Assembly (NCBI GenBank): GCA_028287505.1 | Contig: JAQBPN010000014.1 | Coordinates: forward strand, 2,648 to 66,647 | Direction: 5' to 3' | Origin: Fibrobacterota bacterium | GTDB lineage: Bacteria; Fibrobacterota; Fibrobacteria; UBA11236 | DNA length: 64,000 bases | In this document: piece after piece, positions 1-64,000 of the stretch | How positions within the stretch are numbered: position 1 is the stretch's first letter | Layout of the letters: each line of letters begins with the position of its first letter | Program-made: the position numbers and the translations under genes | Notes under the pieces: generated by a model | Database searches by the model: none | Told to the model about the DNA's origin: nothing | Seen by the model: the letters and a program-made list of their open reading frames with translations, nothing else

Positions 1-3000
1 ACCGGCAACGGGACCACCGCAGCCACGACCCAATCCGCGGCCGGCCTCATCACTTATGGCAGCTCGGTTTGGTATTACCTCACGGCCGCGGTCAATCGCA
101 CCGCGGGCACGGCCACCCTGTACAAGAACGGCCTGCAAGTCGTTTCCGGGTTCGTAAGAACCGATTTCACCAATACTCCCGCTTTGAGCGTGGGAAAAAT
201 GGCGGCGGGAGGAGCGTCGAACTACTACTACACGGGCGACATGGATGAAATGGAGGTTTCCACCACCCTGCGCAGCGACGATTGGATCAAACTCAGCTAT
301 GAGTCGCAGAAAGCGGGCTCCACCGTGATCAGCATCGGGGCCCGCCCGTCGGATTTCACCAGTTCGGTCCGGTTCAACTTCAACACCACCGCCACCGGCG
401 CCAATGTCACCGGCACCGACGTCGCCAATATCCCCATCCTGGTCCGTCTCACCTCCTCCAATTTCGATTTCTCCCGGACGACGAATACGGGAAGCGACAT
501 CCAGTTCATCGACAGGGACGGGACCTACCTGTATCACGAAGTGGTGGAATGGGACAAAGCCAATTCCGTGGGCAAGGTGTGGGTGAAGGTGCCCCAGGTG
601 GACAAGAATTCCACCACGGATTACATCACCCTCTACTACGGCTGCGCCGCCTGCCTGGGCAGCCCCTATGCGGTCAAGGATTCCGTTTGGAACGGATACA
701 AAGGCGTCTTCCATTTGAATGCTCCGGAGGATAAGGCCTATGACGCGTCCACCTTGGCGAACCATGGAACCTATGCCGGGGGCGACCAGCCGAACGTTGC
801 CGGACTGACGAGCAACAATGCCCTCTATTTCGACGGCACCACGAACTATATCGACGTTCCCAACGAAAGCAATTATGATATCACCGCCAACTTTTCGGTT
901 TCCGCCTGGATCAAGGTACCGGCTTTCACCAAAGGCTGGCAGGCCCTGGTGACCAAAGGCGACAATTCCTGGCGCCTTCATCGCAACAACGTCGGTTCCG
1001 CCATACGGATGGACTGTACCAACCTCACCACCAATACCACGATTTCCGGCTCCACGGCCGTGGACGACAATGCCTGGCATTACGTGGCAGGCGTCTACGA
1101 CGGGTCTTTCCTGCGGCTCTACCTCGACGGCGCCTCCGACGCCACGGCTCTGGCCGCCACGGGCTCGATTGCCAACAATGCTTACGATGCCTACATCGGG
1201 GAGAATGCGCAGTCGACGGGGCGGCAATGGAACGGGGCCGTCAGCGAGGTGCGCATCGGAAACACGGCGGGGGTTCTGAGCGCCGATTTCATCAAGCTGT
1301 CCTATCAGAACCAGAAGGCGAACAGCACCCTTTTCTCGACCACCACCATCACCACCGCCTCCTTCCAGAAGTCCAAGGTTTTCAAGCTCAACACCACCGC
1401 CTCCGGAGCCAACATCGCCGGGGACGTGTACAATTTCCCCTTGCTGCTCCGCATCACCGGATCCACCCTCTGCGATGCCGTGCAGGCCAGCGCTCCCGAT
1501 ATCCGCTTCCTGGACGGCGACGGCGTCACCTGGCTCGACTACCAGGTCGAACGCTGGGATCAAAGCGTCGACAGCGCGGAAGTTTGGGTTAAGGTGCCCA
1601 AGATTTCCGGCAACAGCGCTTCGGGAACCGTGACCATGTATTACCAGCAGGCTTCCGGCGTGACCGTGCCCGACGGCCAATGCGCGTCCTGCGTGTTCAG
1701 CCCCGGCGACGGGTATGCCGGAGTGTGGCATTTGAGCCAGGCCGGCAACACTACCGCCAATAACTACGTGGATGCCACCGGCAACGGCTACCACGGCACC
1801 GGCACCGCCATGGTGGCGGGCAATCAGGTCAGCGCCTTGGTGGGGAAAGGCCAGACCTTCGATGGCTCGACGCAATGGATTTCACTGGGAACCGCCGCCG
1901 GTTCCTCCAGCACCCAGACCGTGTCCTTTTGGATGAAAGCCACCTCGCTCGCCAATACCATTCCCGTGGACAAGAACCCGAGCGACGCCAGCGGGGTAGG
2001 CTGGACGTTCAAGAACCGCAGCGATGGATCCACCTGGTACCGGACCGGCAGCGAAACCAGTGCCAGCGACCTGAAACCCACCGGGGTCTATACCGCGGGA
2101 AATTGGGTCCACATAGCCGGTACTTTCGACGCCTCCGGAAACTTTTGCATCTACTCGAACGGCGCCTTGCTGACCAGCGGGACCAGCACCAAATCCGTCG
2201 CCAATTCCACCACCACCTTGCGTTTGGGCATTCCCAGCGTGGCCGCCGGCACGGAGAAATTCGCCGGGACCATGGACGAGGTGGAGATTTCCTCCGCGGT
2301 GCGGGATTCCAATTGGATCAAGCTGGAATACCAGAACCAGAGGGCCGCCACGCCCCTCTTCAACCCCAGTCCCGCCGATTTCGTCTCGACCCGGAAGTAT
2401 ACCTTCAACACCACCAAGACCGGCGCCAACGTGATGAACAACGTCACCAATTTCCCTTTGCTGGTCCGCATCAGGGACGTGAACGGCGGCATCGTGGACG
2501 CTGTGCAGGCCAGCGCCCCCGACATCCGCTTCCTGGACGGGGACGGCAAGACCTGGCTCAACTATTCCATCGAGCGCTGGGACAAGACCCTGGACAGCGC
2601 CGAAGTCTGGGTCCTGGTGCCCCAAGTGGACGGCAACAGCGACCACGACTTCATCACCCTCTATTACAATGACGTCGCCAACGGCACGGTAGCGGACGGG
2701 CAATGCGCCAACTGCGTATTCGGCACGGACAATGGTTTCGCGGCAGCCTGGCATCTCAACAACAGCCTCTTGGATGAAACCGCAAATTCCAATAACGGCA
2801 CCAATCAGGGTTCCGCCAACGGGGAAGGGGTATCCGCCGCCGGCCGCAGCTTCAGCGGGACCGCCCAGTACGCGACCTTCGGGAACGCCAACAGCCTCAA
2901 GAACATTACCAGCGCCATCACCGTGGAAGCTTGGCTCAAAACCTCCCAGGCCGCGGGCGGCGTCCACAGCATCCTCCGCCATGACAGCCATTTCACGCCC

Positions 3001-6000
3001 CTGCAAATTACCGGCACCGCCCCCATCGCCCAAACGGCTATCTGGAATCCGGGTCTGGGCGTCGGGGCGTTTACCTGGAACGGGGTCTGGAACGACAACA
3101 CCTGGCAGCACTTCGTCACGCAATACGATAACGTCAACGGTCTCCGCATCTACAGGAACGGAACTTTATACTTGAACGTGTCCGCATCGGGGGACTTGGC
3201 CGTCGGGACCCTCAATTTCGCCATGGGAGGGACCGAAACCGGCGCGGAATTGTACACCGGGAATCTGGACGAGGTCCGGGTTTCGAATGTCGCGCGGGAT
3301 AGCAATTGGATCCGGCTCTCCTACCATACCCAGCTCCGCACCGGCAACGTGTTCTGGAATTCCCGCGCCGGCCCGGACAACCTGGTTTCCCTCACCGCCA
3401 CCGCCGGATCGGGCAATATCGCCCTGTCCTGGAACACGCCGGTGTCCGATTCGTCCAACGCCGATTCCGTAGGCTTGTGGGTCAAATATGCCGCCTATCC
3501 CGATTCGGCCAATGCCGCCTCCGCCACGCGCGTGGTACAGCTCGCCAAGACCGATTCCGCCTACACCTATCCCGCCGCCTATTCGGGCACCTATTACTTC
3601 GCCTTGGCGGTCCGCAATTCCAACGGGGCCTGGAGCCCGTTCACTACTTCGTCTTCGGATACGGCGGTCCTGGTCGGCAGCACCACCAACACGGACACCG
3701 TTTACGTGGATTCCGCCATCGGCCTCGACGCCAATTCCTGCACTTTGGCGCGGAACCCCGCCACCCCCAAGCTGACCATCACCAGCGCCGTCGCCAACTG
3801 CACGGCGACCGACACCCTGGTGGTACGCGCGATGCCCGGCACCTATGCCAACGACAATTCCTTCACCATCAACGCCAAGCCCACTCAGATTGCATCTTTC
3901 GACAATAATTCCCGCGCGGTTTTGAGCGGCAGCGGCAGCGTGACCGATAATGCCGTCCTTTACAACTATACCGTGGCGGTCAATAGCGGCATCACCTTGC
4001 GCAACATGAACGTCAAGGCGGGGAACAATAACAACGCCGGCGTGTATCTCCGTTACAATGGAACCGGTATCACCCTGGACGGCTGCCGGATTTACAACAA
4101 CGGGAGCACCAAGAACAACTGCTGCGTGAGAATGGCGGACAATACCAGCCAGAACGTTCTCATCGCCAATAACCTTTGCTACCAACCGACCACGCACGGC
4201 ATCGACGTTTTCAACGGCCGCTTCCAAAACATCGTGAACAACGTGTTCTACGGCAGCGGGGGTTCCACCGAAGGCATCACTTACGCCGGAAACACGGCAT
4301 ATACCAGTTCGACGGTCGCCAACAACATCTTCTACAACTGGAACTACGGCATCCGCAACACTTTTTCCAGCGACTTCGGCCTCGTGTCCAACAACCTCTT
4401 TTACCAGGTCACCAGCGGACAGGAAGTGTCGGGTGAAACCGACAACAACAGGATCATCAAGGACCCCCTGTTCTATTCCACCGACCCCTTGAGCCCCAAA
4501 GGCTTCAAGCCCTTGCCCGGCTCCCCGGCCATCGATGCGGGAACTTCCAGCCTGGTCGGCTCGGGTTATGCGGTGACGACCAGCCGCGATGCGTTCGGCA
4601 CGGCGCGCCCCCAAGGCGCGGCCCCGGACATCGGCCTGTACGAAGGCGCCGGCTATACCCCCAATCCCTCCGGAGAATTCGACACCTTAACCACTTCTTA
4701 TACCGCCACCACCACCACGGTGGAAAACGGCAAATGGAAGATCATCTTCGACAAGGCCGGCGGCGGCGGCATCAACCTGTTCTACGACAAAACCACCGCC
4801 CCCTCCACCAATCTCCTCGCTGCCGGTTCCACCCTATTCGACGCCAAAATCGATGCCTATACCGCTTCCGCCCAGGCCTCCATCTTCGCTCCCACCTTCC
4901 TGGAACGCACCCGCGCCCGCGCCACCGTCCGCCAGCGCCTGGCGGTTTCCGCCTCCTTGGACCTCAACATCTATTACACCGTCTACCCTTCGGGGCATAT
5001 CTATATCCAAAGCGAATTGTCCAACTTGGGCAGCGCCACTTTGGCGGTGGGAACGGTGGACTATACCTTGAAGCTCGGCACCACCACCTCCGCCTTCACC
5101 TCCGGAGGCGCCAAGAACGGCTTTGGCTATCTCAACACCGCCACACGCGACGCCTTGCTTTCGGTTACCGGGGATCTGGACGGTGGCGCCTCTTCGGCCG
5201 AAACCTGGTCCAGCGCCACCGCCGCTTCGGGTTCCCCCGGAACCGTGGTCTTTAAAACCGCCAACCTCGTGGATATCGAAAAGAACATGACGCGCCGTCA
5301 TCCCTTCCTTTTGTACATCGGGGACAATGCCCTGGACTTCCCGAAGTCGGCCACCTTGAACATCGATGCCTATAACCCCAGCGTGGTCACCGCCTCGGCG
5401 GGCTCTCTCGTTTTGGAGCGGTCCTGGCAGATGGGCCTCAACGGGCATTGGACCTTCGATGAGGGCGCAGGCCCCACGGCCAGGGACAAGGCGGTCTTCT
5501 TCCAGAACAACGCCGCCATCACAGGCGCGAACGCCAAATTCGTGTCCGGCAAGGTGGGCGGCGCCCTCTACCTCACGGCTACTGACGAGGCCACGGTCAC
5601 GGACAACAACAGCGTGGAAGCCACTATCGGCGCCACCTATCTGTTCTGGCTCAAACCCGATTTCGCCGGCTCGGGAACCACCGCCTACATCATCAGCAAA
5701 GGCACCTCCACCTCGAACGGCTGGTTTGTCCGCAAGGAATCGGGCCTCAACAAAATCACCTTCAACATGGGCGCCGCTTCCGTGACAAGCCCCGCCTTGA
5801 CCGATGGCGTCTGGACCCACATCGCCGTATCCAGCCACGGCGCCAGCGACCTGGAGATGTACGTCAACGGCGTGCAGGCGGCCTCTTCCATAGCCCCCGC
5901 CACGGCCGTGGCCAACGCCTCCGACTTGCTGTTCGGCTACAACACCGGCGCCGCTGCGGACAAATTCCAGGGCACCTTGGATGATATCCGTATCTACAAC

Positions 6001-8358
6001 AACGAAATCAGCCAGGGGGAAATCCAGGCCATCTACAACCGCGGCTTCTCGGGCAAGTATGGGCATTACGCCCTGAGGGCCGACAACAACAACCGCATCG
6101 TAGCGCTCCTCAATGGAGGCGCCGCCCAGACGCGCGTACAGCCCGCCTTCAAAATAGACAACTGGTACGGTCCCAATGTCCCCAAATACGTGTACTTGAA
6201 CGGTGTGAGGCTCATCCCCAATACGGATTTCGTGGTGGATTCGGTGGGCACCTCGTATGCCGGCTCTTACCTGGTGCTCCAGTTGAACAAGGTCCTGACC
6301 GGGGCGGACCAGACCTTATTCATCGACGATGACGATTCCACCGGATTTTTGGGCGCGGCGGGGCAGATGAAAGCGCTGACTGTCTCCTCGGTGGCCGGCG
6401 ATAAACTCGTCATCCAGAATTTTTCCGATACCGTGTTCGGCGCCTCCACCAGCGGGCAATGGCATCTGGAACTGGACCTGAACGGCTGGGCGCCCGGCAA
6501 TTGGACCGCGTCCCGTATCGTGGATACGGGATTTGGGGAATTCAATGTTTGGAAGGATGCGGCCATAGATCCCAACGTCGCCGTCTCCGGAGCCACCAAC
6601 CAAGTGGGCATCGATCTGGTCACAGGCAGGACCCTGACGCATCTGAAATTCGACAATACCACCAACCCGGCCTATTCTTCCGGAGCGGGCTATAACGGTC
6701 CGGCGAACATCACCTACACCCTGGCGGATTCCTCCTCCACGCGACTGTCCCTGGTTTTGACCAATATGTCCATGCAATGCAGCGACGGCACCTTTACGCT
6801 GTCCAAGCGTTGGACCGTTTATCCCACGGGCCGCATCTTCGGTAGTTTCACCCTCAGTTCCCAGGCTTTCGACATGGATTCGCCCGCCCTGGACCTGCAA
6901 GGGCGGTACAACGTGGGCACTGTGCTTCCCTGGGGCTCGGCCTATGCCAAGAGCAAAGGGCGCTGGGGCCTGATGGGCGGGGATCAGGACTTCCATTCTT
7001 ACGTAGGGGGGATTCTGGGGGTCAAGAACCTCACGTCCAATTACGACAATACCTTTATCACCAACGCGGACAGTACGCTCAAAAGCAACACCGGCGGGGC
7101 GGACTATCGCCGGCCCAGGTTGCTGCCACCCATCACGGAGTTCACCTCCGCCAACAATCCCATCACCGTGAATTTCATGATGGACATTTCCAAGGACTTC
7201 ACCGACTCGGCCACGGCGGACAGCCTGATGGCGGACGTGCAGACGCCGGCGGTCCTGACGGCCATCACCGGCACGAGAACCACCAGTGACGGCCTGGATT
7301 TCAACGGGGATAATTTCGCCGAGGGCGACGGGGCCTACACTTACGCGGCCGCCAGCGGTATCGTTCACTTCAAGTTCGTCAACGCCGTCACCGCCTTCAA
7401 CCCCGTCTTCCGCATCAACACCTGGACCCAGGGTACTTTGCCCGAGTTTGTGGAACTGGACAACCAGGTCCTGACAAAGGGATACCAGTACAACGCCTAT
7501 CTCAACGCCACCGGCGGCGAAGTGATCATTCAGTTCAATAAGACGCTCGCTCCGGGAACGCACATCTTCTACATCAGCCATAAGAACGGCTTGGCGGTGA
7601 CTCTGCGGGCTTTCGAAGCAAAGGGCGGGGAAGGCGTGGACACGCTCGCCTGGACCACGGAAAGCGAATTCGAAAACCTGGGGTACCATCTCTACCGCCG
7701 CCTGGCTCCCGCCGGGGCGCAAATCGACAGCGGTCTGGCGGATGGCGGCAAGGTGGCCGCCGCCGGCCCCGCAAACGCCCTGATGGACGAGGCCCGCACG
7801 GCTTTTTCAGGCGCCGGGGATTCCCACGGCGCCATGGACACCCTGGCTTCCCAGAACCTCATCCCGGAGGAACTGGCGGCTCTGGGCTACGTGCGCATCA
7901 CGCCCAGACTGATTCCGGGCGCCAAGAGCGGATCGTCGGCCAGCACCTTGAACTATAGTTACATCGATCGCACGGCCGAATTCGGGGCAGACTACGAGTA
8001 CTTGCTGGAGGCCGTGGACTTCAACGGTGGCAGAGTGCAATACGGTCCCCGGACGGCGCGTCCGTTCAAACCCTTGGCTACGGAACTGTACACGAATTAT
8101 CCCAACCCATTCAATCCCATCACCACCCTGCGATTCTCCCTCAAGGACAAGAGTAAGGTAAGTCTGCTCATATACGATTCCCGCGGCCGCCTGGTGCGCA
8201 TCCTGATCCGTCCCGACAAAGCCATGATGCCGGGCAAGTATCGCCTGATCTGGGACGCGAAAAACGAAAGCGGATTCGAGGCCCCCTCCGGACAGTACTT
8301 CTATCGCTTTACGGCGGGAAGATACGTGAAGACGCGGAAGATGATCCTGATGAAGTAG
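1..8358 (+). CDS. Giant secreted surface protein, 5'-partial: repeated DUF2341 + LamG/concanavalin-like modules, FN3-like segment, right-handed beta-helix region, further LamG-like domain, T9SS-type C-terminal sorting domain
   Basis: Frame 1 is open from nt 1, so the ORF-track start at 184 is internal. Three DUF2341-like segments (FNFNTTATGANV.., FKLNTTASGANI.., YTFNTTKTGANV..) are each followed by a LamG-like segment ending in a D-E-x-x-[IV]-S..R-x-x-x-W-I-[KR]-L-x-Y-x-x-Q junction. An N/G-rich beta-helix-like repeat region (..NNLCYQPTTHGIDVFNGRFQNIVNNVFYG..) has a GSPAIDAG..DIGLYE cap. The C-terminus YPNPFNPITTLRFSL...SGQYFYRF resembles Por/T9SS CTDs. Confidence 0.8.
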   Translation, partial: TGNGTTAATTQSAAGLITYGSSVWYYLTAAVNRTAGTATLYKNGLQVVSGFVRTDFTNTPALSVGKMAAGGASNYYYTGDMDEMEVSTTLRSDDWIKLSYESQKAGSTVISIGARPSDFTSSVRFNFNTTATGANVTGTDVANIPILVRLTSSNFDFSRTTNTGSDIQFIDRDGTYLYHEVVEWDKANSVGKVWVKVPQVDKNSTTDYITLYYGCAACLGSPYAVKDSVWNGYKGVFHLNAPEDKAYDASTLANHGTYAGGDQPNVAGLTSNNALYFDGTTNYIDVPNESNYDITANFSVSAWIKVPAFTKGWQALVTKGDNSWRLHRNNVGSAIRMDCTNLTTNTTISGSTAVDDNAWHYVAGVYDGSFLRLYLDGASDATALAATGSIANNAYDAYIGENAQSTGRQWNGAVSEVRIGNTAGVLSADFIKLSYQNQKANSTLFSTTTITTASFQKSKVFKLNTTASGANIAGDVYNFPLLLRITGSTLCDAVQASAPDIRFLDGDGVTWLDYQVERWDQSVDSAEVWVKVPKISGNSASGTVTMYYQQASGVTVPDGQCASCVFSPGDGYAGVWHLSQAGNTTANNYVDATGNGYHGTGTAMVAGNQVSALVGKGQTFDGSTQWISLGTAAGSSSTQTVSFWMKATSLANTIPVDKNPSDASGVGWTFKNRSDGSTWYRTGSETSASDLKPTGVYTAGNWVHIAGTFDASGNFCIYSNGALLTSGTSTKSVANSTTTLRLGIPSVAAGTEKFAGTMDEVEISSAVRDSNWIKLEYQNQRAATPLFNPSPADFVSTRKYTFNTTKTGANVMNNVTNFPLLVRIRDVNGGIVDAVQASAPDIRFLDGDGKTWLNYSIERWDKTLDSAEVWVLVPQVDGNSDHDFITLYYNDVANGTVADGQCANCVFGTDNGFAAAWHLNNSLLDETANSNNGTNQGSANGEGVSAAGRSFSGTAQYATFGNANSLKNITSAITVEAWLKTSQAAGGVHSILRHDSHFTPLQITGTAPIAQTAIWNPGLGVGAFTWNGVWNDNTWQHFVTQYDNVNGLRIYRNGTLYLNVSASGDLAVGTLNFAMGGTETGAELYTGNLDEVRVSNVARDSNWIRLSYHTQLRTGNVFWNSRAGPDNLVSLTATAGSGNIALSWNTPVSDSSNADSVGLWVKYAAYPDSANAASATRVVQLAKTDSAYTYPAAYSGTYYFALAVRNSNGAWSPFTTSSSDTAVLVGSTTNTDTVYVDSAIGLDANSCTLARNPATPKLTITSAVANCTATDTLVVRAMPGTYANDNSFTINAKPTQIASFDNNSRAVLSGSGSVTDNAVLYNYTVAVNSGITLRNMNVKAGNNNNAGVYLRYNGTGITLDGCRIYNNGSTKNNCCVRMADNTSQNVLIANNLCYQPTTHGIDVFNGRFQNIVNNVFYGSGGSTEGITYAGNTAYTSSTVANNIFYNWNYGIRNTFSSDFGLVSNNLFYQVTSGQEVSGETDNNRIIKDPLFYSTDPLSPKGFKPLPGSPAIDAGTSSLVGSGYAVTTSRDAFGTARPQGAAPDIGLYEGAGYTPNPSGEFDTLTTSYTATTTTVENGKWKIIFDKAGGGGINLFYDKTTAPSTNLLAAGSTLFDAKIDAYTASAQASIFAPTFLERTRARATVRQRLAVSASLDLNIYYTVYPSGHIYIQSELSNLGSATLAVGTVDYTLKLGTTTSAFTSGGAKNGFGYLNTATRDALLSVTGDLDGGASSAETWSSATAASGSPGTVVFKTANLVDIEKNMTRRHPFLLYIGDNALDFPKSATLNIDAYNPSVVTASAGSLVLERSWQMGLNGHWTFDEGAGPTARDKAVFFQNNAAITGANAKFVSGKVGGALYLTATDEATVTDNNSVEATIGATYLFWLKPDFAGSGTTAYIISKGTSTSNGWFVRKESGLNKITFNMGAASVTSPALTDGVWTHIAVSSHGASDLEMYVNGVQAASSIAPATAVANASDLLFGYNTGAAADKFQGTLDDIRIYNNEISQGEIQAIYNRGFSGKYGHYALRADNNNRIVALLNGGAAQTRVQPAFKIDNWYGPNVPKYVYLNGVRLIPNTDFVVDSVGTSYAGSYLVLQLNKVLTGADQTLFIDDDDSTGFLGAAGQMKALTVSSVAGDKLVIQNFSDTVFGASTSGQWHLELDLNGWAPGNWTASRIVDTGFGEFNVWKDAAIDPNVAVSGATNQVGIDLVTGRTLTHLKFDNTTNPAYSSGAGYNGPANITYTLADSSSTRLSLVLTNMSMQCSDGTFTLSKRWTVYPTGRIFGSFTLSSQAFDMDSPALDLQGRYNVGTVLPWGSAYAKSKGRWGLMGGDQDFHSYVGGILGVKNLTSNYDNTFITNADSTLKSNTGGADYRRPRLLPPITEFTSANNPITVNFMMDISKDFTDSATADSLMADVQTPAVLTAITGTRTTSDGLDFNGDNFAEGDGAYTYAAASGIVHFKFVNAVTAFNPVFRINTWTQGTLPEFVELDNQVLTKGYQYNAYLNATGGEVIIQFNKTLAPGTHIFYISHKNGLAVTLRAFEAKGGEGVDTLAWTTESEFENLGYHLYRRLAPAGAQIDSGLADGGKVAAAGPANALMDEARTAFSGAGDSHGAMDTLASQNLIPEELAALGYVRITPRLIPGAKSGSSASTLNYSYIDRTAEFGADYEYLLEAVDFNGGRVQYGPRTARPFKPLATELYTNYPNPFNPITTLRFSLKDKSKVSLLIYDSRGRLVRILIRPDKAMMPGKYRLIWDAKNESGFEAPSGQYFYRFTAGRYVKTRKMILMK

Positions 8359-8576
8359 ACCCGTCGCGGGTGCTCGGTTCGGGGCCGCCGCTCGGCCCAG
8401 GTCATCTTTTCCAGGATGTCAGGATGCCCCACGTAATGGTGGCCGGCCAGGTTCATGGGCTCCTTGTGGATGGCCGGATGGTCCACATAGAGGAATTATC
8501 AGCGCCCGGGTCCCATTTGGCCCTCCTGATTTGGTTCCCCGTCATCGGATTCACCGCCACGCCATCCGGGACCCTC

Positions 8577-9659
8577 TTATTTTGTTACAGGCTGGACGAG
8601 ATAGATCCCGCGGGCCTTATGGGACACGGTACCGATGTCGATGTTTTTCCGATCGGTTATCGCTCTCCCATTCAAGGCATGGACCATGGCGGTTCCGGAA
8701 GGAACCGTGTTTGGAAATACCGATGCGCGATTGAATGCGTTTATCGTCGTGGGCCGGTTTTTGAACAATACATCATAGGCGAACTGCGACGACATTGTAA
8801 GGAGGGTATCGTAGCGTTTATCGCCGGTCCCCATTCCATGGCCCATACCGGGAAATGGTTTCAGCACGGAGTAAGTGCCCTGCCGCGTCAAAACCCGGTG
8901 GATGCAAGCGCTGCCGTAGTAATCGGCATTGTGATCAAACGGAACTTCGGGATCGGCGGTTCCGGCGAAACTGACTACAGGGATGGCATTATTCAAAAGC
9001 CATGTGCTGTCCGGAACGGCGCCCCAGTTATTGAAAACGCCATTGATGGCGGAGGAGACGCCCGGAGTCCCGCTCTTACCCTCCAATCCGCCCACCTTGT
9101 TCGTGTCGATGTACGAGGGTATTTCCTTTGCATCAAGAAAGGCGACCTCAAGCGAGATGACTGCGCCTGCGGAGCAGCCGCCGATGAAAATCCGGGTATC
9201 ATCGATTTTGTAATCGCCTTTATGCGCCCGCAGGAATCGTATGGCGGCTTTGGCATCCTGCATACCGCGAAACGCCGCAATTTGCACAGGTATAAAAGGT
9301 TTCGTACTAAGCAGCCCGAGATCAAGCCGATATTGGATCGAAGCGGAGACATACCCCTTTTTCGCGTAGGTCTGGCTGAGGAGGACCATATCCCCGTCCT
9401 TCTTCGTGCCCACCGCGAATCCGCCTCCGAACAGGAAAAGCACCAAGGGCCGGGCTTTGGCGGTATCACCGGTAGGCTGGTAGAGGTCCAGCTTCAGTGT
9501 CTGGGGGGTGCCGTCCACATTGGAATTCGCACCGTAAGTAATATCGGAAGTCACCGTGACGTTCGTGAATACATTGTCCAGATAGCGGACAGGCGTCGCG
9601 GCGGAAACAAAAAGGGTTTGGAACAGAACCAAGACCAGAGGAATTTTCAGAGCCTGCAC
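8577..9659 (-). CDS. Secreted alpha/beta-hydrolase esterase/lipase (carboxylesterase-like) with T9SS-like C-terminal tail
   Basis: N-terminal signal peptide (MQALKIPLVLVLFQTLFVSA). Oxyanion-type LFLFGGGF motif and G-x-S-x-G nucleophile elbow (GGCSAGA). The last ~60 aa are beta-rich, ending GIYLVQPVTK. Confidence 0.75.
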   Translation of the reverse strand: MQALKIPLVLVLFQTLFVSAATPVRYLDNVFTNVTVTSDITYGANSNVDGTPQTLKLDLYQPTGDTAKARPLVLFLFGGGFAVGTKKDGDMVLLSQTYAKKGYVSASIQYRLDLGLLSTKPFIPVQIAAFRGMQDAKAAIRFLRAHKGDYKIDDTRIFIGGCSAGAVISLEVAFLDAKEIPSYIDTNKVGGLEGKSGTPGVSSAINGVFNNWGAVPDSTWLLNNAIPVVSFAGTADPEVPFDHNADYYGSACIHRVLTRQGTYSVLKPFPGMGHGMGTGDKRYDTLLTMSSQFAYDVLFKNRPTTINAFNRASVFPNTVPSGTAMVHALNGRAITDRKNIDIGTVSHKARGIYLVQPVTK

Positions 9660-9877
9660 TTGGTTTCTCCCCTTTTACGGCGAATTGCGGCTACGCATCG
9701 CTTCCCCGATTTATCCAATAAATGGAAAGTACTCCGGCCAAGGATTCCATGGGGCTCATAAATGAATGGCACGGAAAATGCCATTCTCGCTGTGAAAATA
9801 CGTTTCGGCGCATGCGGATTTTCTACACAAATTTATCCATGTGGTACATGGTTCCATCGATCCGAGCCGAAATGGTC

Positions 9878-9898
9878 AGGAGGTCCGATGGACCTCCT
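9878..9898 (-). terminator. Hairpin just downstream of the beta-helix gene stop (AGGAGGTCC-GAT-GGACCTCCT)
   Basis: Perfect 9-bp stem with its near edge 10 nt from the stop at 9908. A second 8-bp hairpin (GAATGGCA-N7-TGCCATTC) lies at 9764-9786. The U-tails are weak. Confidence 0.35.
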
Positions 9899-9907
9899 TC
9901 GGTACCC

Positions 9908-12100
9908 TCAAAACTCGTAGGACCCCAAATCCGGAAAGGTTCCGTTCCAGCGGTTGAAACCGGACCCGCGTTGATCGGTGGTGGGGGGGCTGTTGGCGAT
10001 GGCAGTCTTTGCTTTGTCCCGGGCCGGGCTGCCTGATTGCAAGGCATGGGTAAAGGTGTGGGGGACCCCGAAGCTCCCGCCGTTGTCCGCCAGGCCGTTG
10101 ATCAACGGATCCGCGACGTAATCCGGCTCCGGTCCGCCCAGTTGCAATCCCCGCGCGAAGTCGCTGTTCGGGTCGTCGCCCGGGAAGATGTTGATGCCGG
10201 GGGTGTATTGGAAGATGCAGCTGCCGCGCGGCTGCAGGCCGGTGTGGGGATCGCCGTGGAAGTCCCGCTCGGGGGCATTGACGGCGCGGGCGTTGTTGTG
10301 GGCGAACAGGCTCCAGCTCCATTCCCAATGGTCCAGCTGATCCTGGTAGACGCCGCCGCCCTGCGAGGCGCTGTTGCCGACCACGGTCATGTACTTGATG
10401 AACGACTCGGGGGCGGGGTTGCCGGCGTATAGGCCGCCGCCTTTGCCCATGGCGGGGGACGTGTTGGAAGGGGTGGAGCACCAGGTGCCGGCGCAGGCGC
10501 AGCTCGCGTTCACGCAGCCGGCGATGTTGCCGCTGATGGTGCTGTTCGTGAGGAACATGCGGCTGATGCTATACAGGCCGCCGCCGTCGCCGGTCCGGCC
10601 GTCCAGGTAGAGTTGCAGTTCCGCCAATTGCGTGATATTGCTGGCGGGGCCGTTGTAGAACCCGGCGTTGCGCGTGATCTTGAGCCGGTAGGCTTGGTAG
10701 GCGGCGGTATTGGCAATCCGCCATTGCCAGGGGGCGGAGGGGGGGACGGGGGTGAAGGGGTCGAAAGCTTCCGTATTGAAGGATTCCGTGAAGAAGCGCT
10801 GGGGGGCCGAAGCGCCGGTATCGGGGTAACGGAAAAACCTCCAGTTGTGGACCGTGTGCAATACGACCCAGCTGGTGCCGTTCCAGCCTTCGAAGGTCCA
10901 ATCCGCCGGGTCCCGGGTGGGGGAATCGTTGGCGGTGGTGATGGAATATGCCGTGACCGTTTGGGTCGAGGTGCCGGGGAAGTCGTAAGTCAGGGTGACG
11001 GCATTGTTGGGGTCGGGATTGACGTTGGTGCAGTACTTGGTGCCGAAGTTGTCGTCGAAAGCCTGGGACGGAGTTTCCGTGGCCGAGCATTGGGTGCCCG
11101 TTCCCGTGACCACCGTGCCGCTGGGACCGGGAATGGGGGTGACCTCGGTGGCGATGGCCTTGTTGTCCGACAAGGTGCTCCTCTCAATGTTCAGATTCGG
11201 CTGATGCTGATCCTCAGTGCTATGGTCTTTCCATTGGTGGAAAATGCCGCCGCCCTGTCCCGCCTTGTTGCCCTTGACGGAGGAATCGAACAGATATACC
11301 TGTCCGCTCGAATAGATGCCGCCGCCCCGCTTGGTGGCGGTGTTGTTCTGGATCGTGCAATATTGGAACTGAGCGCTCCAGTCGAAATGGCTCGTGAAAA
11401 TGCCTCCGCCCGCGTCGGTGGCCGTATTGTTCTGGATGGTCACGTGGTACAGGTCCGCGCCATGCCAGAGATATAGGCCGCCGCCCTGCACGGCCGTGCC
11501 GCCCTGGATGGTGCAATCAGTCAGGGTGAGGCCCTCCCAGCTGCGGATGACGCCGCCGAAGGTGTCCCCGGAAAGCCCGGTGACGTTGCCGCCCTGGAAG
11601 ATGATGTTGGACGCGACGATGTCGCCACCCGCATACAGGGCCCGTCCCGTGGAACCGGATTTGACCCGGATGGTCAGGGGATTGCCGATGCTGGTGGCGG
11701 TGAGGGTCAACAGGCACCCGTCGATGGTTTTGAGCGGCGTGCCCGCGGCTTCGATCACCTGTCCGCTGAAGCTGGTGTAAATCTGCATATCCCCCCAGAT
11801 GGTGGTGTTCGCGGCCACCTGGAAGACGGTATTCGCCCCTGAGATAAAGACGGTGCGGTCGGTTCCGCCGTAGGGGACGCAATCGGCGTTTACCGGACCG
11901 TTCAGGACGGACTGGATGGCTTCCGTGAGGTTGCACTTGCCGTCCACGGCTATATTGGTCAGGTTGGCGGCCGTGGCCGGAACGTTAAAGCTGTATGCCT
12001 GGGCCTTACCCAGGCATGCCATGGCCAAAGCCAATCCGGCCCAACCCAGGCGGGAGGCTGCTCCCGGCCTACGTGTGGATGAATGTATCGTCTTAATCAT
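9908..12100 (-). CDS. Secreted right-handed beta-helix (PbH1-like) protein with internal F5/8 type C (discoidin/CBM32-like) domain and choice-of-anchor-Q-like C-terminus
   Basis: Signal peptide (..LALAMACLGKAQA). Repeated GGG[IL][YF] beta-helix rungs. Central segment FDDNFGTKYCTN...TAYSITTANDSPTRDPADWTFEGWNG is discoidin-like. The C-terminus DNGGSFGVPHTFTHALQSGSPARD...DQRGSGFNR...DLGSYEF matches the choice-of-anchor Q pattern. Confidence 0.75.
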   Translation of the reverse strand: MIKTIHSSTRRPGAASRLGWAGLALAMACLGKAQAYSFNVPATAANLTNIAVDGKCNLTEAIQSVLNGPVNADCVPYGGTDRTVFISGANTVFQVAANTTIWGDMQIYTSFSGQVIEAAGTPLKTIDGCLLTLTATSIGNPLTIRVKSGSTGRALYAGGDIVASNIIFQGGNVTGLSGDTFGGVIRSWEGLTLTDCTIQGGTAVQGGGLYLWHGADLYHVTIQNNTATDAGGGIFTSHFDWSAQFQYCTIQNNTATKRGGGIYSSGQVYLFDSSVKGNKAGQGGGIFHQWKDHSTEDQHQPNLNIERSTLSDNKAIATEVTPIPGPSGTVVTGTGTQCSATETPSQAFDDNFGTKYCTNVNPDPNNAVTLTYDFPGTSTQTVTAYSITTANDSPTRDPADWTFEGWNGTSWVVLHTVHNWRFFRYPDTGASAPQRFFTESFNTEAFDPFTPVPPSAPWQWRIANTAAYQAYRLKITRNAGFYNGPASNITQLAELQLYLDGRTGDGGGLYSISRMFLTNSTISGNIAGCVNASCACAGTWCSTPSNTSPAMGKGGGLYAGNPAPESFIKYMTVVGNSASQGGGVYQDQLDHWEWSWSLFAHNNARAVNAPERDFHGDPHTGLQPRGSCIFQYTPGINIFPGDDPNSDFARGLQLGGPEPDYVADPLINGLADNGGSFGVPHTFTHALQSGSPARDKAKTAIANSPPTTDQRGSGFNRWNGTFPDLGSYEF

Positions 12101-12210
12101 GGTTCCCCTCTTTTCTTGTGGCTCGTTTAGTGGGTGTGCCTATTGGATGTCTGAAGTTAAAAAAACGTCCCATCGAAGCAGGAAAAAACCGTACTAGTAT
12201 GTAACGACGA

Positions 12211-12226
12211 GTTCTCATTTGAGAAC
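12211..12226. promoter_or_regulatory. 16-bp palindrome GTTCTC-ATTT-GAGAAC, ~110 nt upstream of the beta-helix gene
   Basis: A perfect inverted repeat. It has the same architecture as the palindrome at 18082-18097. Confidence 0.25.
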
Positions 12227-12465
12227 GTACGATTTCAATTTACGCATGCTTACATATCGGCAGCTTCGACGAAATCGTTCCTTGCGGCGAAAAGGGGATT
12301 CGGTTGCACCAGGCGGAGGCGCGAGGGAGCCGTGGCATTTCGCACCGAGAACACTAACGTATCCCGCGCCGTTTGCCGGAGCAAAGTCACGTTCACTTCC
12401 AATAGATAAGCGCCCTCCTTGTGCCCACGATTAAATTAATTCCAAACCTTAGATGTACATACGCA

Positions 12466-13650
12466 TCATTGCGGGCGGGAATCCATCTGCGCGCCCAAAA
12501 CCGCGAGCGGTATCCGGTAATGCAAATTGCCATGCCGTATATCCATTACGCAAAGGCCGGAATGAAAATCCGGAATGGGAATGGATGTCCCCGACCTGCT
12601 CACTTCTGCGCTCGCCACTATTCTTCCGAAAAGGTCCGTAATCCGGATCGAATATGGGGATGAATCCGGAATGAACACGCGGACTTCCCCGGCAGAGGCC
12701 TGGAAGGAAAATCCCCTAGGCGCCTCATGGTTCACGCTCGTCGTGCCGGTGCAGAGCGAGGGATCGCTTTTCACGAAATAGCTCCGGTAGCTGGGGGACT
12801 TTGAATCCGTGCAGCCGACCAGGTCGAGCACCCGGATTTTCCGGAACTTCCACGGCGCTGATTCTCCCTGGATGGTGATATAGCCCTCCTTGAGCGGCTT
12901 GCTGTCGTTGCGGGTCTGGAGCATGGAGTAGGTGAGCACCGTATCCAGCGGTTTCCCGGTATCGGCGGCCACCATGTGCTTCACGAGGGAGTCCCCCAAC
13001 ACCAGGGCCTCCACCACCTGGAAATGCGAAGAATCGATTTTCACGTGCTTGGCGGTAAAGCAGCCCGGGCTCTGCCGGGTGCCGTTGATGATCATGGAGG
13101 TATTGCTCGAATTCCCGCATACGTTGGCAGTGGTCCCGTTCTCGGTTTTGCCGTCGCTATTCTGCTTGTTCATCGATCCCAGCAACTGGCATTCCACGCT
13201 GGTCGGGAAATCCTGGTTCACATCCATCGATTCCATGGACTGGCTATGGAGCATGAGTCCGTTGTTCTGGAAGGCCCAGTCCGGCGCCCCGCCGGATTGC
13301 GCACCCCAGTTGTCGGCTTCCGCATGGACGACGTAGTAGGAGAACTTCCGTTTCTGCCAGGCCATGTGGCCGAAGCGCCCATTGAATTGGCTTCCGTAAC
13401 CCTTGTAGTCCACCCACAGCAGCCCATCCTTGACGTACCAGGTCTGGAGCGGATCCTGTCCGGCCGCGGTCCCGTGCACCTTCGGAACCCAGTTGGTCAG
13501 ATCCTTCCCGTTGAACAGGTCGATCCAATCGGAAGCCGGAACTTTGGAAATATCCAGCGCCCGGGCGCTGGGTGCGAATCCCGAGAGTCCCACCGCGCAG
13601 GCCAGAAAAAATTTCTTCCATTCCATTTTCATCCCCTTTGATCGAATCAT
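12466..13650 (-). CDS. DUF1080 (3-keto-disaccharide hydrolase family) secreted protein with T9SS-like C-terminal domain
   Basis: Signal peptide. DUF1080 hallmarks are WIDLFNGKDLTNW, YVKDGLLWV and GYITIQGESAPWKFRKIRVLDL. The ATG at 13650 overlaps the upstream stop (ATGA); an alternative start is MKMEWKK at 13632. Confidence 0.75.
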   Translation of the reverse strand: MIRSKGMKMEWKKFFLACAVGLSGFAPSARALDISKVPASDWIDLFNGKDLTNWVPKVHGTAAGQDPLQTWYVKDGLLWVDYKGYGSQFNGRFGHMAWQKRKFSYYVVHAEADNWGAQSGGAPDWAFQNNGLMLHSQSMESMDVNQDFPTSVECQLLGSMNKQNSDGKTENGTTANVCGNSSNTSMIINGTRQSPGCFTAKHVKIDSSHFQVVEALVLGDSLVKHMVAADTGKPLDTVLTYSMLQTRNDSKPLKEGYITIQGESAPWKFRKIRVLDLVGCTDSKSPSYRSYFVKSDPSLCTGTTSVNHEAPRGFSFQASAGEVRVFIPDSSPYSIRITDLFGRIVASAEVSRSGTSIPIPDFHSGLCVMDIRHGNLHYRIPLAVLGAQMDSRPQ

Positions 13651-15380
13651 TTTGGCGAGACCGCATAGATATTCCGCGAAGCGCCGCCGCGAACGCTATT
13701 CCCCGTAATCACGTAAAGGCCAGGCTCATAGACGCCATTGGAAAGGATATCCGCGGTTCCCACCCCGCGTAAGGTTTCCCGCACGCGGCCGCGGATATCC
13801 CGTATCTCCAGGGCGAAAGCGCCTGTGGAAGCGATTCGGAATCCCAGCCTTCCGCCTCCGACCGCATGGGTGTGGATTTCCAGGCCGTCTTGGCCGGCCG
13901 ATGCGGCGATAGGTTTGGCTTTGGCCACGGTCACGGGAGTCCCCGGTCCGATGGCGTTCAATGTGTACCAGGCTTCCGTGGACCAGGGAGCGGCGTTATC
14001 CGCGCCGGTTATCCCGCTCAGCTTGAAGTAGATTACGTCCTTCGCTTTCATCCCCTGGATCTCCAAGGTCGCTTTCCGTTTATCCGTGCTGAGGGTGACG
14101 GTTTTTACCGTCAGGTTTTCCGTCGACTGTTTCCCCGCTCCGTAATCCACCTGAGGGATGTAAGCCCATTGCTGCACCCTGTAGTTCGCGGCTTGATCCG
14201 CTCCTTGGCCCGCGGGCGTGGTGAATTCCAGTTCCATCGTCGTGGGCCCGGTGGATCGCACGGCCAAGAGGTCGAAGACGTTTTTTCCGTTGGGAACCAT
14301 GCGTTGCAACCCATAATCCTTGCCGGCCCAATCCCAGCCTCCCCATTCGGGTGTCCCGATGCCGCCGAGATAGACGGCTCCGTCCGGCCCCACGATGGCG
14401 CGGTGCACGGCCGCTTCCAGGCCCCCGGAGAAGCGGAAAACGCATCCCTGATAATCTCCGTTGACCTTTTCCAGGAAGTACCGTTGCAGGGTCCCGAAAT
14501 TGGCGTCGCCGGCGATCATCTGTCCTTGGTAGACTCCGCTCGTCAGATACGCCGGTTGGGTGGGGGAAATGCTGACGGTGCCGTGATCCATCCAAAGTAC
14601 CGGAGGCGTTACGGGGACATTGTCGAAAGGTCCGGGGCCTCCTCCCGAGGTCGGCGTGTGGACTCCGAAAAACCGCCCCTTCTTGACCTCCAGCAACTTG
14701 GAGGACGGGACCCAGTTCCCTTGGTTTTCGGTGACGAAGAGTTCGCCTTCGGGGCCAAGGACCAATCCGTCCGGCGTGCGGGTGCCGCAGGCATAGGGCT
14801 CAAAGCCGCCGGTCTTGGTGGAGATGGCGATGATGCATCCCCTTTCCTTGGACTCCGTGCTGCCGAAGGGATAGGCTATGGCCAGGCCGGCGTAAAAAAC
14901 GCTGTCGCGGTAAACCATCCCCATGGCGAATTCCAGGTTCTTGGCGGGGGTCGGCTGGACCGTCCATCCTCCCGCGACCTTCTTCACTTCGTCGGCGACT
15001 CCGTCGTTGTTCTTGTCGGGCAGCAGCGAGAGTTGGTCCTTCTGAAGGAGATAAATTTCCCCTCCGACCACTTTCACGCCCAAGGGTTCATTCAGGTTGG
15101 AGGCGAATTTCTTATAGGTGATTTTCGAAACATCGCCGGTTTGCGCGTTGGAAACCAGGTACACCGAGCCCTTGGTGTTGCCGAAGCCTTCCCAGGTGGA
15201 GACGACCAGCCTGCCGTCGGGCAGGAAGTCCAGGCCGCTGACCTGGGGGTTGAATCCAGGGGGGCGCAAGGTGGCCATGCTGAAGGCCGGATGGACCGTC
15301 GTCATGGCTTGCCCGCGCGCGAGCGCCGGGAGCAGGCATAAAGCGAAGGCAATGGATTTTTCCAGGCAATGTTTCATCAT
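13647..15380 (-). CDS. Glucose/sorbosone-dehydrogenase-like beta-propeller protein (secreted), T9SS-like C-terminal domain
   Basis: Signal peptide (..LLPALARGQA). FLPDGRLVVSTWEG.., NEPLGVKVVGGEIYLLQKDQLSLLPDKNNDGVADE and GPDGAVYLGGIG resemble SGDH / membrane-bound-dehydrogenase N-terminal propellers. No cytochrome c motif was seen. The family call is by eye only. Confidence 0.55.
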   Translation of the reverse strand: MMKHCLEKSIAFALCLLPALARGQAMTTVHPAFSMATLRPPGFNPQVSGLDFLPDGRLVVSTWEGFGNTKGSVYLVSNAQTGDVSKITYKKFASNLNEPLGVKVVGGEIYLLQKDQLSLLPDKNNDGVADEVKKVAGGWTVQPTPAKNLEFAMGMVYRDSVFYAGLAIAYPFGSTESKERGCIIAISTKTGGFEPYACGTRTPDGLVLGPEGELFVTENQGNWVPSSKLLEVKKGRFFGVHTPTSGGGPGPFDNVPVTPPVLWMDHGTVSISPTQPAYLTSGVYQGQMIAGDANFGTLQRYFLEKVNGDYQGCVFRFSGGLEAAVHRAIVGPDGAVYLGGIGTPEWGGWDWAGKDYGLQRMVPNGKNVFDLLAVRSTGPTTMELEFTTPAGQGADQAANYRVQQWAYIPQVDYGAGKQSTENLTVKTVTLSTDKRKATLEIQGMKAKDVIYFKLSGITGADNAAPWSTEAWYTLNAIGPGTPVTVAKAKPIAASAGQDGLEIHTHAVGGGRLGFRIASTGAFALEIRDIRGRVRETLRGVGTADILSNGVYEPGLYVITGNSVRGGASRNIYAVSPK

Positions 15381-15425
15381 GACCTTCTTTCATCAGGTGT
15401 TTCGATCAAGGATCCCCCGACGTTT

Positions 15426-17111
15426 TCAGGGGAGTTGCAGCAGCCGCGAATCCGTTCTCTGGTTTTCGAAGCTGAGCTTCAGGAAATCGTCGGACCGGGC
15501 CGAATGCGCGATCCATATCTCATCCAGGGCCCCCTGGAAATAACGGCTGGTGCCGGGCGGGGCCCAGTTGTCCAAGGAGCCGTAGCCCCATCGCCAAAAA
15601 CCGGTGATGTTTTCCGCCACGGTGGACGCGGGGTCGGAGGCGACCAGGACGCCGTCCACGAACAAGGTCTGGCCGGCCTGGGAGAGCCGGGCGGCCACTT
15701 GATGCCATTGCCCGTCGTTAAGCGGCTTGGGAGAATCGATGGTCTTGTAGACTCCCGGATTCGGATCCGTCTGGTTCGCCGCCAGGGGCGGGTAAACCGA
15801 AAAGTGCAGGGTCCCGTTGGGGGTCATGAAAATGTGGCGGTCCCGGTACAGGGTCGCGGTCGAGGTATCCGCGTCGGTAAAGTCCAGGAGCTTGCCGCCC
15901 TTGGCGCTGACGCTGCGGAACCATAGGGAGACGGTGAATACCTGGGGATTGTCGAAGGCCTGCCTGGCCGATGCGAATTGCGTGCGGCCGTCCGATTCCA
16001 TTCCGGCTTCAACCACGCCCGTATCCGATCCGACCTGGGCGGAATACCCGAACGCGGTGCCGGGATTGTTCCTCCCGGAGGCGTCCCGCCATTGGGGCGC
16101 GGCTCCCGTCGGGTCCTCATCCAAATGCCAGGCTCCCGCGTAGCCGTCCGCCAAGGTGAAAACCGATCCCGCTGGAGAGGCGGCCGCGTTGGCCGGACCG
16201 CCCCAGTACATGCGCAATTTCCCGCGGCTGTTCCCGTATACCGTATCCACCAGGACCCACGCTTCCGCCGCGGCCGCGGGGGCATCCCAATGCTGGATCT
16301 CGCAAGGCAACGGTTTGCCCGCCTCATCCGTGAAACGCAAATCCGCGCCGCCGCTCCGGACCGAGGAAAAATCGAGCAAGGACGGAGAGAGGCGGACCAA
16401 CAGGGGGAACCGGGCGACATTCCCGGATATCCCGGATCCGCTCGCCGTGGTGTTCAGGGAAAGCGTGCGGGTATGCGTCCAGGCGAGGTAGGGCGCCGGA
16501 GCGGGGGTGGCGGCCTCGGCGGCCACTTGCAGACCCCAGGCGAACGTCACCGGGGCGAAGGTATGCCCGGTATTCCCGTATTGGAGCGAGTCGACCTCCC
16601 CGACGGCGACGGAGTCGAGGCTGATCGTCCCGTTGCGGGACGGCACCTTCTTGTACAAAGTGGTGCCCGTAACATAGATGTAACCATCCGCCGTATCCGA
16701 CGCGCCCTCCAGGGCCGCCGTGATCCTTCCCGGGTAGCGCAGGGTCTGATCGGGAAGCTCCGCCACGCCTTGGGTGACGGCGATGCCTTTCACCATGGCC
16801 CGCGTCCCCGAAACCAGATCGAGGGCCTCCAGGTTGTAGATCCCGGTATCGATTCCCGTGATGCGGAAACGGCCGGCGGCATCCGTGGTGTCCGCCGCGG
16901 GGAAGGCGCGTCCGGCGACGAGGTCCAGGGGGTTGAAGTCCCGGGGAACCAGATAGACGCGGGTGCGGGCCGCCGGGACGCCGTCCAGGGTCTTAATCAT
17001 ACCCGTAAGCCCCTTGCTCGGGTTTCCGGTTTCCGAACCTTCGAAGCAGCCCAGCAACGCGAGGGCCGCAGCCATGGCAATGAGCATCCGCATGGGTGAT
17101 AGGCGGTTCAT
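15426..17111 (-). CDS. Lipoprotein with carboxypeptidase-regulatory-like N-terminal domain + DUF2341 + LamG-like domain
   Basis: Lipobox LLGC after MNRLSPMRMLIAMAAALA. DUF2341-like LSLNTTASGSGISGNVARFPLLVRL..ADLRFTDEAGKPLPCEIQHWD. LamG-like C-terminus ends LDEIWIAHSARSDDFLKLSFENQ, the same junction motif as the giant protein. The start ATG overlaps the upstream stop (ATGA at 17108-17111). Confidence 0.75.
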   Translation of the reverse strand: MNRLSPMRMLIAMAAALALLGCFEGSETGNPSKGLTGMIKTLDGVPAARTRVYLVPRDFNPLDLVAGRAFPAADTTDAAGRFRITGIDTGIYNLEALDLVSGTRAMVKGIAVTQGVAELPDQTLRYPGRITAALEGASDTADGYIYVTGTTLYKKVPSRNGTISLDSVAVGEVDSLQYGNTGHTFAPVTFAWGLQVAAEAATPAPAPYLAWTHTRTLSLNTTASGSGISGNVARFPLLVRLSPSLLDFSSVRSGGADLRFTDEAGKPLPCEIQHWDAPAAAAEAWVLVDTVYGNSRGKLRMYWGGPANAAASPAGSVFTLADGYAGAWHLDEDPTGAAPQWRDASGRNNPGTAFGYSAQVGSDTGVVEAGMESDGRTQFASARQAFDNPQVFTVSLWFRSVSAKGGKLLDFTDADTSTATLYRDRHIFMTPNGTLHFSVYPPLAANQTDPNPGVYKTIDSPKPLNDGQWHQVAARLSQAGQTLFVDGVLVASDPASTVAENITGFWRWGYGSLDNWAPPGTSRYFQGALDEIWIAHSARSDDFLKLSFENQRTDSRLLQLP

Positions 17112-17986
17112 GTCTTCTCCCGGAGCGGGTTCTTCGACAGCGGGAAGAATTGGGTGTTCAATTGGTAAACCCTGTCCGCCTTGGGAATCTTCTGCTCCAG
17201 GGCAAGCAGCCTTTTCCGGAAAGAAATGATCTCTTCTTTGAAAAGTTCGAAAGTCTCCTTGGAAAGGCTCAAGGTCAGGGTGGAAATATCCCTGACTTCG
17301 GGTTCGTGGCGGTCGAAAGCCTCCTTCGCCAGATCCATGCAGGCGATTTGGTAGTTCGCCACGTTCAGGGATGCCACCTCGGGCCCGGTGGTGATGACAT
17401 TTTGCACCAGCCTGTAAATCCCGGCCCCATCCTTGGCGATGAACTTCAGATCCTCGAGAACCCGGACCGCCTTTTCAGCCTGGTCGGGACGGATGGAAGG
17501 GTTCAAGAGGCGGGCCAAGGCCGGGAAATCGCCTTTGAAGCGGATCATGCCGATCAATTCCCGTACTGCGCTGTAGTACCACTTGGAATAGAATTCGAAT
17601 TGACTGGATTCGACGAGAAAGGCATCCAGCTTGCGGAGCGACATCATGCGCTCGAAGTAGATCCGTTTTTCCTCCATGGTCTTCGCCTCGTTGAAGTAGA
17701 CCATGCTTTCGAAATATTCGGCTTCCTTTTTCCGGAGTTTCATGGCCTCCGAGAACCGGACGATAAGGCTTCGGCCCAGGCTGCGTTTTCCGTCGACCAC
17801 GTTCTTGTAGAACCCGGAAGAATTGATCTTCGCCTTGAGGGCGAACTGGCGATAGGAAAAGGCCGGATGGGTGCGCTTTTTGAATTCGTAATAGGCCTTC
17901 AGGAATTCCCGGTAGTCCGTGAATTCAAAAACAGAAAGACCTTTTTCCTCCGACACGCTTGCCTTTTCTCCGTTTGTTTTCAGCAT
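17108..17986 (-). CDS. TIGR02147 / DUF4423-family protein (Fibrobacter-type paralogous family, putative DNA-binding)
   Basis: The N-terminal pattern F.DYREFLKAYYEFKKRTHPAFSYRQFALKAKINSSGFYKNVVDGKRSL matches my recollection of the TIGR02147 signature. It is the first gene of a four-gene same-strand cluster. Confidence 0.65.
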   Translation of the reverse strand: MLKTNGEKASVSEEKGLSVFEFTDYREFLKAYYEFKKRTHPAFSYRQFALKAKINSSGFYKNVVDGKRSLGRSLIVRFSEAMKLRKKEAEYFESMVYFNEAKTMEEKRIYFERMMSLRKLDAFLVESSQFEFYSKWYYSAVRELIGMIRFKGDFPALARLLNPSIRPDQAEKAVRVLEDLKFIAKDGAGIYRLVQNVITTGPEVASLNVANYQIACMDLAKEAFDRHEPEVRDISTLTLSLSKETFELFKEEIISFRKRLLALEQKIPKADRVYQLNTQFFPLSKNPLREKT

Positions 17987-18081
17987 AACGCCCGGCCGTT
18001 AGGCATTGCTTGTATCATAGCCATCTTGGCCTTAATAATAGGCGTTAACCCGAATCCCGCATTCAGTTCGCGCCAATTTCT

Positions 18082-18097
18082 GTTTCCATTTGGAAAC
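18082..18097. promoter_or_regulatory. 16-bp palindrome GTTTCC-ATTT-GGAAAC, ~96 nt upstream of the TIGR02147 operon
   Basis: A perfect inverted repeat. It shares the form GTTYYC-ATTT-GRRAAC with 12211-12226. Confidence 0.25.
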
Positions 18098-18451
18098 ACC
18101 TGGAGGGTTCGCGGACCCAACTCATTCGACCCTCATTTGTCCCAAGACGCCTTTAAAAGAGGCTTCCAACCAAACTTTACCTCCATGATCAACAAGATCG
18201 CAAATGGCCGCAGCCCACTCCTCTACCGGAATTTTGACTCTGAATGGAAACGGTAGCGAGCCTATTTGACCCGGATTCAGGCTTACAAACTCTTCAGTCA
18301 TCCTTAAGGGTTCGCCTAAAAGACTCCTCGTAACTTGAACCATAACCGAACCCCTTGAGGTTGCGGGGCAGGGCCGCTTTGGCAGCAAGGCGCCTGAAAC
18401 GCCGGCCTGAAGGGACTTCGGGAAACTCGAAACAAGTAATATGAGGAAACA

Positions 18452-19012
18452 ATGGAAAATCAGGAATTGACGAACAAGGCTTCAAGGAACCCTCTTCGCC
18501 CCTATAGGATGATCTTGGCCGCGGCCGCCGTCGCCATGGCGGGCACCGGAATCGGACGGGCTTTTGAAAAATCAGAGCAGAGGGAGGACGCAAAATCCGA
18601 ACAGGGGGAAAACGAAGCGGCCGTCACCCTTTCACAGTTGCCGGACCAGGTCCGGGCGACCTTGGAGAGGAATCTTCAAGGCGGCAAGATCCGCGCGCTC
18701 TCCAAGGAGAACGAGGGGGAGGGCAACTTCGAGGCGCGCATCCGGTCGGACGGCAAGGACCGGGAGATTAAAATCTCCCCCTCCGGCCAGCTCCTCGAGG
18801 TCGAGGAGAAGTTGGGCATGGCGGATCTTCCCGCCCGCGTGAGAATGGCTCTCGTGAACATGGGAGGCGAGGAAGGCGACGAAGGCCCGGAGCAAGTCGA
18901 AAAGGTGACCACGAGGGATGGAATGGTGTATTACGAGGCCACGGTGGAAAAGGGGGAAAAGGAAACGGAGGTCAAGTTGTCCCCTGAAGGGACTCCCTAC
19001 GAGAACAAGTAG
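18452..19012 (+). CDS. Small secreted/anchored protein with two PepSY-like (beta-lactamase-inhibitor-like) repeats
   Basis: A hydrophobic N-terminal segment is followed by two similar units (LPDQVRATLERNLQGGKIRALSKENEGEGNFEARI..; LPARVRMALVNMGG...VEKVTTRDGMVYYEATVEKG..). It sits directly upstream of a two-component system. Confidence 0.5.
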   Translation: MENQELTNKASRNPLRPYRMILAAAAVAMAGTGIGRAFEKSEQREDAKSEQGENEAAVTLSQLPDQVRATLERNLQGGKIRALSKENEGEGNFEARIRSDGKDREIKISPSGQLLEVEEKLGMADLPARVRMALVNMGGEEGDEGPEQVEKVTTRDGMVYYEATVEKGEKETEVKLSPEGTPYENK

Positions 19013-19092
19013 CCAGCGTGGTTCACCAATGCGGTGAAGGGATCCGTTTGGATTAGGTGCTGCCTAAGGACAAAGGTAATTTAGGAAGTGCC

Positions 19093-19782
19093 ATGCCCAA
19101 GCGGATTCTCATCATCGAGGACGATGTCAAAATCTCCAAGGCGATCAAACGCGGCCTCGAGCAGGAAGGGTATGTGGCCCTGACCGCCCTCTCCGGAGAG
19201 GACGGTTTTTTCCAGATCCATTCCCAGCCGTGCGATCTCATTCTCCTCGATGTTCTGCTTCCGGGAAGGAGCGGAATTGAAATCCTGGCAGCCCTGCGGA
19301 AGGCGGGTCGAAGGACGCCCATCCTCATGCTCACGGCCCTGGACTCCCTGGAAGACAAGGTCAGCGGGCTCGATGCGGGCGCTGATGACTATTTGGGGAA
19401 GCCCTTCGCTTTTCCCGAACTCCTTGCCCGGATCCGCGCCCTCCTGAGAAGAGGCGGCCAGGAGGAACTTCTTCTGCTTAGGACCGGAGATCTCGAACTC
19501 GACCTCGCCAAACGGAAGGTCGTTCGATCGGGAAGAAATATCGAACTGACGACGAAGGAATTCGAGCTTCTCGAATACCTGCTCCGGAACAAAGGGCATG
19601 TCGTCTCCAGGGAAATGTTGGCCGTGGATGTCTGGAAGGAACCCAATCGGGCGACTCCGATCGATAACATCATCGACGTCCATATGACGCGGTTGCGCCG
19701 TAAAGTGGATGAGCCGTTCGAGCCCAAGCTGCTGAAGACGGTCCGCGGAGTAGGGTTCATGATTTCGGCGGATAGCCCGTGA
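19093..19782 (+). CDS. OmpR-family response regulator (receiver + winged-helix)
   Basis: ILIIEDD...DLILLDVLLPGRSG...LTALDSLEDKVSGLDAGADDYLGKPF plus the wHTH TTKEFELLEYLL...VRGVGF. ATG at 19093 is preceded by AGGAAG; the ORF-track start at 19057 is less likely. Confidence 0.9.
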   Translation: MPKRILIIEDDVKISKAIKRGLEQEGYVALTALSGEDGFFQIHSQPCDLILLDVLLPGRSGIEILAALRKAGRRTPILMLTALDSLEDKVSGLDAGADDYLGKPFAFPELLARIRALLRRGGQEELLLLRTGDLELDLAKRKVVRSGRNIELTTKEFELLEYLLRNKGHVVSREMLAVDVWKEPNRATPIDNIIDVHMTRLRRKVDEPFEPKLLKTVRGVGFMISADSP

Positions 19783-21155
19783 ACCTGTTCCGGACCAGTC
19801 TCCGGATACGCCTGACCTTCTGGTATTCCCTTGCTCTGGGAATCCTCCTTTCCGCATTTTCCTTCTGCATCCATCTTCTCGCCGAGCGGTCCCTCTTGCG
19901 ACAATTGGACCGGGAGCTTGCAGGGCGGATTTTCGCCCTTGAGAAATCAATTCAGGACAAGCCGGGGGAACCGGAGGAATTGGCTGAATTCGAGGATGAA
20001 ATGTTTTCCCCCGTCTTCCAGGTCGAACGGAATGACAGTCTTCTCTATCAGTCGGGCTCCTGGAGATCGGCTGGTTTGGTCGCGCCCGGCAAAACCGGCC
20101 CAGGCCTTGCCCCTGTCGAGGTCCGGGCGAAGGACCATGACTACCGTTTGGCCTCGAAAGCCCTGGAAATCCATGGTAGCCGGTATCGGCTGTTTGCCGC
20201 CATGCCCATGGACCAGGTGGAATCGGTATTGGCCGGCCTCGCCCTGGCATTCAAAATCGGATTGCCTGTCGGGTTGATTCTGGCGTTTCTCGGGGGGAAT
20301 GTCTTCGCCGGAAAAGCCCTGGCGCCCATCGGTCGCATGGCGGGTCTCGCGGAGAAAATCTCTTCGGAGAACCTGGAATTGCGTCTGCCCGTATTCAACC
20401 GTACCGATGAAATCGGGCGGCTGGCCTTGGCGTTCAACGGGGTGCTGGACCGGCTTGAGAGTTCCTTCGAACGTCTGAAGCGGTTCACCGCCGATGCCTC
20501 CCATGAGCTCAGGACGCCGCTGACGGCAATCCGGTCGGTCGGCGAAGTGGTTCTGAGGTCCGATTCCGATATCGGCGCCTACAGGGAAGCGATCAGCAGC
20601 ATTCTGGAGGAGTCGGCGCGTCTCTCGCGACTCGTCCAGGACCTGCTTCTCCTGACAAAAGGAGAACACGACCGGAAAAGCATGACAAGGTCCCTGCTCG
20701 ATTTGGGAGACCTCACGAAGTCCATCTGCTCCACCTTCGGCGTGCTGGCCGAGGAGAAGGAGCAGACGCTGGTTTGCGAGGTCGCGGAACGCATTCCTGC
20801 TTCGGTGGAGGAGTCCACCTTCAGGCTTGCCGTCATGAATCTGATCGACAATGCCATTAAGCATACGCCGATGGGAGGAGCCATTCAAGTGAAGGTTTGG
20901 CGAGGAGCTTCAGGGGAGTCGCTGATTACGGTCCGTGATCAAGGCGCTGGGATCCCCCAGGAACATCGCCAGCGAATCTTCGACAGGTTCTATCGGGTGG
21001 ATCCGGGACGGTCCCGCGCCGCCGGTGGCACGGGGCTTGGCCTTGCCATCGCCCGGTGGGCGGCCGAAATCAATGACGGGCGCCTGGAGTTGGCGGAGTC
21101 CGGCCCCGGGGGGAGTTTGTTCAGGATCACGATTCCGCATGCGCTGATTTCCTGA
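19779..21155 (+). CDS. Sensor histidine kinase (2 TM, HAMP, HisKA, HATPase_c), BaeS/CusS-like
   Basis: H-box FTADASHELRTPLTAI, N-box NLIDNAIKHTP and G-boxes RDQGAGIP / GGTGLGLAIA. The GTG start overlaps the regulator stop (GTGA). Confidence 0.9.
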   Translation: MNLFRTSLRIRLTFWYSLALGILLSAFSFCIHLLAERSLLRQLDRELAGRIFALEKSIQDKPGEPEELAEFEDEMFSPVFQVERNDSLLYQSGSWRSAGLVAPGKTGPGLAPVEVRAKDHDYRLASKALEIHGSRYRLFAAMPMDQVESVLAGLALAFKIGLPVGLILAFLGGNVFAGKALAPIGRMAGLAEKISSENLELRLPVFNRTDEIGRLALAFNGVLDRLESSFERLKRFTADASHELRTPLTAIRSVGEVVLRSDSDIGAYREAISSILEESARLSRLVQDLLLLTKGEHDRKSMTRSLLDLGDLTKSICSTFGVLAEEKEQTLVCEVAERIPASVEESTFRLAVMNLIDNAIKHTPMGGAIQVKVWRGASGESLITVRDQGAGIPQEHRQRIFDRFYRVDPGRSRAAGGTGLGLAIARWAAEINDGRLELAESGPGGSLFRITIPHALIS

Positions 21156-21183
21156 AGGCCAGGACTCGCGCATATTCGCAAAG

Positions 21184-21852
21184 TCACTCAGGCCTGATTA
21201 TCAAGTCATTGCGGATGCTTACCACGCCTTCGGTATGCAGGGCGCAATCGTAAGCGGCCTGCTCCGCAATCCGGTTCAGGACTTCGCCCCTCAGGGTCAC
21301 GACCCCGTCCTTCACCTCCACATCCACGGATTCGGCGATGATATGGGAGTTCCTATCCAGGGCCGCCACCACGTTCCCGGCGATGATTTCATCCTTGATT
21401 TTTTTACCGGGAGCCACCGTGAGCAGGTTTTTGACATAGGAGACTCCGGCCATGCGGCTGGCGATATCCTCGGCGAGGCCTTTTTTCCAGTAGTGGTCCA
21501 CGCTTCCCTCCAGCGTGACAAAGCCATCCGCGACGGTTACGCTCAGTCTGGAGGAGTCGAGGTTGGCATCCGTTTCAAACGCATCCGCGATGTTGGAACC
21601 GATCTCCGCATCGGAAAACCGCCGCGTCTCTTCGGGAAGATGCACCTTCAGATGATTCTCCACGGACATCACCCCGTCCACGTTCCAAGCATCCTGCTCC
21701 GCTGCTCTCCTGGCCATTAGGCTGGGAACGGTACCGGTCAGGATCGCGTTCCCGTTGCGCACTTCCACCTTCACGTCGTTGGCGTCAACGCGGGTGTCCC
21801 AGTACAGCTGGTCGACGACATCCCGGTTGGCCTTTTCGTCGGTCAAAAGCAT
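21184..21852 (-). CDS. BON-domain protein (OsmY-like, three BON repeats)
   Basis: Three repeats of the type D..V.VEV.NG.V.L.G.V. ATG at 21852 is preceded by GGAGG at 6-nt spacing, so the longer ORF-track N-terminus (to 22038) is rejected. Confidence 0.8.
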   Translation of the reverse strand: MLLTDEKANRDVVDQLYWDTRVDANDVKVEVRNGNAILTGTVPSLMARRAAEQDAWNVDGVMSVENHLKVHLPEETRRFSDAEIGSNIADAFETDANLDSSRLSVTVADGFVTLEGSVDHYWKKGLAEDIASRMAGVSYVKNLLTVAPGKKIKDEIIAGNVVAALDRNSHIIAESVDVEVKDGVVTLRGEVLNRIAEQAAYDCALHTEGVVSIRNDLIIRPE

Positions 21853-22050
21853 ATCGAACCTCCATGGGTTTATCGAGAGCCAAGATAAATTCCCAACTCC
21901 CAAGGCGCGAGCGACAAGAAAATCACCACCTTCCGGCGCGCTTGTATCCGCATGGGTAGAGACGTATCTTAAAGATAGACAGGCCCCATCGCTGTCAAGG
22001 AAGTGGTGCCAGCGCAAACTAGCACCATCATCCCGCAAAAAAAGATGGGG

Positions 22051-22076
22051 AAAACCCGGCGCAAGCCGGGTTTTTT
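22051..22076 (+). terminator. Terminator-like hairpin (AAACCCGGC-GCAA-GCCGGGTTT + T-run) in a divergent intergenic region, 17 nt upstream of the Prs-like start; possible attenuator
   Basis: A perfect 9-bp stem with a GCAA tetraloop, followed by a T-run ending at 22076 and preceded by an A-run. Confidence 0.45.
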
Positions 22077-22092
22077 AATTCCCGGAGTTCCC

Positions 22093-23007
22093 GTGGAAAA
22101 CGGCATTCTGTTCGCCATCCGGAGCTATGCCGATTTGGGCAAGGATATCGCCGGCATTGGCGGATTTGAATACGGAAATGTGAAGGTCCGGGTCTGGCCG
22201 GGCGGGGAGTTGTATCAGGAAGTGGAGACGCCTCCGAGCGGCCGGGATGTGTACCTTGTCGCCGGCACCGGGACGGAAGCGGAAACCCTCGAAGCGTTCG
22301 ATCTGGCCAACGCCCTGGTCCAGCAAGGGGCCTTAAGCCTGACCATCGCCATTCCCTTCTTTGGATATTCGACCATGGAAAGGGCGCGTCTCCGGGGAGA
22401 AGCGGTCACCGCCAAATCGCGGGCCCGGCTTTGGGACTCGCTTCCCCGCGCGCCCATGGGGAATCGAATCCTGATCCTGGAACCCCATACCCAGAGCCTG
22501 CCCCATTATTTTTCCGGTCCCAATATCGTCTCCGCCCTGGATGCCGGTCCCCTGATGACGGCAATCCTGGATCAATTCCCGGCCGGGTCGGCCATGCTGT
22601 GCAGTCCGGATATCGGGCGCATCAAATGGGTGGACCGTCTGGCCTCCAGCGCCGGACGCGACAGCGCCTTCGTGCTGAAGCGGCGGGTGGGGACCGGGGT
22701 CCAGGTATTCGGTCTTTCCGGGGAAGTGGCCGGCCGCATGATCGTGATCTGCGATGACATGATCCGGACGGGTGGAACCTTGATCAATGCCGCCAAGGCC
22801 TGTGTGGGGGCGGGCGCCGCGGGCATTTCCGCGGCCGCGATTCACGGCGCATTCGCGCCCGGGAGCCTGGAAAAGCTTCGCGATTGCGGGCTTTTCAATT
22901 CATTGCATTGCACGGACTCGCACCCCAACGCCCTTGGCCGGCAACAGGGATGGCCGGAACTCACCAGTTGCGCCGGCCTTCTGGCCGGAGCCCTTGCTCC
23001 TGCTTAA
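22093..23007 (+). CDS. Ribose-phosphate pyrophosphokinase (Prs) family protein, divergent
   Basis: PRPP-synthetase-like layout (..DVYLVAGTG...AIPFFGYSTMERA...; PRPP loop IVICDDMIRTGGTLINAA). The start is uncertain: GTG at 22093 was chosen because the in-frame ATGs at 22003/22045 would translate through a terminator-like hairpin. Confidence 0.6.
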   Translation: MENGILFAIRSYADLGKDIAGIGGFEYGNVKVRVWPGGELYQEVETPPSGRDVYLVAGTGTEAETLEAFDLANALVQQGALSLTIAIPFFGYSTMERARLRGEAVTAKSRARLWDSLPRAPMGNRILILEPHTQSLPHYFSGPNIVSALDAGPLMTAILDQFPAGSAMLCSPDIGRIKWVDRLASSAGRDSAFVLKRRVGTGVQVFGLSGEVAGRMIVICDDMIRTGGTLINAAKACVGAGAAGISAAAIHGAFAPGSLEKLRDCGLFNSLHCTDSHPNALGRQQGWPELTSCAGLLAGALAPA

Positions 23008-23039
23008 TGAAAGCGCAACCAGTCCCTCAATCGCCTTGT

Positions 23040-26000
23040 CTACAGGGTGAACGGCTGGCCGCTCACGTCCAATACTTCCTGCATGGCCAGAGCCAATTCG
23101 GTGGCGATGAAAGGCTTTTGGATGAAATTGAAAACCTTTTTCAATTGGCCGTACCGGAGCGGGTCCGCATCCTCCGTGTAGCCGGACATGAGGAGAACCC
23201 GGCTTTCGGGGCGGACGCCCAGGAACTTCTCGGCCAGTTCCTGTCCGCTCATTCCCGGCATGACGATATCCGTCACCAGGATTTGGATGGTAACTTCCTT
23301 GTTCCGCTCGAGAACCAGAAGGGCGGCTTCCGCGCTCTCCGCTTCCAGCACCGTGTAGCCTTGCCGCTCCAGGATGATCCGGGAAAAGTGGCGTATGGCT
23401 TCCTCATCGTCCACCAAGAGCACGGTTTCCGTGCGCCTGGAAGGCGTCAGCCCGGGTTCGATCCGCGGGGGGATGGCGGTCGCTCCGCTCCCTACCCGGG
23501 GCAGCAGGATTTTGAACTCCGTACCCACTCCCGGAGTGCTGTCCACCAGGATGTGGCCTCCGCTTTGGGAGACGATACCTTGGACCACGGAGAGGCCGAG
23601 CCCCGTGCCTTTGCCGAGTTCCTTGGTGGTGAAAAAGGGTTCGAAGAGGCGCTTGAGCACTTCTTCGTCCATCCCGATCCCATTGTCGACGATGGAAAGC
23701 TCCGCGTATCTTCCTCTCGGCGCATTCGGATGGATGAGGGGAAGTTTCCCGTCCAGGTCCAGGTTGACCGTGGCGAGGGTGATTTCGCCCCCGGACGCCA
23801 TGGCATCGCGGGCGTTCACCACCAGGTTGATCAGCACCTGTTCCACCTGCCCCGGGTCCGCCATCACCAGGCATAGATGCTCTTCCAACGCGAGCGAGAG
23901 CTGAAAGCGGGGTCCTATCAGGCGCGCCAGCATGCTGTGCATGTTGGAAACGACGCTGTTGAGATCCAGGAGCTTGGGGGCCAGAATCTGTTTGCGGCTA
24001 TAGGCCAGGAGCTGCCGGGTCAAGGCCGCGGCCCGTTCCCCGGCTTTGAGGATTTCGCCGAGGTAGTCCTGCATCATCTCCTGCGGAAGCTCTTCGGAGA
24101 GGCATAATGCGCTGTATCCGTTGATGCTGGTCAGCAGGTTGTTGAAATCATGCGCGATGCCGCCGGCCAATTTGCCGATGGCTTCCATCCTTTGCGACTG
24201 GCGCAGCTTCTCTTCGGTTTCGTGCAGGGCCGCTTCGGAGCGCTTGCGATCGGAGACGTCCTCGATGGCCAGCAGCGTCATGCGTCCGCGGTCCTGTCCG
24301 GCCGGAAGCCGGCGCGCGTTGAGCACCAGGGACTCGTTCCCGACCGGCAGGGAATGGTTCACTTCGAAGTTCGCGAACTCGGCGCCCGAGGTGGTCATCT
24401 GGCCGAGAAGGCGGAGCATTTCGGGGATCTTCCAGAGTCCGTCGGCCACCTCCTGGAGAAGATGCCCTTCGGTATCCTGCGGCGTGGTTCCGAAAACCCG
24501 GTAATAGGAACTGTTGGCGGAATGGATCCGCAAATCCCCTTCCAATATGAGCAAGGGATCCCGCACGGTATCCACGATGGCGCGCGCGTAGTCCCCGCTT
24601 TCCTGCAACCGCTGCTGGGCGAGCTTGATCTCGTCGATGTCGAGCAATACCACCACCACGCCGTCGATCTTGCCGTCTGAGGAGCGGTAGGGGTGGATCC
24701 GCAGCGCATGCCATCGCCCGTCCTGGTTCCGGATTTCCCGGACGGAAGGCTCCTGGGACGACACCACTTCGGTGACGGATTTTCCGATATCGAGATCGGG
24801 AAGGAAGAATTTCAGGGTGCCGATGGGCCGGCCGACATCCGAGCTGGTCAACTGGAGTATTTTTCCGGCCGTGGGAGTGAAGCGGCGGAGGCGCATGTCG
24901 CCTCCCAATATCATGATCGGGATTTGCACGGCGCTGAGCAGGTTGGACAAGTCGTCGTTGAGCTGCGCCTGTTCCAGGTTGCGGGTCCGCAGCTCTTCGT
25001 TCATGGTGGCCAGCTCTTCATTGCCGGACTGAAGCTCTTCCTTGGCGGTTTCCAATTCCTCGTTGGTGCTCTGCAACTCTTCGTTGCTGGATTCCATCTC
25101 TTCGCCCGATGACTTCAGCTCCTCGTTGATGGCCTCCGACTGTTCCCGCACGGCTTGCAGATACTCCCGGGCGGCCGCGAGTTCGGAGCGAAGCAAGGAA
25201 ATCATCTCGTCCTCGGGCGGACCCCTCTGGTTCCGGACCGCGGCGGGGGAAGGCAGGGAGGCCAGGCCTTCCACTTCTTCGAACAGGATGAGAAAGCACG
25301 GCTCGGTGGCGGCGGAGAGTCCGATGCTATGGACTTCCAGATTCACCTGGCGGATGAGGCCACCTTCCATGAACCGCGCGTTCTTCCTTATCACCGGATC
25401 GCCGGTCTTTGCGCATTCCCGGACCGCTTTGCCGATCTCCAGCGACAGGCCTTCCTGCGCCATCACCGCGATGTTGAAACCGGACCCGCCCTGGGGAGGT
25501 TCGAGGAACGGACTCGTTCGGCCGCGGAACTGGAGGATGTCCAAGTCCTTGTTGACGAGCACGCCCGGCGGGGCGAACCTCCGGATCACGAGGCGGTCCG
25601 CGGCTTGCTGGAAATCCACGGGCGTGGGCCGGCGGACGGCCGGACCCGACCTTTCCGCGGCATCGGCCGCCTTGCCTTTGGAGGCGAAGATGGGGAGGCG
25701 GACGGTGGCCATTTTCCTGGAATAGATCTTGAGTTGGGAATCCACGACGCTGAACAGGTCCGTATCCCGGCCGACGGTTTCCGAATTGCCCAGCAACAGA
25801 AAGCCTTCATCTTTCAAAGCATAGTGGAAGGATGGGATGATGCGCCGTTGCAGCGGGGCCGAAAGGTAGATGAGGACGTTGCGGCAACTGATGAGATCGA
25901 GCTTGGCGAAGGGCGGGTCCGCGGTCACATCATGCTTGGCGAAAATGCAGATATCGCGGATTTCCTTGTTGATCCGGTATCCCGATTCTTCCTTGGTGAA

Positions 26001-27170
26001 AAACCGGAGCAAGCGGTCCGGGGAAACGTCATGCTCGATGTTCTCGGGGTAGATGCCGGCGCGCGCCTTTTCCAAGGACGGCGATTCGCTGATGTCGCTG
26101 GCGAAGACGCGCAATGGAAAGCGGGTGTCCCTGGACTCCTGGAGCTCGCAAAGAGTGATGGCCAGGGAGTACGCTTCTTCTCCCGTGGCGCAGCCCGCGA
26201 CCCAGACCCGGATGGTATCCTCCGGGGACTTCGCCTTCCAAATGGCGGGCAGGACGGTTTCGGAGAGCGCCGTGAAAGCCTTGGGATCCCGGAAAAAACG
26301 CGTGACATGGATCAGGATGTCCTGGTACAGGGCCTTGACCTCCGCCTTATCGCCTTCGAGACTACGGGCATAGTCGGGCAGATTCTCCCATTTGCCCAGG
26401 GCCATGCGCCGCATGATGCGGCGTTTGAGCGTCGTGTCCCGATAATGGGCGAAATCCACTCCGGATGATCCGCGCAGCAATTCGACGATGCGGGCGAACT
26501 CCTCGTCGCACCCGGCGAACGGATGGACATTCTCGGCCGGAGCGCGGGAGTCGAAGTAGGGGAGGCCGGCGATTCTCGCCAGCTCCAGGGCTATGCCTTC
26601 GGGAGGCAGCACCAGGTCCACGCAACCTTCCGCGACGGCGCTCAACGGCATGCCCGGGAATTTGGCCGACCCGCTATCCTGGGCGAAAGTGATTCCGCCG
26701 GCCGCCTTGATTTCCGCGAGCCCCAGGGTCCCGTCCGTTCCCGTTCCCGAAAGGATGATCCCGACGGAACGACCATTCCCATTCTGCGCCAGGGACCGCA
26801 GGAAGAAGTCGATGGGCAGATGCAGTCCGCGCGCTTCGCCCCGGGGGGTCAGATGCAGGATGCCGTCGGTCAGGGCCATGTTCGAATTGGGGGGGATGAC
26901 ATAGACATGATCGGGTTCGATGACCGAGCCGTCCCGGACTTCCGTCACGGGAATACCGGTGGACTTGGAGAGAAGGTCGGTGAGATGGCTGGTGTGTGTG
27001 GGCTCGAGATGCTGGATGAGCACGAAGGCCATGCCGGTGTCGCCGGGAAGATTTTTCAGGAGCCGGGTGAAGGCTTCCAGGCCTCCGGCCGATGCCCCGA
27101 TTCCCACGACCGTGACATGCTTCTTATCCGCAGCGTCCGCGTGGCCAAGGCCATTCAGTTCGTCCGCCAT
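23040..27170 (-). CDS. Multidomain CheB methylesterase-CheR methyltransferase-coiled coil-PAS-HisKA-HATPase-receiver hybrid sensor kinase
   Basis: CheB-like VVGIGASAGGLEAF..FVLIQHL. CheR-like VWVAGCATGEEAYSLAI. An EEL-rich coiled coil (NEELQSTNEELETAKEELQSGNEEL) and PAS-like segments follow. H-box IAHDFNNLL, then HATPase GTGLGLSVV, then the C-terminal receiver LLVDDEEA..ILVTDIVMPGMSG. Confidence 0.9.
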   Translation of the reverse strand: MADELNGLGHADAADKKHVTVVGIGASAGGLEAFTRLLKNLPGDTGMAFVLIQHLEPTHTSHLTDLLSKSTGIPVTEVRDGSVIEPDHVYVIPPNSNMALTDGILHLTPRGEARGLHLPIDFFLRSLAQNGNGRSVGIILSGTGTDGTLGLAEIKAAGGITFAQDSGSAKFPGMPLSAVAEGCVDLVLPPEGIALELARIAGLPYFDSRAPAENVHPFAGCDEEFARIVELLRGSSGVDFAHYRDTTLKRRIMRRMALGKWENLPDYARSLEGDKAEVKALYQDILIHVTRFFRDPKAFTALSETVLPAIWKAKSPEDTIRVWVAGCATGEEAYSLAITLCELQESRDTRFPLRVFASDISESPSLEKARAGIYPENIEHDVSPDRLLRFFTKEESGYRINKEIRDICIFAKHDVTADPPFAKLDLISCRNVLIYLSAPLQRRIIPSFHYALKDEGFLLLGNSETVGRDTDLFSVVDSQLKIYSRKMATVRLPIFASKGKAADAAERSGPAVRRPTPVDFQQAADRLVIRRFAPPGVLVNKDLDILQFRGRTSPFLEPPQGGSGFNIAVMAQEGLSLEIGKAVRECAKTGDPVIRKNARFMEGGLIRQVNLEVHSIGLSAATEPCFLILFEEVEGLASLPSPAAVRNQRGPPEDEMISLLRSELAAAREYLQAVREQSEAINEELKSSGEEMESSNEELQSTNEELETAKEELQSGNEELATMNEELRTRNLEQAQLNDDLSNLLSAVQIPIMILGGDMRLRRFTPTAGKILQLTSSDVGRPIGTLKFFLPDLDIGKSVTEVVSSQEPSVREIRNQDGRWHALRIHPYRSSDGKIDGVVVVLLDIDEIKLAQQRLQESGDYARAIVDTVRDPLLILEGDLRIHSANSSYYRVFGTTPQDTEGHLLQEVADGLWKIPEMLRLLGQMTTSGAEFANFEVNHSLPVGNESLVLNARRLPAGQDRGRMTLLAIEDVSDRKRSEAALHETEEKLRQSQRMEAIGKLAGGIAHDFNNLLTSINGYSALCLSEELPQEMMQDYLGEILKAGERAAALTRQLLAYSRKQILAPKLLDLNSVVSNMHSMLARLIGPRFQLSLALEEHLCLVMADPGQVEQVLINLVVNARDAMASGGEITLATVNLDLDGKLPLIHPNAPRGRYAELSIVDNGIGMDEEVLKRLFEPFFTTKELGKGTGLGLSVVQGIVSQSGGHILVDSTPGVGTEFKILLPRVGSGATAIPPRIEPGLTPSRRTETVLLVDDEEAIRHFSRIILERQGYTVLEAESAEAALLVLERNKEVTIQILVTDIVMPGMSGQELAEKFLGVRPESRVLLMSGYTEDADPLRYGQLKKVFNFIQKPFIATELALAMQEVLDVSGQPFTL

Positions 27171-27476
27171 GTCTCTGCTCCATCGTTCGGGAAGGGTGTT
27201 GAGACCGGGATGAAAGGTCGGAACGATAGGGAAGATAGCTCCCTGGGAGGAGCTTTGGCCGTTTTGCGGCTAATTCGCTCGTTTCGAGCCCCTGGGAGGT
27301 TCATGTTAACCGCTTTCCCTCAATCCTGAGTTGCCATATGGCGCCATGTGCATGGCCGGGAATTCGTCTAGCTTGGGTCGTGGCATTCATTGCCTCGGGC
27401 TCAGAACCGGCTTCCTCTGTTTCCAAGAGGGTGCCGTTTCATCGGAGCCTCAATCCACTCAAACGAAGGGAAGCCC

Positions 27477-29936
27477 ATGCGTTGGGACGTTCGCCACTTA
27501 TTTCTCGCCTCGGCCTTGGCCTTGGGCGCTTGCATGACGGAAAACAAGGTCCCGGACGGGACCGTTCCTCCTAATGTGGTAGTCAAGGATCCGGGAGTCA
27601 GCGAAGAAGGGCTACCCCTGCTTTTTTCGGTCAAAGACATGGGCGCCGCGGATCCCGCGCGTCTGTATCCGGAGGAAAAGCGCTTGCGCGCGGCGGAGGT
27701 CGACGCGAACATCTCCGCGAACCTCGAGGCGGTCATGAGCGTGTCCAAGCGTTTCGTCATAAACCTGTTCGAGGATGTCCGCCTGGTGGCCGAAGTGGAT
27801 CGGATGGAAAGCGTGGAGGCCGGACGGTTCACCCTGACCGGGCATCTGGTCAACGTAGAGGGAAGCTATTTCACTTTGGCCTTCAACCAGGGATCGGTTT
27901 CCGCCACCGTATTCCATCCCGGCCGGGGCGATTTCGAGATTGAACCCCTGGGCGGCTTCCAGGCCAAGATCTCCGAGTTCGACGCCAACCATCTGCCGCA
28001 TCTCGATCACGGGATGATCTATCCGCAGGACGGCATCACGCATATCATGACCGATACAGGCATGGTCATGGATACCGGCATGGTGATGGGATTGCCCAAA
28101 GCCGCGGCGGTCACTCCGGTGCTGGACATCATGGTCCTGTATACCGCGGCTGCGGCGGCGGGAACCGGCGGCGATGCCGCCATGCTCTCCCGCATCGACA
28201 AGGCCGTGGCCGAAGTCAACAACGCCTTCATCAACAGCCAGATAAACGCCAAGGCCAACCTGGTCCGCGCCCAGCAGATCGCCTATACGGAATCCGGGAA
28301 CATGGGCACGGATCTGGGCCGGCTCCAGAACGCAAGCGACGGCTTTATGGACGACGTGGCCGCGCTGCGCAACACCTACAAGGCGGATTTCGTGTCCTTG
28401 GTGGTGGAACAGGGCGGCAACATCGCCGGCATCGGCTATGTGATGACTTCGCCGAACACCTCCTTCAAGCCCTATGCCTTCACCGTCATCGGCCGCGTCT
28501 ATACCGGCAATTACAACACCCTGGCCCATGAGCTTGGCCACAACCTGGGCTGCGCGCATGATCGGAACAATGCCACCAGCCAGGCATCCTACCCGTATTC
28601 CTACGGATACCGGTTCACGGGCAACAACGGGGTCCAGTATCGGACCATCATGGCCTATGCCCCCGGTTCGCCCATCCCGTACTATTCCAATCCCAACATC
28701 CTTTACATGGGAGTCCCCATCGGCATCCCGGACGGGCAGCCCAATTCCGCCGACAACTCCCGCACCATCAACCAGAACGCCCCGATAGCCCAGAACTTCC
28801 TGGTGCGTCCCGCAGGCCAGCCTCCTGTCCCCACCATCGTTACGCCGGTGGCGAGCGCCACCTATTCCGGCGGCATGGTCATCAACTATGGCGGCACGGG
28901 GACGGACCCGGAAGACGGAAACCTCCCGGCCTCCGCATTCACCTGGCAGGTGGATTTCATCCATGACGCGCTGACGGATCATCTGGTCCCGGCCACGTCG
29001 GGCGCCGCTTCCGGATCATTTACCGCGCTCAATCGCGGCGTGACCTCCGCGAACGCGTTCTACCGTATTTCCCTCACCGTCAAGGACGCCTCCGGCCTCA
29101 CCGCCACCGCCATCCGGGACGTGCAGCCCATCAAATCCACCGTCACTCTGGCCGCCAGCCAGGCCGGACTGCAACTCAAGCTGGATGGCCAGGCCGTCAC
29201 CGCTCCCTTCACCTTTACCGGCGTGGCCGGCGTCATCCGCTCCATCGAGGCGGTTTCCCCCCAGACCCTGACCGGCACCAATTGGACTTTCGGCGCCTGG
29301 TCGGACGGCGGAGCGCGGGTTCATGAAATCACCACGCCCGTCGCCAACACGGCCTATACCGCAGCCTTCACCGGGGTGGCCACCGTCACCTGGAGCAATC
29401 AGGACATCGGGTCCGTGGGCAAGGCGGGCGGTTTCACGGTTTCCGGCGGCAGCTACACCATGCAGGCCTCGGGCGCCGATATCTGGGGTGCGGCGGACGC
29501 CTTCCGGTTCGGGTACCAGACCCTGAACGGCAACGGCACCATCACGGCGCGCGTGGCGTCCCTGCAGAACAGTGACCCCTGGGCCAAAGCCGGCGTGATG
29601 ATCCGCGAGAATCTGACCGCCGGATCGCGGCATGCATTCATGGCCGTTACTTCCGCCAACGGTCTGGCCTTCCAGCGCCGCGAGACGGCCAACGCGGCCA
29701 GCCTCCACACCGGCGTAACGGGGACGGTACCCTACTGGGTGCGCCTGGTCCGCACCGGTACCAGCCTCAAGAGCTACCGGTCCGCCGATGGCTCTACCTG
29801 GACGCTCACGGGCGAATCCATCCAGGCCCTGCCCCAAAGCGTGCTGGTGGGTCTGGCGGTGACCTCGCATAACAATGCCGTCCTGACCACGGCCGTGTTC
29901 GACAACGTTTCCATCGTCCCCGCGCCCGGCACCTAG
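27477..29936 (+). CDS. Metzincin zinc-metalloprotease lipoprotein (reprolysin/M12B-like) with Ig-like middle domains and C-terminal DUF1349/concanavalin-like jelly-roll domain
   Basis: ATG at 27477 is preceded by GAAGGGA. Lipobox ALGAC. The zinc motif HELGHNLGCAHD matches HExxHxxGxxHD. The C-terminus ..GADIWGAADAFRF..WAKAGVMIRE..YWVRLVRTG..KSYRSADG resembles DUF1349-type lectin folds. Confidence 0.85.
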   Translation: MRWDVRHLFLASALALGACMTENKVPDGTVPPNVVVKDPGVSEEGLPLLFSVKDMGAADPARLYPEEKRLRAAEVDANISANLEAVMSVSKRFVINLFEDVRLVAEVDRMESVEAGRFTLTGHLVNVEGSYFTLAFNQGSVSATVFHPGRGDFEIEPLGGFQAKISEFDANHLPHLDHGMIYPQDGITHIMTDTGMVMDTGMVMGLPKAAAVTPVLDIMVLYTAAAAAGTGGDAAMLSRIDKAVAEVNNAFINSQINAKANLVRAQQIAYTESGNMGTDLGRLQNASDGFMDDVAALRNTYKADFVSLVVEQGGNIAGIGYVMTSPNTSFKPYAFTVIGRVYTGNYNTLAHELGHNLGCAHDRNNATSQASYPYSYGYRFTGNNGVQYRTIMAYAPGSPIPYYSNPNILYMGVPIGIPDGQPNSADNSRTINQNAPIAQNFLVRPAGQPPVPTIVTPVASATYSGGMVINYGGTGTDPEDGNLPASAFTWQVDFIHDALTDHLVPATSGAASGSFTALNRGVTSANAFYRISLTVKDASGLTATAIRDVQPIKSTVTLAASQAGLQLKLDGQAVTAPFTFTGVAGVIRSIEAVSPQTLTGTNWTFGAWSDGGARVHEITTPVANTAYTAAFTGVATVTWSNQDIGSVGKAGGFTVSGGSYTMQASGADIWGAADAFRFGYQTLNGNGTITARVASLQNSDPWAKAGVMIRENLTAGSRHAFMAVTSANGLAFQRRETANAASLHTGVTGTVPYWVRLVRTGTSLKSYRSADGSTWTLTGESIQALPQSVLVGLAVTSHNNAVLTTAVFDNVSIVPAPGT

Positions 29937-30025
29937 CCCGGGCCGTTCGGATTGGCGGCTTGGCGCCGAAGTGCCTTCGGGCTTTAGGCCTCAGGGCTGT
30001 AGCGCCGCAATGCCACAATGCAGAC

Positions 30026-30068
30026 AAAGACCCGGTTTTCCGCAAGGAGGGCCGGGTCTTTCCGTTTC
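30026..30068 (+). terminator. Hairpin downstream of the metalloprotease gene (AAAGACCCGG-N16-CCGGGTCTTT)
   Basis: Perfect 10-bp inverted repeat ~90 nt after the stop. The tail is CCGTTTCC, which is only moderately T-rich. Confidence 0.4.
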
Positions 30069-30154
30069 CAGCCCCAAGATTGATTCCGGCCCACGGCCCG
30101 CTGCAACTTCTATTTTCTTGGAATAGAGTCGACCCCCATGTAAAGGAGTCCATC

Positions 30155-30967
30155 ATGAGCGGCATATTCCGGGATAAAGCATCCATCGAGTACACGGTTT
30201 CCGGTAAGGGCGATACCACCCTTCTTTTTGTGCACGGTTCCTATTGCGACCAGTCCTATTGGAAGAGGCAAGTGGAAGATTTCCAGCCGGACTACCAGGT
30301 AGTCACCCTGGATCTGCCCGGCCACGGCAAGTCCGGCAAGGGGCGGGAGATCTGGTCGGTGCAGGGGTTCGCGGAAGACGTATCCGCGGTGATACGGGAG
30401 TTGCGGTCCGACAATATCATTCTGATAGGGCATTCGCTGGCGGGGGATATCAATCTCATCGCCGCCACCCTGCATCCGGAGTCGATAATCGGATTCATCG
30501 GCATCGACAATTTCAAAAATGCCGCGACCCCGTTGCCGGAAGAATACCGGGAACAGTCCGAAGCCATTCTGGAGAACCTCAAAACGGATTTCGCCGGAAC
30601 CAACGAGCGATATGCGCGCATGGCCCTGCTGACGCCGGAGACCCCGCCGGAAATAACGGACCGGGTGGTGGAGGATTTCCGGAACGGATATCAGCCCATG
30701 GGTCTGGGCATCATGCCGGAGGTATTTGCGATGTACCGGTTGGAAAAGGAATTGTTGCCCCTATTGCAGACCAGGCTGGATCTCATCAACGTGGAATACA
30801 TCCCTACCAATGAAGAGCCCTTGAAGCGGTATGCGGGAAGCGGGTATGAGGTTGTCCGCATCGCGGGAACCTGCCACTATCCGATGCTGGAAAACCCGGA
30901 GGCTTTGAACGCGGCTCTGGGTCAAGTCATCCGGAAAATCACCCATAGCCGGGCGGCATTTGCCTGA
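30155..30967 (+). CDS. Alpha/beta hydrolase fold protein
   Basis: ATG at 30155 is preceded by AAAGGAG. TLLFVHGS.., DLPGHGKS and nucleophile elbow LIGHSLAG. The ORF-track N-terminus (from 29960) is rejected. Confidence 0.8.
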   Translation: MSGIFRDKASIEYTVSGKGDTTLLFVHGSYCDQSYWKRQVEDFQPDYQVVTLDLPGHGKSGKGREIWSVQGFAEDVSAVIRELRSDNIILIGHSLAGDINLIAATLHPESIIGFIGIDNFKNAATPLPEEYREQSEAILENLKTDFAGTNERYARMALLTPETPPEITDRVVEDFRNGYQPMGLGIMPEVFAMYRLEKELLPLLQTRLDLINVEYIPTNEEPLKRYAGSGYEVVRIAGTCHYPMLENPEALNAALGQVIRKITHSRAAFA

Positions 30968-31491
30968 TAATCCCCCTTTGGGGGCAAATGGGCCGGGTGT
31001 AACCAGACCCGTAACCTGGAATCCGGAAAATCCGCCAATCCCCGGGATGACGCCGTAAAAGGCGTCCATTTCAAAATCCGATCGTAACCACGGCCCCGTA
31101 TACCTGTTTGCATGGCCCGCAGTCCGCGGTTTTCCGGATAGTTTAGGCTTGTAGATGATGTTGGGTTGTCCCCTCATCGGCTGTGTCTCCGGGACGCTAT
31201 TCCCGGCAGCTTAACGATCGCGGCGGCGAGTCGGAAAGGCGTTCCCGCGCCCGGAACAAGTATAAGAATGTGGATTTTAAAGCAGTATATGAATTCGGTT
31301 CGTATTCATCCCGTATTGGAGGCGTGTCAGACGGGAATTGCCGGCGAAGTAGAGGATTAATCCTTTTAAAATCGAGGCGGTATTCTTGAGATGATAGCGA
31401 GGCCATGGTGACCCGCGTCACGGCGACTAAATCCTAAAATCAATACTTTATCGTACTAGATTACAGTAAAAGAAAGACCCGCGGCGGATCC

Positions 31492-34400
31492 ATGGTTTCC
31501 ATGGCCCGACCCCCGGCTCAGGAGATTCGCATGGAAAATCCGGACCGCTCCCACGCAATGGAAATGATCGGGCGCGCCTTGATTCTGGCCTGCATGCTCC
31601 TTTACGTTCCCGCCCAAGCCCAGACCCTGGATTTCGAATCCACGGTCTACCAGGCCGACAGATCCCTGATCGATACGGACGGGTGGACCGTCTTCCGCGA
31701 TGTGGACAACAGCCTGCCGGTCTCCTTCAGAATCCAGGCCGAGGCCGGGAACAGATTCCTGCGCTGCCAAACGGCCAAGACCAGCATCCTGTTCCGGGAT
31801 TTCCCCGCCGTGACCGGCATCTTGAGCCTGAGTTGGCGCTGGCGCGCGACCGGCGATGGCGTCCATCTCTGCCTGGGCGTGGCCCGCAAGTTGGATCTGC
31901 CGGGCTTCGATCCCCGTTCGCTCGCTTGCATCGATCCCTACGCCACCCTGGAATCCCAGGGCGGACAGGCCGCGCGCGCGTCCAAGGAAACCTGGGTCAA
32001 ACAGAAATGGTATTACATGCGCATGGTCATGGACGCGGCCGCCAACACGTCCATCCTGTACATCGCCGACAAGGAGACGCGGGAGGATGAGCGCGTGGCC
32101 GTGTCCAGCATGCCCATGAACGATGTGGGCCCCTTGACCCGCCTGGTATTGGTCAACACGGACGGGACGAGTCCCCTGGATCTGGACGATATTTCCTGGC
32201 AACCCGTCGCCACCTGGATCGGCGGCGCGGCCGATTCCAATTGGTCCACCGCGGCCAATTGGAGTTCGAAAACCGTTCCGGACTCCAATACCCGGGTCGT
32301 ATTCGACGGCACCTCCTCCAGGAATTGTTTCGTGGACAACCAGGCCTTCGCGGGCGTGCTGGAAGCGGCCGCCGGTTTCAAGGGAAGCTTGAATCTGGGC
32401 GCTTCCACCTTGGCGGTCATGGGCAAGGCCGATTTCACCGGCGGGGGAGCCTATGCATACCTGCCGGGAGGGCAAATCCGATTTTCCGGCGGCGGGATCC
32501 GGACCCTGACGGGACCGGACGGACTCCGCCGGCTGCCTCCCATCCGCCACGATGGTTCCGGAACCCTGCGGTTGCTGGGCAGATCCCTGTCTGCGTCGGG
32601 GTTTCTGCAAACGCGGGGTAGCTTCGATTTCAACGGCTTCGATTTGGGAGTGACGGGCGACTTGACCATCCAGAACGGGAATCCCGGATCGATCGTGAAC
32701 CTGGACGGGCGTTCCATCACCGTGACCGGCGCGGCGCGGTTCGAAGGTACCTCCAAGGATACCCTGTTGTCCCTGGACGCGTCCTCGCCGTTGGCAATAG
32801 GGTGGAGCATCTCCGTTCCCACCGCCGATAACCTGTCCGCCCGGTTCGCCGTGATCGGAAGGTCCAAGGCGGCCGCCGCCGACGGTCAGGCCATCCAAAG
32901 CATCGATGCCGGCCTCAATATCGGGTGGTTGTTCGCGGAAGCCCCCGTGATCGTCGCTTCACCCAGGGACACCGCCGTCATGTCCGGACAACCCGTCTCG
33001 TTCAAAGTGTCGGCCTCCGGCAGACTCCCGCTCACTTATCAATGGCTGCGGAACGCGGTGGAAATCCCGGGCGCCAAGGATTCGACCTACTCATTGCCGG
33101 CCGCCAGGCGCGCGGACGGCGGCGCCGGGTTCGCCTGCAGGGTATCGAGCGCAGCGGGCAACGCCGTTTCCGAAACCGCCCGGCTGGTCGTGGATTTCCC
33201 GGCTCCCGGAATCTCTCCGGCCCCGCAGGTCTTCGCGGATTCGCTTCCCTTGTATCTGATTCCTCCGGTACCCGGGGCCGTGATCCTTTTCTCCGTGAAC
33301 GGATCGGACTTCAGACCCTATGACGGAATCCTGGTATTGCGGGAGTCGGCCTTGGTCAAAGCCTTCGCGATATCGGGTCCGGATTCATCGGCGATCGGCT
33401 CCTGGAGTTTTCCGAAGAAAGCCGTGGTCAATCCCAAGCCGGTCTTTCCCTTGCCGGGAACCATGGTCACCTTGGGCGCCGGAGAGTCCATAAGCCTTTC
33501 GGAAAAATACGCCTTTCTGGGCCCGGCCGCCGGGACCGGGACCGCGGCCGTGGCCCTGACGGTATTGAGCGGGGACAGTCTGAATTCCATCCAGGGTTTC
33601 GGAGGCATCCAGTTCGCGGTACGCCTGTCCGCGCCCGCCGGCGCATCCGGTTTTCCAAAGGTGAGGTTCACCGCTCCGGCCGACGAAGCCCGCCATCTGT
33701 ACAGGTTGGACCCAGGAGCCATGGTCCATTTCGTTTCGGAAGGGGGCGCGGAAATCCGCGCGCCGGGGATCTATTTCCTGGGCTTGGATACCCTGCCGCC
33801 CCGCATCGAGCTTGTCAGCGAAACCTTCGTGGGCGATTCCACCAGGGCCGTCTTCGCCATCCGGGACAATGTGTCCGATCTCAGTCTCGACTTGTCGCGG
33901 ACGGATGACCCGGCCCTCGGATTTTCCGGCCGCGCCATCGGCAATCCGGAATCCCTGGTCGTGGTCCTCAAGAGCCCGCCCGGGCCCATCCGGCCCTTCG
34001 CCCTCCGGCTCGAGGCTTCCGACGGCGCGCGGCGGGTTTCCTTTCCGCCGGAGCCTGGCGCGCTGCATTGCCTGTCCCGGAGCATTCCCGGATCGGCCCG
34101 TACGCCCTCTCTGTTCCGCATCGGCGATGACCCGGCCAATCCCTGGGACCTGATCGCCTTTCCCATCGCGGCCGATCCTCCCTTGACGTTGGCCCGCTTG
34201 CGCCAGGACAATTCCCTCCCGGAACTCCAGGCCGCCACCTGGGACGATTCCTCCGGCAGGTACCGGTTCCTGAAAGAGCAGGAGGCTTTGCTGCCCGGAT
34301 CTTCCGTATGGTTCGGCTCCCTTTCCGGAAAGTTGTCTTCCCTTAGTTTCGCCTCCCTGAAAACCGCCCCGCGGCTCACCGAAGAAACCTATAAGATCAC

Positions 34401-35424
34401 GTTGCGCAAAGGCTGGAACCAGGTGGCCAATCCCACCCTCGCCACCCTGTATTGGCCCGTGTCCAGGATGTCCGGTCCGGGCTACGCCGCTTCTTTGTTG
34501 AAGGGGTTGCATTGCTACGATGCCGCCACCGGCGGCTATCGTCACTCGGATTCCCTGGAGCCCTGGCGCGGTTACTTCGCTTATTACAAAGGCGATCGGG
34601 ACACTGTGGTGGAATTGCGCTATGCGCCCATTCCCGCTCCCGATGCCATGGCCAAATCGGGAGCCGCCCGGGGAATCGAAGGTATCGACATCCGCCTGAG
34701 CCTGGACTATGCGGAGGTGAACCTGGGGGCTGCCGCTTTCGCCTCGGACGGCATCGGCTTCGAAGATGAGTCGCGGCCGCCCGCTTTCGGGAGCCGCACC
34801 CCCAAGCTGACCACCACCCGGGCGGGTCGTTCCCTGGAGACGGACTTGATGCATTGGAAGCCCGGTTCCGCCTATGCCTGGAAAGTGGTTGCCGGTCTTC
34901 CCGTGGAAGGGAACGCGAAAGCCGCCGGGGTGGCCGCGACCCCGCAAGCGCGTGTCGAAAAGCTGGACCTTCCCGCCGGGTATTCGGCCTGGGCGGTTTC
35001 CCGCAATCGGGGACTGCGCTTCCGCCTGGGCGAGGGGGATGTTATTCCCCTGGTTGCCGGTTTTACCGATAGCCTCGATGTCCTGGCCGCGCCCGCCGCG
35101 GAACTGGATGCGCGCCTGGCTTCCATTCCCATCACGGCAGGGGCGTTCAAGGCGGCGATCTCCACCGCGTCCGGAGGCTTCATTTTCGACCTGAGCCTTC
35201 CCTTTGCGGCCCGCATCCGCTGGACGCTTTGGACCCTGGACGGGCGCCGCATGGAAACCGGCGGCCAGACGCTCCCGGTCGGCATTTACCATCTGAGGAA
35301 TGACAGGGGCGGTCGCGGGTACGCGTCAGGTACCTACGTGCTGGGGTTGGAATGGTCCGCGCCCGGGTTCTCCCCCTGGGGCCCGACATCGGGAATCCTG
35401 AACCGCAAAGTCGCCATTCAATAA
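31492..35424 (+). CDS. Large secreted surface protein (lectin-like N-terminal domain, Ig I-set-like domain, chitobiase/Fn3-associated-like domain, T9SS-like C-terminus)
   Basis: Signal peptide ..LILACMLLYVPAQAQ, with alternative starts at 31531/31564. Ig-like PVSFKVSASGRLPLTYQWLRN..STYSLPAARRADGGAGFACRVSS. ILFSVNGSDFRPYDG..VKAFA resembles Fn3_assoc. The beta-rich C-terminus carries GIYHL...GTYVLGLEW. Confidence 0.7.
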   Translation: MVSMARPPAQEIRMENPDRSHAMEMIGRALILACMLLYVPAQAQTLDFESTVYQADRSLIDTDGWTVFRDVDNSLPVSFRIQAEAGNRFLRCQTAKTSILFRDFPAVTGILSLSWRWRATGDGVHLCLGVARKLDLPGFDPRSLACIDPYATLESQGGQAARASKETWVKQKWYYMRMVMDAAANTSILYIADKETREDERVAVSSMPMNDVGPLTRLVLVNTDGTSPLDLDDISWQPVATWIGGAADSNWSTAANWSSKTVPDSNTRVVFDGTSSRNCFVDNQAFAGVLEAAAGFKGSLNLGASTLAVMGKADFTGGGAYAYLPGGQIRFSGGGIRTLTGPDGLRRLPPIRHDGSGTLRLLGRSLSASGFLQTRGSFDFNGFDLGVTGDLTIQNGNPGSIVNLDGRSITVTGAARFEGTSKDTLLSLDASSPLAIGWSISVPTADNLSARFAVIGRSKAAAADGQAIQSIDAGLNIGWLFAEAPVIVASPRDTAVMSGQPVSFKVSASGRLPLTYQWLRNAVEIPGAKDSTYSLPAARRADGGAGFACRVSSAAGNAVSETARLVVDFPAPGISPAPQVFADSLPLYLIPPVPGAVILFSVNGSDFRPYDGILVLRESALVKAFAISGPDSSAIGSWSFPKKAVVNPKPVFPLPGTMVTLGAGESISLSEKYAFLGPAAGTGTAAVALTVLSGDSLNSIQGFGGIQFAVRLSAPAGASGFPKVRFTAPADEARHLYRLDPGAMVHFVSEGGAEIRAPGIYFLGLDTLPPRIELVSETFVGDSTRAVFAIRDNVSDLSLDLSRTDDPALGFSGRAIGNPESLVVVLKSPPGPIRPFALRLEASDGARRVSFPPEPGALHCLSRSIPGSARTPSLFRIGDDPANPWDLIAFPIAADPPLTLARLRQDNSLPELQAATWDDSSGRYRFLKEQEALLPGSSVWFGSLSGKLSSLSFASLKTAPRLTEETYKITLRKGWNQVANPTLATLYWPVSRMSGPGYAASLLKGLHCYDAATGGYRHSDSLEPWRGYFAYYKGDRDTVVELRYAPIPAPDAMAKSGAARGIEGIDIRLSLDYAEVNLGAAAFASDGIGFEDESRPPAFGSRTPKLTTTRAGRSLETDLMHWKPGSAYAWKVVAGLPVEGNAKAAGVAATPQARVEKLDLPAGYSAWAVSRNRGLRFRLGEGDVIPLVAGFTDSLDVLAAPAAELDARLASIPITAGAFKAAISTASGGFIFDLSLPFAARIRWTLWTLDGRRMETGGQTLPVGIYHLRNDRGGRGYASGTYVLGLEWSAPGFSPWGPTSGILNRKVAIQ

Positions 35425-35750
35425 AAAATGAAGGGGTCCGGCGCAAGCCCCAAATACCGGTAACGTGCAGGTTCCGAAAGAACGGGCCCGCCATCGCTCA
35501 ACCTGCCGCCATCTGCGGCAAGTCGGCGGGAGCGGGGGATGGGGGGTAACCGCCTAAGTCCCGTGCTGCCGCGGGGATACCCGAATCATCAGGTCTCCCA
35601 CAGGAGCCGAACGCACCGGGCGGTAAGCTAGGATTCCACCCTGAAAGGTGGTTCAATGGCCAAAATAATCCGCCTCAGACCTTTTAAACTTCCGCTTTCG
35701 GGAATACCTTTAAATTTCAGAAAATTGTTCATTTCATAAAGGTGTATCTC

Positions 35751-36974
35751 ATGAGAGAATCCGACGTCTCCGTTGTTTCCGTCCCCGTCAATTCCGCGAG
35801 GTCTGACGCAGCCGCTTCCACCCCGCCGGATAAAAGCTTCGTCCGTTTGGTCAATCTCCTCCGCAAGGTTTGCGGCGACTATTTCGAGAGCGGCCGGGGC
35901 ATGCCTTGCGACCTGCAATGGCGGAACGATAAGCCTTACCGTTTCGGACAGGGCGAACCTGAATTCACCGTAATCGTCAAGGACAAGGCCGGAGTTTCCG
36001 CCATCTCCTCCCTGGACGGCACGGCCTTCCTGGAAGCCTACGCGCTCGACCACATCGAGATTCGCGGCAGCATGGAAAAGATGTTCGCCTTCCGGGACAT
36101 GACCACGGACAAGCATCCCGTGCATTACATCTGGAACCTGGTGCAGCCTCTGCTGTTCGGCCAGACGAAAATGGACCGTTCCGGAATTTCCACCCACTAC
36201 GACAATTCCAAGGAATTCTATCTGAACTTCCTGGATCGCCGCCATCGTTGCTATTCCCAGGGCGTTTTCCTCCGGGACGACGAATCCCTCGAGGACGCCA
36301 TGACGCGCAAGATGGAGTTCGCCGTGGACTCCATCGGCGTGAAGCCCGGCGACCGCGTGCTGGATATCGGCGGCGGCTGGGGCGCCTTCAACGAGCATGC
36401 CGGCAAGAAAGGCATCCGCGTCACCTCCCTCACCATCTCCAAGGAAAGCGAAAAATTCCTGCAGGAGATGATCGACACCCAGAAGCTGCCCTGCGAGGTG
36501 GTCAACCGCCATCTGTATGAATTCGATCCGGGCATGAAGTTCGACGCGATCGTGAACCTGGGCGTGACCGAGCATCTGCCCGACTACGGCAAATCCCTGG
36601 CCATCTACCAGAAGCTCCTGAAACCGGGCGGCAAGATGTACCTGGACGCGAGCGCCTGCCGCGAGAAGTACAAGTTCCATACCTTCATCACCAAGCACAT
36701 CTATCCGGGCAACTGTTCGCCCCTGTGCCTGCACGATTACATGACCCAGCTGTCCAAGACCCCCTTCATGCTGCGCGGCGTCTGGGACGATCGTCAGAGC
36801 TATTACCTCACGGCCAAGCACTGGTCCCTGAACCTGGAAAAGAACCGCGAGGAAATCGTCCGCAACGGCGACGAGTCCCTGTTCCGCAAGTTCCAGGTCT
36901 ACCTGTGGGGCACCGCCGACGTGTTCCGCCGGGACATCATGCAAGCCTATCGCTGGGTGTTGGAGCTGCCCTGA
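35751..36974 (+). CDS. Cyclopropane-fatty-acyl-phospholipid synthase (CMAS) family SAM-dependent methyltransferase
   Basis: The SAM motif VLDIGGGWGAF and the overall CMAS layout (..HYDNSKEFYLNFLD..MTRKMEFAVDSIGVKPGDR..). ATG at 35751 is preferred over GTG at 35742. Confidence 0.8.
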   Translation: MRESDVSVVSVPVNSARSDAAASTPPDKSFVRLVNLLRKVCGDYFESGRGMPCDLQWRNDKPYRFGQGEPEFTVIVKDKAGVSAISSLDGTAFLEAYALDHIEIRGSMEKMFAFRDMTTDKHPVHYIWNLVQPLLFGQTKMDRSGISTHYDNSKEFYLNFLDRRHRCYSQGVFLRDDESLEDAMTRKMEFAVDSIGVKPGDRVLDIGGGWGAFNEHAGKKGIRVTSLTISKESEKFLQEMIDTQKLPCEVVNRHLYEFDPGMKFDAIVNLGVTEHLPDYGKSLAIYQKLLKPGGKMYLDASACREKYKFHTFITKHIYPGNCSPLCLHDYMTQLSKTPFMLRGVWDDRQSYYLTAKHWSLNLEKNREEIVRNGDESLFRKFQVYLWGTADVFRRDIMQAYRWVLELP

Positions 36975-37621
36975 GGCTTTATCTGTCGTCTTTCCGGTTG
37001 GGCAACCGGCCGGAAAGATTGGTGGAACTGGCCGGCGGCGGCAAACGCGCCCTGGTCATCGCGAACACCTGCGACACCTTTGCCCAGGCGGAAAGGGCGC
37101 CGCGGGTCCGCAGGGAAATCTCGGCCCTGCAAGGGCTGGACTTCCAGGCCGAAGAACTCGATCTCCGGGACTATTTCGACGGCGGACGGTCCCGCACGGA
37201 ACTGAGCGCCCGTCTGGACGCCTGCGATCTCCTCTGGGCCCGGGGCGGCAACTCCTTCATATACCGGCGGGCCATGCGCCAAAGCGGATTCGACGAATTG
37301 CTCCTCGACCTGCTTTCCCGCGACGCTCTCGTCTACGGCGGCTATAGCGGCGGCATCGCCGTGCTGGCCCCCTCCCTGGAAGGCATAGAGATCGTCAACG
37401 ACCCGGAAGCCGTGCCGGCAGGCTATGACCCCGGAGTCATCCGCGACGGCCTGGGCCTGATTCCTTTTTCCATCGCGCCCCATTACAAGTCGAACCATTT
37501 TGCATCCCCGGGAATCGACCTGGTGGTGCAATACTTCATCGACCATGGGATGCCCTACAAGACCCTGCATGATGGGGAAGCCATCGTCGTGGATGGGGAC
37601 CGGGAAGAACTGATAGCCTGA
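36971..37621 (+). CDS. Peptidase S51 (PepE-like) / type-1 glutamine-amidotransferase-like protein; start codon unresolved
   Basis: RLYLSSFRLGN...ALVIANTCD...LWARGGNSF..VYGGYSGGIA..APHY matches the S51 family layout. There is no in-frame ATG/GTG near the family-typical N-terminus. CTG at 36971 overlaps the upstream TGA (cCTGAgg). Confidence 0.6.
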   Translation: MRLYLSSFRLGNRPERLVELAGGGKRALVIANTCDTFAQAERAPRVRREISALQGLDFQAEELDLRDYFDGGRSRTELSARLDACDLLWARGGNSFIYRRAMRQSGFDELLLDLLSRDALVYGGYSGGIAVLAPSLEGIEIVNDPEAVPAGYDPGVIRDGLGLIPFSIAPHYKSNHFASPGIDLVVQYFIDHGMPYKTLHDGEAIVVDGDREELIA

Positions 37622-37752
37622 CCGGTCCCTTTTCCTGGGTAGCACATTCCGCATCAAAAGCCCTGCTTTCGCTTGACGAAGGTCAGGATGCTAGAACCGA
37701 CCAACCGGGCGAGTAGCGAGGTGCAGCGGGGCTGGTCTATTTGCCCATGTAA

Positions 37753-37836
37753 CTACATTGTATATACACGGAACGTGGGTACATTGTACATACAGCGAAC
37801 GTATGCACATTGTATCTACACGGAAGAAATGGGTAC
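37753..37836. repeat. Three (and a fraction) head-to-tail 26-bp repeats with palindromic TGTAnnTACA cores
   Basis: ACATTG recurs at 37755, 37781 and 37807, an exact 26-nt period. The units are ctACATTGTATATACAcgGAAcgtgg / gtACATTGTACATACAgcGAAcgtat / gcACATTGTATCTACAcgGAAgaaat. They lie in the convergent gap between the S51 peptidase and RND permease genes. Confidence 0.8.
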
Positions 37837-40800
37837 TAAGGCTCGGGGGCGGCCTTTCCGGACGCCTCGGTGGTCCCCTTGGCGGGGGCCGGCGAAGACA
37901 GATAGGTATAGAACGCCGGCACCACGAAAAGCGTCAGCGCCAGGCTGAACAACAGCCCTCCAATCACCACGATGCCCATGGAGACCCGGCTGCGGGCCCC
38001 GGCTCCCAAGGCCAGGGCGATGGGCAGGGAGCCCAGGATGGCCGTGAGACTGGTCATGACGATGGGCCGGAAGCGGGAGACCGCGGATTCCACGATGGCC
38101 TGATGGAGCGCCAGGCCCGTCTCCTTGCGCTGGTTCCCGAACTCGACGATCAGGATTCCGTTCTTGGTCACCAGACCGATGAGCATGATGATGCCTATTT
38201 CCCCGAAGATGTTCAGGGACTGGTTGAAGTACCAGAGGGACAGCAGGGCTCCCGCCATGGCCAGGGGCACGGTGAACATGATTATGAGCGGATCCTTGAA
38301 GCTTTCGAACTGGGCGGCCAGCACAAGGTAGATCAGGGTCAGGGCGAACACGAATGCGAAGAGCAGGCTGGAGGAGCTTTCGGCGAAGTCCCGGGCCGCC
38401 CCGGTCAGGGCCGTGGTGAAGGTGGGATCGAGCGTCTTTTTGGCGGTGGCGTTCATGGCGTCGATGCCTTCCCGGATGGTTCGTCCGGGCGCGAGGCCGG
38501 CCATGACAGTGGCGGAGGAATAGCGGTTGAACCGGAAGCGTTGCGGCGGGCTGCTGCCCTCTTCCGTCCTCAGCACATTGTCCAATTGCGTCAGGCGACC
38601 GTCCGCCCCGCGCACATACGCTGAAAGCAGCATCAGGGGCTGATCGCGATCCTGCGTATTCAACTGGCCTATGATCTGGTATTGCTTGCCGCTGCGGACG
38701 ATGTAGCCGTAGCGCGTGCCGCTCAAACCCAATTGCAGGGTCTGGTCGATGTCCAGAGGCGCCACCCCCAGGTCCCGGGCCTTGCTTCGGTCGATTATCA
38801 ATTGAAGTTCCGGGCTGTTGAATTTCAGGTTGACGTCCACCACCTGGAAAACGGGATTGTTGCTTGCCTCCTGCTGGAAGGTGGGCAACTTGGCCGCCAG
38901 GTGCTCCAGGTCCGGGGCCTGGACCACGAACTGGATGGGAAGGCCTCCGCGCCGATCGGTGCTGATGGTCTGTTCCTGGGAAACGTAGGTGCGCGCCCCG
39001 CTCAATTGCCGCACGGCCTGGGACAGATCATCGGAGATTTTCTGTTGCGAGCGTTTCCGCTGTCCCGGATCCTTGAGGATGAGGCGGACGTTGCCGGAGT
39101 TCACCGCTCCCGTTCCGGAGCCGGGCGCGGTCATGACCAGGACCGACTGGCGCTCGGGAACCACGCTGTCGATGAGAGTGTTCACGGCGTCCATGTATTC
39201 GGTCATGGCGGTGAAAGAGGTGCCCTCCGGGGCCGTGGCGGTGAGGCTGAGGCGCGAGCGATCTTCAATGGGCGCCAGTTCCCTGGGCAGCCTGGGATAG
39301 AGGACGGCGATGAGCGCCACGGACACGCCCATGACGACGAAAGCCAGCCAACGCCGGGTCAGGAATTTTTCCAGAAGCCGGCGGTAGTCGTCGATCATCC
39401 TGTCGAAAAAAGCCTCGCTACGCTGGTAGAAGGAATGTGGGTCCTGGGCATGGCGGCGCAGGAAGCGCGTGCTCAGCATAGGGGTGATGGACAGGGACAC
39501 GAAGGCGGAGATGAGCACGGCCGAAGCCACGACCACTCCGAACTCCCGGAACAGGCGCCCCACTATGCCTTGCAGGAACACGATAGGCAGGAACACCGCC
39601 GACAGGGTCAGGGTGGTGGACAGGATGGCGAAGAAGATTTCCGCCGAGCCCCGATGCCCGGCCTCGACCGGATCCTCGCCCGCCTCGATTTTCCGGTAGA
39701 TGTTTTCCAGGACCACGATGGCATCGTCCACCACCAGGCCCGTGGCCAGCACGATGGCCAGCAGGGAGAGGATGTTGATGGAAAACCCGCTGATGAACAT
39801 CAGGAAAAAAGCCCCCAACAGGGAGATGGGCAGGGCCAGCACCGGGATGATCGTAGCCCGCCAATCCCGCAGGAAAACGAATATCACCAGCACCACCAGC
39901 AGGAAGGCGGCTCCCAGGGTTTCCACCACCTCCTTGATGGAACGCCGGACGTTGACCGTATAGTCCAGAAGCATGGAGATATTCAAATCGGACGGGGCTT
40001 CCCGCTTCAATTGATCCAACCGCCGGTAGAACTCGTCCGCGATGGCGATATGGTTGGCGCCGGGCTGCGGGATCACGGCTACGCCGATCATCACCACCCC
40101 ATCGCGCTTCAAAAGGGTCCGATCGTTCTCCGGGCCCTCCTTCACCGTGCCGATATCCTTGAAGCGGACCACTTCGCCGCTGTCTTCCTTGATGATCAGA
40201 TCCTCGAATTCCTTCGGCGTTTGCATGCGGCTCATGGACCGGACCGTAAGTTCCGTGTTCTTGCCCTGGATGAAGCCCGCCGGGAGCTCCACGTTTTCCC
40301 GGTCCAAGGCGGCCTTCACGTCCTGGGGGATCACGCCCCGCGAGTTCATCAGCCCGCCGGACATGTACAGGCGGATGGAATATTTCTGCTCGCCGTAAAT
40401 CCGCACCTCGCTGACGCCTTGGATGGTCTGCACCCGATCCACAATCACGTTGCTGGCGTAATCGCTCACGTCGATGGGCGAGCGGGAACCGCTTTGCACC
40501 GTTACGATCAGGATGGGGGCCGCGTCCGCATCGGCCTTGGAGATGACCGGCAGGGTGGTGATGTCCGCGGGCAATTGCCCCTGGGCCCTGGAAACGCGGT
40601 CCCGCACGTCGTTGGCGGCGGCCTCCAGATCCGCGCCCAGATTGAACTCCACCGTGATGGTGCTGGTGCCCCGTCCGCTGGTGGAGGTGAGCGTGCGGAT
40701 GCCGGCGATGCCGTTGATGGAGCTTTCCAAGGGCTCCGTCACCTGGGCTTCCATCACCTCCGGCGCGGCGCCCGTATACGTGGTGGACACGGTCACGATG

Positions 40801-40928
40801 GGCGGATCCACGGAAGGATAGTCCCGCACCCCCAGGAAGCGGAAGGAAATGATCCCCATCAGCACGATCACCAGGTTCAGGACGATGCCGAGCACCGGGC
40901 GGCGGATGAACAGGGAGGAAAAATTCAT
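37836..40928 (-). CDS. RND efflux transporter permease (AcrB/HAE1 family)
   Basis: 1,030 aa with the canonical N-terminus MNFSSLFIRRPVLGIVLNLVIVLMGIISF..LGVRDYPSVDPPIVTVST and a 12-TM architecture. It lies 2 nt downstream of the adaptor gene. Confidence 0.95.
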   Translation of the reverse strand: MNFSSLFIRRPVLGIVLNLVIVLMGIISFRFLGVRDYPSVDPPIVTVSTTYTGAAPEVMEAQVTEPLESSINGIAGIRTLTSTSGRGTSTITVEFNLGADLEAAANDVRDRVSRAQGQLPADITTLPVISKADADAAPILIVTVQSGSRSPIDVSDYASNVIVDRVQTIQGVSEVRIYGEQKYSIRLYMSGGLMNSRGVIPQDVKAALDRENVELPAGFIQGKNTELTVRSMSRMQTPKEFEDLIIKEDSGEVVRFKDIGTVKEGPENDRTLLKRDGVVMIGVAVIPQPGANHIAIADEFYRRLDQLKREAPSDLNISMLLDYTVNVRRSIKEVVETLGAAFLLVVLVIFVFLRDWRATIIPVLALPISLLGAFFLMFISGFSINILSLLAIVLATGLVVDDAIVVLENIYRKIEAGEDPVEAGHRGSAEIFFAILSTTLTLSAVFLPIVFLQGIVGRLFREFGVVVASAVLISAFVSLSITPMLSTRFLRRHAQDPHSFYQRSEAFFDRMIDDYRRLLEKFLTRRWLAFVVMGVSVALIAVLYPRLPRELAPIEDRSRLSLTATAPEGTSFTAMTEYMDAVNTLIDSVVPERQSVLVMTAPGSGTGAVNSGNVRLILKDPGQRKRSQQKISDDLSQAVRQLSGARTYVSQEQTISTDRRGGLPIQFVVQAPDLEHLAAKLPTFQQEASNNPVFQVVDVNLKFNSPELQLIIDRSKARDLGVAPLDIDQTLQLGLSGTRYGYIVRSGKQYQIIGQLNTQDRDQPLMLLSAYVRGADGRLTQLDNVLRTEEGSSPPQRFRFNRYSSATVMAGLAPGRTIREGIDAMNATAKKTLDPTFTTALTGAARDFAESSSSLLFAFVFALTLIYLVLAAQFESFKDPLIIMFTVPLAMAGALLSLWYFNQSLNIFGEIGIIMLIGLVTKNGILIVEFGNQRKETGLALHQAIVESAVSRFRPIVMTSLTAILGSLPIALALGAGARSRVSMGIVVIGGLLFSLALTLFVVPAFYTYLSSPAPAKGTTEASGKAAPEP

Positions 40929-40930
40929 GT

Positions 40931-42199
40931 TCAGTTCAGGCTTTTGACTTCAACGGGCGATCCGGGACGGATCAGAGTGATTCCGGTGGTGATGACCGTG
41001 TCCCCCGGGCGGATGCCCGCCGTGATTTCCACGTCCACATCCGTGCGCAAGCCTATCTGGACCTTCTGCGCCACCGCCGCGCCCTGGCGCAGGACATACA
41101 CCTGCTGTCCGGAAACATTGGGCACCAGCGCCTGGCTGGGAACCGACAGGGCCTCGGGCAGCTCCCGCACCACCAGGGTCAAATGGGCGAAAGAGCCCGG
41201 AGCCAAGGCGCTATCGGTGCTATCGCATACCGCCCGCACGTTCACGGTGCGCGTGTTCTCGTCCACCTTGGGATCCACCGCGGACACCTTGGCCGAATAA
41301 CTGCTGTCCGCCCCCTGGACGGTGAAGTCCACCACCTTGCCGGGAGACACGGAATCGTAATACTGCTCCGGCACGGAAAAAACCACGTTGAGCGGCGCAT
41401 CGCTGACGAAGTTCGCGATGGGGGATCCCACGGAAACGAATCCCCCCAGGCTCACCAGTTTCAGGCCCACCACCCCGGCGAAAGGCGCGCGGACTTCCGT
41501 CTTTTGGATTTGCGCCACCAACAACTGCACGTCCCCGCGCGCGGACTCCAACGCCTCCTGGGCCAAATCGTACTCCTGCTGGCTGATGAAATTCCGGGCC
41601 AGCAGGCGCTTCTCCCGCACAAGGTTGGTCCGGGCCGTTTCCAACGCGGCCTTCGCTTTGATCAACTGGGCCTGGAGGTCCGCATCGTTGATTTTCACCA
41701 GCAAAGTACCCTTGGGAACCCGGTTCCCTTCGTGCAAAGGCAAGCGGACGATCCGCCCCGCAGCCTCGCTCTTGAGCTGGATATCCTCGCTGGCCTGCAG
41801 GGTTCCCGTGCTGACCACTTTTTCCTGGAGAGTCTTGGGCCGCACCACGTGGGCCGTCACCTGGACCTTGTATTTCCCCCCCGGCCCGCCGCCTGATCCG
41901 CCTGCACCGGTTCCGCCGCCACCGGCGCCCGATCCACCGCCGCCTCCCGGCCCACCTCCACTCGGCCCGCCCGCGCCGGGCCCGCCTCCCGATCCACCGA
42001 CACCGGATCCGCCTCCCGGTGTCCCTGCGCCCTGATTGCCCCCGCCCGGGGATTTCCCATCACCCCCCGGAGACATTTGCTGGGACGCGGTTTTCCCCTG
42101 CTTTGCGTGCAAGAAATGCCTGACCTTGGGATAGGCCAGCAAGGCCAAGGCGATCACGGCGATGGTAAACCATGACGTACCTCTTTGCGGGAAATGCAT
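40931..42199 (-). CDS. RND efflux periplasmic adaptor (membrane-fusion protein, HlyD family) with long Gly-rich linker
   Basis: N-terminal anchor, a ~65-aa G/P/S low-complexity tract, then typical MFP lipoyl/hairpin/beta-barrel segments (..GTLQASEDIQLKSEAAGRIV.., DADLQAQLIKAKAALETA.., TEVRAPFAGVVG..). Confidence 0.85.
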   Translation of the reverse strand: MHFPQRGTSWFTIAVIALALLAYPKVRHFLHAKQGKTASQQMSPGGDGKSPGGGNQGAGTPGGGSGVGGSGGGPGAGGPSGGGPGGGGGSGAGGGGTGAGGSGGGPGGKYKVQVTAHVVRPKTLQEKVVSTGTLQASEDIQLKSEAAGRIVRLPLHEGNRVPKGTLLVKINDADLQAQLIKAKAALETARTNLVREKRLLARNFISQQEYDLAQEALESARGDVQLLVAQIQKTEVRAPFAGVVGLKLVSLGGFVSVGSPIANFVSDAPLNVVFSVPEQYYDSVSPGKVVDFTVQGADSSYSAKVSAVDPKVDENTRTVNVRAVCDSTDSALAPGSFAHLTLVVRELPEALSVPSQALVPNVSGQQVYVLRQGAAVAQKVQIGLRTDVDVEITAGIRPGDTVITTGITLIRPGSPVEVKSLN

Positions 42200-42325
42200 G
42201 CGGTCACCCTCTGGAACACCAGGACACCACCGAAAGACACCACCGGAACCGGCACTTTTAAAATCGCATTTCCAAAGGGGGAGCGAAACAATTTGATTCA
42301 GAAACGGATTGAGTAACTTCCGGAA

Positions 42326-42907
42326 ATGCTGAAAAACGTCGGTCCGCGCGCGTTCCGCTGCTGCCTAATCGCCCTGGCGTCGCTCTTTTTCAGCGTGATG
42401 GTGGTGGGGGAGGTCCGCAGCGGCTTCGTCTATCGCTGGGTTCCCGGTCCCCTCCTGTATTTCACCCAGATCGCCGGCCTGTTCACGGAATCCAAAAAAC
42501 TGGACGTGGATTTCCGCGCCGAAGGCTGGTCCTGCCAGGACGGCCTGTTCCGCGAACTCGACGTGGGCCCCCAATTCCCGATCCAGCCCGGCAATAAGGA
42601 AAACCGCTTCCAACGCGCGGTGTATTTCTACAACGGCAATCCCTTGGTGATGCATGCCCTGGAACGATTCATCACCGACCACCACAACGCCATGGTCCGC
42701 GACCTGGAAGCGAAGGGCCAATCCATCGACCCCGGCCGCATCGGCGGGGTCCGCATCGTCAGCGCGGTGACGCCCATCCCGGAACCGTCGGAAGGCATCC
42801 AACGCTACGGCCGCAAGCCCTTGTCCGAATATCCCTTCGACCGCGTGCATACGCTCTACGAAACGCCCGCCAAGCGAATCTGGAAACGCTGCCGGGAACC
42901 TTTGTGA
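42326..42907 (+). CDS. N-terminally anchored hypothetical protein, coupled partner of the HTTM protein
   Basis: One N-terminal hydrophobic helix (CCLIALASLFFSVMVVG). No domain recognised. Its stop overlaps the start of the next gene (GTGA at 42904-42907). Confidence 0.5.
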   Translation: MLKNVGPRAFRCCLIALASLFFSVMVVGEVRSGFVYRWVPGPLLYFTQIAGLFTESKKLDVDFRAEGWSCQDGLFRELDVGPQFPIQPGNKENRFQRAVYFYNGNPLVMHALERFITDHHNAMVRDLEAKGQSIDPGRIGGVRIVSAVTPIPEPSEGIQRYGRKPLSEYPFDRVHTLYETPAKRIWKRCREPL

Positions 42908-43821
42908 AAATGCCCGCGAAGCTGAAAGTACCCGCGCTGGTCAAAGCATTTTTCGCCCCGCAACCATTGGTCCGCCTGGAGTTCCTCCGCATCCTGATTC
43001 CCCTGGCCATCCTCGGCTTCCTCAGCTCCCGCCTCTCGTATCCCGGCGAATGGCTGACCGATAGGGGATTCCAGATTCCGGATCTGGGCCATCGCGATTG
43101 GCGGCAACCGCTCTATATCCCGCCCCTGCCTCTGTGGGGGGCCATAACCCTCTGCGCGCTGACAACGCTTTCCGGCCTGCTCGTGTCCCTCGGTTATCGA
43201 ACACGCATGGCGCTGGTAGCCTTTGCCCTATGTCTCATCTACCTGGCCCTCGCCGATCGCCTGGCGGCCTTCACGGTGAGCAAGCTGGGAGCGGTGCTGG
43301 CCGTGGCCTTGTGCTTCACCCCTTGCGGCAACGCCTTTGGCCTGGATGCCTGGCTCGCCAATGACAAAAAAGGCAAAAATCCATCGGCCCATCCGCTCCC
43401 CGCCGTCACCTGGGGCAACGTCCGCTTCTTCCAGGTCCTGGTGGCCCTATTGTATTTGGCTTCCGGCCTCGCCAAAATCCACGGCGACTGGTTCCAGGTG
43501 CACGATGTCCTCTGGACGCATGTGCACGATTCCTATCAGACCCTCACGTCCTACCGGGTCGCGCGTGCTCTGCCGTATCGGGTCTGGCCCTATCTCCAAT
43601 ACCTGGTCCTGGCCTTCGAAACCGGGGCCCCGCTCTGGTTCCTGCTCCCCTGGACGCGCCTCCCGGCCCTGTGGGTGGGGCTGGGCATGCATACCTTCAT
43701 CGGCCTGTGTTTCGGACCCGTGATTTGGTTCGCTCTGCTCATGATGGTCTTGTTATTGGGGTGTTTTGCGCCTCTGGCCTGGCTGGAGCGGCTTTTACGC
43801 CTCCGCTTGAAACCCGATTAA
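42904..43821 (+). CDS. HTTM-domain (vitamin-K-dependent gamma-carboxylase-related) polytopic membrane protein
   Basis: LEFLRILIPLAILGFL...GYRTRMALVAFALCLIYLALADRL..FTVSKLGAVLAV and a multi-TM profile typical of HTTM. The start is GTG at 42904 or in-frame ATG at 42910. Confidence 0.7.
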   Translation: MKMPAKLKVPALVKAFFAPQPLVRLEFLRILIPLAILGFLSSRLSYPGEWLTDRGFQIPDLGHRDWRQPLYIPPLPLWGAITLCALTTLSGLLVSLGYRTRMALVAFALCLIYLALADRLAAFTVSKLGAVLAVALCFTPCGNAFGLDAWLANDKKGKNPSAHPLPAVTWGNVRFFQVLVALLYLASGLAKIHGDWFQVHDVLWTHVHDSYQTLTSYRVARALPYRVWPYLQYLVLAFETGAPLWFLLPWTRLPALWVGLGMHTFIGLCFGPVIWFALLMMVLLLGCFAPLAWLERLLRLRLKPD

Positions 43822-43916
43822 GATATTATTCCAAACATGTCCGGAATCGGACCCCCCGCTTGTCATTAGGGTAATCGAGCCCAATGCAGGGCGCCGGTAC
43901 CAACAAGGAGTCCAAA

Positions 43917-44252
43917 ATGGATGAGTTTATGTTCCTAGTCCGCGGATACGATGAAAAAGGCGTCACCCCCGAGATCATGCAGAAGCGCATGGCCGCCTAC
44001 CAGCCCTGGATGGAAAAAATGATGACCGCCGGCCATTACAAAAGCGGCGCGCCCCTGGAGTCCGGCTCCGGCCGCCTCCTCAAGTCGAACCGTTCGGTGG
44101 CCACCGATGGTCCCTTCCTGGAATCGAAGGAAATCATCGGCGGCTACGTCATCGTCACCGCCAAGGACTATGACCAGGCCGTGGCCTTCGCCAAGGAATG
44201 CCCGCTTCTGGATCATTGCGAACTGGAAGTCCGTAAAGTCGGCAAGATGTAA
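43917..44252 (+). CDS. YCII-related / DGPF-domain protein
   Basis: ATG at 43917 is preceded by AAGGAG. The signature is TDGPFLESKEIIGGYVIV (DGPFxExKE). Confidence 0.8.
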   Translation: MDEFMFLVRGYDEKGVTPEIMQKRMAAYQPWMEKMMTAGHYKSGAPLESGSGRLLKSNRSVATDGPFLESKEIIGGYVIVTAKDYDQAVAFAKECPLLDHCELEVRKVGKM

Positions 44253-45487
44253 TGCTCCCGCAAGGGATGGAACACTTCTTCCGCCATGAGTCGGGACGGA
44301 TCGTATCCATCCTGGCCGGCATCTTCGGCATGCGCAACCTGCAGCTTGCCGAAGATGTGGTGCAGGAAGCCCTGATGGCTGCCTTCAGCCAATGGACCTA
44401 CGGCCCCATCCCGGACAATCCCAGCGCCTGGGTCATGACCGTGGCCAAACGCAAGGCCCTGAACCATCTCAAGCGCGAAAAGCTGACGGAGAAATATGCC
44501 TGGGAGCTGGGGCCGGAAGGCCTAGCTCCCGGCATCATCGAGCAATCCTTCCAAGAGGATCAAGTAGAAGACTCCGTGCTCCGCATGATGTTCGTCTGCT
44601 GCCACCCGGACCTCCCCCCCGAAGCGCGCCTGGTGCTCACCCTTAAGATCATCTGCGGCTTCTCCGTGCAGGAAATCGCCAGCGCCCTCCTCTCCAACGA
44701 ATCCGCCATCGAAAAACGCCTCTCCCGCAGCAAACAGGAATTCCGCGACCGCCACCTGCCCATGGAAATCCCCGAAGGCGCTTCCCTCGAGAACCGCCTC
44801 CGCAGCGTACACCTTTGCATCTACCTGCTCTTCAACGAAGGCTACAACTCCTCCCATCCGGACTTCCTGATCCGCAAGGACCTATGCATGGAGGCCATGC
44901 GCCTCTGCAAAATGCTCCTGCACCGCTTCCCGTCCAACCGCCCCGGCTTCGCCCTGATGGCGCTGATGTGCTTCCATGCGGCTCGCTTCGAAAGCCGCAT
45001 CGACGATCACGGAGCGCTGATCCTATTCGCCAATCAGGACCGGTCCAAGTGGAATGCGGACCTGATCCGGGCCGGTCATTATCATCTGTCCGAGGCGGCG
45101 GGCGGCGATCAATTGACGGAGTACCATCTGGAGGCGGCGATTGCGGCGGAGCATTGCACGGCGAAGGATTTCGCGTCCACGCGCTGGGCGGAGATTGATC
45201 GGTATTACGAGGTGCTGGGGGAGATGAAGGATAACCCGGTGATCGAATTGAATCGGGCGGTGATCCTGTCGCAGACGCAGGGGCCTTTGGTGGCGATTAA
45301 GAAGCTGGATGCGTTGAAGGAGCATCCGAAGTTGAAGGGATATTACTTGCTGCACGCGACGTTGGGGGAGTTGTATTCGCAGGTGGGGGAGACGGGGAAG
45401 GCAAAGGAGCATTTCCTGGCGGCGATTGGGATGACGAGTTCGAAGGCGGAGGTGAGTTTTCTGAGGGGAAAGTTGGGGGCGGGGTAG
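44252..45487 (+). CDS. ECF-type sigma-70 factor with long C-terminal TPR-like extension (ECF42-like)
   Basis: Region 2 ..AEDVVQEALMAAFSQW...NPSAWVMTVAKRKALNHLKREK, region 4 ..GFSVQEIASALLSNESAIEKRLSRSK, and a ~200-aa helical C-terminal extension. The start overlaps the DGPF gene stop (TAATG). Confidence 0.85.
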   Translation: MLPQGMEHFFRHESGRIVSILAGIFGMRNLQLAEDVVQEALMAAFSQWTYGPIPDNPSAWVMTVAKRKALNHLKREKLTEKYAWELGPEGLAPGIIEQSFQEDQVEDSVLRMMFVCCHPDLPPEARLVLTLKIICGFSVQEIASALLSNESAIEKRLSRSKQEFRDRHLPMEIPEGASLENRLRSVHLCIYLLFNEGYNSSHPDFLIRKDLCMEAMRLCKMLLHRFPSNRPGFALMALMCFHAARFESRIDDHGALILFANQDRSKWNADLIRAGHYHLSEAAGGDQLTEYHLEAAIAAEHCTAKDFASTRWAEIDRYYEVLGEMKDNPVIELNRAVILSQTQGPLVAIKKLDALKEHPKLKGYYLLHATLGELYSQVGETGKAKEHFLAAIGMTSSKAEVSFLRGKLGAG

Positions 45488-45928
45488 GGGAAGCGGGTCG
45501 GGCATGTACAGTTTGTGCGTAGGGGTTCAATTGGCAAATTGCTTCTGGGTCGAGTAATGTTATGGGTTTTGTGATTCGGACTATTTTAAACGATATTGCC
45601 CAACAAAACCATTCTGATGAATGGTTCTTCGAGCCATTCGTGGTTTTGCAGAAACCAATCTAGGGTGAAGAAAAGTTTCACTTTACAACTAGTTGTGTTC
45701 AAAGCGAGGGCGGGGCTTCGCTCACTCTCGTTCGCTTCGCAATACACAACCGCCAACGTCCTGTTTGACGGGGTTTTCAAATTATATTTGCTAGATGGAT
45801 CCCTCTAAAACAAAATTATACGGCATCCTGGGCCGCGGGGTGTTCCTCCGAGCATCGTATCGCAATGTTCTGACGATGACAGAATGGGTAAGCTTTACAA
45901 GAATCCGCGCCTGAACAGGAGTTGCTGA

Positions 45929-48265
45929 GTGCATATTGAGTTCGTCGAAATCGCAAACTTTAGGAAGTTGCTTTCAACACGCGTCGATCTATCGACCACG
46001 ACAACACTTTTTGTCGGGGCCAACAATAGTGGCAAGACGTCGGCAATGCTCACTTTGCGCCGTTTTCTTTCGCCACGCCGTTGCCCTTTTGAGATACATG
46101 ACGTTACCCTATGCCACTGGCCCGCAATCATTGCGCTCGGTAAGAGTTGGATCACAGCGCACGACGCAGGGGACGTCGTTGATCTGGTTCTGGCCCCCTG
46201 GGTTAGCGTTCTCCCGACGCTTGACCTCTGGCTGCATGTCGAGACCGGCGAGATGCATCACGTTCGTGATCTGATTCCAACACTTGATTGGGAAGGTGGC
46301 AGGCTGGGCGTCCGACTGCGCTACGAGCCCAAGGATCTCGACCTGCTATACAAGGACTTTATGCGTGCCGTGAGCGACGCCGAGGCGATAAAGGCAGCGG
46401 CAATTGACGTTGCGGCGGCGGAACATCCGGACGCTGATCCTCCCCCGGCTCCTCCCAAGCTAACGATTTGGCCGGCGAACCTTGTCGACTTTCTTAGCAA
46501 GAGGCTCTCCACCCACTTCACAATCCGCGCCTACTCGCTGGATCCGACCAAGCTCGCGGCTTCCAAAAACTCCCTGGCGCAACCGCAGGTGCTACCGCTC
46601 GCGTCGCTACCGATCGAAGGCGATCCTTTGCACGGCCTAATCCGTGTGCATGATATCCCCGCACAACGCGGGTTCGGTGAAGAGCAGTCCGGCCAAGATG
46701 ACGAAGACGGTCCAGCCGCTGTGGCGGGCAGCCGTCTGTCGGAGCAGTTGAGAACCTACTATGCCAAGCATCTCGATCCGACAAAGGGACCCGATCCGAG
46801 GGATCTCGGGGCGCTCCAAGCGATCGAGGCCGCCCAGGACGCGTTCGACAAGCGGCTGACTGAAAGCTTCAAAGACGCATTCGATGAGGTCGAAGACATG
46901 GGCTATCCCGGTGTGACCGATCCCCGTCCGCGTGTGTCAACCCGACTGAAGGCGATTGACGGACTCAACCACAGTGCGGCAATTAGCTTCGAGGTCGATG
47001 TGGTCGCTGAGGATGGTGCGACTACACCCCTCCTACGATTACCCGAGGCCAGTAACGGGCTCGGCTATCAGAACTTGATCTCGATGATTTTCAGGCTGAT
47101 GAGCTTCCGCGACGCGTGGATGCGCGTCGGCAAGGCATCGAAAGGTACGACGATTGCTAGCACCGAGCCGCTCCATCTGGTGCTAGTCGAGGAACCCGAG
47201 GCACATCTTCACGCGCAGGTCCAGCAGGTCTTCATAAAAAAGGCCTATGCCGTGCTGCGAGCCCATGATGACTTGGGCGATAGCAAGAAGCTTCGCACCC
47301 AACTCGTGGTCAGCACCCACTCGAGCCACGTGGCACATGAAACCTTGTTCTCCTGCCTTCGCTATTTCCGTCGACTGCCGGCCGGCATGGCAGCCAAGGT
47401 GCCGGTTTCGACAGTCGTCAACCTGTCCGATGTGTTCGGTCCTGGAAGTGAGACCGAGCGATTCGTCACGCGCTATCTGCGTGCGCAGCATGCCGATCTG
47501 TTCTTCGCCGATGCCGCCATCCTTGTGGAAGGGCCGGCCGAGCGCATGCTCGTCCCCAATTTCATTCGTGCCCATTATGACAAGCTTAATCAGTGCTACA
47601 TCACGCTACTCGAGATAGGTGGCAGCCATGCACATCGTCTTAGGCCGCTGATAGATCATCTCGGGCTGCTGACGCTAATCATCACCGACCTCGATACTCT
47701 CGACCGTACCGGCGGCGTATCGGTACCACCGGCAAAGGGTGCCAACCAGAAAACCAACAACGCGACGCTAAAGGCCTGGGTGCCGGGTGTCGAGGACGTC
47801 GATGCTCTCATGGATGCTAATGCCTCAGCCAAGACCTTAGGCATGGACGGTGATCTCCTGTTTGCGGTGCGCGCCGCCTATCAAACCCCGCTGGTTGTGA
47901 CCGCACCGGGGTCCGCTGGGCCCGAAACGGCCTATCCTTACACGTTCGAGGATGCACTCGCGTTCGAGAACCTCGCCTTATTCGCGACGCTTAATGGGAC
48001 AGGTCTAGTGCGTAAGTTTCACGAAGCGATCACGAAAGGTGGTGGTGTGACTGCGATCGGCCAACGCATGTATGATGCCCTCAAGAGCGGCAAGAAAGCC
48101 GAGTTTGCGCTCGATGTCCTAGAGCTTGAGAAGTTCGACGACATCGTCGTGCCCGGCTACATTGCCGAGGGACTCGAATGGCTCCTCAAGCAGCTCAAGA
48201 AGAAGCAGCTCGAAATCCTGCCTCAGGTGGAGCAGCCAGAACAAGCCGAGCAGGCCGAAACATGA
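45929..48265 (+). CDS. OLD-family ATP-dependent nuclease (ABC-type ATPase + Toprim), class-2 OLD / GajA-like
   Basis: N-terminus MHIEFVEIANFRKL...FVGANNSGKTS (Walker A). Walker B LHLVLVEEPEAHLH and H-loop VVSTHSSH. Toprim ILVEGPAERMLVPNF and IITDLDTLD. GTG start is preceded by CAGGAG. Confidence 0.85.
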   Translation: MHIEFVEIANFRKLLSTRVDLSTTTTLFVGANNSGKTSAMLTLRRFLSPRRCPFEIHDVTLCHWPAIIALGKSWITAHDAGDVVDLVLAPWVSVLPTLDLWLHVETGEMHHVRDLIPTLDWEGGRLGVRLRYEPKDLDLLYKDFMRAVSDAEAIKAAAIDVAAAEHPDADPPPAPPKLTIWPANLVDFLSKRLSTHFTIRAYSLDPTKLAASKNSLAQPQVLPLASLPIEGDPLHGLIRVHDIPAQRGFGEEQSGQDDEDGPAAVAGSRLSEQLRTYYAKHLDPTKGPDPRDLGALQAIEAAQDAFDKRLTESFKDAFDEVEDMGYPGVTDPRPRVSTRLKAIDGLNHSAAISFEVDVVAEDGATTPLLRLPEASNGLGYQNLISMIFRLMSFRDAWMRVGKASKGTTIASTEPLHLVLVEEPEAHLHAQVQQVFIKKAYAVLRAHDDLGDSKKLRTQLVVSTHSSHVAHETLFSCLRYFRRLPAGMAAKVPVSTVVNLSDVFGPGSETERFVTRYLRAQHADLFFADAAILVEGPAERMLVPNFIRAHYDKLNQCYITLLEIGGSHAHRLRPLIDHLGLLTLIITDLDTLDRTGGVSVPPAKGANQKTNNATLKAWVPGVEDVDALMDANASAKTLGMDGDLLFAVRAAYQTPLVVTAPGSAGPETAYPYTFEDALAFENLALFATLNGTGLVRKFHEAITKGGGVTAIGQRMYDALKSGKKAEFALDVLELEKFDDIVVPGYIAEGLEWLLKQLKKKQLEILPQVEQPEQAEQAET

Positions 48266-50175
48266 GTGCCGACGACGACCAGTTCGACACCGTTGCAGAC
48301 GAGACTATCCTCAGCTGTCTAGACTTGGAGAAGCCGAGAAGCTTATTCCTCTATGCGGGCGCGGGATCTGGCAAGACGCGTTCGCTAGTAAATGCTATTC
48401 GTACGGTCTGCCGTGAGCAGGGTCGGCGTCTATCTCTAACTGGGCAGAAAATCGGCGTCATTACCTATACCAACGCTGCGTGCGACGAGATCAAGCAGCG
48501 GCTTGAGTTCGACCCGCGAGTCGAGGTGTCGACGATCCATGCCTTCGCTTGGTCATTGATTGCTGGGTATAACAAAGATATCAGGCAATGGCTCGCCGCA
48601 AGGCTGCTCCATGATGTCGCCGAACTCAAGGAGGCTCAAGCCAAGGGCCGTGCTGGCACCAAGGCCGCTGTGGACCGTGCCCGCTCGATTGAGAGCAAGC
48701 TGCGTCGCCACGCAGGTTTAGATGCGATTACGCGCTTCGTCTACAGTCCGACTGGCGATAACAGAACCCGCGACTCCCTTAACCATGCCGAAGTCATTGT
48801 GATGACAGCCGATTTTCTGAGCGCGAAACCTGGTCTACGTCGCCTGCTGGTAACCCGATTTCCTATCCTGCTGATCGATGAGAGCCAAGACACGAACCGC
48901 AGGCTCATGGATGTGCTGCTCGACGTCGAGGCAGCATACCGCGGTACTTTTTGCCTTGGCCTCTTCGGCGATATGATGCAGCGCATCTACGCCGACGGGA
49001 AGGATCGCCTGGCCGAGGCGATCCCCGAGAGTTGGGGGCGGCCACGTAAGCGAATGAACCATCGCTGCCCGACCAGGGTCATCGAGCTCATCAACAGGAT
49101 CCGCCAGGACGAGGATCGCGAGGAGCAGGTACCGCGAAGCGATGCCAGCGTCGGCGTCGTCCGATTGTTCGTTGTGTCGCATGCGATCACCGACAAGACT
49201 GGAATCGAGGCTGCGATCGCCGCGAGGATGGCCGAGATCACGGGCGATCAGAATTGGGCCGCGGGATCAGCAGCGATCAAGACGCTTGCTCTGGAGCATC
49301 TAATGTCGGCTCGCCGCTTCGGGTTCGAGGCGTTCTTCGAGCCACTCTATTCTGTCGAGCGGATTCGTACGAGCCTCCTTCAAGGGACCGGCGCCGGCAT
49401 TGGGTTGTTTACGCGCGAGATCCTGCCCCTGGTCACCGCACTACGCGCGTCGGACCGCTTCGCAGCCGCTGCGATCGTCCGGCGCACTTCACCACTCCTT
49501 GAGCACAAGGCGCTTGAGGAGGCTGGGGACAGGCAGTCCAACGTTCTCAGCAAGACTAACGCGACCTGCGATGGTCTTCTGGCGCTGGTGTCGGCTGCTG
49601 AAAAGCCAACGGCGCGCGCGGTGTTAGGCTATGTTGCCGAGACAGGTCTCTTTACACTCCCCGACGTGCTAGCGCCGTTTGCTGCTGCCGACGAAGCTGC
49701 GCTCGTAGGCGAAGCAGGAGAAGATGCTGATGATGAAACCGGCGAAGAAGAAGAGAACGATCTCAAGAGTGAGCTTGGCGGGTGGCGCTTAGCACTCGAA
49801 GCGCCATTTGATCAGATCGAGAAATATGATCGCTATGTCCGGGGCGTCTCGCAGTTCGATACACACCAGGGAGTGAAGGGCTTGGAGTTTCCACGCGTGA
49901 TGGTCATCGTAAGCGATGAGGAAGCGCGCGGGTTTATGTTCGCCTACGATAAGCTCTTTGGGACGAAGGAAAAGAGTAAGACCGACCTTGAAAATGAAGC
50001 ATTTGGCAAGGAAACCACGGTTGACCGGACGCGTCGGCTTTTCTATGTGACCTGTAGTCGTGCCGAGGAGAGTCTCGCGGTCGTCTACTACGCCGCCAAT
50101 CCTGCACTAGCGCGAGAAGCCATGATTAGGCAGGGCTGGTTCAAGCCAGAAGAGATCGAGATCATCGGAAAATGA
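48262..50175 (+). CDS. UvrD/PcrA/Rep-like superfamily-1 helicase, GajB-like
   Basis: Motif I LYAGAGSGKTRSLV, motif II LLIDESQDT, motifs V/VI HQGVKGLEFPRVMVIV and RRLFYVTCSRAEESLAVV. ATG at 48262 overlaps the OLD stop (ATGA). Confidence 0.85.
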   Translation: MSADDDQFDTVADETILSCLDLEKPRSLFLYAGAGSGKTRSLVNAIRTVCREQGRRLSLTGQKIGVITYTNAACDEIKQRLEFDPRVEVSTIHAFAWSLIAGYNKDIRQWLAARLLHDVAELKEAQAKGRAGTKAAVDRARSIESKLRRHAGLDAITRFVYSPTGDNRTRDSLNHAEVIVMTADFLSAKPGLRRLLVTRFPILLIDESQDTNRRLMDVLLDVEAAYRGTFCLGLFGDMMQRIYADGKDRLAEAIPESWGRPRKRMNHRCPTRVIELINRIRQDEDREEQVPRSDASVGVVRLFVVSHAITDKTGIEAAIAARMAEITGDQNWAAGSAAIKTLALEHLMSARRFGFEAFFEPLYSVERIRTSLLQGTGAGIGLFTREILPLVTALRASDRFAAAAIVRRTSPLLEHKALEEAGDRQSNVLSKTNATCDGLLALVSAAEKPTARAVLGYVAETGLFTLPDVLAPFAAADEAALVGEAGEDADDETGEEEENDLKSELGGWRLALEAPFDQIEKYDRYVRGVSQFDTHQGVKGLEFPRVMVIVSDEEARGFMFAYDKLFGTKEKSKTDLENEAFGKETTVDRTRRLFYVTCSRAEESLAVVYYAANPALAREAMIRQGWFKPEEIEIIGK

Positions 50176-50886
50176 GCGATCTACTGGCAAGAGAATGGCC
50201 GCTTTCTAATCACTTGATTTCAAACAGGCCATCCACTAATCGCCAAATTGCAGCTACAATCTCATCGATCAACGAATGACTGGATTTGGTCAGCCGGGAC
50301 GATACTGTGGACATTCGCTATGGGTCGATACTGGACAAAAGGTCTAGCATTCGCTTTGCCCTTCCTGGGCATACTTAGCAAAACCCGTCCCACCACTGAT
50401 CACAACCACCTCCAGCCTGGAGCCCGCGTACATGCTACGCATTGCGGGATCGCAAATGGCTTGGAAAGGGTGCGCGGTAGTTCGCACTAAGCTTCGGGCT
50501 GGCGCTTACGCGTTCCTCCTCCCACTCGGTCGTCGTCTGTGTTAGCTGGTCCTCAGCTTGTGCTCACTACATGCCGCAGGGGTTCGATACGGGGGCGGTA
50601 GCGCCCCACTTCATTCGCGTCCTCGCATATCGCGCATCCCTTTCCAAGCAACTTCAGGCTTGGGTGGCATTGGGCGAAATGGGACCTTGAAGAGTGGCCC
50701 TTCGGCCAATGTTTAGAGGTTATTTTTTGGGAGCGGGAAATCAGGAAATGAAAGCAAAGTCAAGCGGGCATGAGAGTATACCGGATTCAAAAAGGTCTGG
50801 CCTATTCTCCGGAAGAGCCGAATAACCGGGTATTCAAACCGCCCGTGCTGCTTGTGAACCGGCTGCAATACGGAAGGAAATAGACT

Positions 50887-51885
50887 GTGGCATTCTTTAG
50901 CTTAAACCACCGGGAAATTCGGCAAGGCGATATAGTTCTAACAAGGGATAGGTCTAAGACAAGCAAATGGATTCAGTTCAGTACACAAGGTGAATTCTCA
51001 CACGCAATTATTTACCTGGGAAATTATAGCCTGATTGAGGCAACGCTGGAAGGAGTGCACGTATCAAATTCACTTAGGAAAAGATTTGAGTCTCCAGATG
51101 ATGTTTCCGTGTATCGGCATAAAAAAAATCTCTCTCCAAATGAACTCCAATCCATGTGTGATTGGGCCAGGACAAACTACGCCGCGCAATACAATTTACT
51201 TGGGGCTATTGGTGCGGGCATTGGTGTTGAATTTGAGAGTGAGAGAAAGCAAACCTTTTGTTCAAAATTTGCCTGTATGGCCTATCAAAATATCGGGCAT
51301 TCAGTAGTGGATAATCCTTCAATAGCAACTCCTTCTGATATTTCGAAATCCGGGCACCTGTATCGAATAGATAAGTATCTCGTGAAAATTGAAAAAGAGG
51401 ATGAGGATTCGGAACCGAACCAAAATGAACGTCAAAAAGCGCTAATAAATGCTTTCATGATGAACGTGCGCGAAATTGCGGGAAAGAATGTCCAGACTTT
51501 CAACGACGTTGACCAGATTGTTTTAGAAAACAGAGAATTAGATAAGCCAATATCAGATTTGCTAGTTCAATCAGGATACCTTAACATGTGGCAATGGGAC
51601 GTTGAAATTTGCCCTTTCCATTACGACCTAGATAATCTTGGTGCACATGTAAAAAAATGGGGATTTACAAAAGAAGATTTGATGGATTATTGTGCGGACC
51701 AAATCAAAGCCTGCGACGAAAACGAGCGCCGCTATGCGAACAATTTGGCAGTTTGTGAAGACCTAATGTCCAAGAGACCGAGACAATTTATTCGTCTAAA
51801 GATTAACCTTTACAATACTCTAATCAGACAAACGGAAATAAGAAAAGAAGTTGCGGAAAAGGGAAGTCAGCTTGTCATCGAATAG
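50887..51885 (+). CDS. Permuted papain-fold (YiiX / peptidase C92-like, NlpC/P60 superfamily) domain fused to an unassigned ~160-aa C-terminal domain
   Basis: QGDIVLTRDRSKTSKWIQ...EFSHAIIYLG..LIEATLEGV...KQTFCSKFACMAY matches the YiiX His...Cys layout. GTG start. AT-rich codon usage. Confidence 0.6.
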   Translation: MAFFSLNHREIRQGDIVLTRDRSKTSKWIQFSTQGEFSHAIIYLGNYSLIEATLEGVHVSNSLRKRFESPDDVSVYRHKKNLSPNELQSMCDWARTNYAAQYNLLGAIGAGIGVEFESERKQTFCSKFACMAYQNIGHSVVDNPSIATPSDISKSGHLYRIDKYLVKIEKEDEDSEPNQNERQKALINAFMMNVREIAGKNVQTFNDVDQIVLENRELDKPISDLLVQSGYLNMWQWDVEICPFHYDLDNLGAHVKKWGFTKEDLMDYCADQIKACDENERRYANNLAVCEDLMSKRPRQFIRLKINLYNTLIRQTEIRKEVAEKGSQLVIE

Positions 51886-52060
51886 CGGTGCGACGTCGTA
51901 TAACAATCGAACTGAATGCGCTCTGCCGTTACGCCTTTCCCTTACGCGAACGTCGCGCCGGTGACGCTCCAGGCGCGTCCTTTACAGATCATGCCTTCCG
52001 CCAGTCCTCGAAGCTCATTAGGGTGTTGTTCGGACGAAATAAAATACACGGGACGTTACG

Positions 52061-52426
52061 ATGTGTGGAAGCCTCGAACTACTTAGTCCAATTGAATGGA
52101 AGTCATTGGCGAATATTATTGGGCCTATTTATTCGAATTGGGTAAGGCATAAGTACGGATGGAGAGGCGCTTCAATTGAAGACGAAGAAGCAAATCATTT
52201 TGATTATATTCAAGCAATATATGAAAACGGGGGAAAATTTAGTATTACAGATCATAGTTCTTTAAATAGAATATTATGCACGGCATACTCTCTTTCATTG
52301 ACTGACATTTGCGCGAATTTGGGAGCGTGTCGAAATATTTGCCTGGCCACTCCCCACGATTTTGAATCATTCAAAAAAAGAATTGAGTGCGAAGTATATA
52401 AGATTAAATTAGCTCAAATTATTTAG
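52061..52426 (+). CDS. Hypothetical protein (121 aa), AT-rich cassette
   Basis: Only sizeable ORF in this interval, on the same strand as its neighbours. No domain recognised. Confidence 0.4.
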   Translation: MCGSLELLSPIEWKSLANIIGPIYSNWVRHKYGWRGASIEDEEANHFDYIQAIYENGGKFSITDHSSLNRILCTAYSLSLTDICANLGACRNICLATPHDFESFKKRIECEVYKIKLAQII

Positions 52427-52491
52427 CGGCTTGTTGGACCTATCCACCCTTAACAAGGGTGCAAAAAATAAAAATGAGAAACGAAATTTAA

Positions 52492-53172
52492 ATGAAAAAA
52501 ATCGCCATCATCCTTTCAATTCTCCTATTGCTAGTTATTGGTGTCATAAGCATCTGGAGCGCCGACAACGATGGTCTTAATAAAATAGGAACCGTCGCAA
52601 AAGCTCTTCAAGGATTTTGCAATGTTGCGACATTAGTTATCGCAGTTTTGTTATATGAAAAATATGGAATGGACGAGCCGATAAAGGAGAAGCAGCTAGA
52701 TGTTGTTCTAAAATGCTTAGAAAAATCTAAGAAGGTATTCGTTTTTTTCGAGGGGCAGATAACAGGAGGTGGAGGATCTGTAATTAGTTTTAGGCCTGCT
52801 GAACAGGCTTGGCATGAGTTCTCAGAGTTTGACAATCAACCGCTTCTATTTCATCACTCATATTTTGTGGGCATGCGAGGAATTGAGGAAATAACAGAAG
52901 ATCTGTATTTCCCTACTGAGCTAAAGCCTCATATACCATTTCTTTCAACCCCAGTGATGACTTCAGTTAATGAAAAGGAGCGAGTTGGATATTTCGTTGC
53001 TAGTTGTCCAATACGGGAAATGAATGAAGATAAGACAAAAATTGGAAAAGTTTGGAAACGAGAATTGAAAATATCAAATATCAAACTCATGTGGAAAACA
53101 TTCATAAATGAACAAGTTGCCTGGATTAACAGTCATTCAAACAATAAGGTCGAGCTAAATATTCTGAAATAA
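52492..53172 (+). CDS. Hypothetical membrane protein (two N-terminal TM helices + ~150-aa soluble domain), AT-rich cassette
   Basis: MKKIAIILSILLLLVIGVISIW and GFCNVATLVIAVLLY are hydrophobic helices. ATG is preceded by an A-rich leader. No domain recognised. Confidence 0.5.
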   Translation: MKKIAIILSILLLLVIGVISIWSADNDGLNKIGTVAKALQGFCNVATLVIAVLLYEKYGMDEPIKEKQLDVVLKCLEKSKKVFVFFEGQITGGGGSVISFRPAEQAWHEFSEFDNQPLLFHHSYFVGMRGIEEITEDLYFPTELKPHIPFLSTPVMTSVNEKERVGYFVASCPIREMNEDKTKIGKVWKRELKISNIKLMWKTFINEQVAWINSHSNNKVELNILK

Positions 53173-53495
53173 ATTCCCGCCTCATAGTCCTGCGTATAAA
53201 GGGAAAGTTATCACGCACTTGGGTCTGGAGTTGGAGGGGGCAATAAGGATAGATGAAAAGAGGATACTAAAGTGATCGAAATAAAAAATACTATCGACAT
53301 TCCGAAATAATAAATTTTGAGTGTCCTACGTGTTCAAATGGTAGGTTTACCGGTGTTGAAAAGGAAATAGTTAAAAAGGAGACCATCGATTCAATTAAAA
53401 ATGGTGAATTAAACGGGCGCACTGCTTATGAATACGAAGCTCGTTACACATGCATTTTTAAGTGCTCGAATCCTAAATGCGGAGATCACATCTTC

Positions 53496-54029
53496 ATGAC
53501 CGGAATGGAGGCAATTGATGAAGAGTTTGTCCGTGGGCAACGTGGTGAACCAGAAACCGAATATTTCAGTGTGTATAACCCTCAGTTTATTAGTCCGCCT
53601 ATCCGCATAGTCCCTCTAAATGAAAAATATCCAAAGTTTGTAAAAGAAGATCTAATCAGTTCATTTCAAGTATTCTGGACTGATTCAAGTGCCTGCGGAA
53701 ATCGAATCAGAGTTTGTGTCGAAAATCTTCTGGCCCATTTCAAAATCTCTAAGTTAACACCAAAGAAAAAGTTCAAGTCGCTTGAAAGTCGTATAAAGGA
53801 ATTCAAAGTACAATACCCGAAATACGAGACGCTTGCAAATAATTTGCTAGCCATCAAATGGATGGGCAACGTAGCGTCACATGAAGAGATCTCAAGAGAA
53901 GATGTGGCAACAGCTTACCAAATATTTGGGTTTGTCCTGGATGAGATATTTCATAATCGTAAAGAGCAAATGGATAAAATGTCTAGGTTGATTATTAAGA
54001 AAAAGGGAAAAACAAAGAAGAAGCGTTAG
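53496..54029 (+). CDS. DUF4145-like domain protein; the reading frame continues upstream (to 53271) through a Zn-ribbon-like segment without a canonical start
   Basis: The C-terminal part ..CGNRIRVCVENLL...LESRIKEF...LLAIKWMGNVASHEE..A..IFGFVLDEIF fits the DUF4145 pattern (..GN..aH). The upstream in-frame segment encodes ECPTCSNGRF...CIFKCSNPKCGDH. Confidence 0.6.
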   Translation: MTGMEAIDEEFVRGQRGEPETEYFSVYNPQFISPPIRIVPLNEKYPKFVKEDLISSFQVFWTDSSACGNRIRVCVENLLAHFKISKLTPKKKFKSLESRIKEFKVQYPKYETLANNLLAIKWMGNVASHEEISREDVATAYQIFGFVLDEIFHNRKEQMDKMSRLIIKKKGKTKKKR

Positions 54030-54117
54030 CATCGGCTAACAGTCACTCAGATGAGGTCGCACCGGAATCGCCCGCATCGCGCCCGCAAATGGGCCTTCGA
54101 GGAGCCTGCTGGCCCAG

Positions 54118-54253
54118 AAAATTATTCTGCTTCCCCGCCCATTTTATTACCCTTTAAGAAGCTTCCAGGCACGCCCCTGTCCCGTGCCGCGATTCCAGTT
54201 CTTTCCCTAAACGGTGCCTTAATGCGTTCGATACGATGGTTCTCCTGGCCCAC
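54118..54253 (+). repeat. Direct repeat copy A (~136 bp): orphan copy of the promoter region plus first 11 codons of the FN3-repeat gene
   Basis: Manual alignment to 57548-57682 gives about a dozen differences over ~136 nt. The last 32 nt (ATGCGTTCGATACGATGGTTCTCCTGGCCCAC) are identical. Confidence 0.85.
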
Positions 54254-54270
54254 TTTAAGCTGCTTCATTG

Positions 54271-55002
54271 TTATCGTTCCCAGTGAACTTCGTTTGGATT
54301 GGAATTAGTAGGCCGCAAGGAGGGCAGGGCAACCGGTTCATTAACGTGACGTATCCAGGCATATGCATCATAGACCACCTTGAGATCAGCCAGAAGTCCG
54401 GAGATCAGAACCGCCAGCAGCCACCAGGGAAAATGCTTCACAGCATAATAGGGTGTGATCATGTCCTTTGAGGGTAATGTGGGTGGTCGTTCCTCCAAGT
54501 CCTGGATCCGCTTATTCGCGGTGGCAAGTTCCACATCCCTCTCTTCCAGTTGCATTCGAATTCCCAGAGTTGGATCCGTGGCGGGCCTTTCCGCTTTCGG
54601 CTTCAATCCCTCAACGCGCCCTTTGGTAACGATGTTGTTGGTCAAGCCTGCAATCTTATCCAAGTAGAATTCTCCGCTATTGAACCACTGCTGCTGGGTC
54701 GCGGAGTTCATCCAGACCTTGACGTTGTCAAATTCCGTTATCCAATATGTTTCATCGGACTCGCTACGCAGTATTCGCTCAGCCTGGACGAGGTTTGCAT
54801 AAAAATCGGCTTTGAGCTTGTGCCTTTGTGGCGCAATCATCGGCACTTCCCACCGACGCCGGATCGAAATAATCTGATCTTCAATCTGGTCAAATTGCTC
54901 GACCAATTCTTCTCTTGTCATAAGTGATTCAAATAGTAGCTTTTTGGTGGATACCTTCCGCCATACTCCATCCTCTACGCTACTCCCATGATTTCGGACC
55001 AC
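54271..55002 (-). CDS. Hypothetical protein with coiled-coil-like region and C-terminal TM helix
   Basis: Longest ORF in the interval. Hydrophobic helix WWLLAVLISGLLADL near the C-terminus. Divergent from the TetR gene. No domain recognised. Confidence 0.45.
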   Translation of the reverse strand: MVRNHGSSVEDGVWRKVSTKKLLFESLMTREELVEQFDQIEDQIISIRRRWEVPMIAPQRHKLKADFYANLVQAERILRSESDETYWITEFDNVKVWMNSATQQQWFNSGEFYLDKIAGLTNNIVTKGRVEGLKPKAERPATDPTLGIRMQLEERDVELATANKRIQDLEERPPTLPSKDMITPYYAVKHFPWWLLAVLISGLLADLKVVYDAYAWIRHVNEPVALPSLRPTNSNPNEVHWER

Positions 55003-55172
55003 CTGACTTGTTAAGAACTAGTAGCCAACTCCCCGACCTCTCAAAAAGGCACCAAGCCGATCAAGACTTATCAAGACCTCCCCTTTTTAAAGGGTTTAGC
55101 GCATGCTGCATCTCCTGGATCCCAAATTTTGCTAGAATACTGTGATGGATTGATTTTTTTACGAGGGATCCA

Positions 55173-55784
55173 TTGACGCCATCGGACCAACAAGTGAATT
55201 CGGTAGAGCCTATAAACCGTTCGACAAAGCAACGCCTTCTCGAAGTCGGTTTGGGTATGTTGCTGGAGCGCGGATATAACGCCCTCGGGGTGCAGGCACT
55301 CCTAAGCGTTGCGGAGGTCCCGAAGGGATCCTTTTACCACCACTTCAAAAGTAAGGAGGATTTCGCGCTGCAGGTCATCGATCTGTACATGCTCGAAGTC
55401 CATGCCGGCCTCAACGCCTGCCTCGGCGATACCACCCGCCCGCCGCTCGCAAGGGTGCGTGGGTTTTTTGAAATGATACGGGAAAAGTACCGCGGTGATG
55501 GGTACCTGGGGTGCCTCCTCGGTGGGCTGGGACAGGAACTCTCGGGCGTGAGCGAAATTTTTCGGCGCAAAATCGATGAATGCCTTAACGTAATCGCGGA
55601 AAATCTCGCGGCTTGTCTGGAAGAGGCTCGCAGTGCCGGGAATCTTCCAGCGGGCGCAAACCCCAGGGAAATGGCGCAGCTTTTGGTGGACTGCTGGGAG
55701 GGGGCTGCGCTGCGAACGCGCCTTCGCCGAGATCCTGCACCGTTGCAAACCATGCTCGACTTCTATTTCGGGCAGATTCGCTAA
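55173..55784 (+). CDS. TetR/AcrR-family transcriptional regulator
   Basis: N-terminal HTH: TKQRLLEVGLGMLLERGYNALGVQALLSVAEVPKGSFYHHFKSKEDF. TTG start as given by the ORF track. Confidence 0.85.
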   Translation: MTPSDQQVNSVEPINRSTKQRLLEVGLGMLLERGYNALGVQALLSVAEVPKGSFYHHFKSKEDFALQVIDLYMLEVHAGLNACLGDTTRPPLARVRGFFEMIREKYRGDGYLGCLLGGLGQELSGVSEIFRRKIDECLNVIAENLAACLEEARSAGNLPAGANPREMAQLLVDCWEGAALRTRLRRDPAPLQTMLDFYFGQIR

Positions 55785-55856
55785 ATCTCACTAGACCGAC
55801 CGGTCTATTATACCTATACTCTGGCTGCAGTTCAACCTGCTAAAGGAGAAATAGCC

Positions 55857-56243
55857 ATGCGTATAGATAAAAAGGACGTGCCGGTCAGGATCGAAGCTCC
55901 GGGAGCCACTGCCCGTCTGCTTACAGGGTTCGGCGATTCGAAGGGGTATACCACCATGAGCGGAGAGTACTTTTCGCTCGCTGCGGGCACCGATATCGCA
56001 CCGCTTCTGGTAGGGCTGGAGGGCGACTCCTGCCACGCCCCGCATTGGGGGTACATGGCAGAGGGCGTGGTCATCGTCACGTACAGGGACGGTTCCACGG
56101 AGGAAGTTAAAGCCGGAGATATGTTCTACTGGCCGCCTGGGCATTCGGTGCGGGTTGAGAAGGACGCGGAGGTGATCATGTTCAGCCCACAACACGAGCA
56201 CATCCAGGTTTTGGATCACATGAAGGCAAAAATGGGCGGCTGA
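55857..56243 (+). CDS. Cupin-domain protein
   Basis: ATG is preceded by AAAGGAGAAA. The cupin-like core is HAPHWGYMAEGVVIVTYRDG...VKAGDMFYWPPGH. Confidence 0.75.
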   Translation: MRIDKKDVPVRIEAPGATARLLTGFGDSKGYTTMSGEYFSLAAGTDIAPLLVGLEGDSCHAPHWGYMAEGVVIVTYRDGSTEEVKAGDMFYWPPGHSVRVEKDAEVIMFSPQHEHIQVLDHMKAKMGG

Positions 56244-56270
56244 TAGAATCTGCCGTTTTGTTTCATACAG

Positions 56271-56315
56271 ACTCATAGCTCCGAGAGCGCATGCGCTCGG
56301 AGCTATGAGTTTTTC
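56271..56315 (+). terminator. Rho-independent terminator after the TetR-cupin unit
   Basis: ACTCATAGCTCCGAG(A)GCGC-AT-GCGCTCGGAGCTATGAGT forms an ~18-bp stem with one bulge, followed by TTTTT. Confidence 0.75.
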
Positions 56316-56354
56316 GAGCCACTTCACCCTCCGGGAACATTGCATTTTCCCCCT

Positions 56355-56846
56355 TTATCCTGATGCACATCTCGGCATCGTTTTGCCTATCTTCCAATGA
56401 CTTAGAGAGCGCGTAGGTATAGCGGAGGTTGAAGTTTGCTTGGAAATGAGTTCTTTCCATTTGAAGCCGCTCCCCCAAACCCTTGAAACTCTATCCAGCA
56501 AAATTTCCCGAGTGAAGGGTTTTCTAACATAGTCTGCACCTTCAGGGCAGAGGTTTTGGCTCGTAAGGATTTCGGCGGAATAGGCGGATATGAACAGGAC
56601 TTTGATATGATGTTTGATTGTGCAAATGCGATTGGCCAATTCCCGTCCATGCATGTATGGCATGATAATGTCTGTAATAAGTAGGTCTATATTGATGTCA
56701 GGAGTGATTACCAAGTCTACCGCTTCTCGTCCCCCAGCCGCTTGATATACCTTGTATCCTGCAGATTCAAGATACAGGCAAACCAATTCCCTGACAGAAC
56801 GCTCATCATCCACGACGAGAATAGTTGGTTTCTTATTTTCCATCAT
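56355..56846 (-). CDS. Orphan CheY-like receiver-domain protein
   Basis: ILVVDDERSVRE...DLLITDIIMPYMHG...VLFISAY...YVRKPF. No output domain recognised. AT-rich relative to the flanks. Confidence 0.8.
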   Translation of the reverse strand: MMENKKPTILVVDDERSVRELVCLYLESAGYKVYQAAGGREAVDLVITPDINIDLLITDIIMPYMHGRELANRICTIKHHIKVLFISAYSAEILTSQNLCPEGADYVRKPFTREILLDRVSRVWGSGFKWKELISKQTSTSAIPTRSLSHWKIGKTMPRCASG

Positions 56847-57099
56847 TCGAAATTCACCGGATGCCTTTCCTCATGATCAACACATGTCCAAAACTGTAAA
56901 AACGTATCTACTCTCGGATTTTTATTCCGATAGAACATTGCCAACCAATGCAAATCATCAATAAGATTTTCAGCCGGATGAGAGATCCGGACGCCTGGAT
57001 CTAACAAAGCATTTTTCGATCAATAGCGAGCCAGGATCAAGAGAGCGGGGGGAAGATTACTTTACCATTAATGGCTTTCCTTTCATGAAGGGGAAATAA

Positions 57100-57639
57100 A
57101 TTTCTCGCCGCGGAGGTGGAAAATATTTTCCCTATATTAAGAGGTATAATTATCCCGAATTTCAGCCAATTCGGCCATACGATTTCGTTGGTTTCGCTAA
57201 AGGTGACAGTACACTTATTGAGTCGACTAATGATTGGGAAAAGCCTGTAAGGGTAAGTGCAGAAACCCTACAAATCGATTATGAGGGCAATGAGGTTTTG
57301 GGTGATCGAAAATACAGGCATAAATCCATTGCCATTACCGGTATAGTTTCTTCGGTCGATCGAGGTGTTGGCGAGAATTACTTCATTTCTTTAAGGGGTG
57401 GCAAAAATATGTTTGTGAACCCACATGCTTCAATGGCTGATGGGTTTACAGACTATCTTGCGGCTCTTAAAAAGGGACAAACCACTTATTTGGTGTGCCA
57501 AGGTGACGGAATGCTTCTCGGATCGGCCATCCTCAAAGATTGCCGCAAAAATTATTCTACTCCCCACCCATTTTATTACCCTTTCAGAAGCCTCCCGGCA
57601 CGCCCCTGTCCCGTGCCGCGGTTCCAGCTCTTTCCCTGA
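57100..57639 (+). pseudogene. OB-fold tRNA_anti-like (PF12869-like) protein gene, apparently 5'-disrupted; its 3' end runs into repeat copy B
   Basis: ..TLQIDYEGNEVLGDRKYRHKSIAITGIVSSVDRG..YFISLRGG...KKGQTTYLVCQGDG..ILKDC fits the family pattern. The frame is open from 57100. The only upstream in-frame ATG (57085) is separated from it by a TAA at 57097. The ORF-track TTG at 57298 would remove conserved residues. Confidence 0.45.
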
Positions 57640-57682
57640 AGGGTGCCTAAATGCGTTCGATACGATGGTTCTCCTGGCCCAC
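57548..57682 (+). repeat. Direct repeat copy B (~135 bp): functional promoter/5' end of the FN3-repeat gene
   Basis: See copy A. It contains the conserved hairpin GGCACG-N9-CGTGCC and the ATG at 57651. Confidence 0.85.
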
Positions 57683-60404
57683 CGCCCTGCTCCTCCCATC
57701 CCTCGCCCTCGCCACTAACCCACCCACCACCATCACCCTGAAGAAACCCGCGGCCGCCGCCATCGTCCCCGTCCGCCCCGACACCTTCTCCTGGCATGAC
57801 GCCCAACCCCGTCCCACCATCCCCGGCTCCAGTCCGGCCCGACTGGCGCCTTACCAATTGCAGGTCACTAAAGACGCCACATTTCCCACCGTCACGCCCA
57901 CGGTTTTTCCGATCCCTCCCAGCTATCCCTACGCCATCAACTCCTTTGTAAACGATTCCGTCCTCGCAGCGGGTCCCATGGTTTTCGTCTTGGATCCAAA
58001 CGCCCTTTATTACTGGCGGGTTTTCATTCCCACTGACTCCGGAGGCGACGGCTCTTTTGCCCAGGGTTCTTTCACAACCGGGGACCAGCCGCCGGAGATT
58101 CCCGTTCTCGAATCGCCCTCGATCAATGCGCAGGATATTTTCCAGGGCCAGAAATTCGTGTGGCACAAATCCGATCGGGCGGTGAATTATCGCCTGCAAA
58201 TCGCGTTCGACAACGGCTTCACTGTGGGAGTGCAGGACACCTTGGTCAGCGACACCACCGGCTCGTTCCCATCCCTTGCCTACCATCAGGTTTACTATTG
58301 GCGCGTACGGGGCGAGAACACCGGCGGCCCCGGCATCTGGTCGCTAGTCCGCGGCCTGGTCACCACCATCGCTCCGCCGGCGAAACCCGTCATGATCTAC
58401 CCGGCGGACAACGCGGTCAACGCGAGCCTCCCCGGCGGATTCTCCTGGAACCAGCTTCCAGTCGACGGCTGGCACCTACAGGTGGCAACCGACACCGGCT
58501 TCACGAACCTCGTCTATGTCGATTCGACATCTTTGGTTGGGAATGCCGTCGGCGCAACGGCCACGGGCCTGGACAGCGGCTTGACCTATTACTGCCGTCT
58601 GCGCGGCAAGAACTCCGGGGGCGTGTCGCCCTGGTCCGATTGGCGGCGCTTCACGACTTACGGCCACGTGCCGCTCCGGATCGCGCCGGTGACGGGAGCC
58701 AACGATGTGCCCTTGCGTCCTACCTTCAAGTGGTCGCGGGTGCCGCAGGCCGCCAGCTACGGCCTCATCATCGCCGAGGTGCGGTTCGAAGGCTACGTAC
58801 AGTATCACGATACCGTGATCAACATCCAATCCGGGATCACGGATACCGCCTACCAATCGGACCCATTGCCTGCCGGCCACGTATTCGTGTGGTACGCGGG
58901 TGCTGCGATTTCCCAGCAGACGTCTTTTTCCGACTATGGCATTTTCACCAACGTGCCTCCGCTTCCCGGCCCGCCCATTCTGAAAACGCCGGCCCAGGAT
59001 TCGCAGAACGTCGAAGCGTCGTACGGTTATTTCCAATGGGACTCCGCGCCCATCGATCCCGCCCATGGCACGTCCGCGGGGTATCGCTTCCAATTGTCCG
59101 CCGAAAACGCCTTCGCCGCGCCGCTTCTCGATTCGATTCTGCCTTTCAGCGGATTGCTCCTGACCGGCCGGTTGTCCCCGGGAACGCGTTACTACTGGCG
59201 CGTGTTGGCCACGAATGGCAACGGTCCGGGCGATTGGTCCGTCCCATCCGGATTCACCACCACGCCGAACGCGCCCGCGGCTCCGGCGCTGGTTTCACCG
59301 GCCTCCAACTCGGACAGCGAATCCCTCACGCCTACTTTGCGGTGGCGCGCCTCCACGGGCGCGACCCAATACATAGTGGCGCTGGAGTCCTTTGTCGATA
59401 CCGACTTCGTGGAATTGCGCAAGGATACCCTCACCGATACCTCGGTGACCGTGGGGCCGCTGAACTGCGATCAATACTATAGCTGGTCCGTGGTGGCCCT
59501 CAATGCCGGCGGCAAGGGTTATTCCGTATTCAGAGGCTTCCGGACCCTTCCGGACTTGCCGGGAAAGGTCGTGCTGATGAAGCCGGCTAACGGTTCGCAG
59601 AATGTCTCCATCGCTCCCACCCTGGTCTGGGACACGGTCAGAGACGCCTACGATTTCCGCCTCGTGGCCTCCGCCTCCGCGGACTTCGGCTCCCCGGTTA
59701 TCGATACCCTGATCTCTCCCGAGGACAGCAACGTCTTCGCGATCAAGGGGTTGGCCAACGATACCAAGTATCATTGGCGCGTCCGCAGCGAGAATCTGGC
59801 CGGGCCGGGCGCCTGGTCCGATCCCTTCGAGTTCACCACCATCGTGCGCCTGCCGGATCCGGTAACTTTGGTGTTTCCGGCCCAGGGGGAAACGGTGACG
59901 GGCGACAGCACCCGCGCGCTGTGGCGCGTCGGTGTTCCCAATGCGGACCGCTATTGGGTGGCCGTGTCCAAGGATTCCGCCTTCTCCGGGCAATTCATCG
60001 ACACGGCGGTGACGGATACCGGCAAGGAGGTCCGGTACTCGGCCGCCCCCGGGACCTATTGGTGGAAGGTGAAGGCCCACAACGTCGCGGGGTGGGGGGA
60101 GTTCAGCCCCAAGCAATCCTTCATCGTCGCCGATCCGGGCATTGGCATCTTGCCCAAGGATTTCAAATCCCAGTTCGTGGAATTCACGGGTGGGTCGCAA
60201 TTGCGCTATGGCCTGCTGAAGCCCGGGCACGTGACCATCCGGATGTTCGATTTCCGGGGAAGCCTGCGCGCCGTGCCCATGGATGGCGACCAGCCTGCGG
60301 GCCAGCATGACCTGATCCTGCCTGCCCTGCCGCGGGGGGTCTACTATCTGTCCTTCCGCGCGGGAGACTTCCGCCGTCAGGCGCGGGTCCTTCTGGACCG
60401 GTAG
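57651..60404 (+). CDS. Secreted protein with eight tandem ~97-aa FN3-like repeats and T9SS-like C-terminal sorting domain
   Basis: Signal peptide MRSIRWFSWPTALLLPSLALA. Eight units each end in a [YW][YW]W[RK]V..N..G.G.WS....F.T-like motif (LYYWRV, VYYWRVRGEN, TYYCRLRGKN, RYYWRVLATN, KYHWRVRSEN, TYWWKVKAHN..). The C-terminus is ..GHVTIRMFDFRG...GVYYLSFRAG. Confidence 0.8.
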   Translation: MRSIRWFSWPTALLLPSLALATNPPTTITLKKPAAAAIVPVRPDTFSWHDAQPRPTIPGSSPARLAPYQLQVTKDATFPTVTPTVFPIPPSYPYAINSFVNDSVLAAGPMVFVLDPNALYYWRVFIPTDSGGDGSFAQGSFTTGDQPPEIPVLESPSINAQDIFQGQKFVWHKSDRAVNYRLQIAFDNGFTVGVQDTLVSDTTGSFPSLAYHQVYYWRVRGENTGGPGIWSLVRGLVTTIAPPAKPVMIYPADNAVNASLPGGFSWNQLPVDGWHLQVATDTGFTNLVYVDSTSLVGNAVGATATGLDSGLTYYCRLRGKNSGGVSPWSDWRRFTTYGHVPLRIAPVTGANDVPLRPTFKWSRVPQAASYGLIIAEVRFEGYVQYHDTVINIQSGITDTAYQSDPLPAGHVFVWYAGAAISQQTSFSDYGIFTNVPPLPGPPILKTPAQDSQNVEASYGYFQWDSAPIDPAHGTSAGYRFQLSAENAFAAPLLDSILPFSGLLLTGRLSPGTRYYWRVLATNGNGPGDWSVPSGFTTTPNAPAAPALVSPASNSDSESLTPTLRWRASTGATQYIVALESFVDTDFVELRKDTLTDTSVTVGPLNCDQYYSWSVVALNAGGKGYSVFRGFRTLPDLPGKVVLMKPANGSQNVSIAPTLVWDTVRDAYDFRLVASASADFGSPVIDTLISPEDSNVFAIKGLANDTKYHWRVRSENLAGPGAWSDPFEFTTIVRLPDPVTLVFPAQGETVTGDSTRALWRVGVPNADRYWVAVSKDSAFSGQFIDTAVTDTGKEVRYSAAPGTYWWKVKAHNVAGWGEFSPKQSFIVADPGIGILPKDFKSQFVEFTGGSQLRYGLLKPGHVTIRMFDFRGSLRAVPMDGDQPAGQHDLILPALPRGVYYLSFRAGDFRRQARVLLDR

Positions 60405-60427
60405 GGGAGACCATGCGGGAAAGCGGG

Positions 60428-61249
60428 CTATTCTTGGCCGGTTTGCCCGTAAAACCCATCCACCAGATCATCGCCTTCTTCGGAAACCACATACTGCTTC
60501 CGGTGGGCATTGAAGATGTAGTCGACGGTGGCTCCGCCCTTTCCTATGTCGAATTCGACGCCGATTTTGTTCTTCCCCGTGGAGACGTTCTCGTAAACGA
60601 TGGTCATGGCGTTTCCCGCCTGCGGCGGGAACGGGATTTCCTGGAATAGCTTATTGCTCTTTTTGTCGTAAATCCTCAATGAAGTCAGGGCCGCGCGATC
60701 GTAATGGTTCTTCGGAATATCCAGGTCATAGACCCCCACGAAGTATTTGTCCGGGGTGGAGGCCCGCATCAGGATTTCCACGGGCGCGGGGAATTTGACC
60801 GTGCTGTCCTGGTACATGCTGACGGTATCGATCATTTGGGAGACGAAGTCCAGGTGGAGCGTAAGGACTTTTTTCGTTTTCAAATCGGTCCATTGGCCGT
60901 CCGATCCGGAGCGCGAAAAGGAGAAATCGAAAGCCGCGGTGGCGGGACCCTTCCGATTGGCGGTTTCCATCGGGAAACCCATCGGGACTTCATCCAAGCG
61001 GATTTTCTTGGAGACCCGGTCGAATGAGCCCTCCAGGTACAGAGGGGTATTGACTCTGTCGTATTTGTAAGTGCCTAGTACGTTGTGGTTTTTCCTGTCG
61101 GCCTCGCCGAAAAATCCGTCGCGAACCTGGAAGGACAGGGTGATGGGATATTTATCGATGGCGCCTTTGAAGTTGTAGCACTCGTACCAACCCCCAAAGG
61201 CCTTGGAGCACAGGCCGGCTAAAAGAACGGAAAGCTGGATCCGGTTCAT
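60428..61249 (-). CDS. Hypothetical secreted protein
   Basis: Signal-peptide-like MNRIQLSVLLAGLCSKAFG. It is a long ORF convergent with the FN3 gene. No domain recognised. Confidence 0.55.
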   Translation of the reverse strand: MNRIQLSVLLAGLCSKAFGGWYECYNFKGAIDKYPITLSFQVRDGFFGEADRKNHNVLGTYKYDRVNTPLYLEGSFDRVSKKIRLDEVPMGFPMETANRKGPATAAFDFSFSRSGSDGQWTDLKTKKVLTLHLDFVSQMIDTVSMYQDSTVKFPAPVEILMRASTPDKYFVGVYDLDIPKNHYDRAALTSLRIYDKKSNKLFQEIPFPPQAGNAMTIVYENVSTGKNKIGVEFDIGKGGATVDYIFNAHRKQYVVSEEGDDLVDGFYGQTGQE

Positions 61250-61746
61250 GTATTTGACGTCCTAGGGATTAATGTCCGCATGGGAGAGGCCTCTGGAGTT
61301 TTAGCGCCTCTTAATTCTAATTATTGATCCCGCAGGGCTGCCAGGATTAACCAAAAGCCGCAGGAGGTACCATTTTCCGTGGTGCCGAAATGATTCCCAA
61401 AATCACAAGTTCCAAGTATATCGTTCCTTTCGCCAAATTGCCGTCCTTAAGCGGATGACAAATGGAACGGTGATGCTTACCTATTATTGCACCCAAATGA
61501 AAATCGAATCCGGTCTGATTCTTGCCCTCGTTGTTTCTTTTACCAGGATACGACCGAGATCAAAATAAAGACGTGCAATTACATGAATGTTTTGAGGATT
61601 GTCGGATCGTGCATACCGATTGAAAAGGATCCGGTCCTGTCAGCCAGATTCGGCGGGATGGATTCGATTTGGGCGAATCAAATCGACTTCTGGTTTTCAA
61701 AACAGCCGAATTGATTCTTCCGGTTGCTTCCGGGGGGTGAAACAAG

Positions 61747-62751
61747 TTATCGGAGTTCGAGCGTGTGATGCTCGCTCCATTGGGAGAGCAAGGCCCGCAA
61801 AACGCCCGCATGTTCTCCGGCTTCCTCGGCCTTTCGCACGTATTCGGCTTGGATAGTGGGCGCTTTCCGGGCGGTTTCGGCATCGGCCAAGGTGCGGTAC
61901 AATTGCCGCTTGTCCTCCAGGGTGCGCATGGCGAACCAGAGCGCCCGTTCCACATCGCGTCCTTGCAGGTTTTCCAATTCCTCCGCGGCGAAGGCGTGCC
62001 CGACATGGCACCGGAACCGATCCACCTCCGTTTCCCGCATGTTCCAAAGGGCCCCGCCGCATTCCGGGCATATCAAGGAAGAGGGGTCGCCCAATAGCTG
62101 CATCTCATCCGCGGTAATCACCTTGCCCGCCGCGATCTCCGCCTCCAGGCGTATGGTGGAGGACGGAACGGGACCCTCCATCACCTGCTCGCCCGCCAAT
62201 TCCGCAACCAGCGAGGCCAGTTCCGCCGCGGGCCGGCTATGGGAGATATCCAGCTGCCTTATGGCATTCAGCGGGAGTTCCGGATGCATCGCATCCAAAG
62301 GTTCCTGGACCAGGAGGATGCCTCCGGCCTTGGCAATCGCCTCCATTCCGGCCACCCCGTCATAATGGGTTCCGGACAGCAGCACCCCGATCACGCGGGG
62401 CCCGAAGGCGACGGCCGCGGATCGGAACAGCGCATCTATCGAGGGTATCTGGCGATTTTCCCTGGGGCCGTAAACCAGGGCCATCTCATGTTCGGCCAAC
62501 AGGAGATGGTACCCGGGAGGGGCCACGTAGATCCTGCCGGGCTCGATGCTCCCGCCATTGGAGGCCGCCGAACAGGGGAGGGTTCTTTCCGCGGCCAGGA
62601 TTTTTTCAAGGTTGCTCTGGCTATCGGAGGGAAAATGGTTGACCACGAAGATGGAGGCGGGAAGGGACGCGGGGAGGTTGCGGACAAACACCTTGAGGGC
62701 TTCGACACCCCCGGCGGAGGAACCTACCACGACGATGTTGCGTGTTTTCAT
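61747..62751 (-). CDS. Stand-alone CheB-type methylesterase-domain protein (no receiver) with C-terminal Zn-ribbon-like extension
   Basis: IVVVGSSAGGVEALKVF...IFVVNHFP... is a CheB catalytic-domain pattern. The C-terminal extension is CPECGGALW...FRCHVGHAF. Confidence 0.8.
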   Translation of the reverse strand: MKTRNIVVVGSSAGGVEALKVFVRNLPASLPASIFVVNHFPSDSQSNLEKILAAERTLPCSAASNGGSIEPGRIYVAPPGYHLLLAEHEMALVYGPRENRQIPSIDALFRSAAVAFGPRVIGVLLSGTHYDGVAGMEAIAKAGGILLVQEPLDAMHPELPLNAIRQLDISHSRPAAELASLVAELAGEQVMEGPVPSSTIRLEAEIAAGKVITADEMQLLGDPSSLICPECGGALWNMRETEVDRFRCHVGHAFAAEELENLQGRDVERALWFAMRTLEDKRQLYRTLADAETARKAPTIQAEYVRKAEEAGEHAGVLRALLSQWSEHHTLELR

Positions 62752-62950
62752 TTCTGGAAACTAAAGATTTCGCAAATCGGGCACAATTCGTATCCAATCT
62801 TTTCTTTTCGAAGAAATCCGAATGCCGTCGCGAAACTTGCAAATCGGAAGTTTTTGACGATAAAGCCGAAATAATGATTCGCTGCGCGATGCCCGAAAAA
62901 ATCGTTATGGGCGGGGTGACGCCCCCACCCATTTTCGGATTACGTACGGG

Positions 62951-64000
62951 TCAATTACCCGGAACGATCATGGGTTCGAACTTGAAGACATTGCGGCTCT
63001 TGGGATGCACGGTCGCGCGTACCCAATGGACGTTGGTCTCGCCGAAGGTCTGCACGCGGGTGATGTTCGCCACCAGGTGGGTCGGATCCAGGAGGGGCTT
63101 GTCGATCTTGAAGTAGTGGGTGTCGCCGTGCACCAGGGCGATCTCCCCGTCGAAGTTGGCGGCTTCGGTCACCAGGCGGGCGAGCAAATCGTTGTAGCCG
63201 TCGATGTTGGGGTTGGTCAGGCGCTCATTGACGGTTTCGGTTTCCGGCCAGTCGAAGCCGGGGTCCGCCTGGATGACGATCATCAGGCCGGGCGAGCCAT
63301 GGGCTTTGGCGACCTCGAAGGATTCGCTCAGCCAGGCGAGGTTCTGGGCATTGCGCTGGGCATACTCGGCGTTGTCGGCGATGCAGTCGGCGTCCGTGCG
63401 GGCGCTTTTCGAGCTCAGGCATTGGCCCGCGTTCACCTTGTTGTTGTCGCTGCCGGGGACGTTCAGTCCCACGAAATAGACTCCTTCTTTGCTCCAGCGG
63501 GTGTTTTCGCTGTAGGCCTGGCCCAATGCGCCCTGGCGCTCCAATTTCATCTTGTGCTGCCCGAAGCTGAACCGGCTGTTGTGCATGGTCCGGCGGACGT
63601 AATCCAGCCGTTCCAGGGCGTTATAGCTCCCATTGTTGGTCCTATGGCAATCGGTCCATTCGTTGTCCCCGGGAACGTAGACCACGGGCGCCACGAAGCT
63701 GTTGAAAAGCCTGGTCGGGTCCGTGCTGAGGGCCGCGTCCGTGCACAGGGAGCTTCCGTCCTTGGTGTCACCGTCGAAGATGCTGAACTCCAGGTCCGCA
63801 TTGTTCATGTCTTTGATCAGGGCTTGCATCTTGGGTCCGTCCGCGCCGCCGTATCCGATTTTCGCGTAGGGAAGGTCCCCCCACAGGCCGACTTGAAATC
63901 CCTGGCGGTTGTTGTGATCGTCATGTTCCTTCGCGGATACGGGGCCGTGGAACAGGATCAGACCCGCCAGGGTTCCAAGAACGGGCAGGCTTGCCTTGGG
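62951..64000 (-). CDS. Secreted calcineurin-like metallophosphoesterase, 5' end beyond the window
   Basis: The frame stays open from 63829 to nt 64000, where it encodes a signal-peptide-like LPVLGTLAGLILFHGPVSA and then GLWGDLPY. Downstream motifs are FDGDTKDG, VPGDNEWTDC and ALVHGDTHY. Confidence 0.75.
   Translation of the reverse strand, partial: PKASLPVLGTLAGLILFHGPVSAKEHDDHNNRQGFQVGLWGDLPYAKIGYGGADGPKMQALIKDMNNADLEFSIFDGDTKDGSSLCTDAALSTDPTRLFNSFVAPVVYVPGDNEWTDCHRTNNGSYNALERLDYVRRTMHNSRFSFGQHKMKLERQGALGQAYSENTRWSKEGVYFVGLNVPGSDNNKVNAGQCLSSKSARTDADCIADNAEYAQRNAQNLAWLSESFEVAKAHGSPGLMIVIQADPGFDWPETETVNERLTNPNIDGYNDLLARLVTEAANFDGEIALVHGDTHYFKIDKPLLDPTHLVANITRVQTFGETNVHWVRATVHPKSRNVFKFEPMIVPGN

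Follow-up and report, generated by a model that had tools for sequence, protein, structure and literature searches.

Introduction

RAZR ('ring-activated zinc-finger RNase') is the PD-T7-4 system of E. coli UMB1727 (PMC13017515; PMC9519451), a single-gene abortive-infection system in which a ZFD is combined with a DUF4145 HEPN RNase (PMC13017515). PD-T7-4 carries the annotation 'Zn finger-HEPN' (PMC13017515; PMC9519451), and the authors of the RAZR study also drew a comparison with the HEPN toxin structure 7ae6/7ae8 (PMC13017515). DUF4145 is a domain of the HEPN superfamily for which fusions with restriction enzymes and with zinc ribbons are documented (PMC3710099); both the HEPN relationship and the restriction-enzyme link had been put forward in the preliminary description of the DNA analysed here, and are borne out by that study. 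In permuted NlpC/P60 enzymes the catalytic His comes before the Cys in sequence (PMC7387801), and the YaeF/YiiX-like group has been linked to lipid/acyl chemistry (PMC7387801, PMC12994826). Vassallo 2022 (PMC9519451) described defence islands as well as the defence hotspots that P2-like prophages carry, among them the one between the gpA and portal genes.

Here we analyse a run of four AT-rich genes in a 64,000-nt stretch of DNA from a Fibrobacterota bacterium, the whole of which is referred to as 'the window'.

Layout and composition of the stretch

Reading along the + strand, the first feature encountered is a GajA/GajB (Gabija) pair at 45929–50175 (GajA, 45929–48265; GajB ending at 50175), an independent system recognised both by PADLOC (E values of 2e-279 and 9e-246, respectively) and by its Pfam domains (AAA_15/OLD TOPRIM and UvrD). 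Directly past it, after a 711-nt non-coding gap between the end of GajB and the start of g1, lies the lowest-GC stretch of the window (50887–54029; 3.1 kb), occupied by four ORFs, g1 to g4, with GC contents of 0.405, 0.361, 0.373 and 0.377, respectively, against 0.584 for the window as a whole. The preliminary description had reported four same-strand ORFs in the most AT-rich part of the window, of foreign composition and next to an OLD/UvrD Gabija-like pair, all of which stands (GC 0.36–0.41 vs 0.58; PADLOC E 1e-246 to 1e-279 for the pair); its estimates by eye, 'one-third' for the stretch and '>60%' for the core, were both slightly too extreme. A PADLOC search of the island confirms the Gabija pair and returns no model for any of g1–g4, the multi-gene system models of PADLOC-DB v2.0.0 included.

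The four genes are packed at a coding density of 89%, with intergenic gaps of 65–176 nt, and resemble one another in GC and codon usage. The gap between g1 and g2 (51886–52060; 175 nt, assigned to no strand) is a GC-rich spacer of host-like composition (GC 0.55) that parts g1 from g2–g4; a second copy was sought elsewhere in the window and none was found. No + strand terminators are predicted between g1 and g4, and promoter and terminator scans of the region gave no excess over shuffled controls; given the common strand, the similar AT-rich composition, the short gaps and this lack of a + strand terminator, the four genes may be co-transcribed. An Rfam search of the region returned nothing besides a weak match to sX6 inside gajB (E 0.1), tblastx of the non-coding gaps and the 54–57.6 kb segment against all homologue loci collected gave no matches, and no integrase was seen in the part of the window looked at. 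Immediately downstream of the stretch there is a 136-nt direct repeat, which looks like an insertion scar.

The zinc-ribbon and DUF4145/HEPN gene, g4

As called, the g4 ORF (53496–54029, + strand) encodes 177 aa, whilst its homologues are 249–257 aa in length, zinc ribbon included. In g4 the Cys4 zinc-ribbon motifs (CPTC...CSNPKC; 53322–53480, + strand) lie upstream of the called ORF, with no in-frame ATG, GTG or TTG before them. Homologues and DNA alignment place the true start at GTG 53272, giving a full extent of 53272–54029 (+ strand; ~252 aa with the A-tract restored) in which the sequenced copy is frameshifted after codon 5. Aligned at the DNA level with its closest homologue, with which it has a GAGGA Shine-Dalgarno sequence in common, g4 is one nucleotide short in the interval from the start codon to codon 7; the A6 tract at 53283–53288 (+ strand), inside the heptamer A_AAA_AAT, is one A short with respect to the homologue frame, and an A7 tract would yield MIEIKKYYRH... 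The A6 sequence is identical in a second assembly. It is this missing A that leaves the zinc ribbon without an in-frame start, and since the 1-nt deletion uncouples the two, the copy present here is probably inactive, or else expressed only via rare -1 slippage. The 75 codons upstream of Met-76, spanning the zinc ribbon, are still open, suggesting a lesion that is either recent or tolerated. The zinc ribbon followed by DUF4145 noted in the preliminary description is thus correct as to both domains, but the frameshift had been missed and the ribbon falls outside the called ORF.

The C-terminal domain matches Pfam DUF4145 (PF13643) with an E value of 2.1e-13. Within the ribbon, C18 and C21 (of CPTC) and C65 are invariant across the 67 members, with C70 kept in at least 90%; within the HEPN-type motif (K-W-M-G-N-V-A-S-H; 53856–53882, + strand; K196...H204 in repaired numbering) no variation is seen at K, G, N or H in the same 67 sequences. 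An AF2 model has a pLDDT of 85.9, with the beta-rich N-domain at ~85–93; the best relevant match of a Foldseek search against the PDB was the HEPN toxin 7ae6/7ae8, at a probability of 0.75–0.87 and a non-significant E>0.1.

Several lines of evidence connect this family to RAZR. The PADLOC model for PD-T7-4 is matched by 14 of the 67 members (best E 9e-6) and is by far the commonest match; g4 itself gives no PADLOC match even at E<=10. A homologue from phage SEN8, gp49, forms a bridge, matching both g4 (2e-28) and the PD-T7-4 model (4e-5). No RAZR chain was returned by PDB sequence searches with g4 profiles or SEN8 gp49, and the RAZR entries 9Y9C and 9Y6U are not among the 50 Foldseek matches listed for g4. 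Like g4, RAZR is a single polypeptide with an N-terminal Cys4 zinc ribbon and a C-terminal DUF4145/HEPN domain bearing a ...GN...H motif, and like the g4 family it is a stand-alone gene in mobile or defence contexts. The two differ in length (an ORF of 661 nt for PD-T7-4, ~220 codons, with a PADLOC profile of 211 positions, vs ~252 aa for g4), in the N-terminal domain (~65 residues in RAZR vs ~105 in g4, with long beta-hairpins), in the broken reading frame of this g4 copy, and at a catalytic position: RAZR-Ec relies on the pair R146/H154, whereas an invariant Lys (K196) precedes H204 by 8 residues in 67/67 sequences and in SEN8 gp49, K196 being equated with R146 by spacing rather than by alignment to RAZR. 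Judged by its sequence, g4 is a member of a large, widespread family of stand-alone zinc-ribbon + DUF4145/HEPN proteins distantly related to RAZR, and it is the only gene of the cassette with a mechanistic precedent. The earlier statement that no named system could be recognised therefore holds for the combination of genes, but not for the architecture of g4, which is that of RAZR/PD-T7-4.

Members of the g4 family keep company with defence genes. In 37 genomes, neighbours within ±2 genes of g4 homologues match 56 PADLOC models at <=1e-8 and genes 8–10 kb away match 15, a comparison that is semi-quantitative only, as models rather than proteins were counted. A Shewanella homologue resides in an island with a type I R-M system, McrBC and a VWA-PP2C-kinase set; TIR and DUF2158 genes are found beside others, and SEN8 gp49 occupies the gpA-to-portal hotspot of its P2-like phage.

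The permuted-papain enzyme, g1

The 332-aa product of g1 (50887–51885, + strand) contains a Pfam Peptidase_C92 domain (PF05708; residues 11–137, E 1.2e-6, 29.1 bits against a gathering cut-off of 27), in line with the YiiX/C92-like domain read from the sequence beforehand. The enzyme domain extends over residues ~1–160 and is followed by a conserved, all-helical C-terminal domain (~175–332), the region that the preliminary description could not assign. Across 11 sequences the catalytic H39 (FSHA) and C125 (FCS) are invariant, His preceding Cys in the permuted order, as are D219, G230, Y246, D247, N286 and Y309 of the C-terminal domain; hydropathy reveals no TM segment. The best PDB sequence match is 3kw0 (E 0.016); an AF2 model built from a 2-sequence alignment was too poor for a fold search (pLDDT 44.6). 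The NCBIfam models for YaeF (E 3e-15; 55.9 bits vs an equivalog cut-off of 279) and YiiX (24.9 bits vs 216) are matched far below their cut-offs, and we reject orthology with either. We predict g1 to be a cytoplasmic hydrolase or acyltransferase of the permuted NlpC/P60 type, with a Cys/His catalytic pair and its own helical domain: it shares the His-then-Cys order with the YaeF/YiiX-like enzymes (Peptidase_C92; PDB 2IF6, 3KW0) but differs from them in this extra conserved domain of ~160 aa and in having relatives that are integrase-adjacent prophage genes rather than housekeeping ones.

In PHROGs, g1 matches phrog_1128 (E 2e-18); a scan of genome contigs for relatives, its reach limited by the peptide patterns used, found none. 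A full-length homologue is present in each of 12 phage loci, and 11 of these have it immediately downstream of the gene in the integrase position at the prophage end; Pfam Phage_integrase confirmed the identity of that gene on one representative per group. Phage homologues either mark the end of the prophage or are followed by an opposite-strand HTH gene; in Kp4852-2 and related prophages the homologue fills a variable accessory slot after int. By this placement, g1 may act as a lysogen-protecting or exclusion factor.

The small ORF g2 and the membrane protein g3

The 121-aa g2 (52061–52426, + strand) had been described as lacking a recognisable domain, and profile searches gave no meaningful match: no relatives were found in Pfam, PADLOC, NCBIfam, phage and plasmid collections or viral contigs, with a single non-significant match in PHROGs (E 0.049). 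The chance of so long an ORF on the + strand of the 606-nt gap is P = 0.0018, the frame of g2 has the highest codon-usage score, and its codon usage fits that of the neighbouring genes; going by these ORF statistics, g2 is probably a real gene.

The 226-aa product of g3 (52492–53172, + strand) has two hydrophobic N-terminal segments (~residues 1–26 and 35–54), hydropathy thus agreeing with the two TM helices described previously. It belongs to an unannotated family of ~220-aa proteins in which two N-terminal TM helices precede a C-terminal domain of ~165 aa, and in which P141 and W211 are invariant. A search recovered 128 relatives (cluster representatives, the window's own protein excluded; E<=1e-3, full-length match); no Pfam family was matched and cluster look-ups gave no informative names. 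Genes neighbouring g3 homologues include those for HsdR and HsdM/S of R-M systems, HEPN/RES-NTD1+RES, SIR2_2, a DEAD/ResIII helicase, an AAA_15/AAA_21 ATPase and Schlafen-AlbA_2, company that would suit a membrane effector or exclusion protein.

Co-occurrence of the four genes

The preliminary description had proposed a four-gene co-inherited module, which the check for co-occurrence in the same order does not support. We searched g1–g4 by tblastn or blastp against all 116 homologue loci of our comparison set (12 with a g1 homologue, 19 with g3 and 85 with g4), and in 0/116 was a second cassette gene found alongside a homologue of g1, g3 or g4. Most of these loci hold distant homologues (25–45% identity), many on short contigs, with close homologues on very short ones, so that an association specific to this lineage could escape notice. 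Across 37 genomes, no family recurs within two genes to either side of the g4 homologue, save in two syntenic Psychrobacter genomes. Upstream of the closest g4 homologue (61% identity) there is, at 409 nt, a divergent gene and no g3; no recurrent small partner precedes g3 homologues in 19 loci. The closest g1 homologue (54% identity) lies on a 1.2-kb contig in which a further gene starts across the homologue's stop codon, and a conserved g1–g2 pair may therefore exist.

Discussion

We consider the AT-rich stretch to be, with a probability of roughly 60%, an accretion zone bordering the Gabija locus, where accessory or defence cassettes of one gene each, gained independently, have become stacked head-to-tail; for three of the four genes, relatives occur in defence settings or among prophage accessory genes. 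The zone would house a variant of the RAZR-type system, g4, along with two uncharacterised single-gene candidates, g1 and g3. P2-like prophage defence hotspots, reportedly treated by Rousset in 2022, provide a parallel in that g4 and g1 homologues likewise fill variable accessory slots; in contrast to these, the window genes are chromosomal and contiguous, and neither phage genes nor an integrase lie near them in the window. As in defence islands, the stretch abuts a known system, the same-strand Gabija pair being its direct neighbour. An extension of Gabija itself, a complete two-gene system, is rejected on three grounds: the sharply different composition of g1–g4, their distance of 711 nt, and GajA/GajB not being among the PADLOC matches listed for neighbours of g4 homologues.

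The compact layout (one strand, 89% coding density, gaps of 65–176 nt free of + strand terminator-like sites, and genes alike in GC and codon usage) would also fit a lineage-restricted multi-gene defence or abortive-infection operon made up of g1–g4 or g1–g3, with peptidase, small adaptor, membrane effector and RNase acting together; the lack of a PADLOC model for any of the four, and the gene that overlaps the end of the g1 homologue most similar to it, lean the same way. Co-occurrence in none of 116 loci, the varied contexts in which g1, g3 and g4 each occur alone, the GC-rich spacer splitting the cassette and the frameshift in g4 make this very improbable. That same start/stop-overlapping gene after the g1 homologue, together with the character of g2 (small, without relatives and followed after 65 nt by the membrane protein g3), is compatible with a functional pair within the stretch, g1 or g3 having in g2, for instance, an immunity protein, an antitoxin or a regulator and the others being independent. 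We think a pair unlikely, given that the 19 g3-homologue loci lack a recurrent small upstream partner and that phage g1 homologues stand at a prophage end or before an opposite-strand HTH gene.

Decay offers a further explanation, the stretch being the cargo of a former mobile element with no current defence role, g4 a pseudogene and the rest leftover accessory genes. The g4 frameshift, the 711-nt gap and GC-rich spacer, the downstream 136-nt repeat with its resemblance to an insertion scar, and the lack of an integrase in the region looked at are all in keeping with it; yet g1–g3 have stayed intact in AT-rich DNA with frequent stop codons, the 75 zinc-ribbon codons before Met-76 of g4 are open and the catalytic residues of both g1 and g4 are in place, and we judge such decay distinctly improbable.

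If the accretion-zone reading is right, the locus shows a defence island growing by the stacking of unrelated single-gene cassettes. By analogy with RAZR, the zinc-ribbon domain of g4 would recognise a phage protein that forms rings, for example the portal; HEPN dimers would next be aligned through oligomerisation, and RNA cleavage would halt translation and abort infection. More tentatively, g1 and g3 might represent new single-gene anti-phage or exclusion families, and the Lys-for-Arg clade of g4 a RAZR-like branch with an enlarged sensor, a proposal we regard as possible but doubtful. Were it true, the g1 family would comprise a Cys/His hydrolase or acyltransferase joined to a helical domain and adjacent to integrases in P2-like and other prophages, and the g3 family would reside within type I R-M operons and next to genes for SIR2, RES and OLD-type ATPases. 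The value lies in a wider catalogue and in a test of how general the RAZR mechanism is, current ideas being left as they stand. Three leads follow: the integrase-adjacent prophage cysteine hydrolase family of g1, the two-TM family of g3 with its ties to R-M loci, and the RAZR-like clade of g4, present in at least 72 species genomes and mostly missed by the PADLOC model for PD-T7-4.

Composition and surroundings of the AT-rich stretch

Downstream of the Gabija pair, formed by GajA (45929–48265; PADLOC E 2e-279) and GajB (ORF ending at 50175; E 9e-246), four plus-strand ORFs make up the lowest-GC part of the window (0.584 overall): g1 (50887–51885; GC 0.405), g2 (52061–52426; 0.361), g3 (52492–53172; 0.373) and g4, called as a 177-aa ORF (53496–54029; 0.377). 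The AT-rich cassette of the preliminary description is real, and its domain calls hold: a Peptidase_C92 match in g1, nothing in g2, two hydrophobic N-terminal segments in g3 and a DUF4145 match in g4 (E 2.1e-13). An independently assembled Logan contig (SRR13312994) matches 45254–54250 at 100% identity. Called as longest ORFs, gajA and gajB share 88 nt (48178–48265); the Logan gene call, with the gajB start at the equivalent of 48262, reduces the overlap to 4 nt, as is typical of translationally coupled genes.

The 711 nt between gajB and g1 (50176–50886; GC 0.53) contain no ORF longer than 80 aa and no Rfam match, and show no similarity to any of the fetched loci. Within the cassette, g1 is set apart from g2–g4 by a 175-nt spacer of host-like composition (51886–52060; GC 0.55), which may mark where pieces acquired separately were joined by recombination; on the contig carrying the closest g1 homologue there is no such spacer, the following gene overlapping that homologue's stop codon.

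g4 is a frameshifted zinc-ribbon–HEPN gene

The description of g4 as a zinc ribbon followed by DUF4145 is right as to architecture and not as to the ORF, the ribbon (CPTC...CSNPKC) lying 5′ of the called gene. No in-frame ATG, GTG or TTG precedes it (a TAA stands at 53268), and five homologues of 249–257 aa align across it, starting ~17–20 residues ahead of the CxxC. A GTG at 53272, with GAGGA 7 nt ahead, opens the +1 frame as M-I-E-I-K; adding one A to the A6 tract at 53283–53288 yields MIEIKKYYRH..., which lines up with MVTIKEYYRY in the nearest homologue (61% identity), and in the DNA alignment of the two the Shine-Dalgarno is identical, the window being short by 1 nt. Taking homologue starts, shared Shine-Dalgarno and 1-nt deficit together, we therefore place g4 at 53272–54029, frameshifted after codon 5. 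The tract falls within A_AAA_AAT, a heptamer with the pattern of a −1 slippery site; any rescue of expression by such slippage is speculative.

DUF4145 belongs to the HEPN superfamily; its fusions to zinc ribbons, helicases and restriction endonucleases are documented, and its genes occur in operons with R-M and McrBC systems (PMC3710099). The restriction-enzyme and HEPN link given in the preliminary description was correct. The claim that the cassette corresponds to no named system holds for the gene combination alone: g4 gives no PADLOC match, the PD-T7-4 model included, but PD-T7-4, entered as ‘Zn finger-HEPN’ with an ORF of 661 nt (PMC9519451 supplement), has precisely this pairing of zinc finger and DUF4145. 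Now characterised as RAZR, PD-T7-4 is an RNase that acts as a single protein in abortive infection; ring-shaped proteins of phages (the T7/T3 portal and SECphi27 Gp77) are bound by its zinc-finger domain, and it assembles as a 24-mer and cleaves ssRNA, requiring R146 and H154 (PMC13017515).

The PD-T7-4 model is matched by 14 of 67 g4-family members (best 9e-6), by far their commonest PADLOC match, and gp49 of Salmonella phage SEN8 bridges g4 (2e-28) and PD-T7-4 (4e-5). Counting residues with the missing A restored, C18, C21, C65, R147, E151, K196, G199, N200 and H204 are invariant in the family and C70 nearly so (at least 90%). The histidine-containing motif reads AIK[WF]xGNxxSH, with Lys where the R146–H154 spacing of RAZR predicts Arg, a position assigned by spacing. 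An AF2 model of g4 (pLDDT 85.9) comprises a beta-rich N-domain of ~105 residues and a helical C-domain; Foldseek returned no significant PDB match, the best relevant ones (prob 0.75–0.87, short of significance) being the HEPN toxin 7ae6/7ae8, the comparison structure chosen by the RAZR authors (PMC13017515). RAZR's own entries were absent among the 50 matches listed, and a search by sequence found no RAZR chain. Membership of g4 in the RAZR kind is therefore supported, by architecture and transitive profile matches, and not proven.

Species-representative genomes, most of them from Bacteroidota and Proteobacteria, gave 72 loci with g4 homologues, and seven viral contigs carry homologues too. 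Across the 37 genomes with full flanks no protein family recurs among the ±2 neighbours, barring two Psychrobacter genomes of the same synteny. Those neighbours matched 56 PADLOC models at ≤1e-8, among them a type II REase, DRT UG5-nitrilase, IetAS, PD-Lambda-3 and PDC-S06, against 15 for genes 8–10 kb away, a rough comparison in that models and not proteins were counted. One contig carries TIR_2, the homologue in SEN8 (a P2-like phage) occupies the gpA-to-portal defence hotspot, and another shares its Shewanella island with McrBC, HsdR and VWA-PP2C-kinase. In this island (Shewanella sp. YLB-07) the triad of VWA, PP2C phosphatase and Zn-ribbon-bearing Ser/Thr kinase (5953–9507 of the fetched locus) has McrBC on one side and the g4 homologue on the other, and is probably a further defence module.

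g3, g1 and the orphan g2

A word-indexed search with g3 retrieved the window's own protein alone; exhaustive phmmer found 128 relatives (representatives at 50% identity) of ~200–240 aa, aligning end to end at 20–31% identity, none with a Pfam family. Neighbours varied over the 19 loci fetched, and no partner recurs across unrelated ones. In two (L103, 3105–3803; L104, 8001–8699) the two-TM gene stands between hsdR and a fused hsdM/S of a type I R-M operon, with gaps of 2–5 nt. This tight packing points to an accessory function of the family in association with R-M. Elsewhere the neighbour is a HEPN/RES-NTD1+RES protein (L101/L102), a SIR2_2 protein (L110), a DEAD/ResIII helicase (L107), an AAA_15/AAA_21 ATPase (L105), a Schlafen AlbA_2 protein (L116) or a trypsin-like peptidase of no obvious defence role (L100).

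The C92 match of g1 (E 1.2e-6) exceeds the gathering score. Its invariant H39 and C125 make up the permuted His/Cys dyad known from YaeF/YiiX-type NlpC/P60 enzymes (PMC7387801), but it scores far under both equivalog cut-offs. Lipids or acyl groups are the substrates of certain permuted NlpC/P60 enzymes (PMC12994826). A TM segment is absent from g1, and its AF2 model (pLDDT 44.6) is too poor for use. Among 5.8 billion proteins there is a single close relative (54% identity, full length). Profile searches link g1 to phrog_1128 (2e-18) and, with translated searches, to homologues in 12 viral or prophage loci, the similarity running through the C-terminal domain, where several residues are also invariant. 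Six of these are P2-like prophages ordered repressor, integrase, g1 homologue, prophage end; in five the g1 homologue follows an integrase-type gene (~397 aa) and precedes an HTH gene on the opposite strand (Pfam Phage_integrase being confirmed for one representative per group), and in the twelfth an unannotated 275-aa gene lies upstream. The PHROG label of phrog_1128 and Bacillus phage G gp212, ‘enoyl-CoA hydratase/carnithine racemase-like’, looks a misnomer, the g1-matching part being the C92 permuted-papain domain.

No relatives of g2 were found in Pfam, PADLOC, NCBIfam, phage and plasmid collections or viral contigs. Under a composition-matched model, the chance of a plus-strand ORF as long as g2 within the 606-nt gap is P = 0.0018, and the codon usage of g2 is in keeping with that of adjacent genes. 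A g1–g2 pair may exist, given the start/stop-overlapping gene that follows the closest g1 homologue.

One module or a patchwork

The first interpretation of the stretch, as a candidate defence module, is partly supported; its reading as one co-inherited four-gene unit is not. No terminator-like site was found between the genes, which may therefore be co-transcribed in this genome, and relatives of g3 and g4 do lie in defence neighbourhoods; those of g1 occupy a prophage slot adjoining an integrase. Co-occurrence fails: homologues of two cassette genes share none of 116 loci, mostly of distant homologues, nor do g1, g2 or g4 homologues appear at the 19 g3 loci. The genes that have relatives each behave like single units that move independently; this, the lack of co-occurrence and the GC-rich spacer together favour a patchwork of separate acquisitions beside Gabija over a four-gene machine. 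The stretch holds a candidate divergent, frameshifted RAZR-like member (g4; supported, not proven), two uncharacterised single-gene families (g1, g3) of defence-type or prophage-accessory context, and one orphan (g2).

Sequence downstream of g4

A 136-nt direct repeat (93% identical) begins 90 nt past g4; copy A spans 54118–54253 and copy B 57548–57682, the latter comprising the upstream region and first 11 codons of an fn3-repeat protein gene (57651–60404). The pair looks like an att-type duplication or the scar of an insertion, but no integrase was seen. The enclosed 3.3 kb, of lower GC, carry a TetR gene (55173–55784), a minus-strand response regulator (56355–56846) and two ORFs without matches. 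A minus-strand 243-aa ORF (54271–55002), convergent with g4, has no significant match in Pfam, PADLOC, NCBIfam or PHROGs. Directly 5′ of copy B lies a second AT-rich patch (56850–57550; GC 0.41–0.43), mostly non-coding in appearance.
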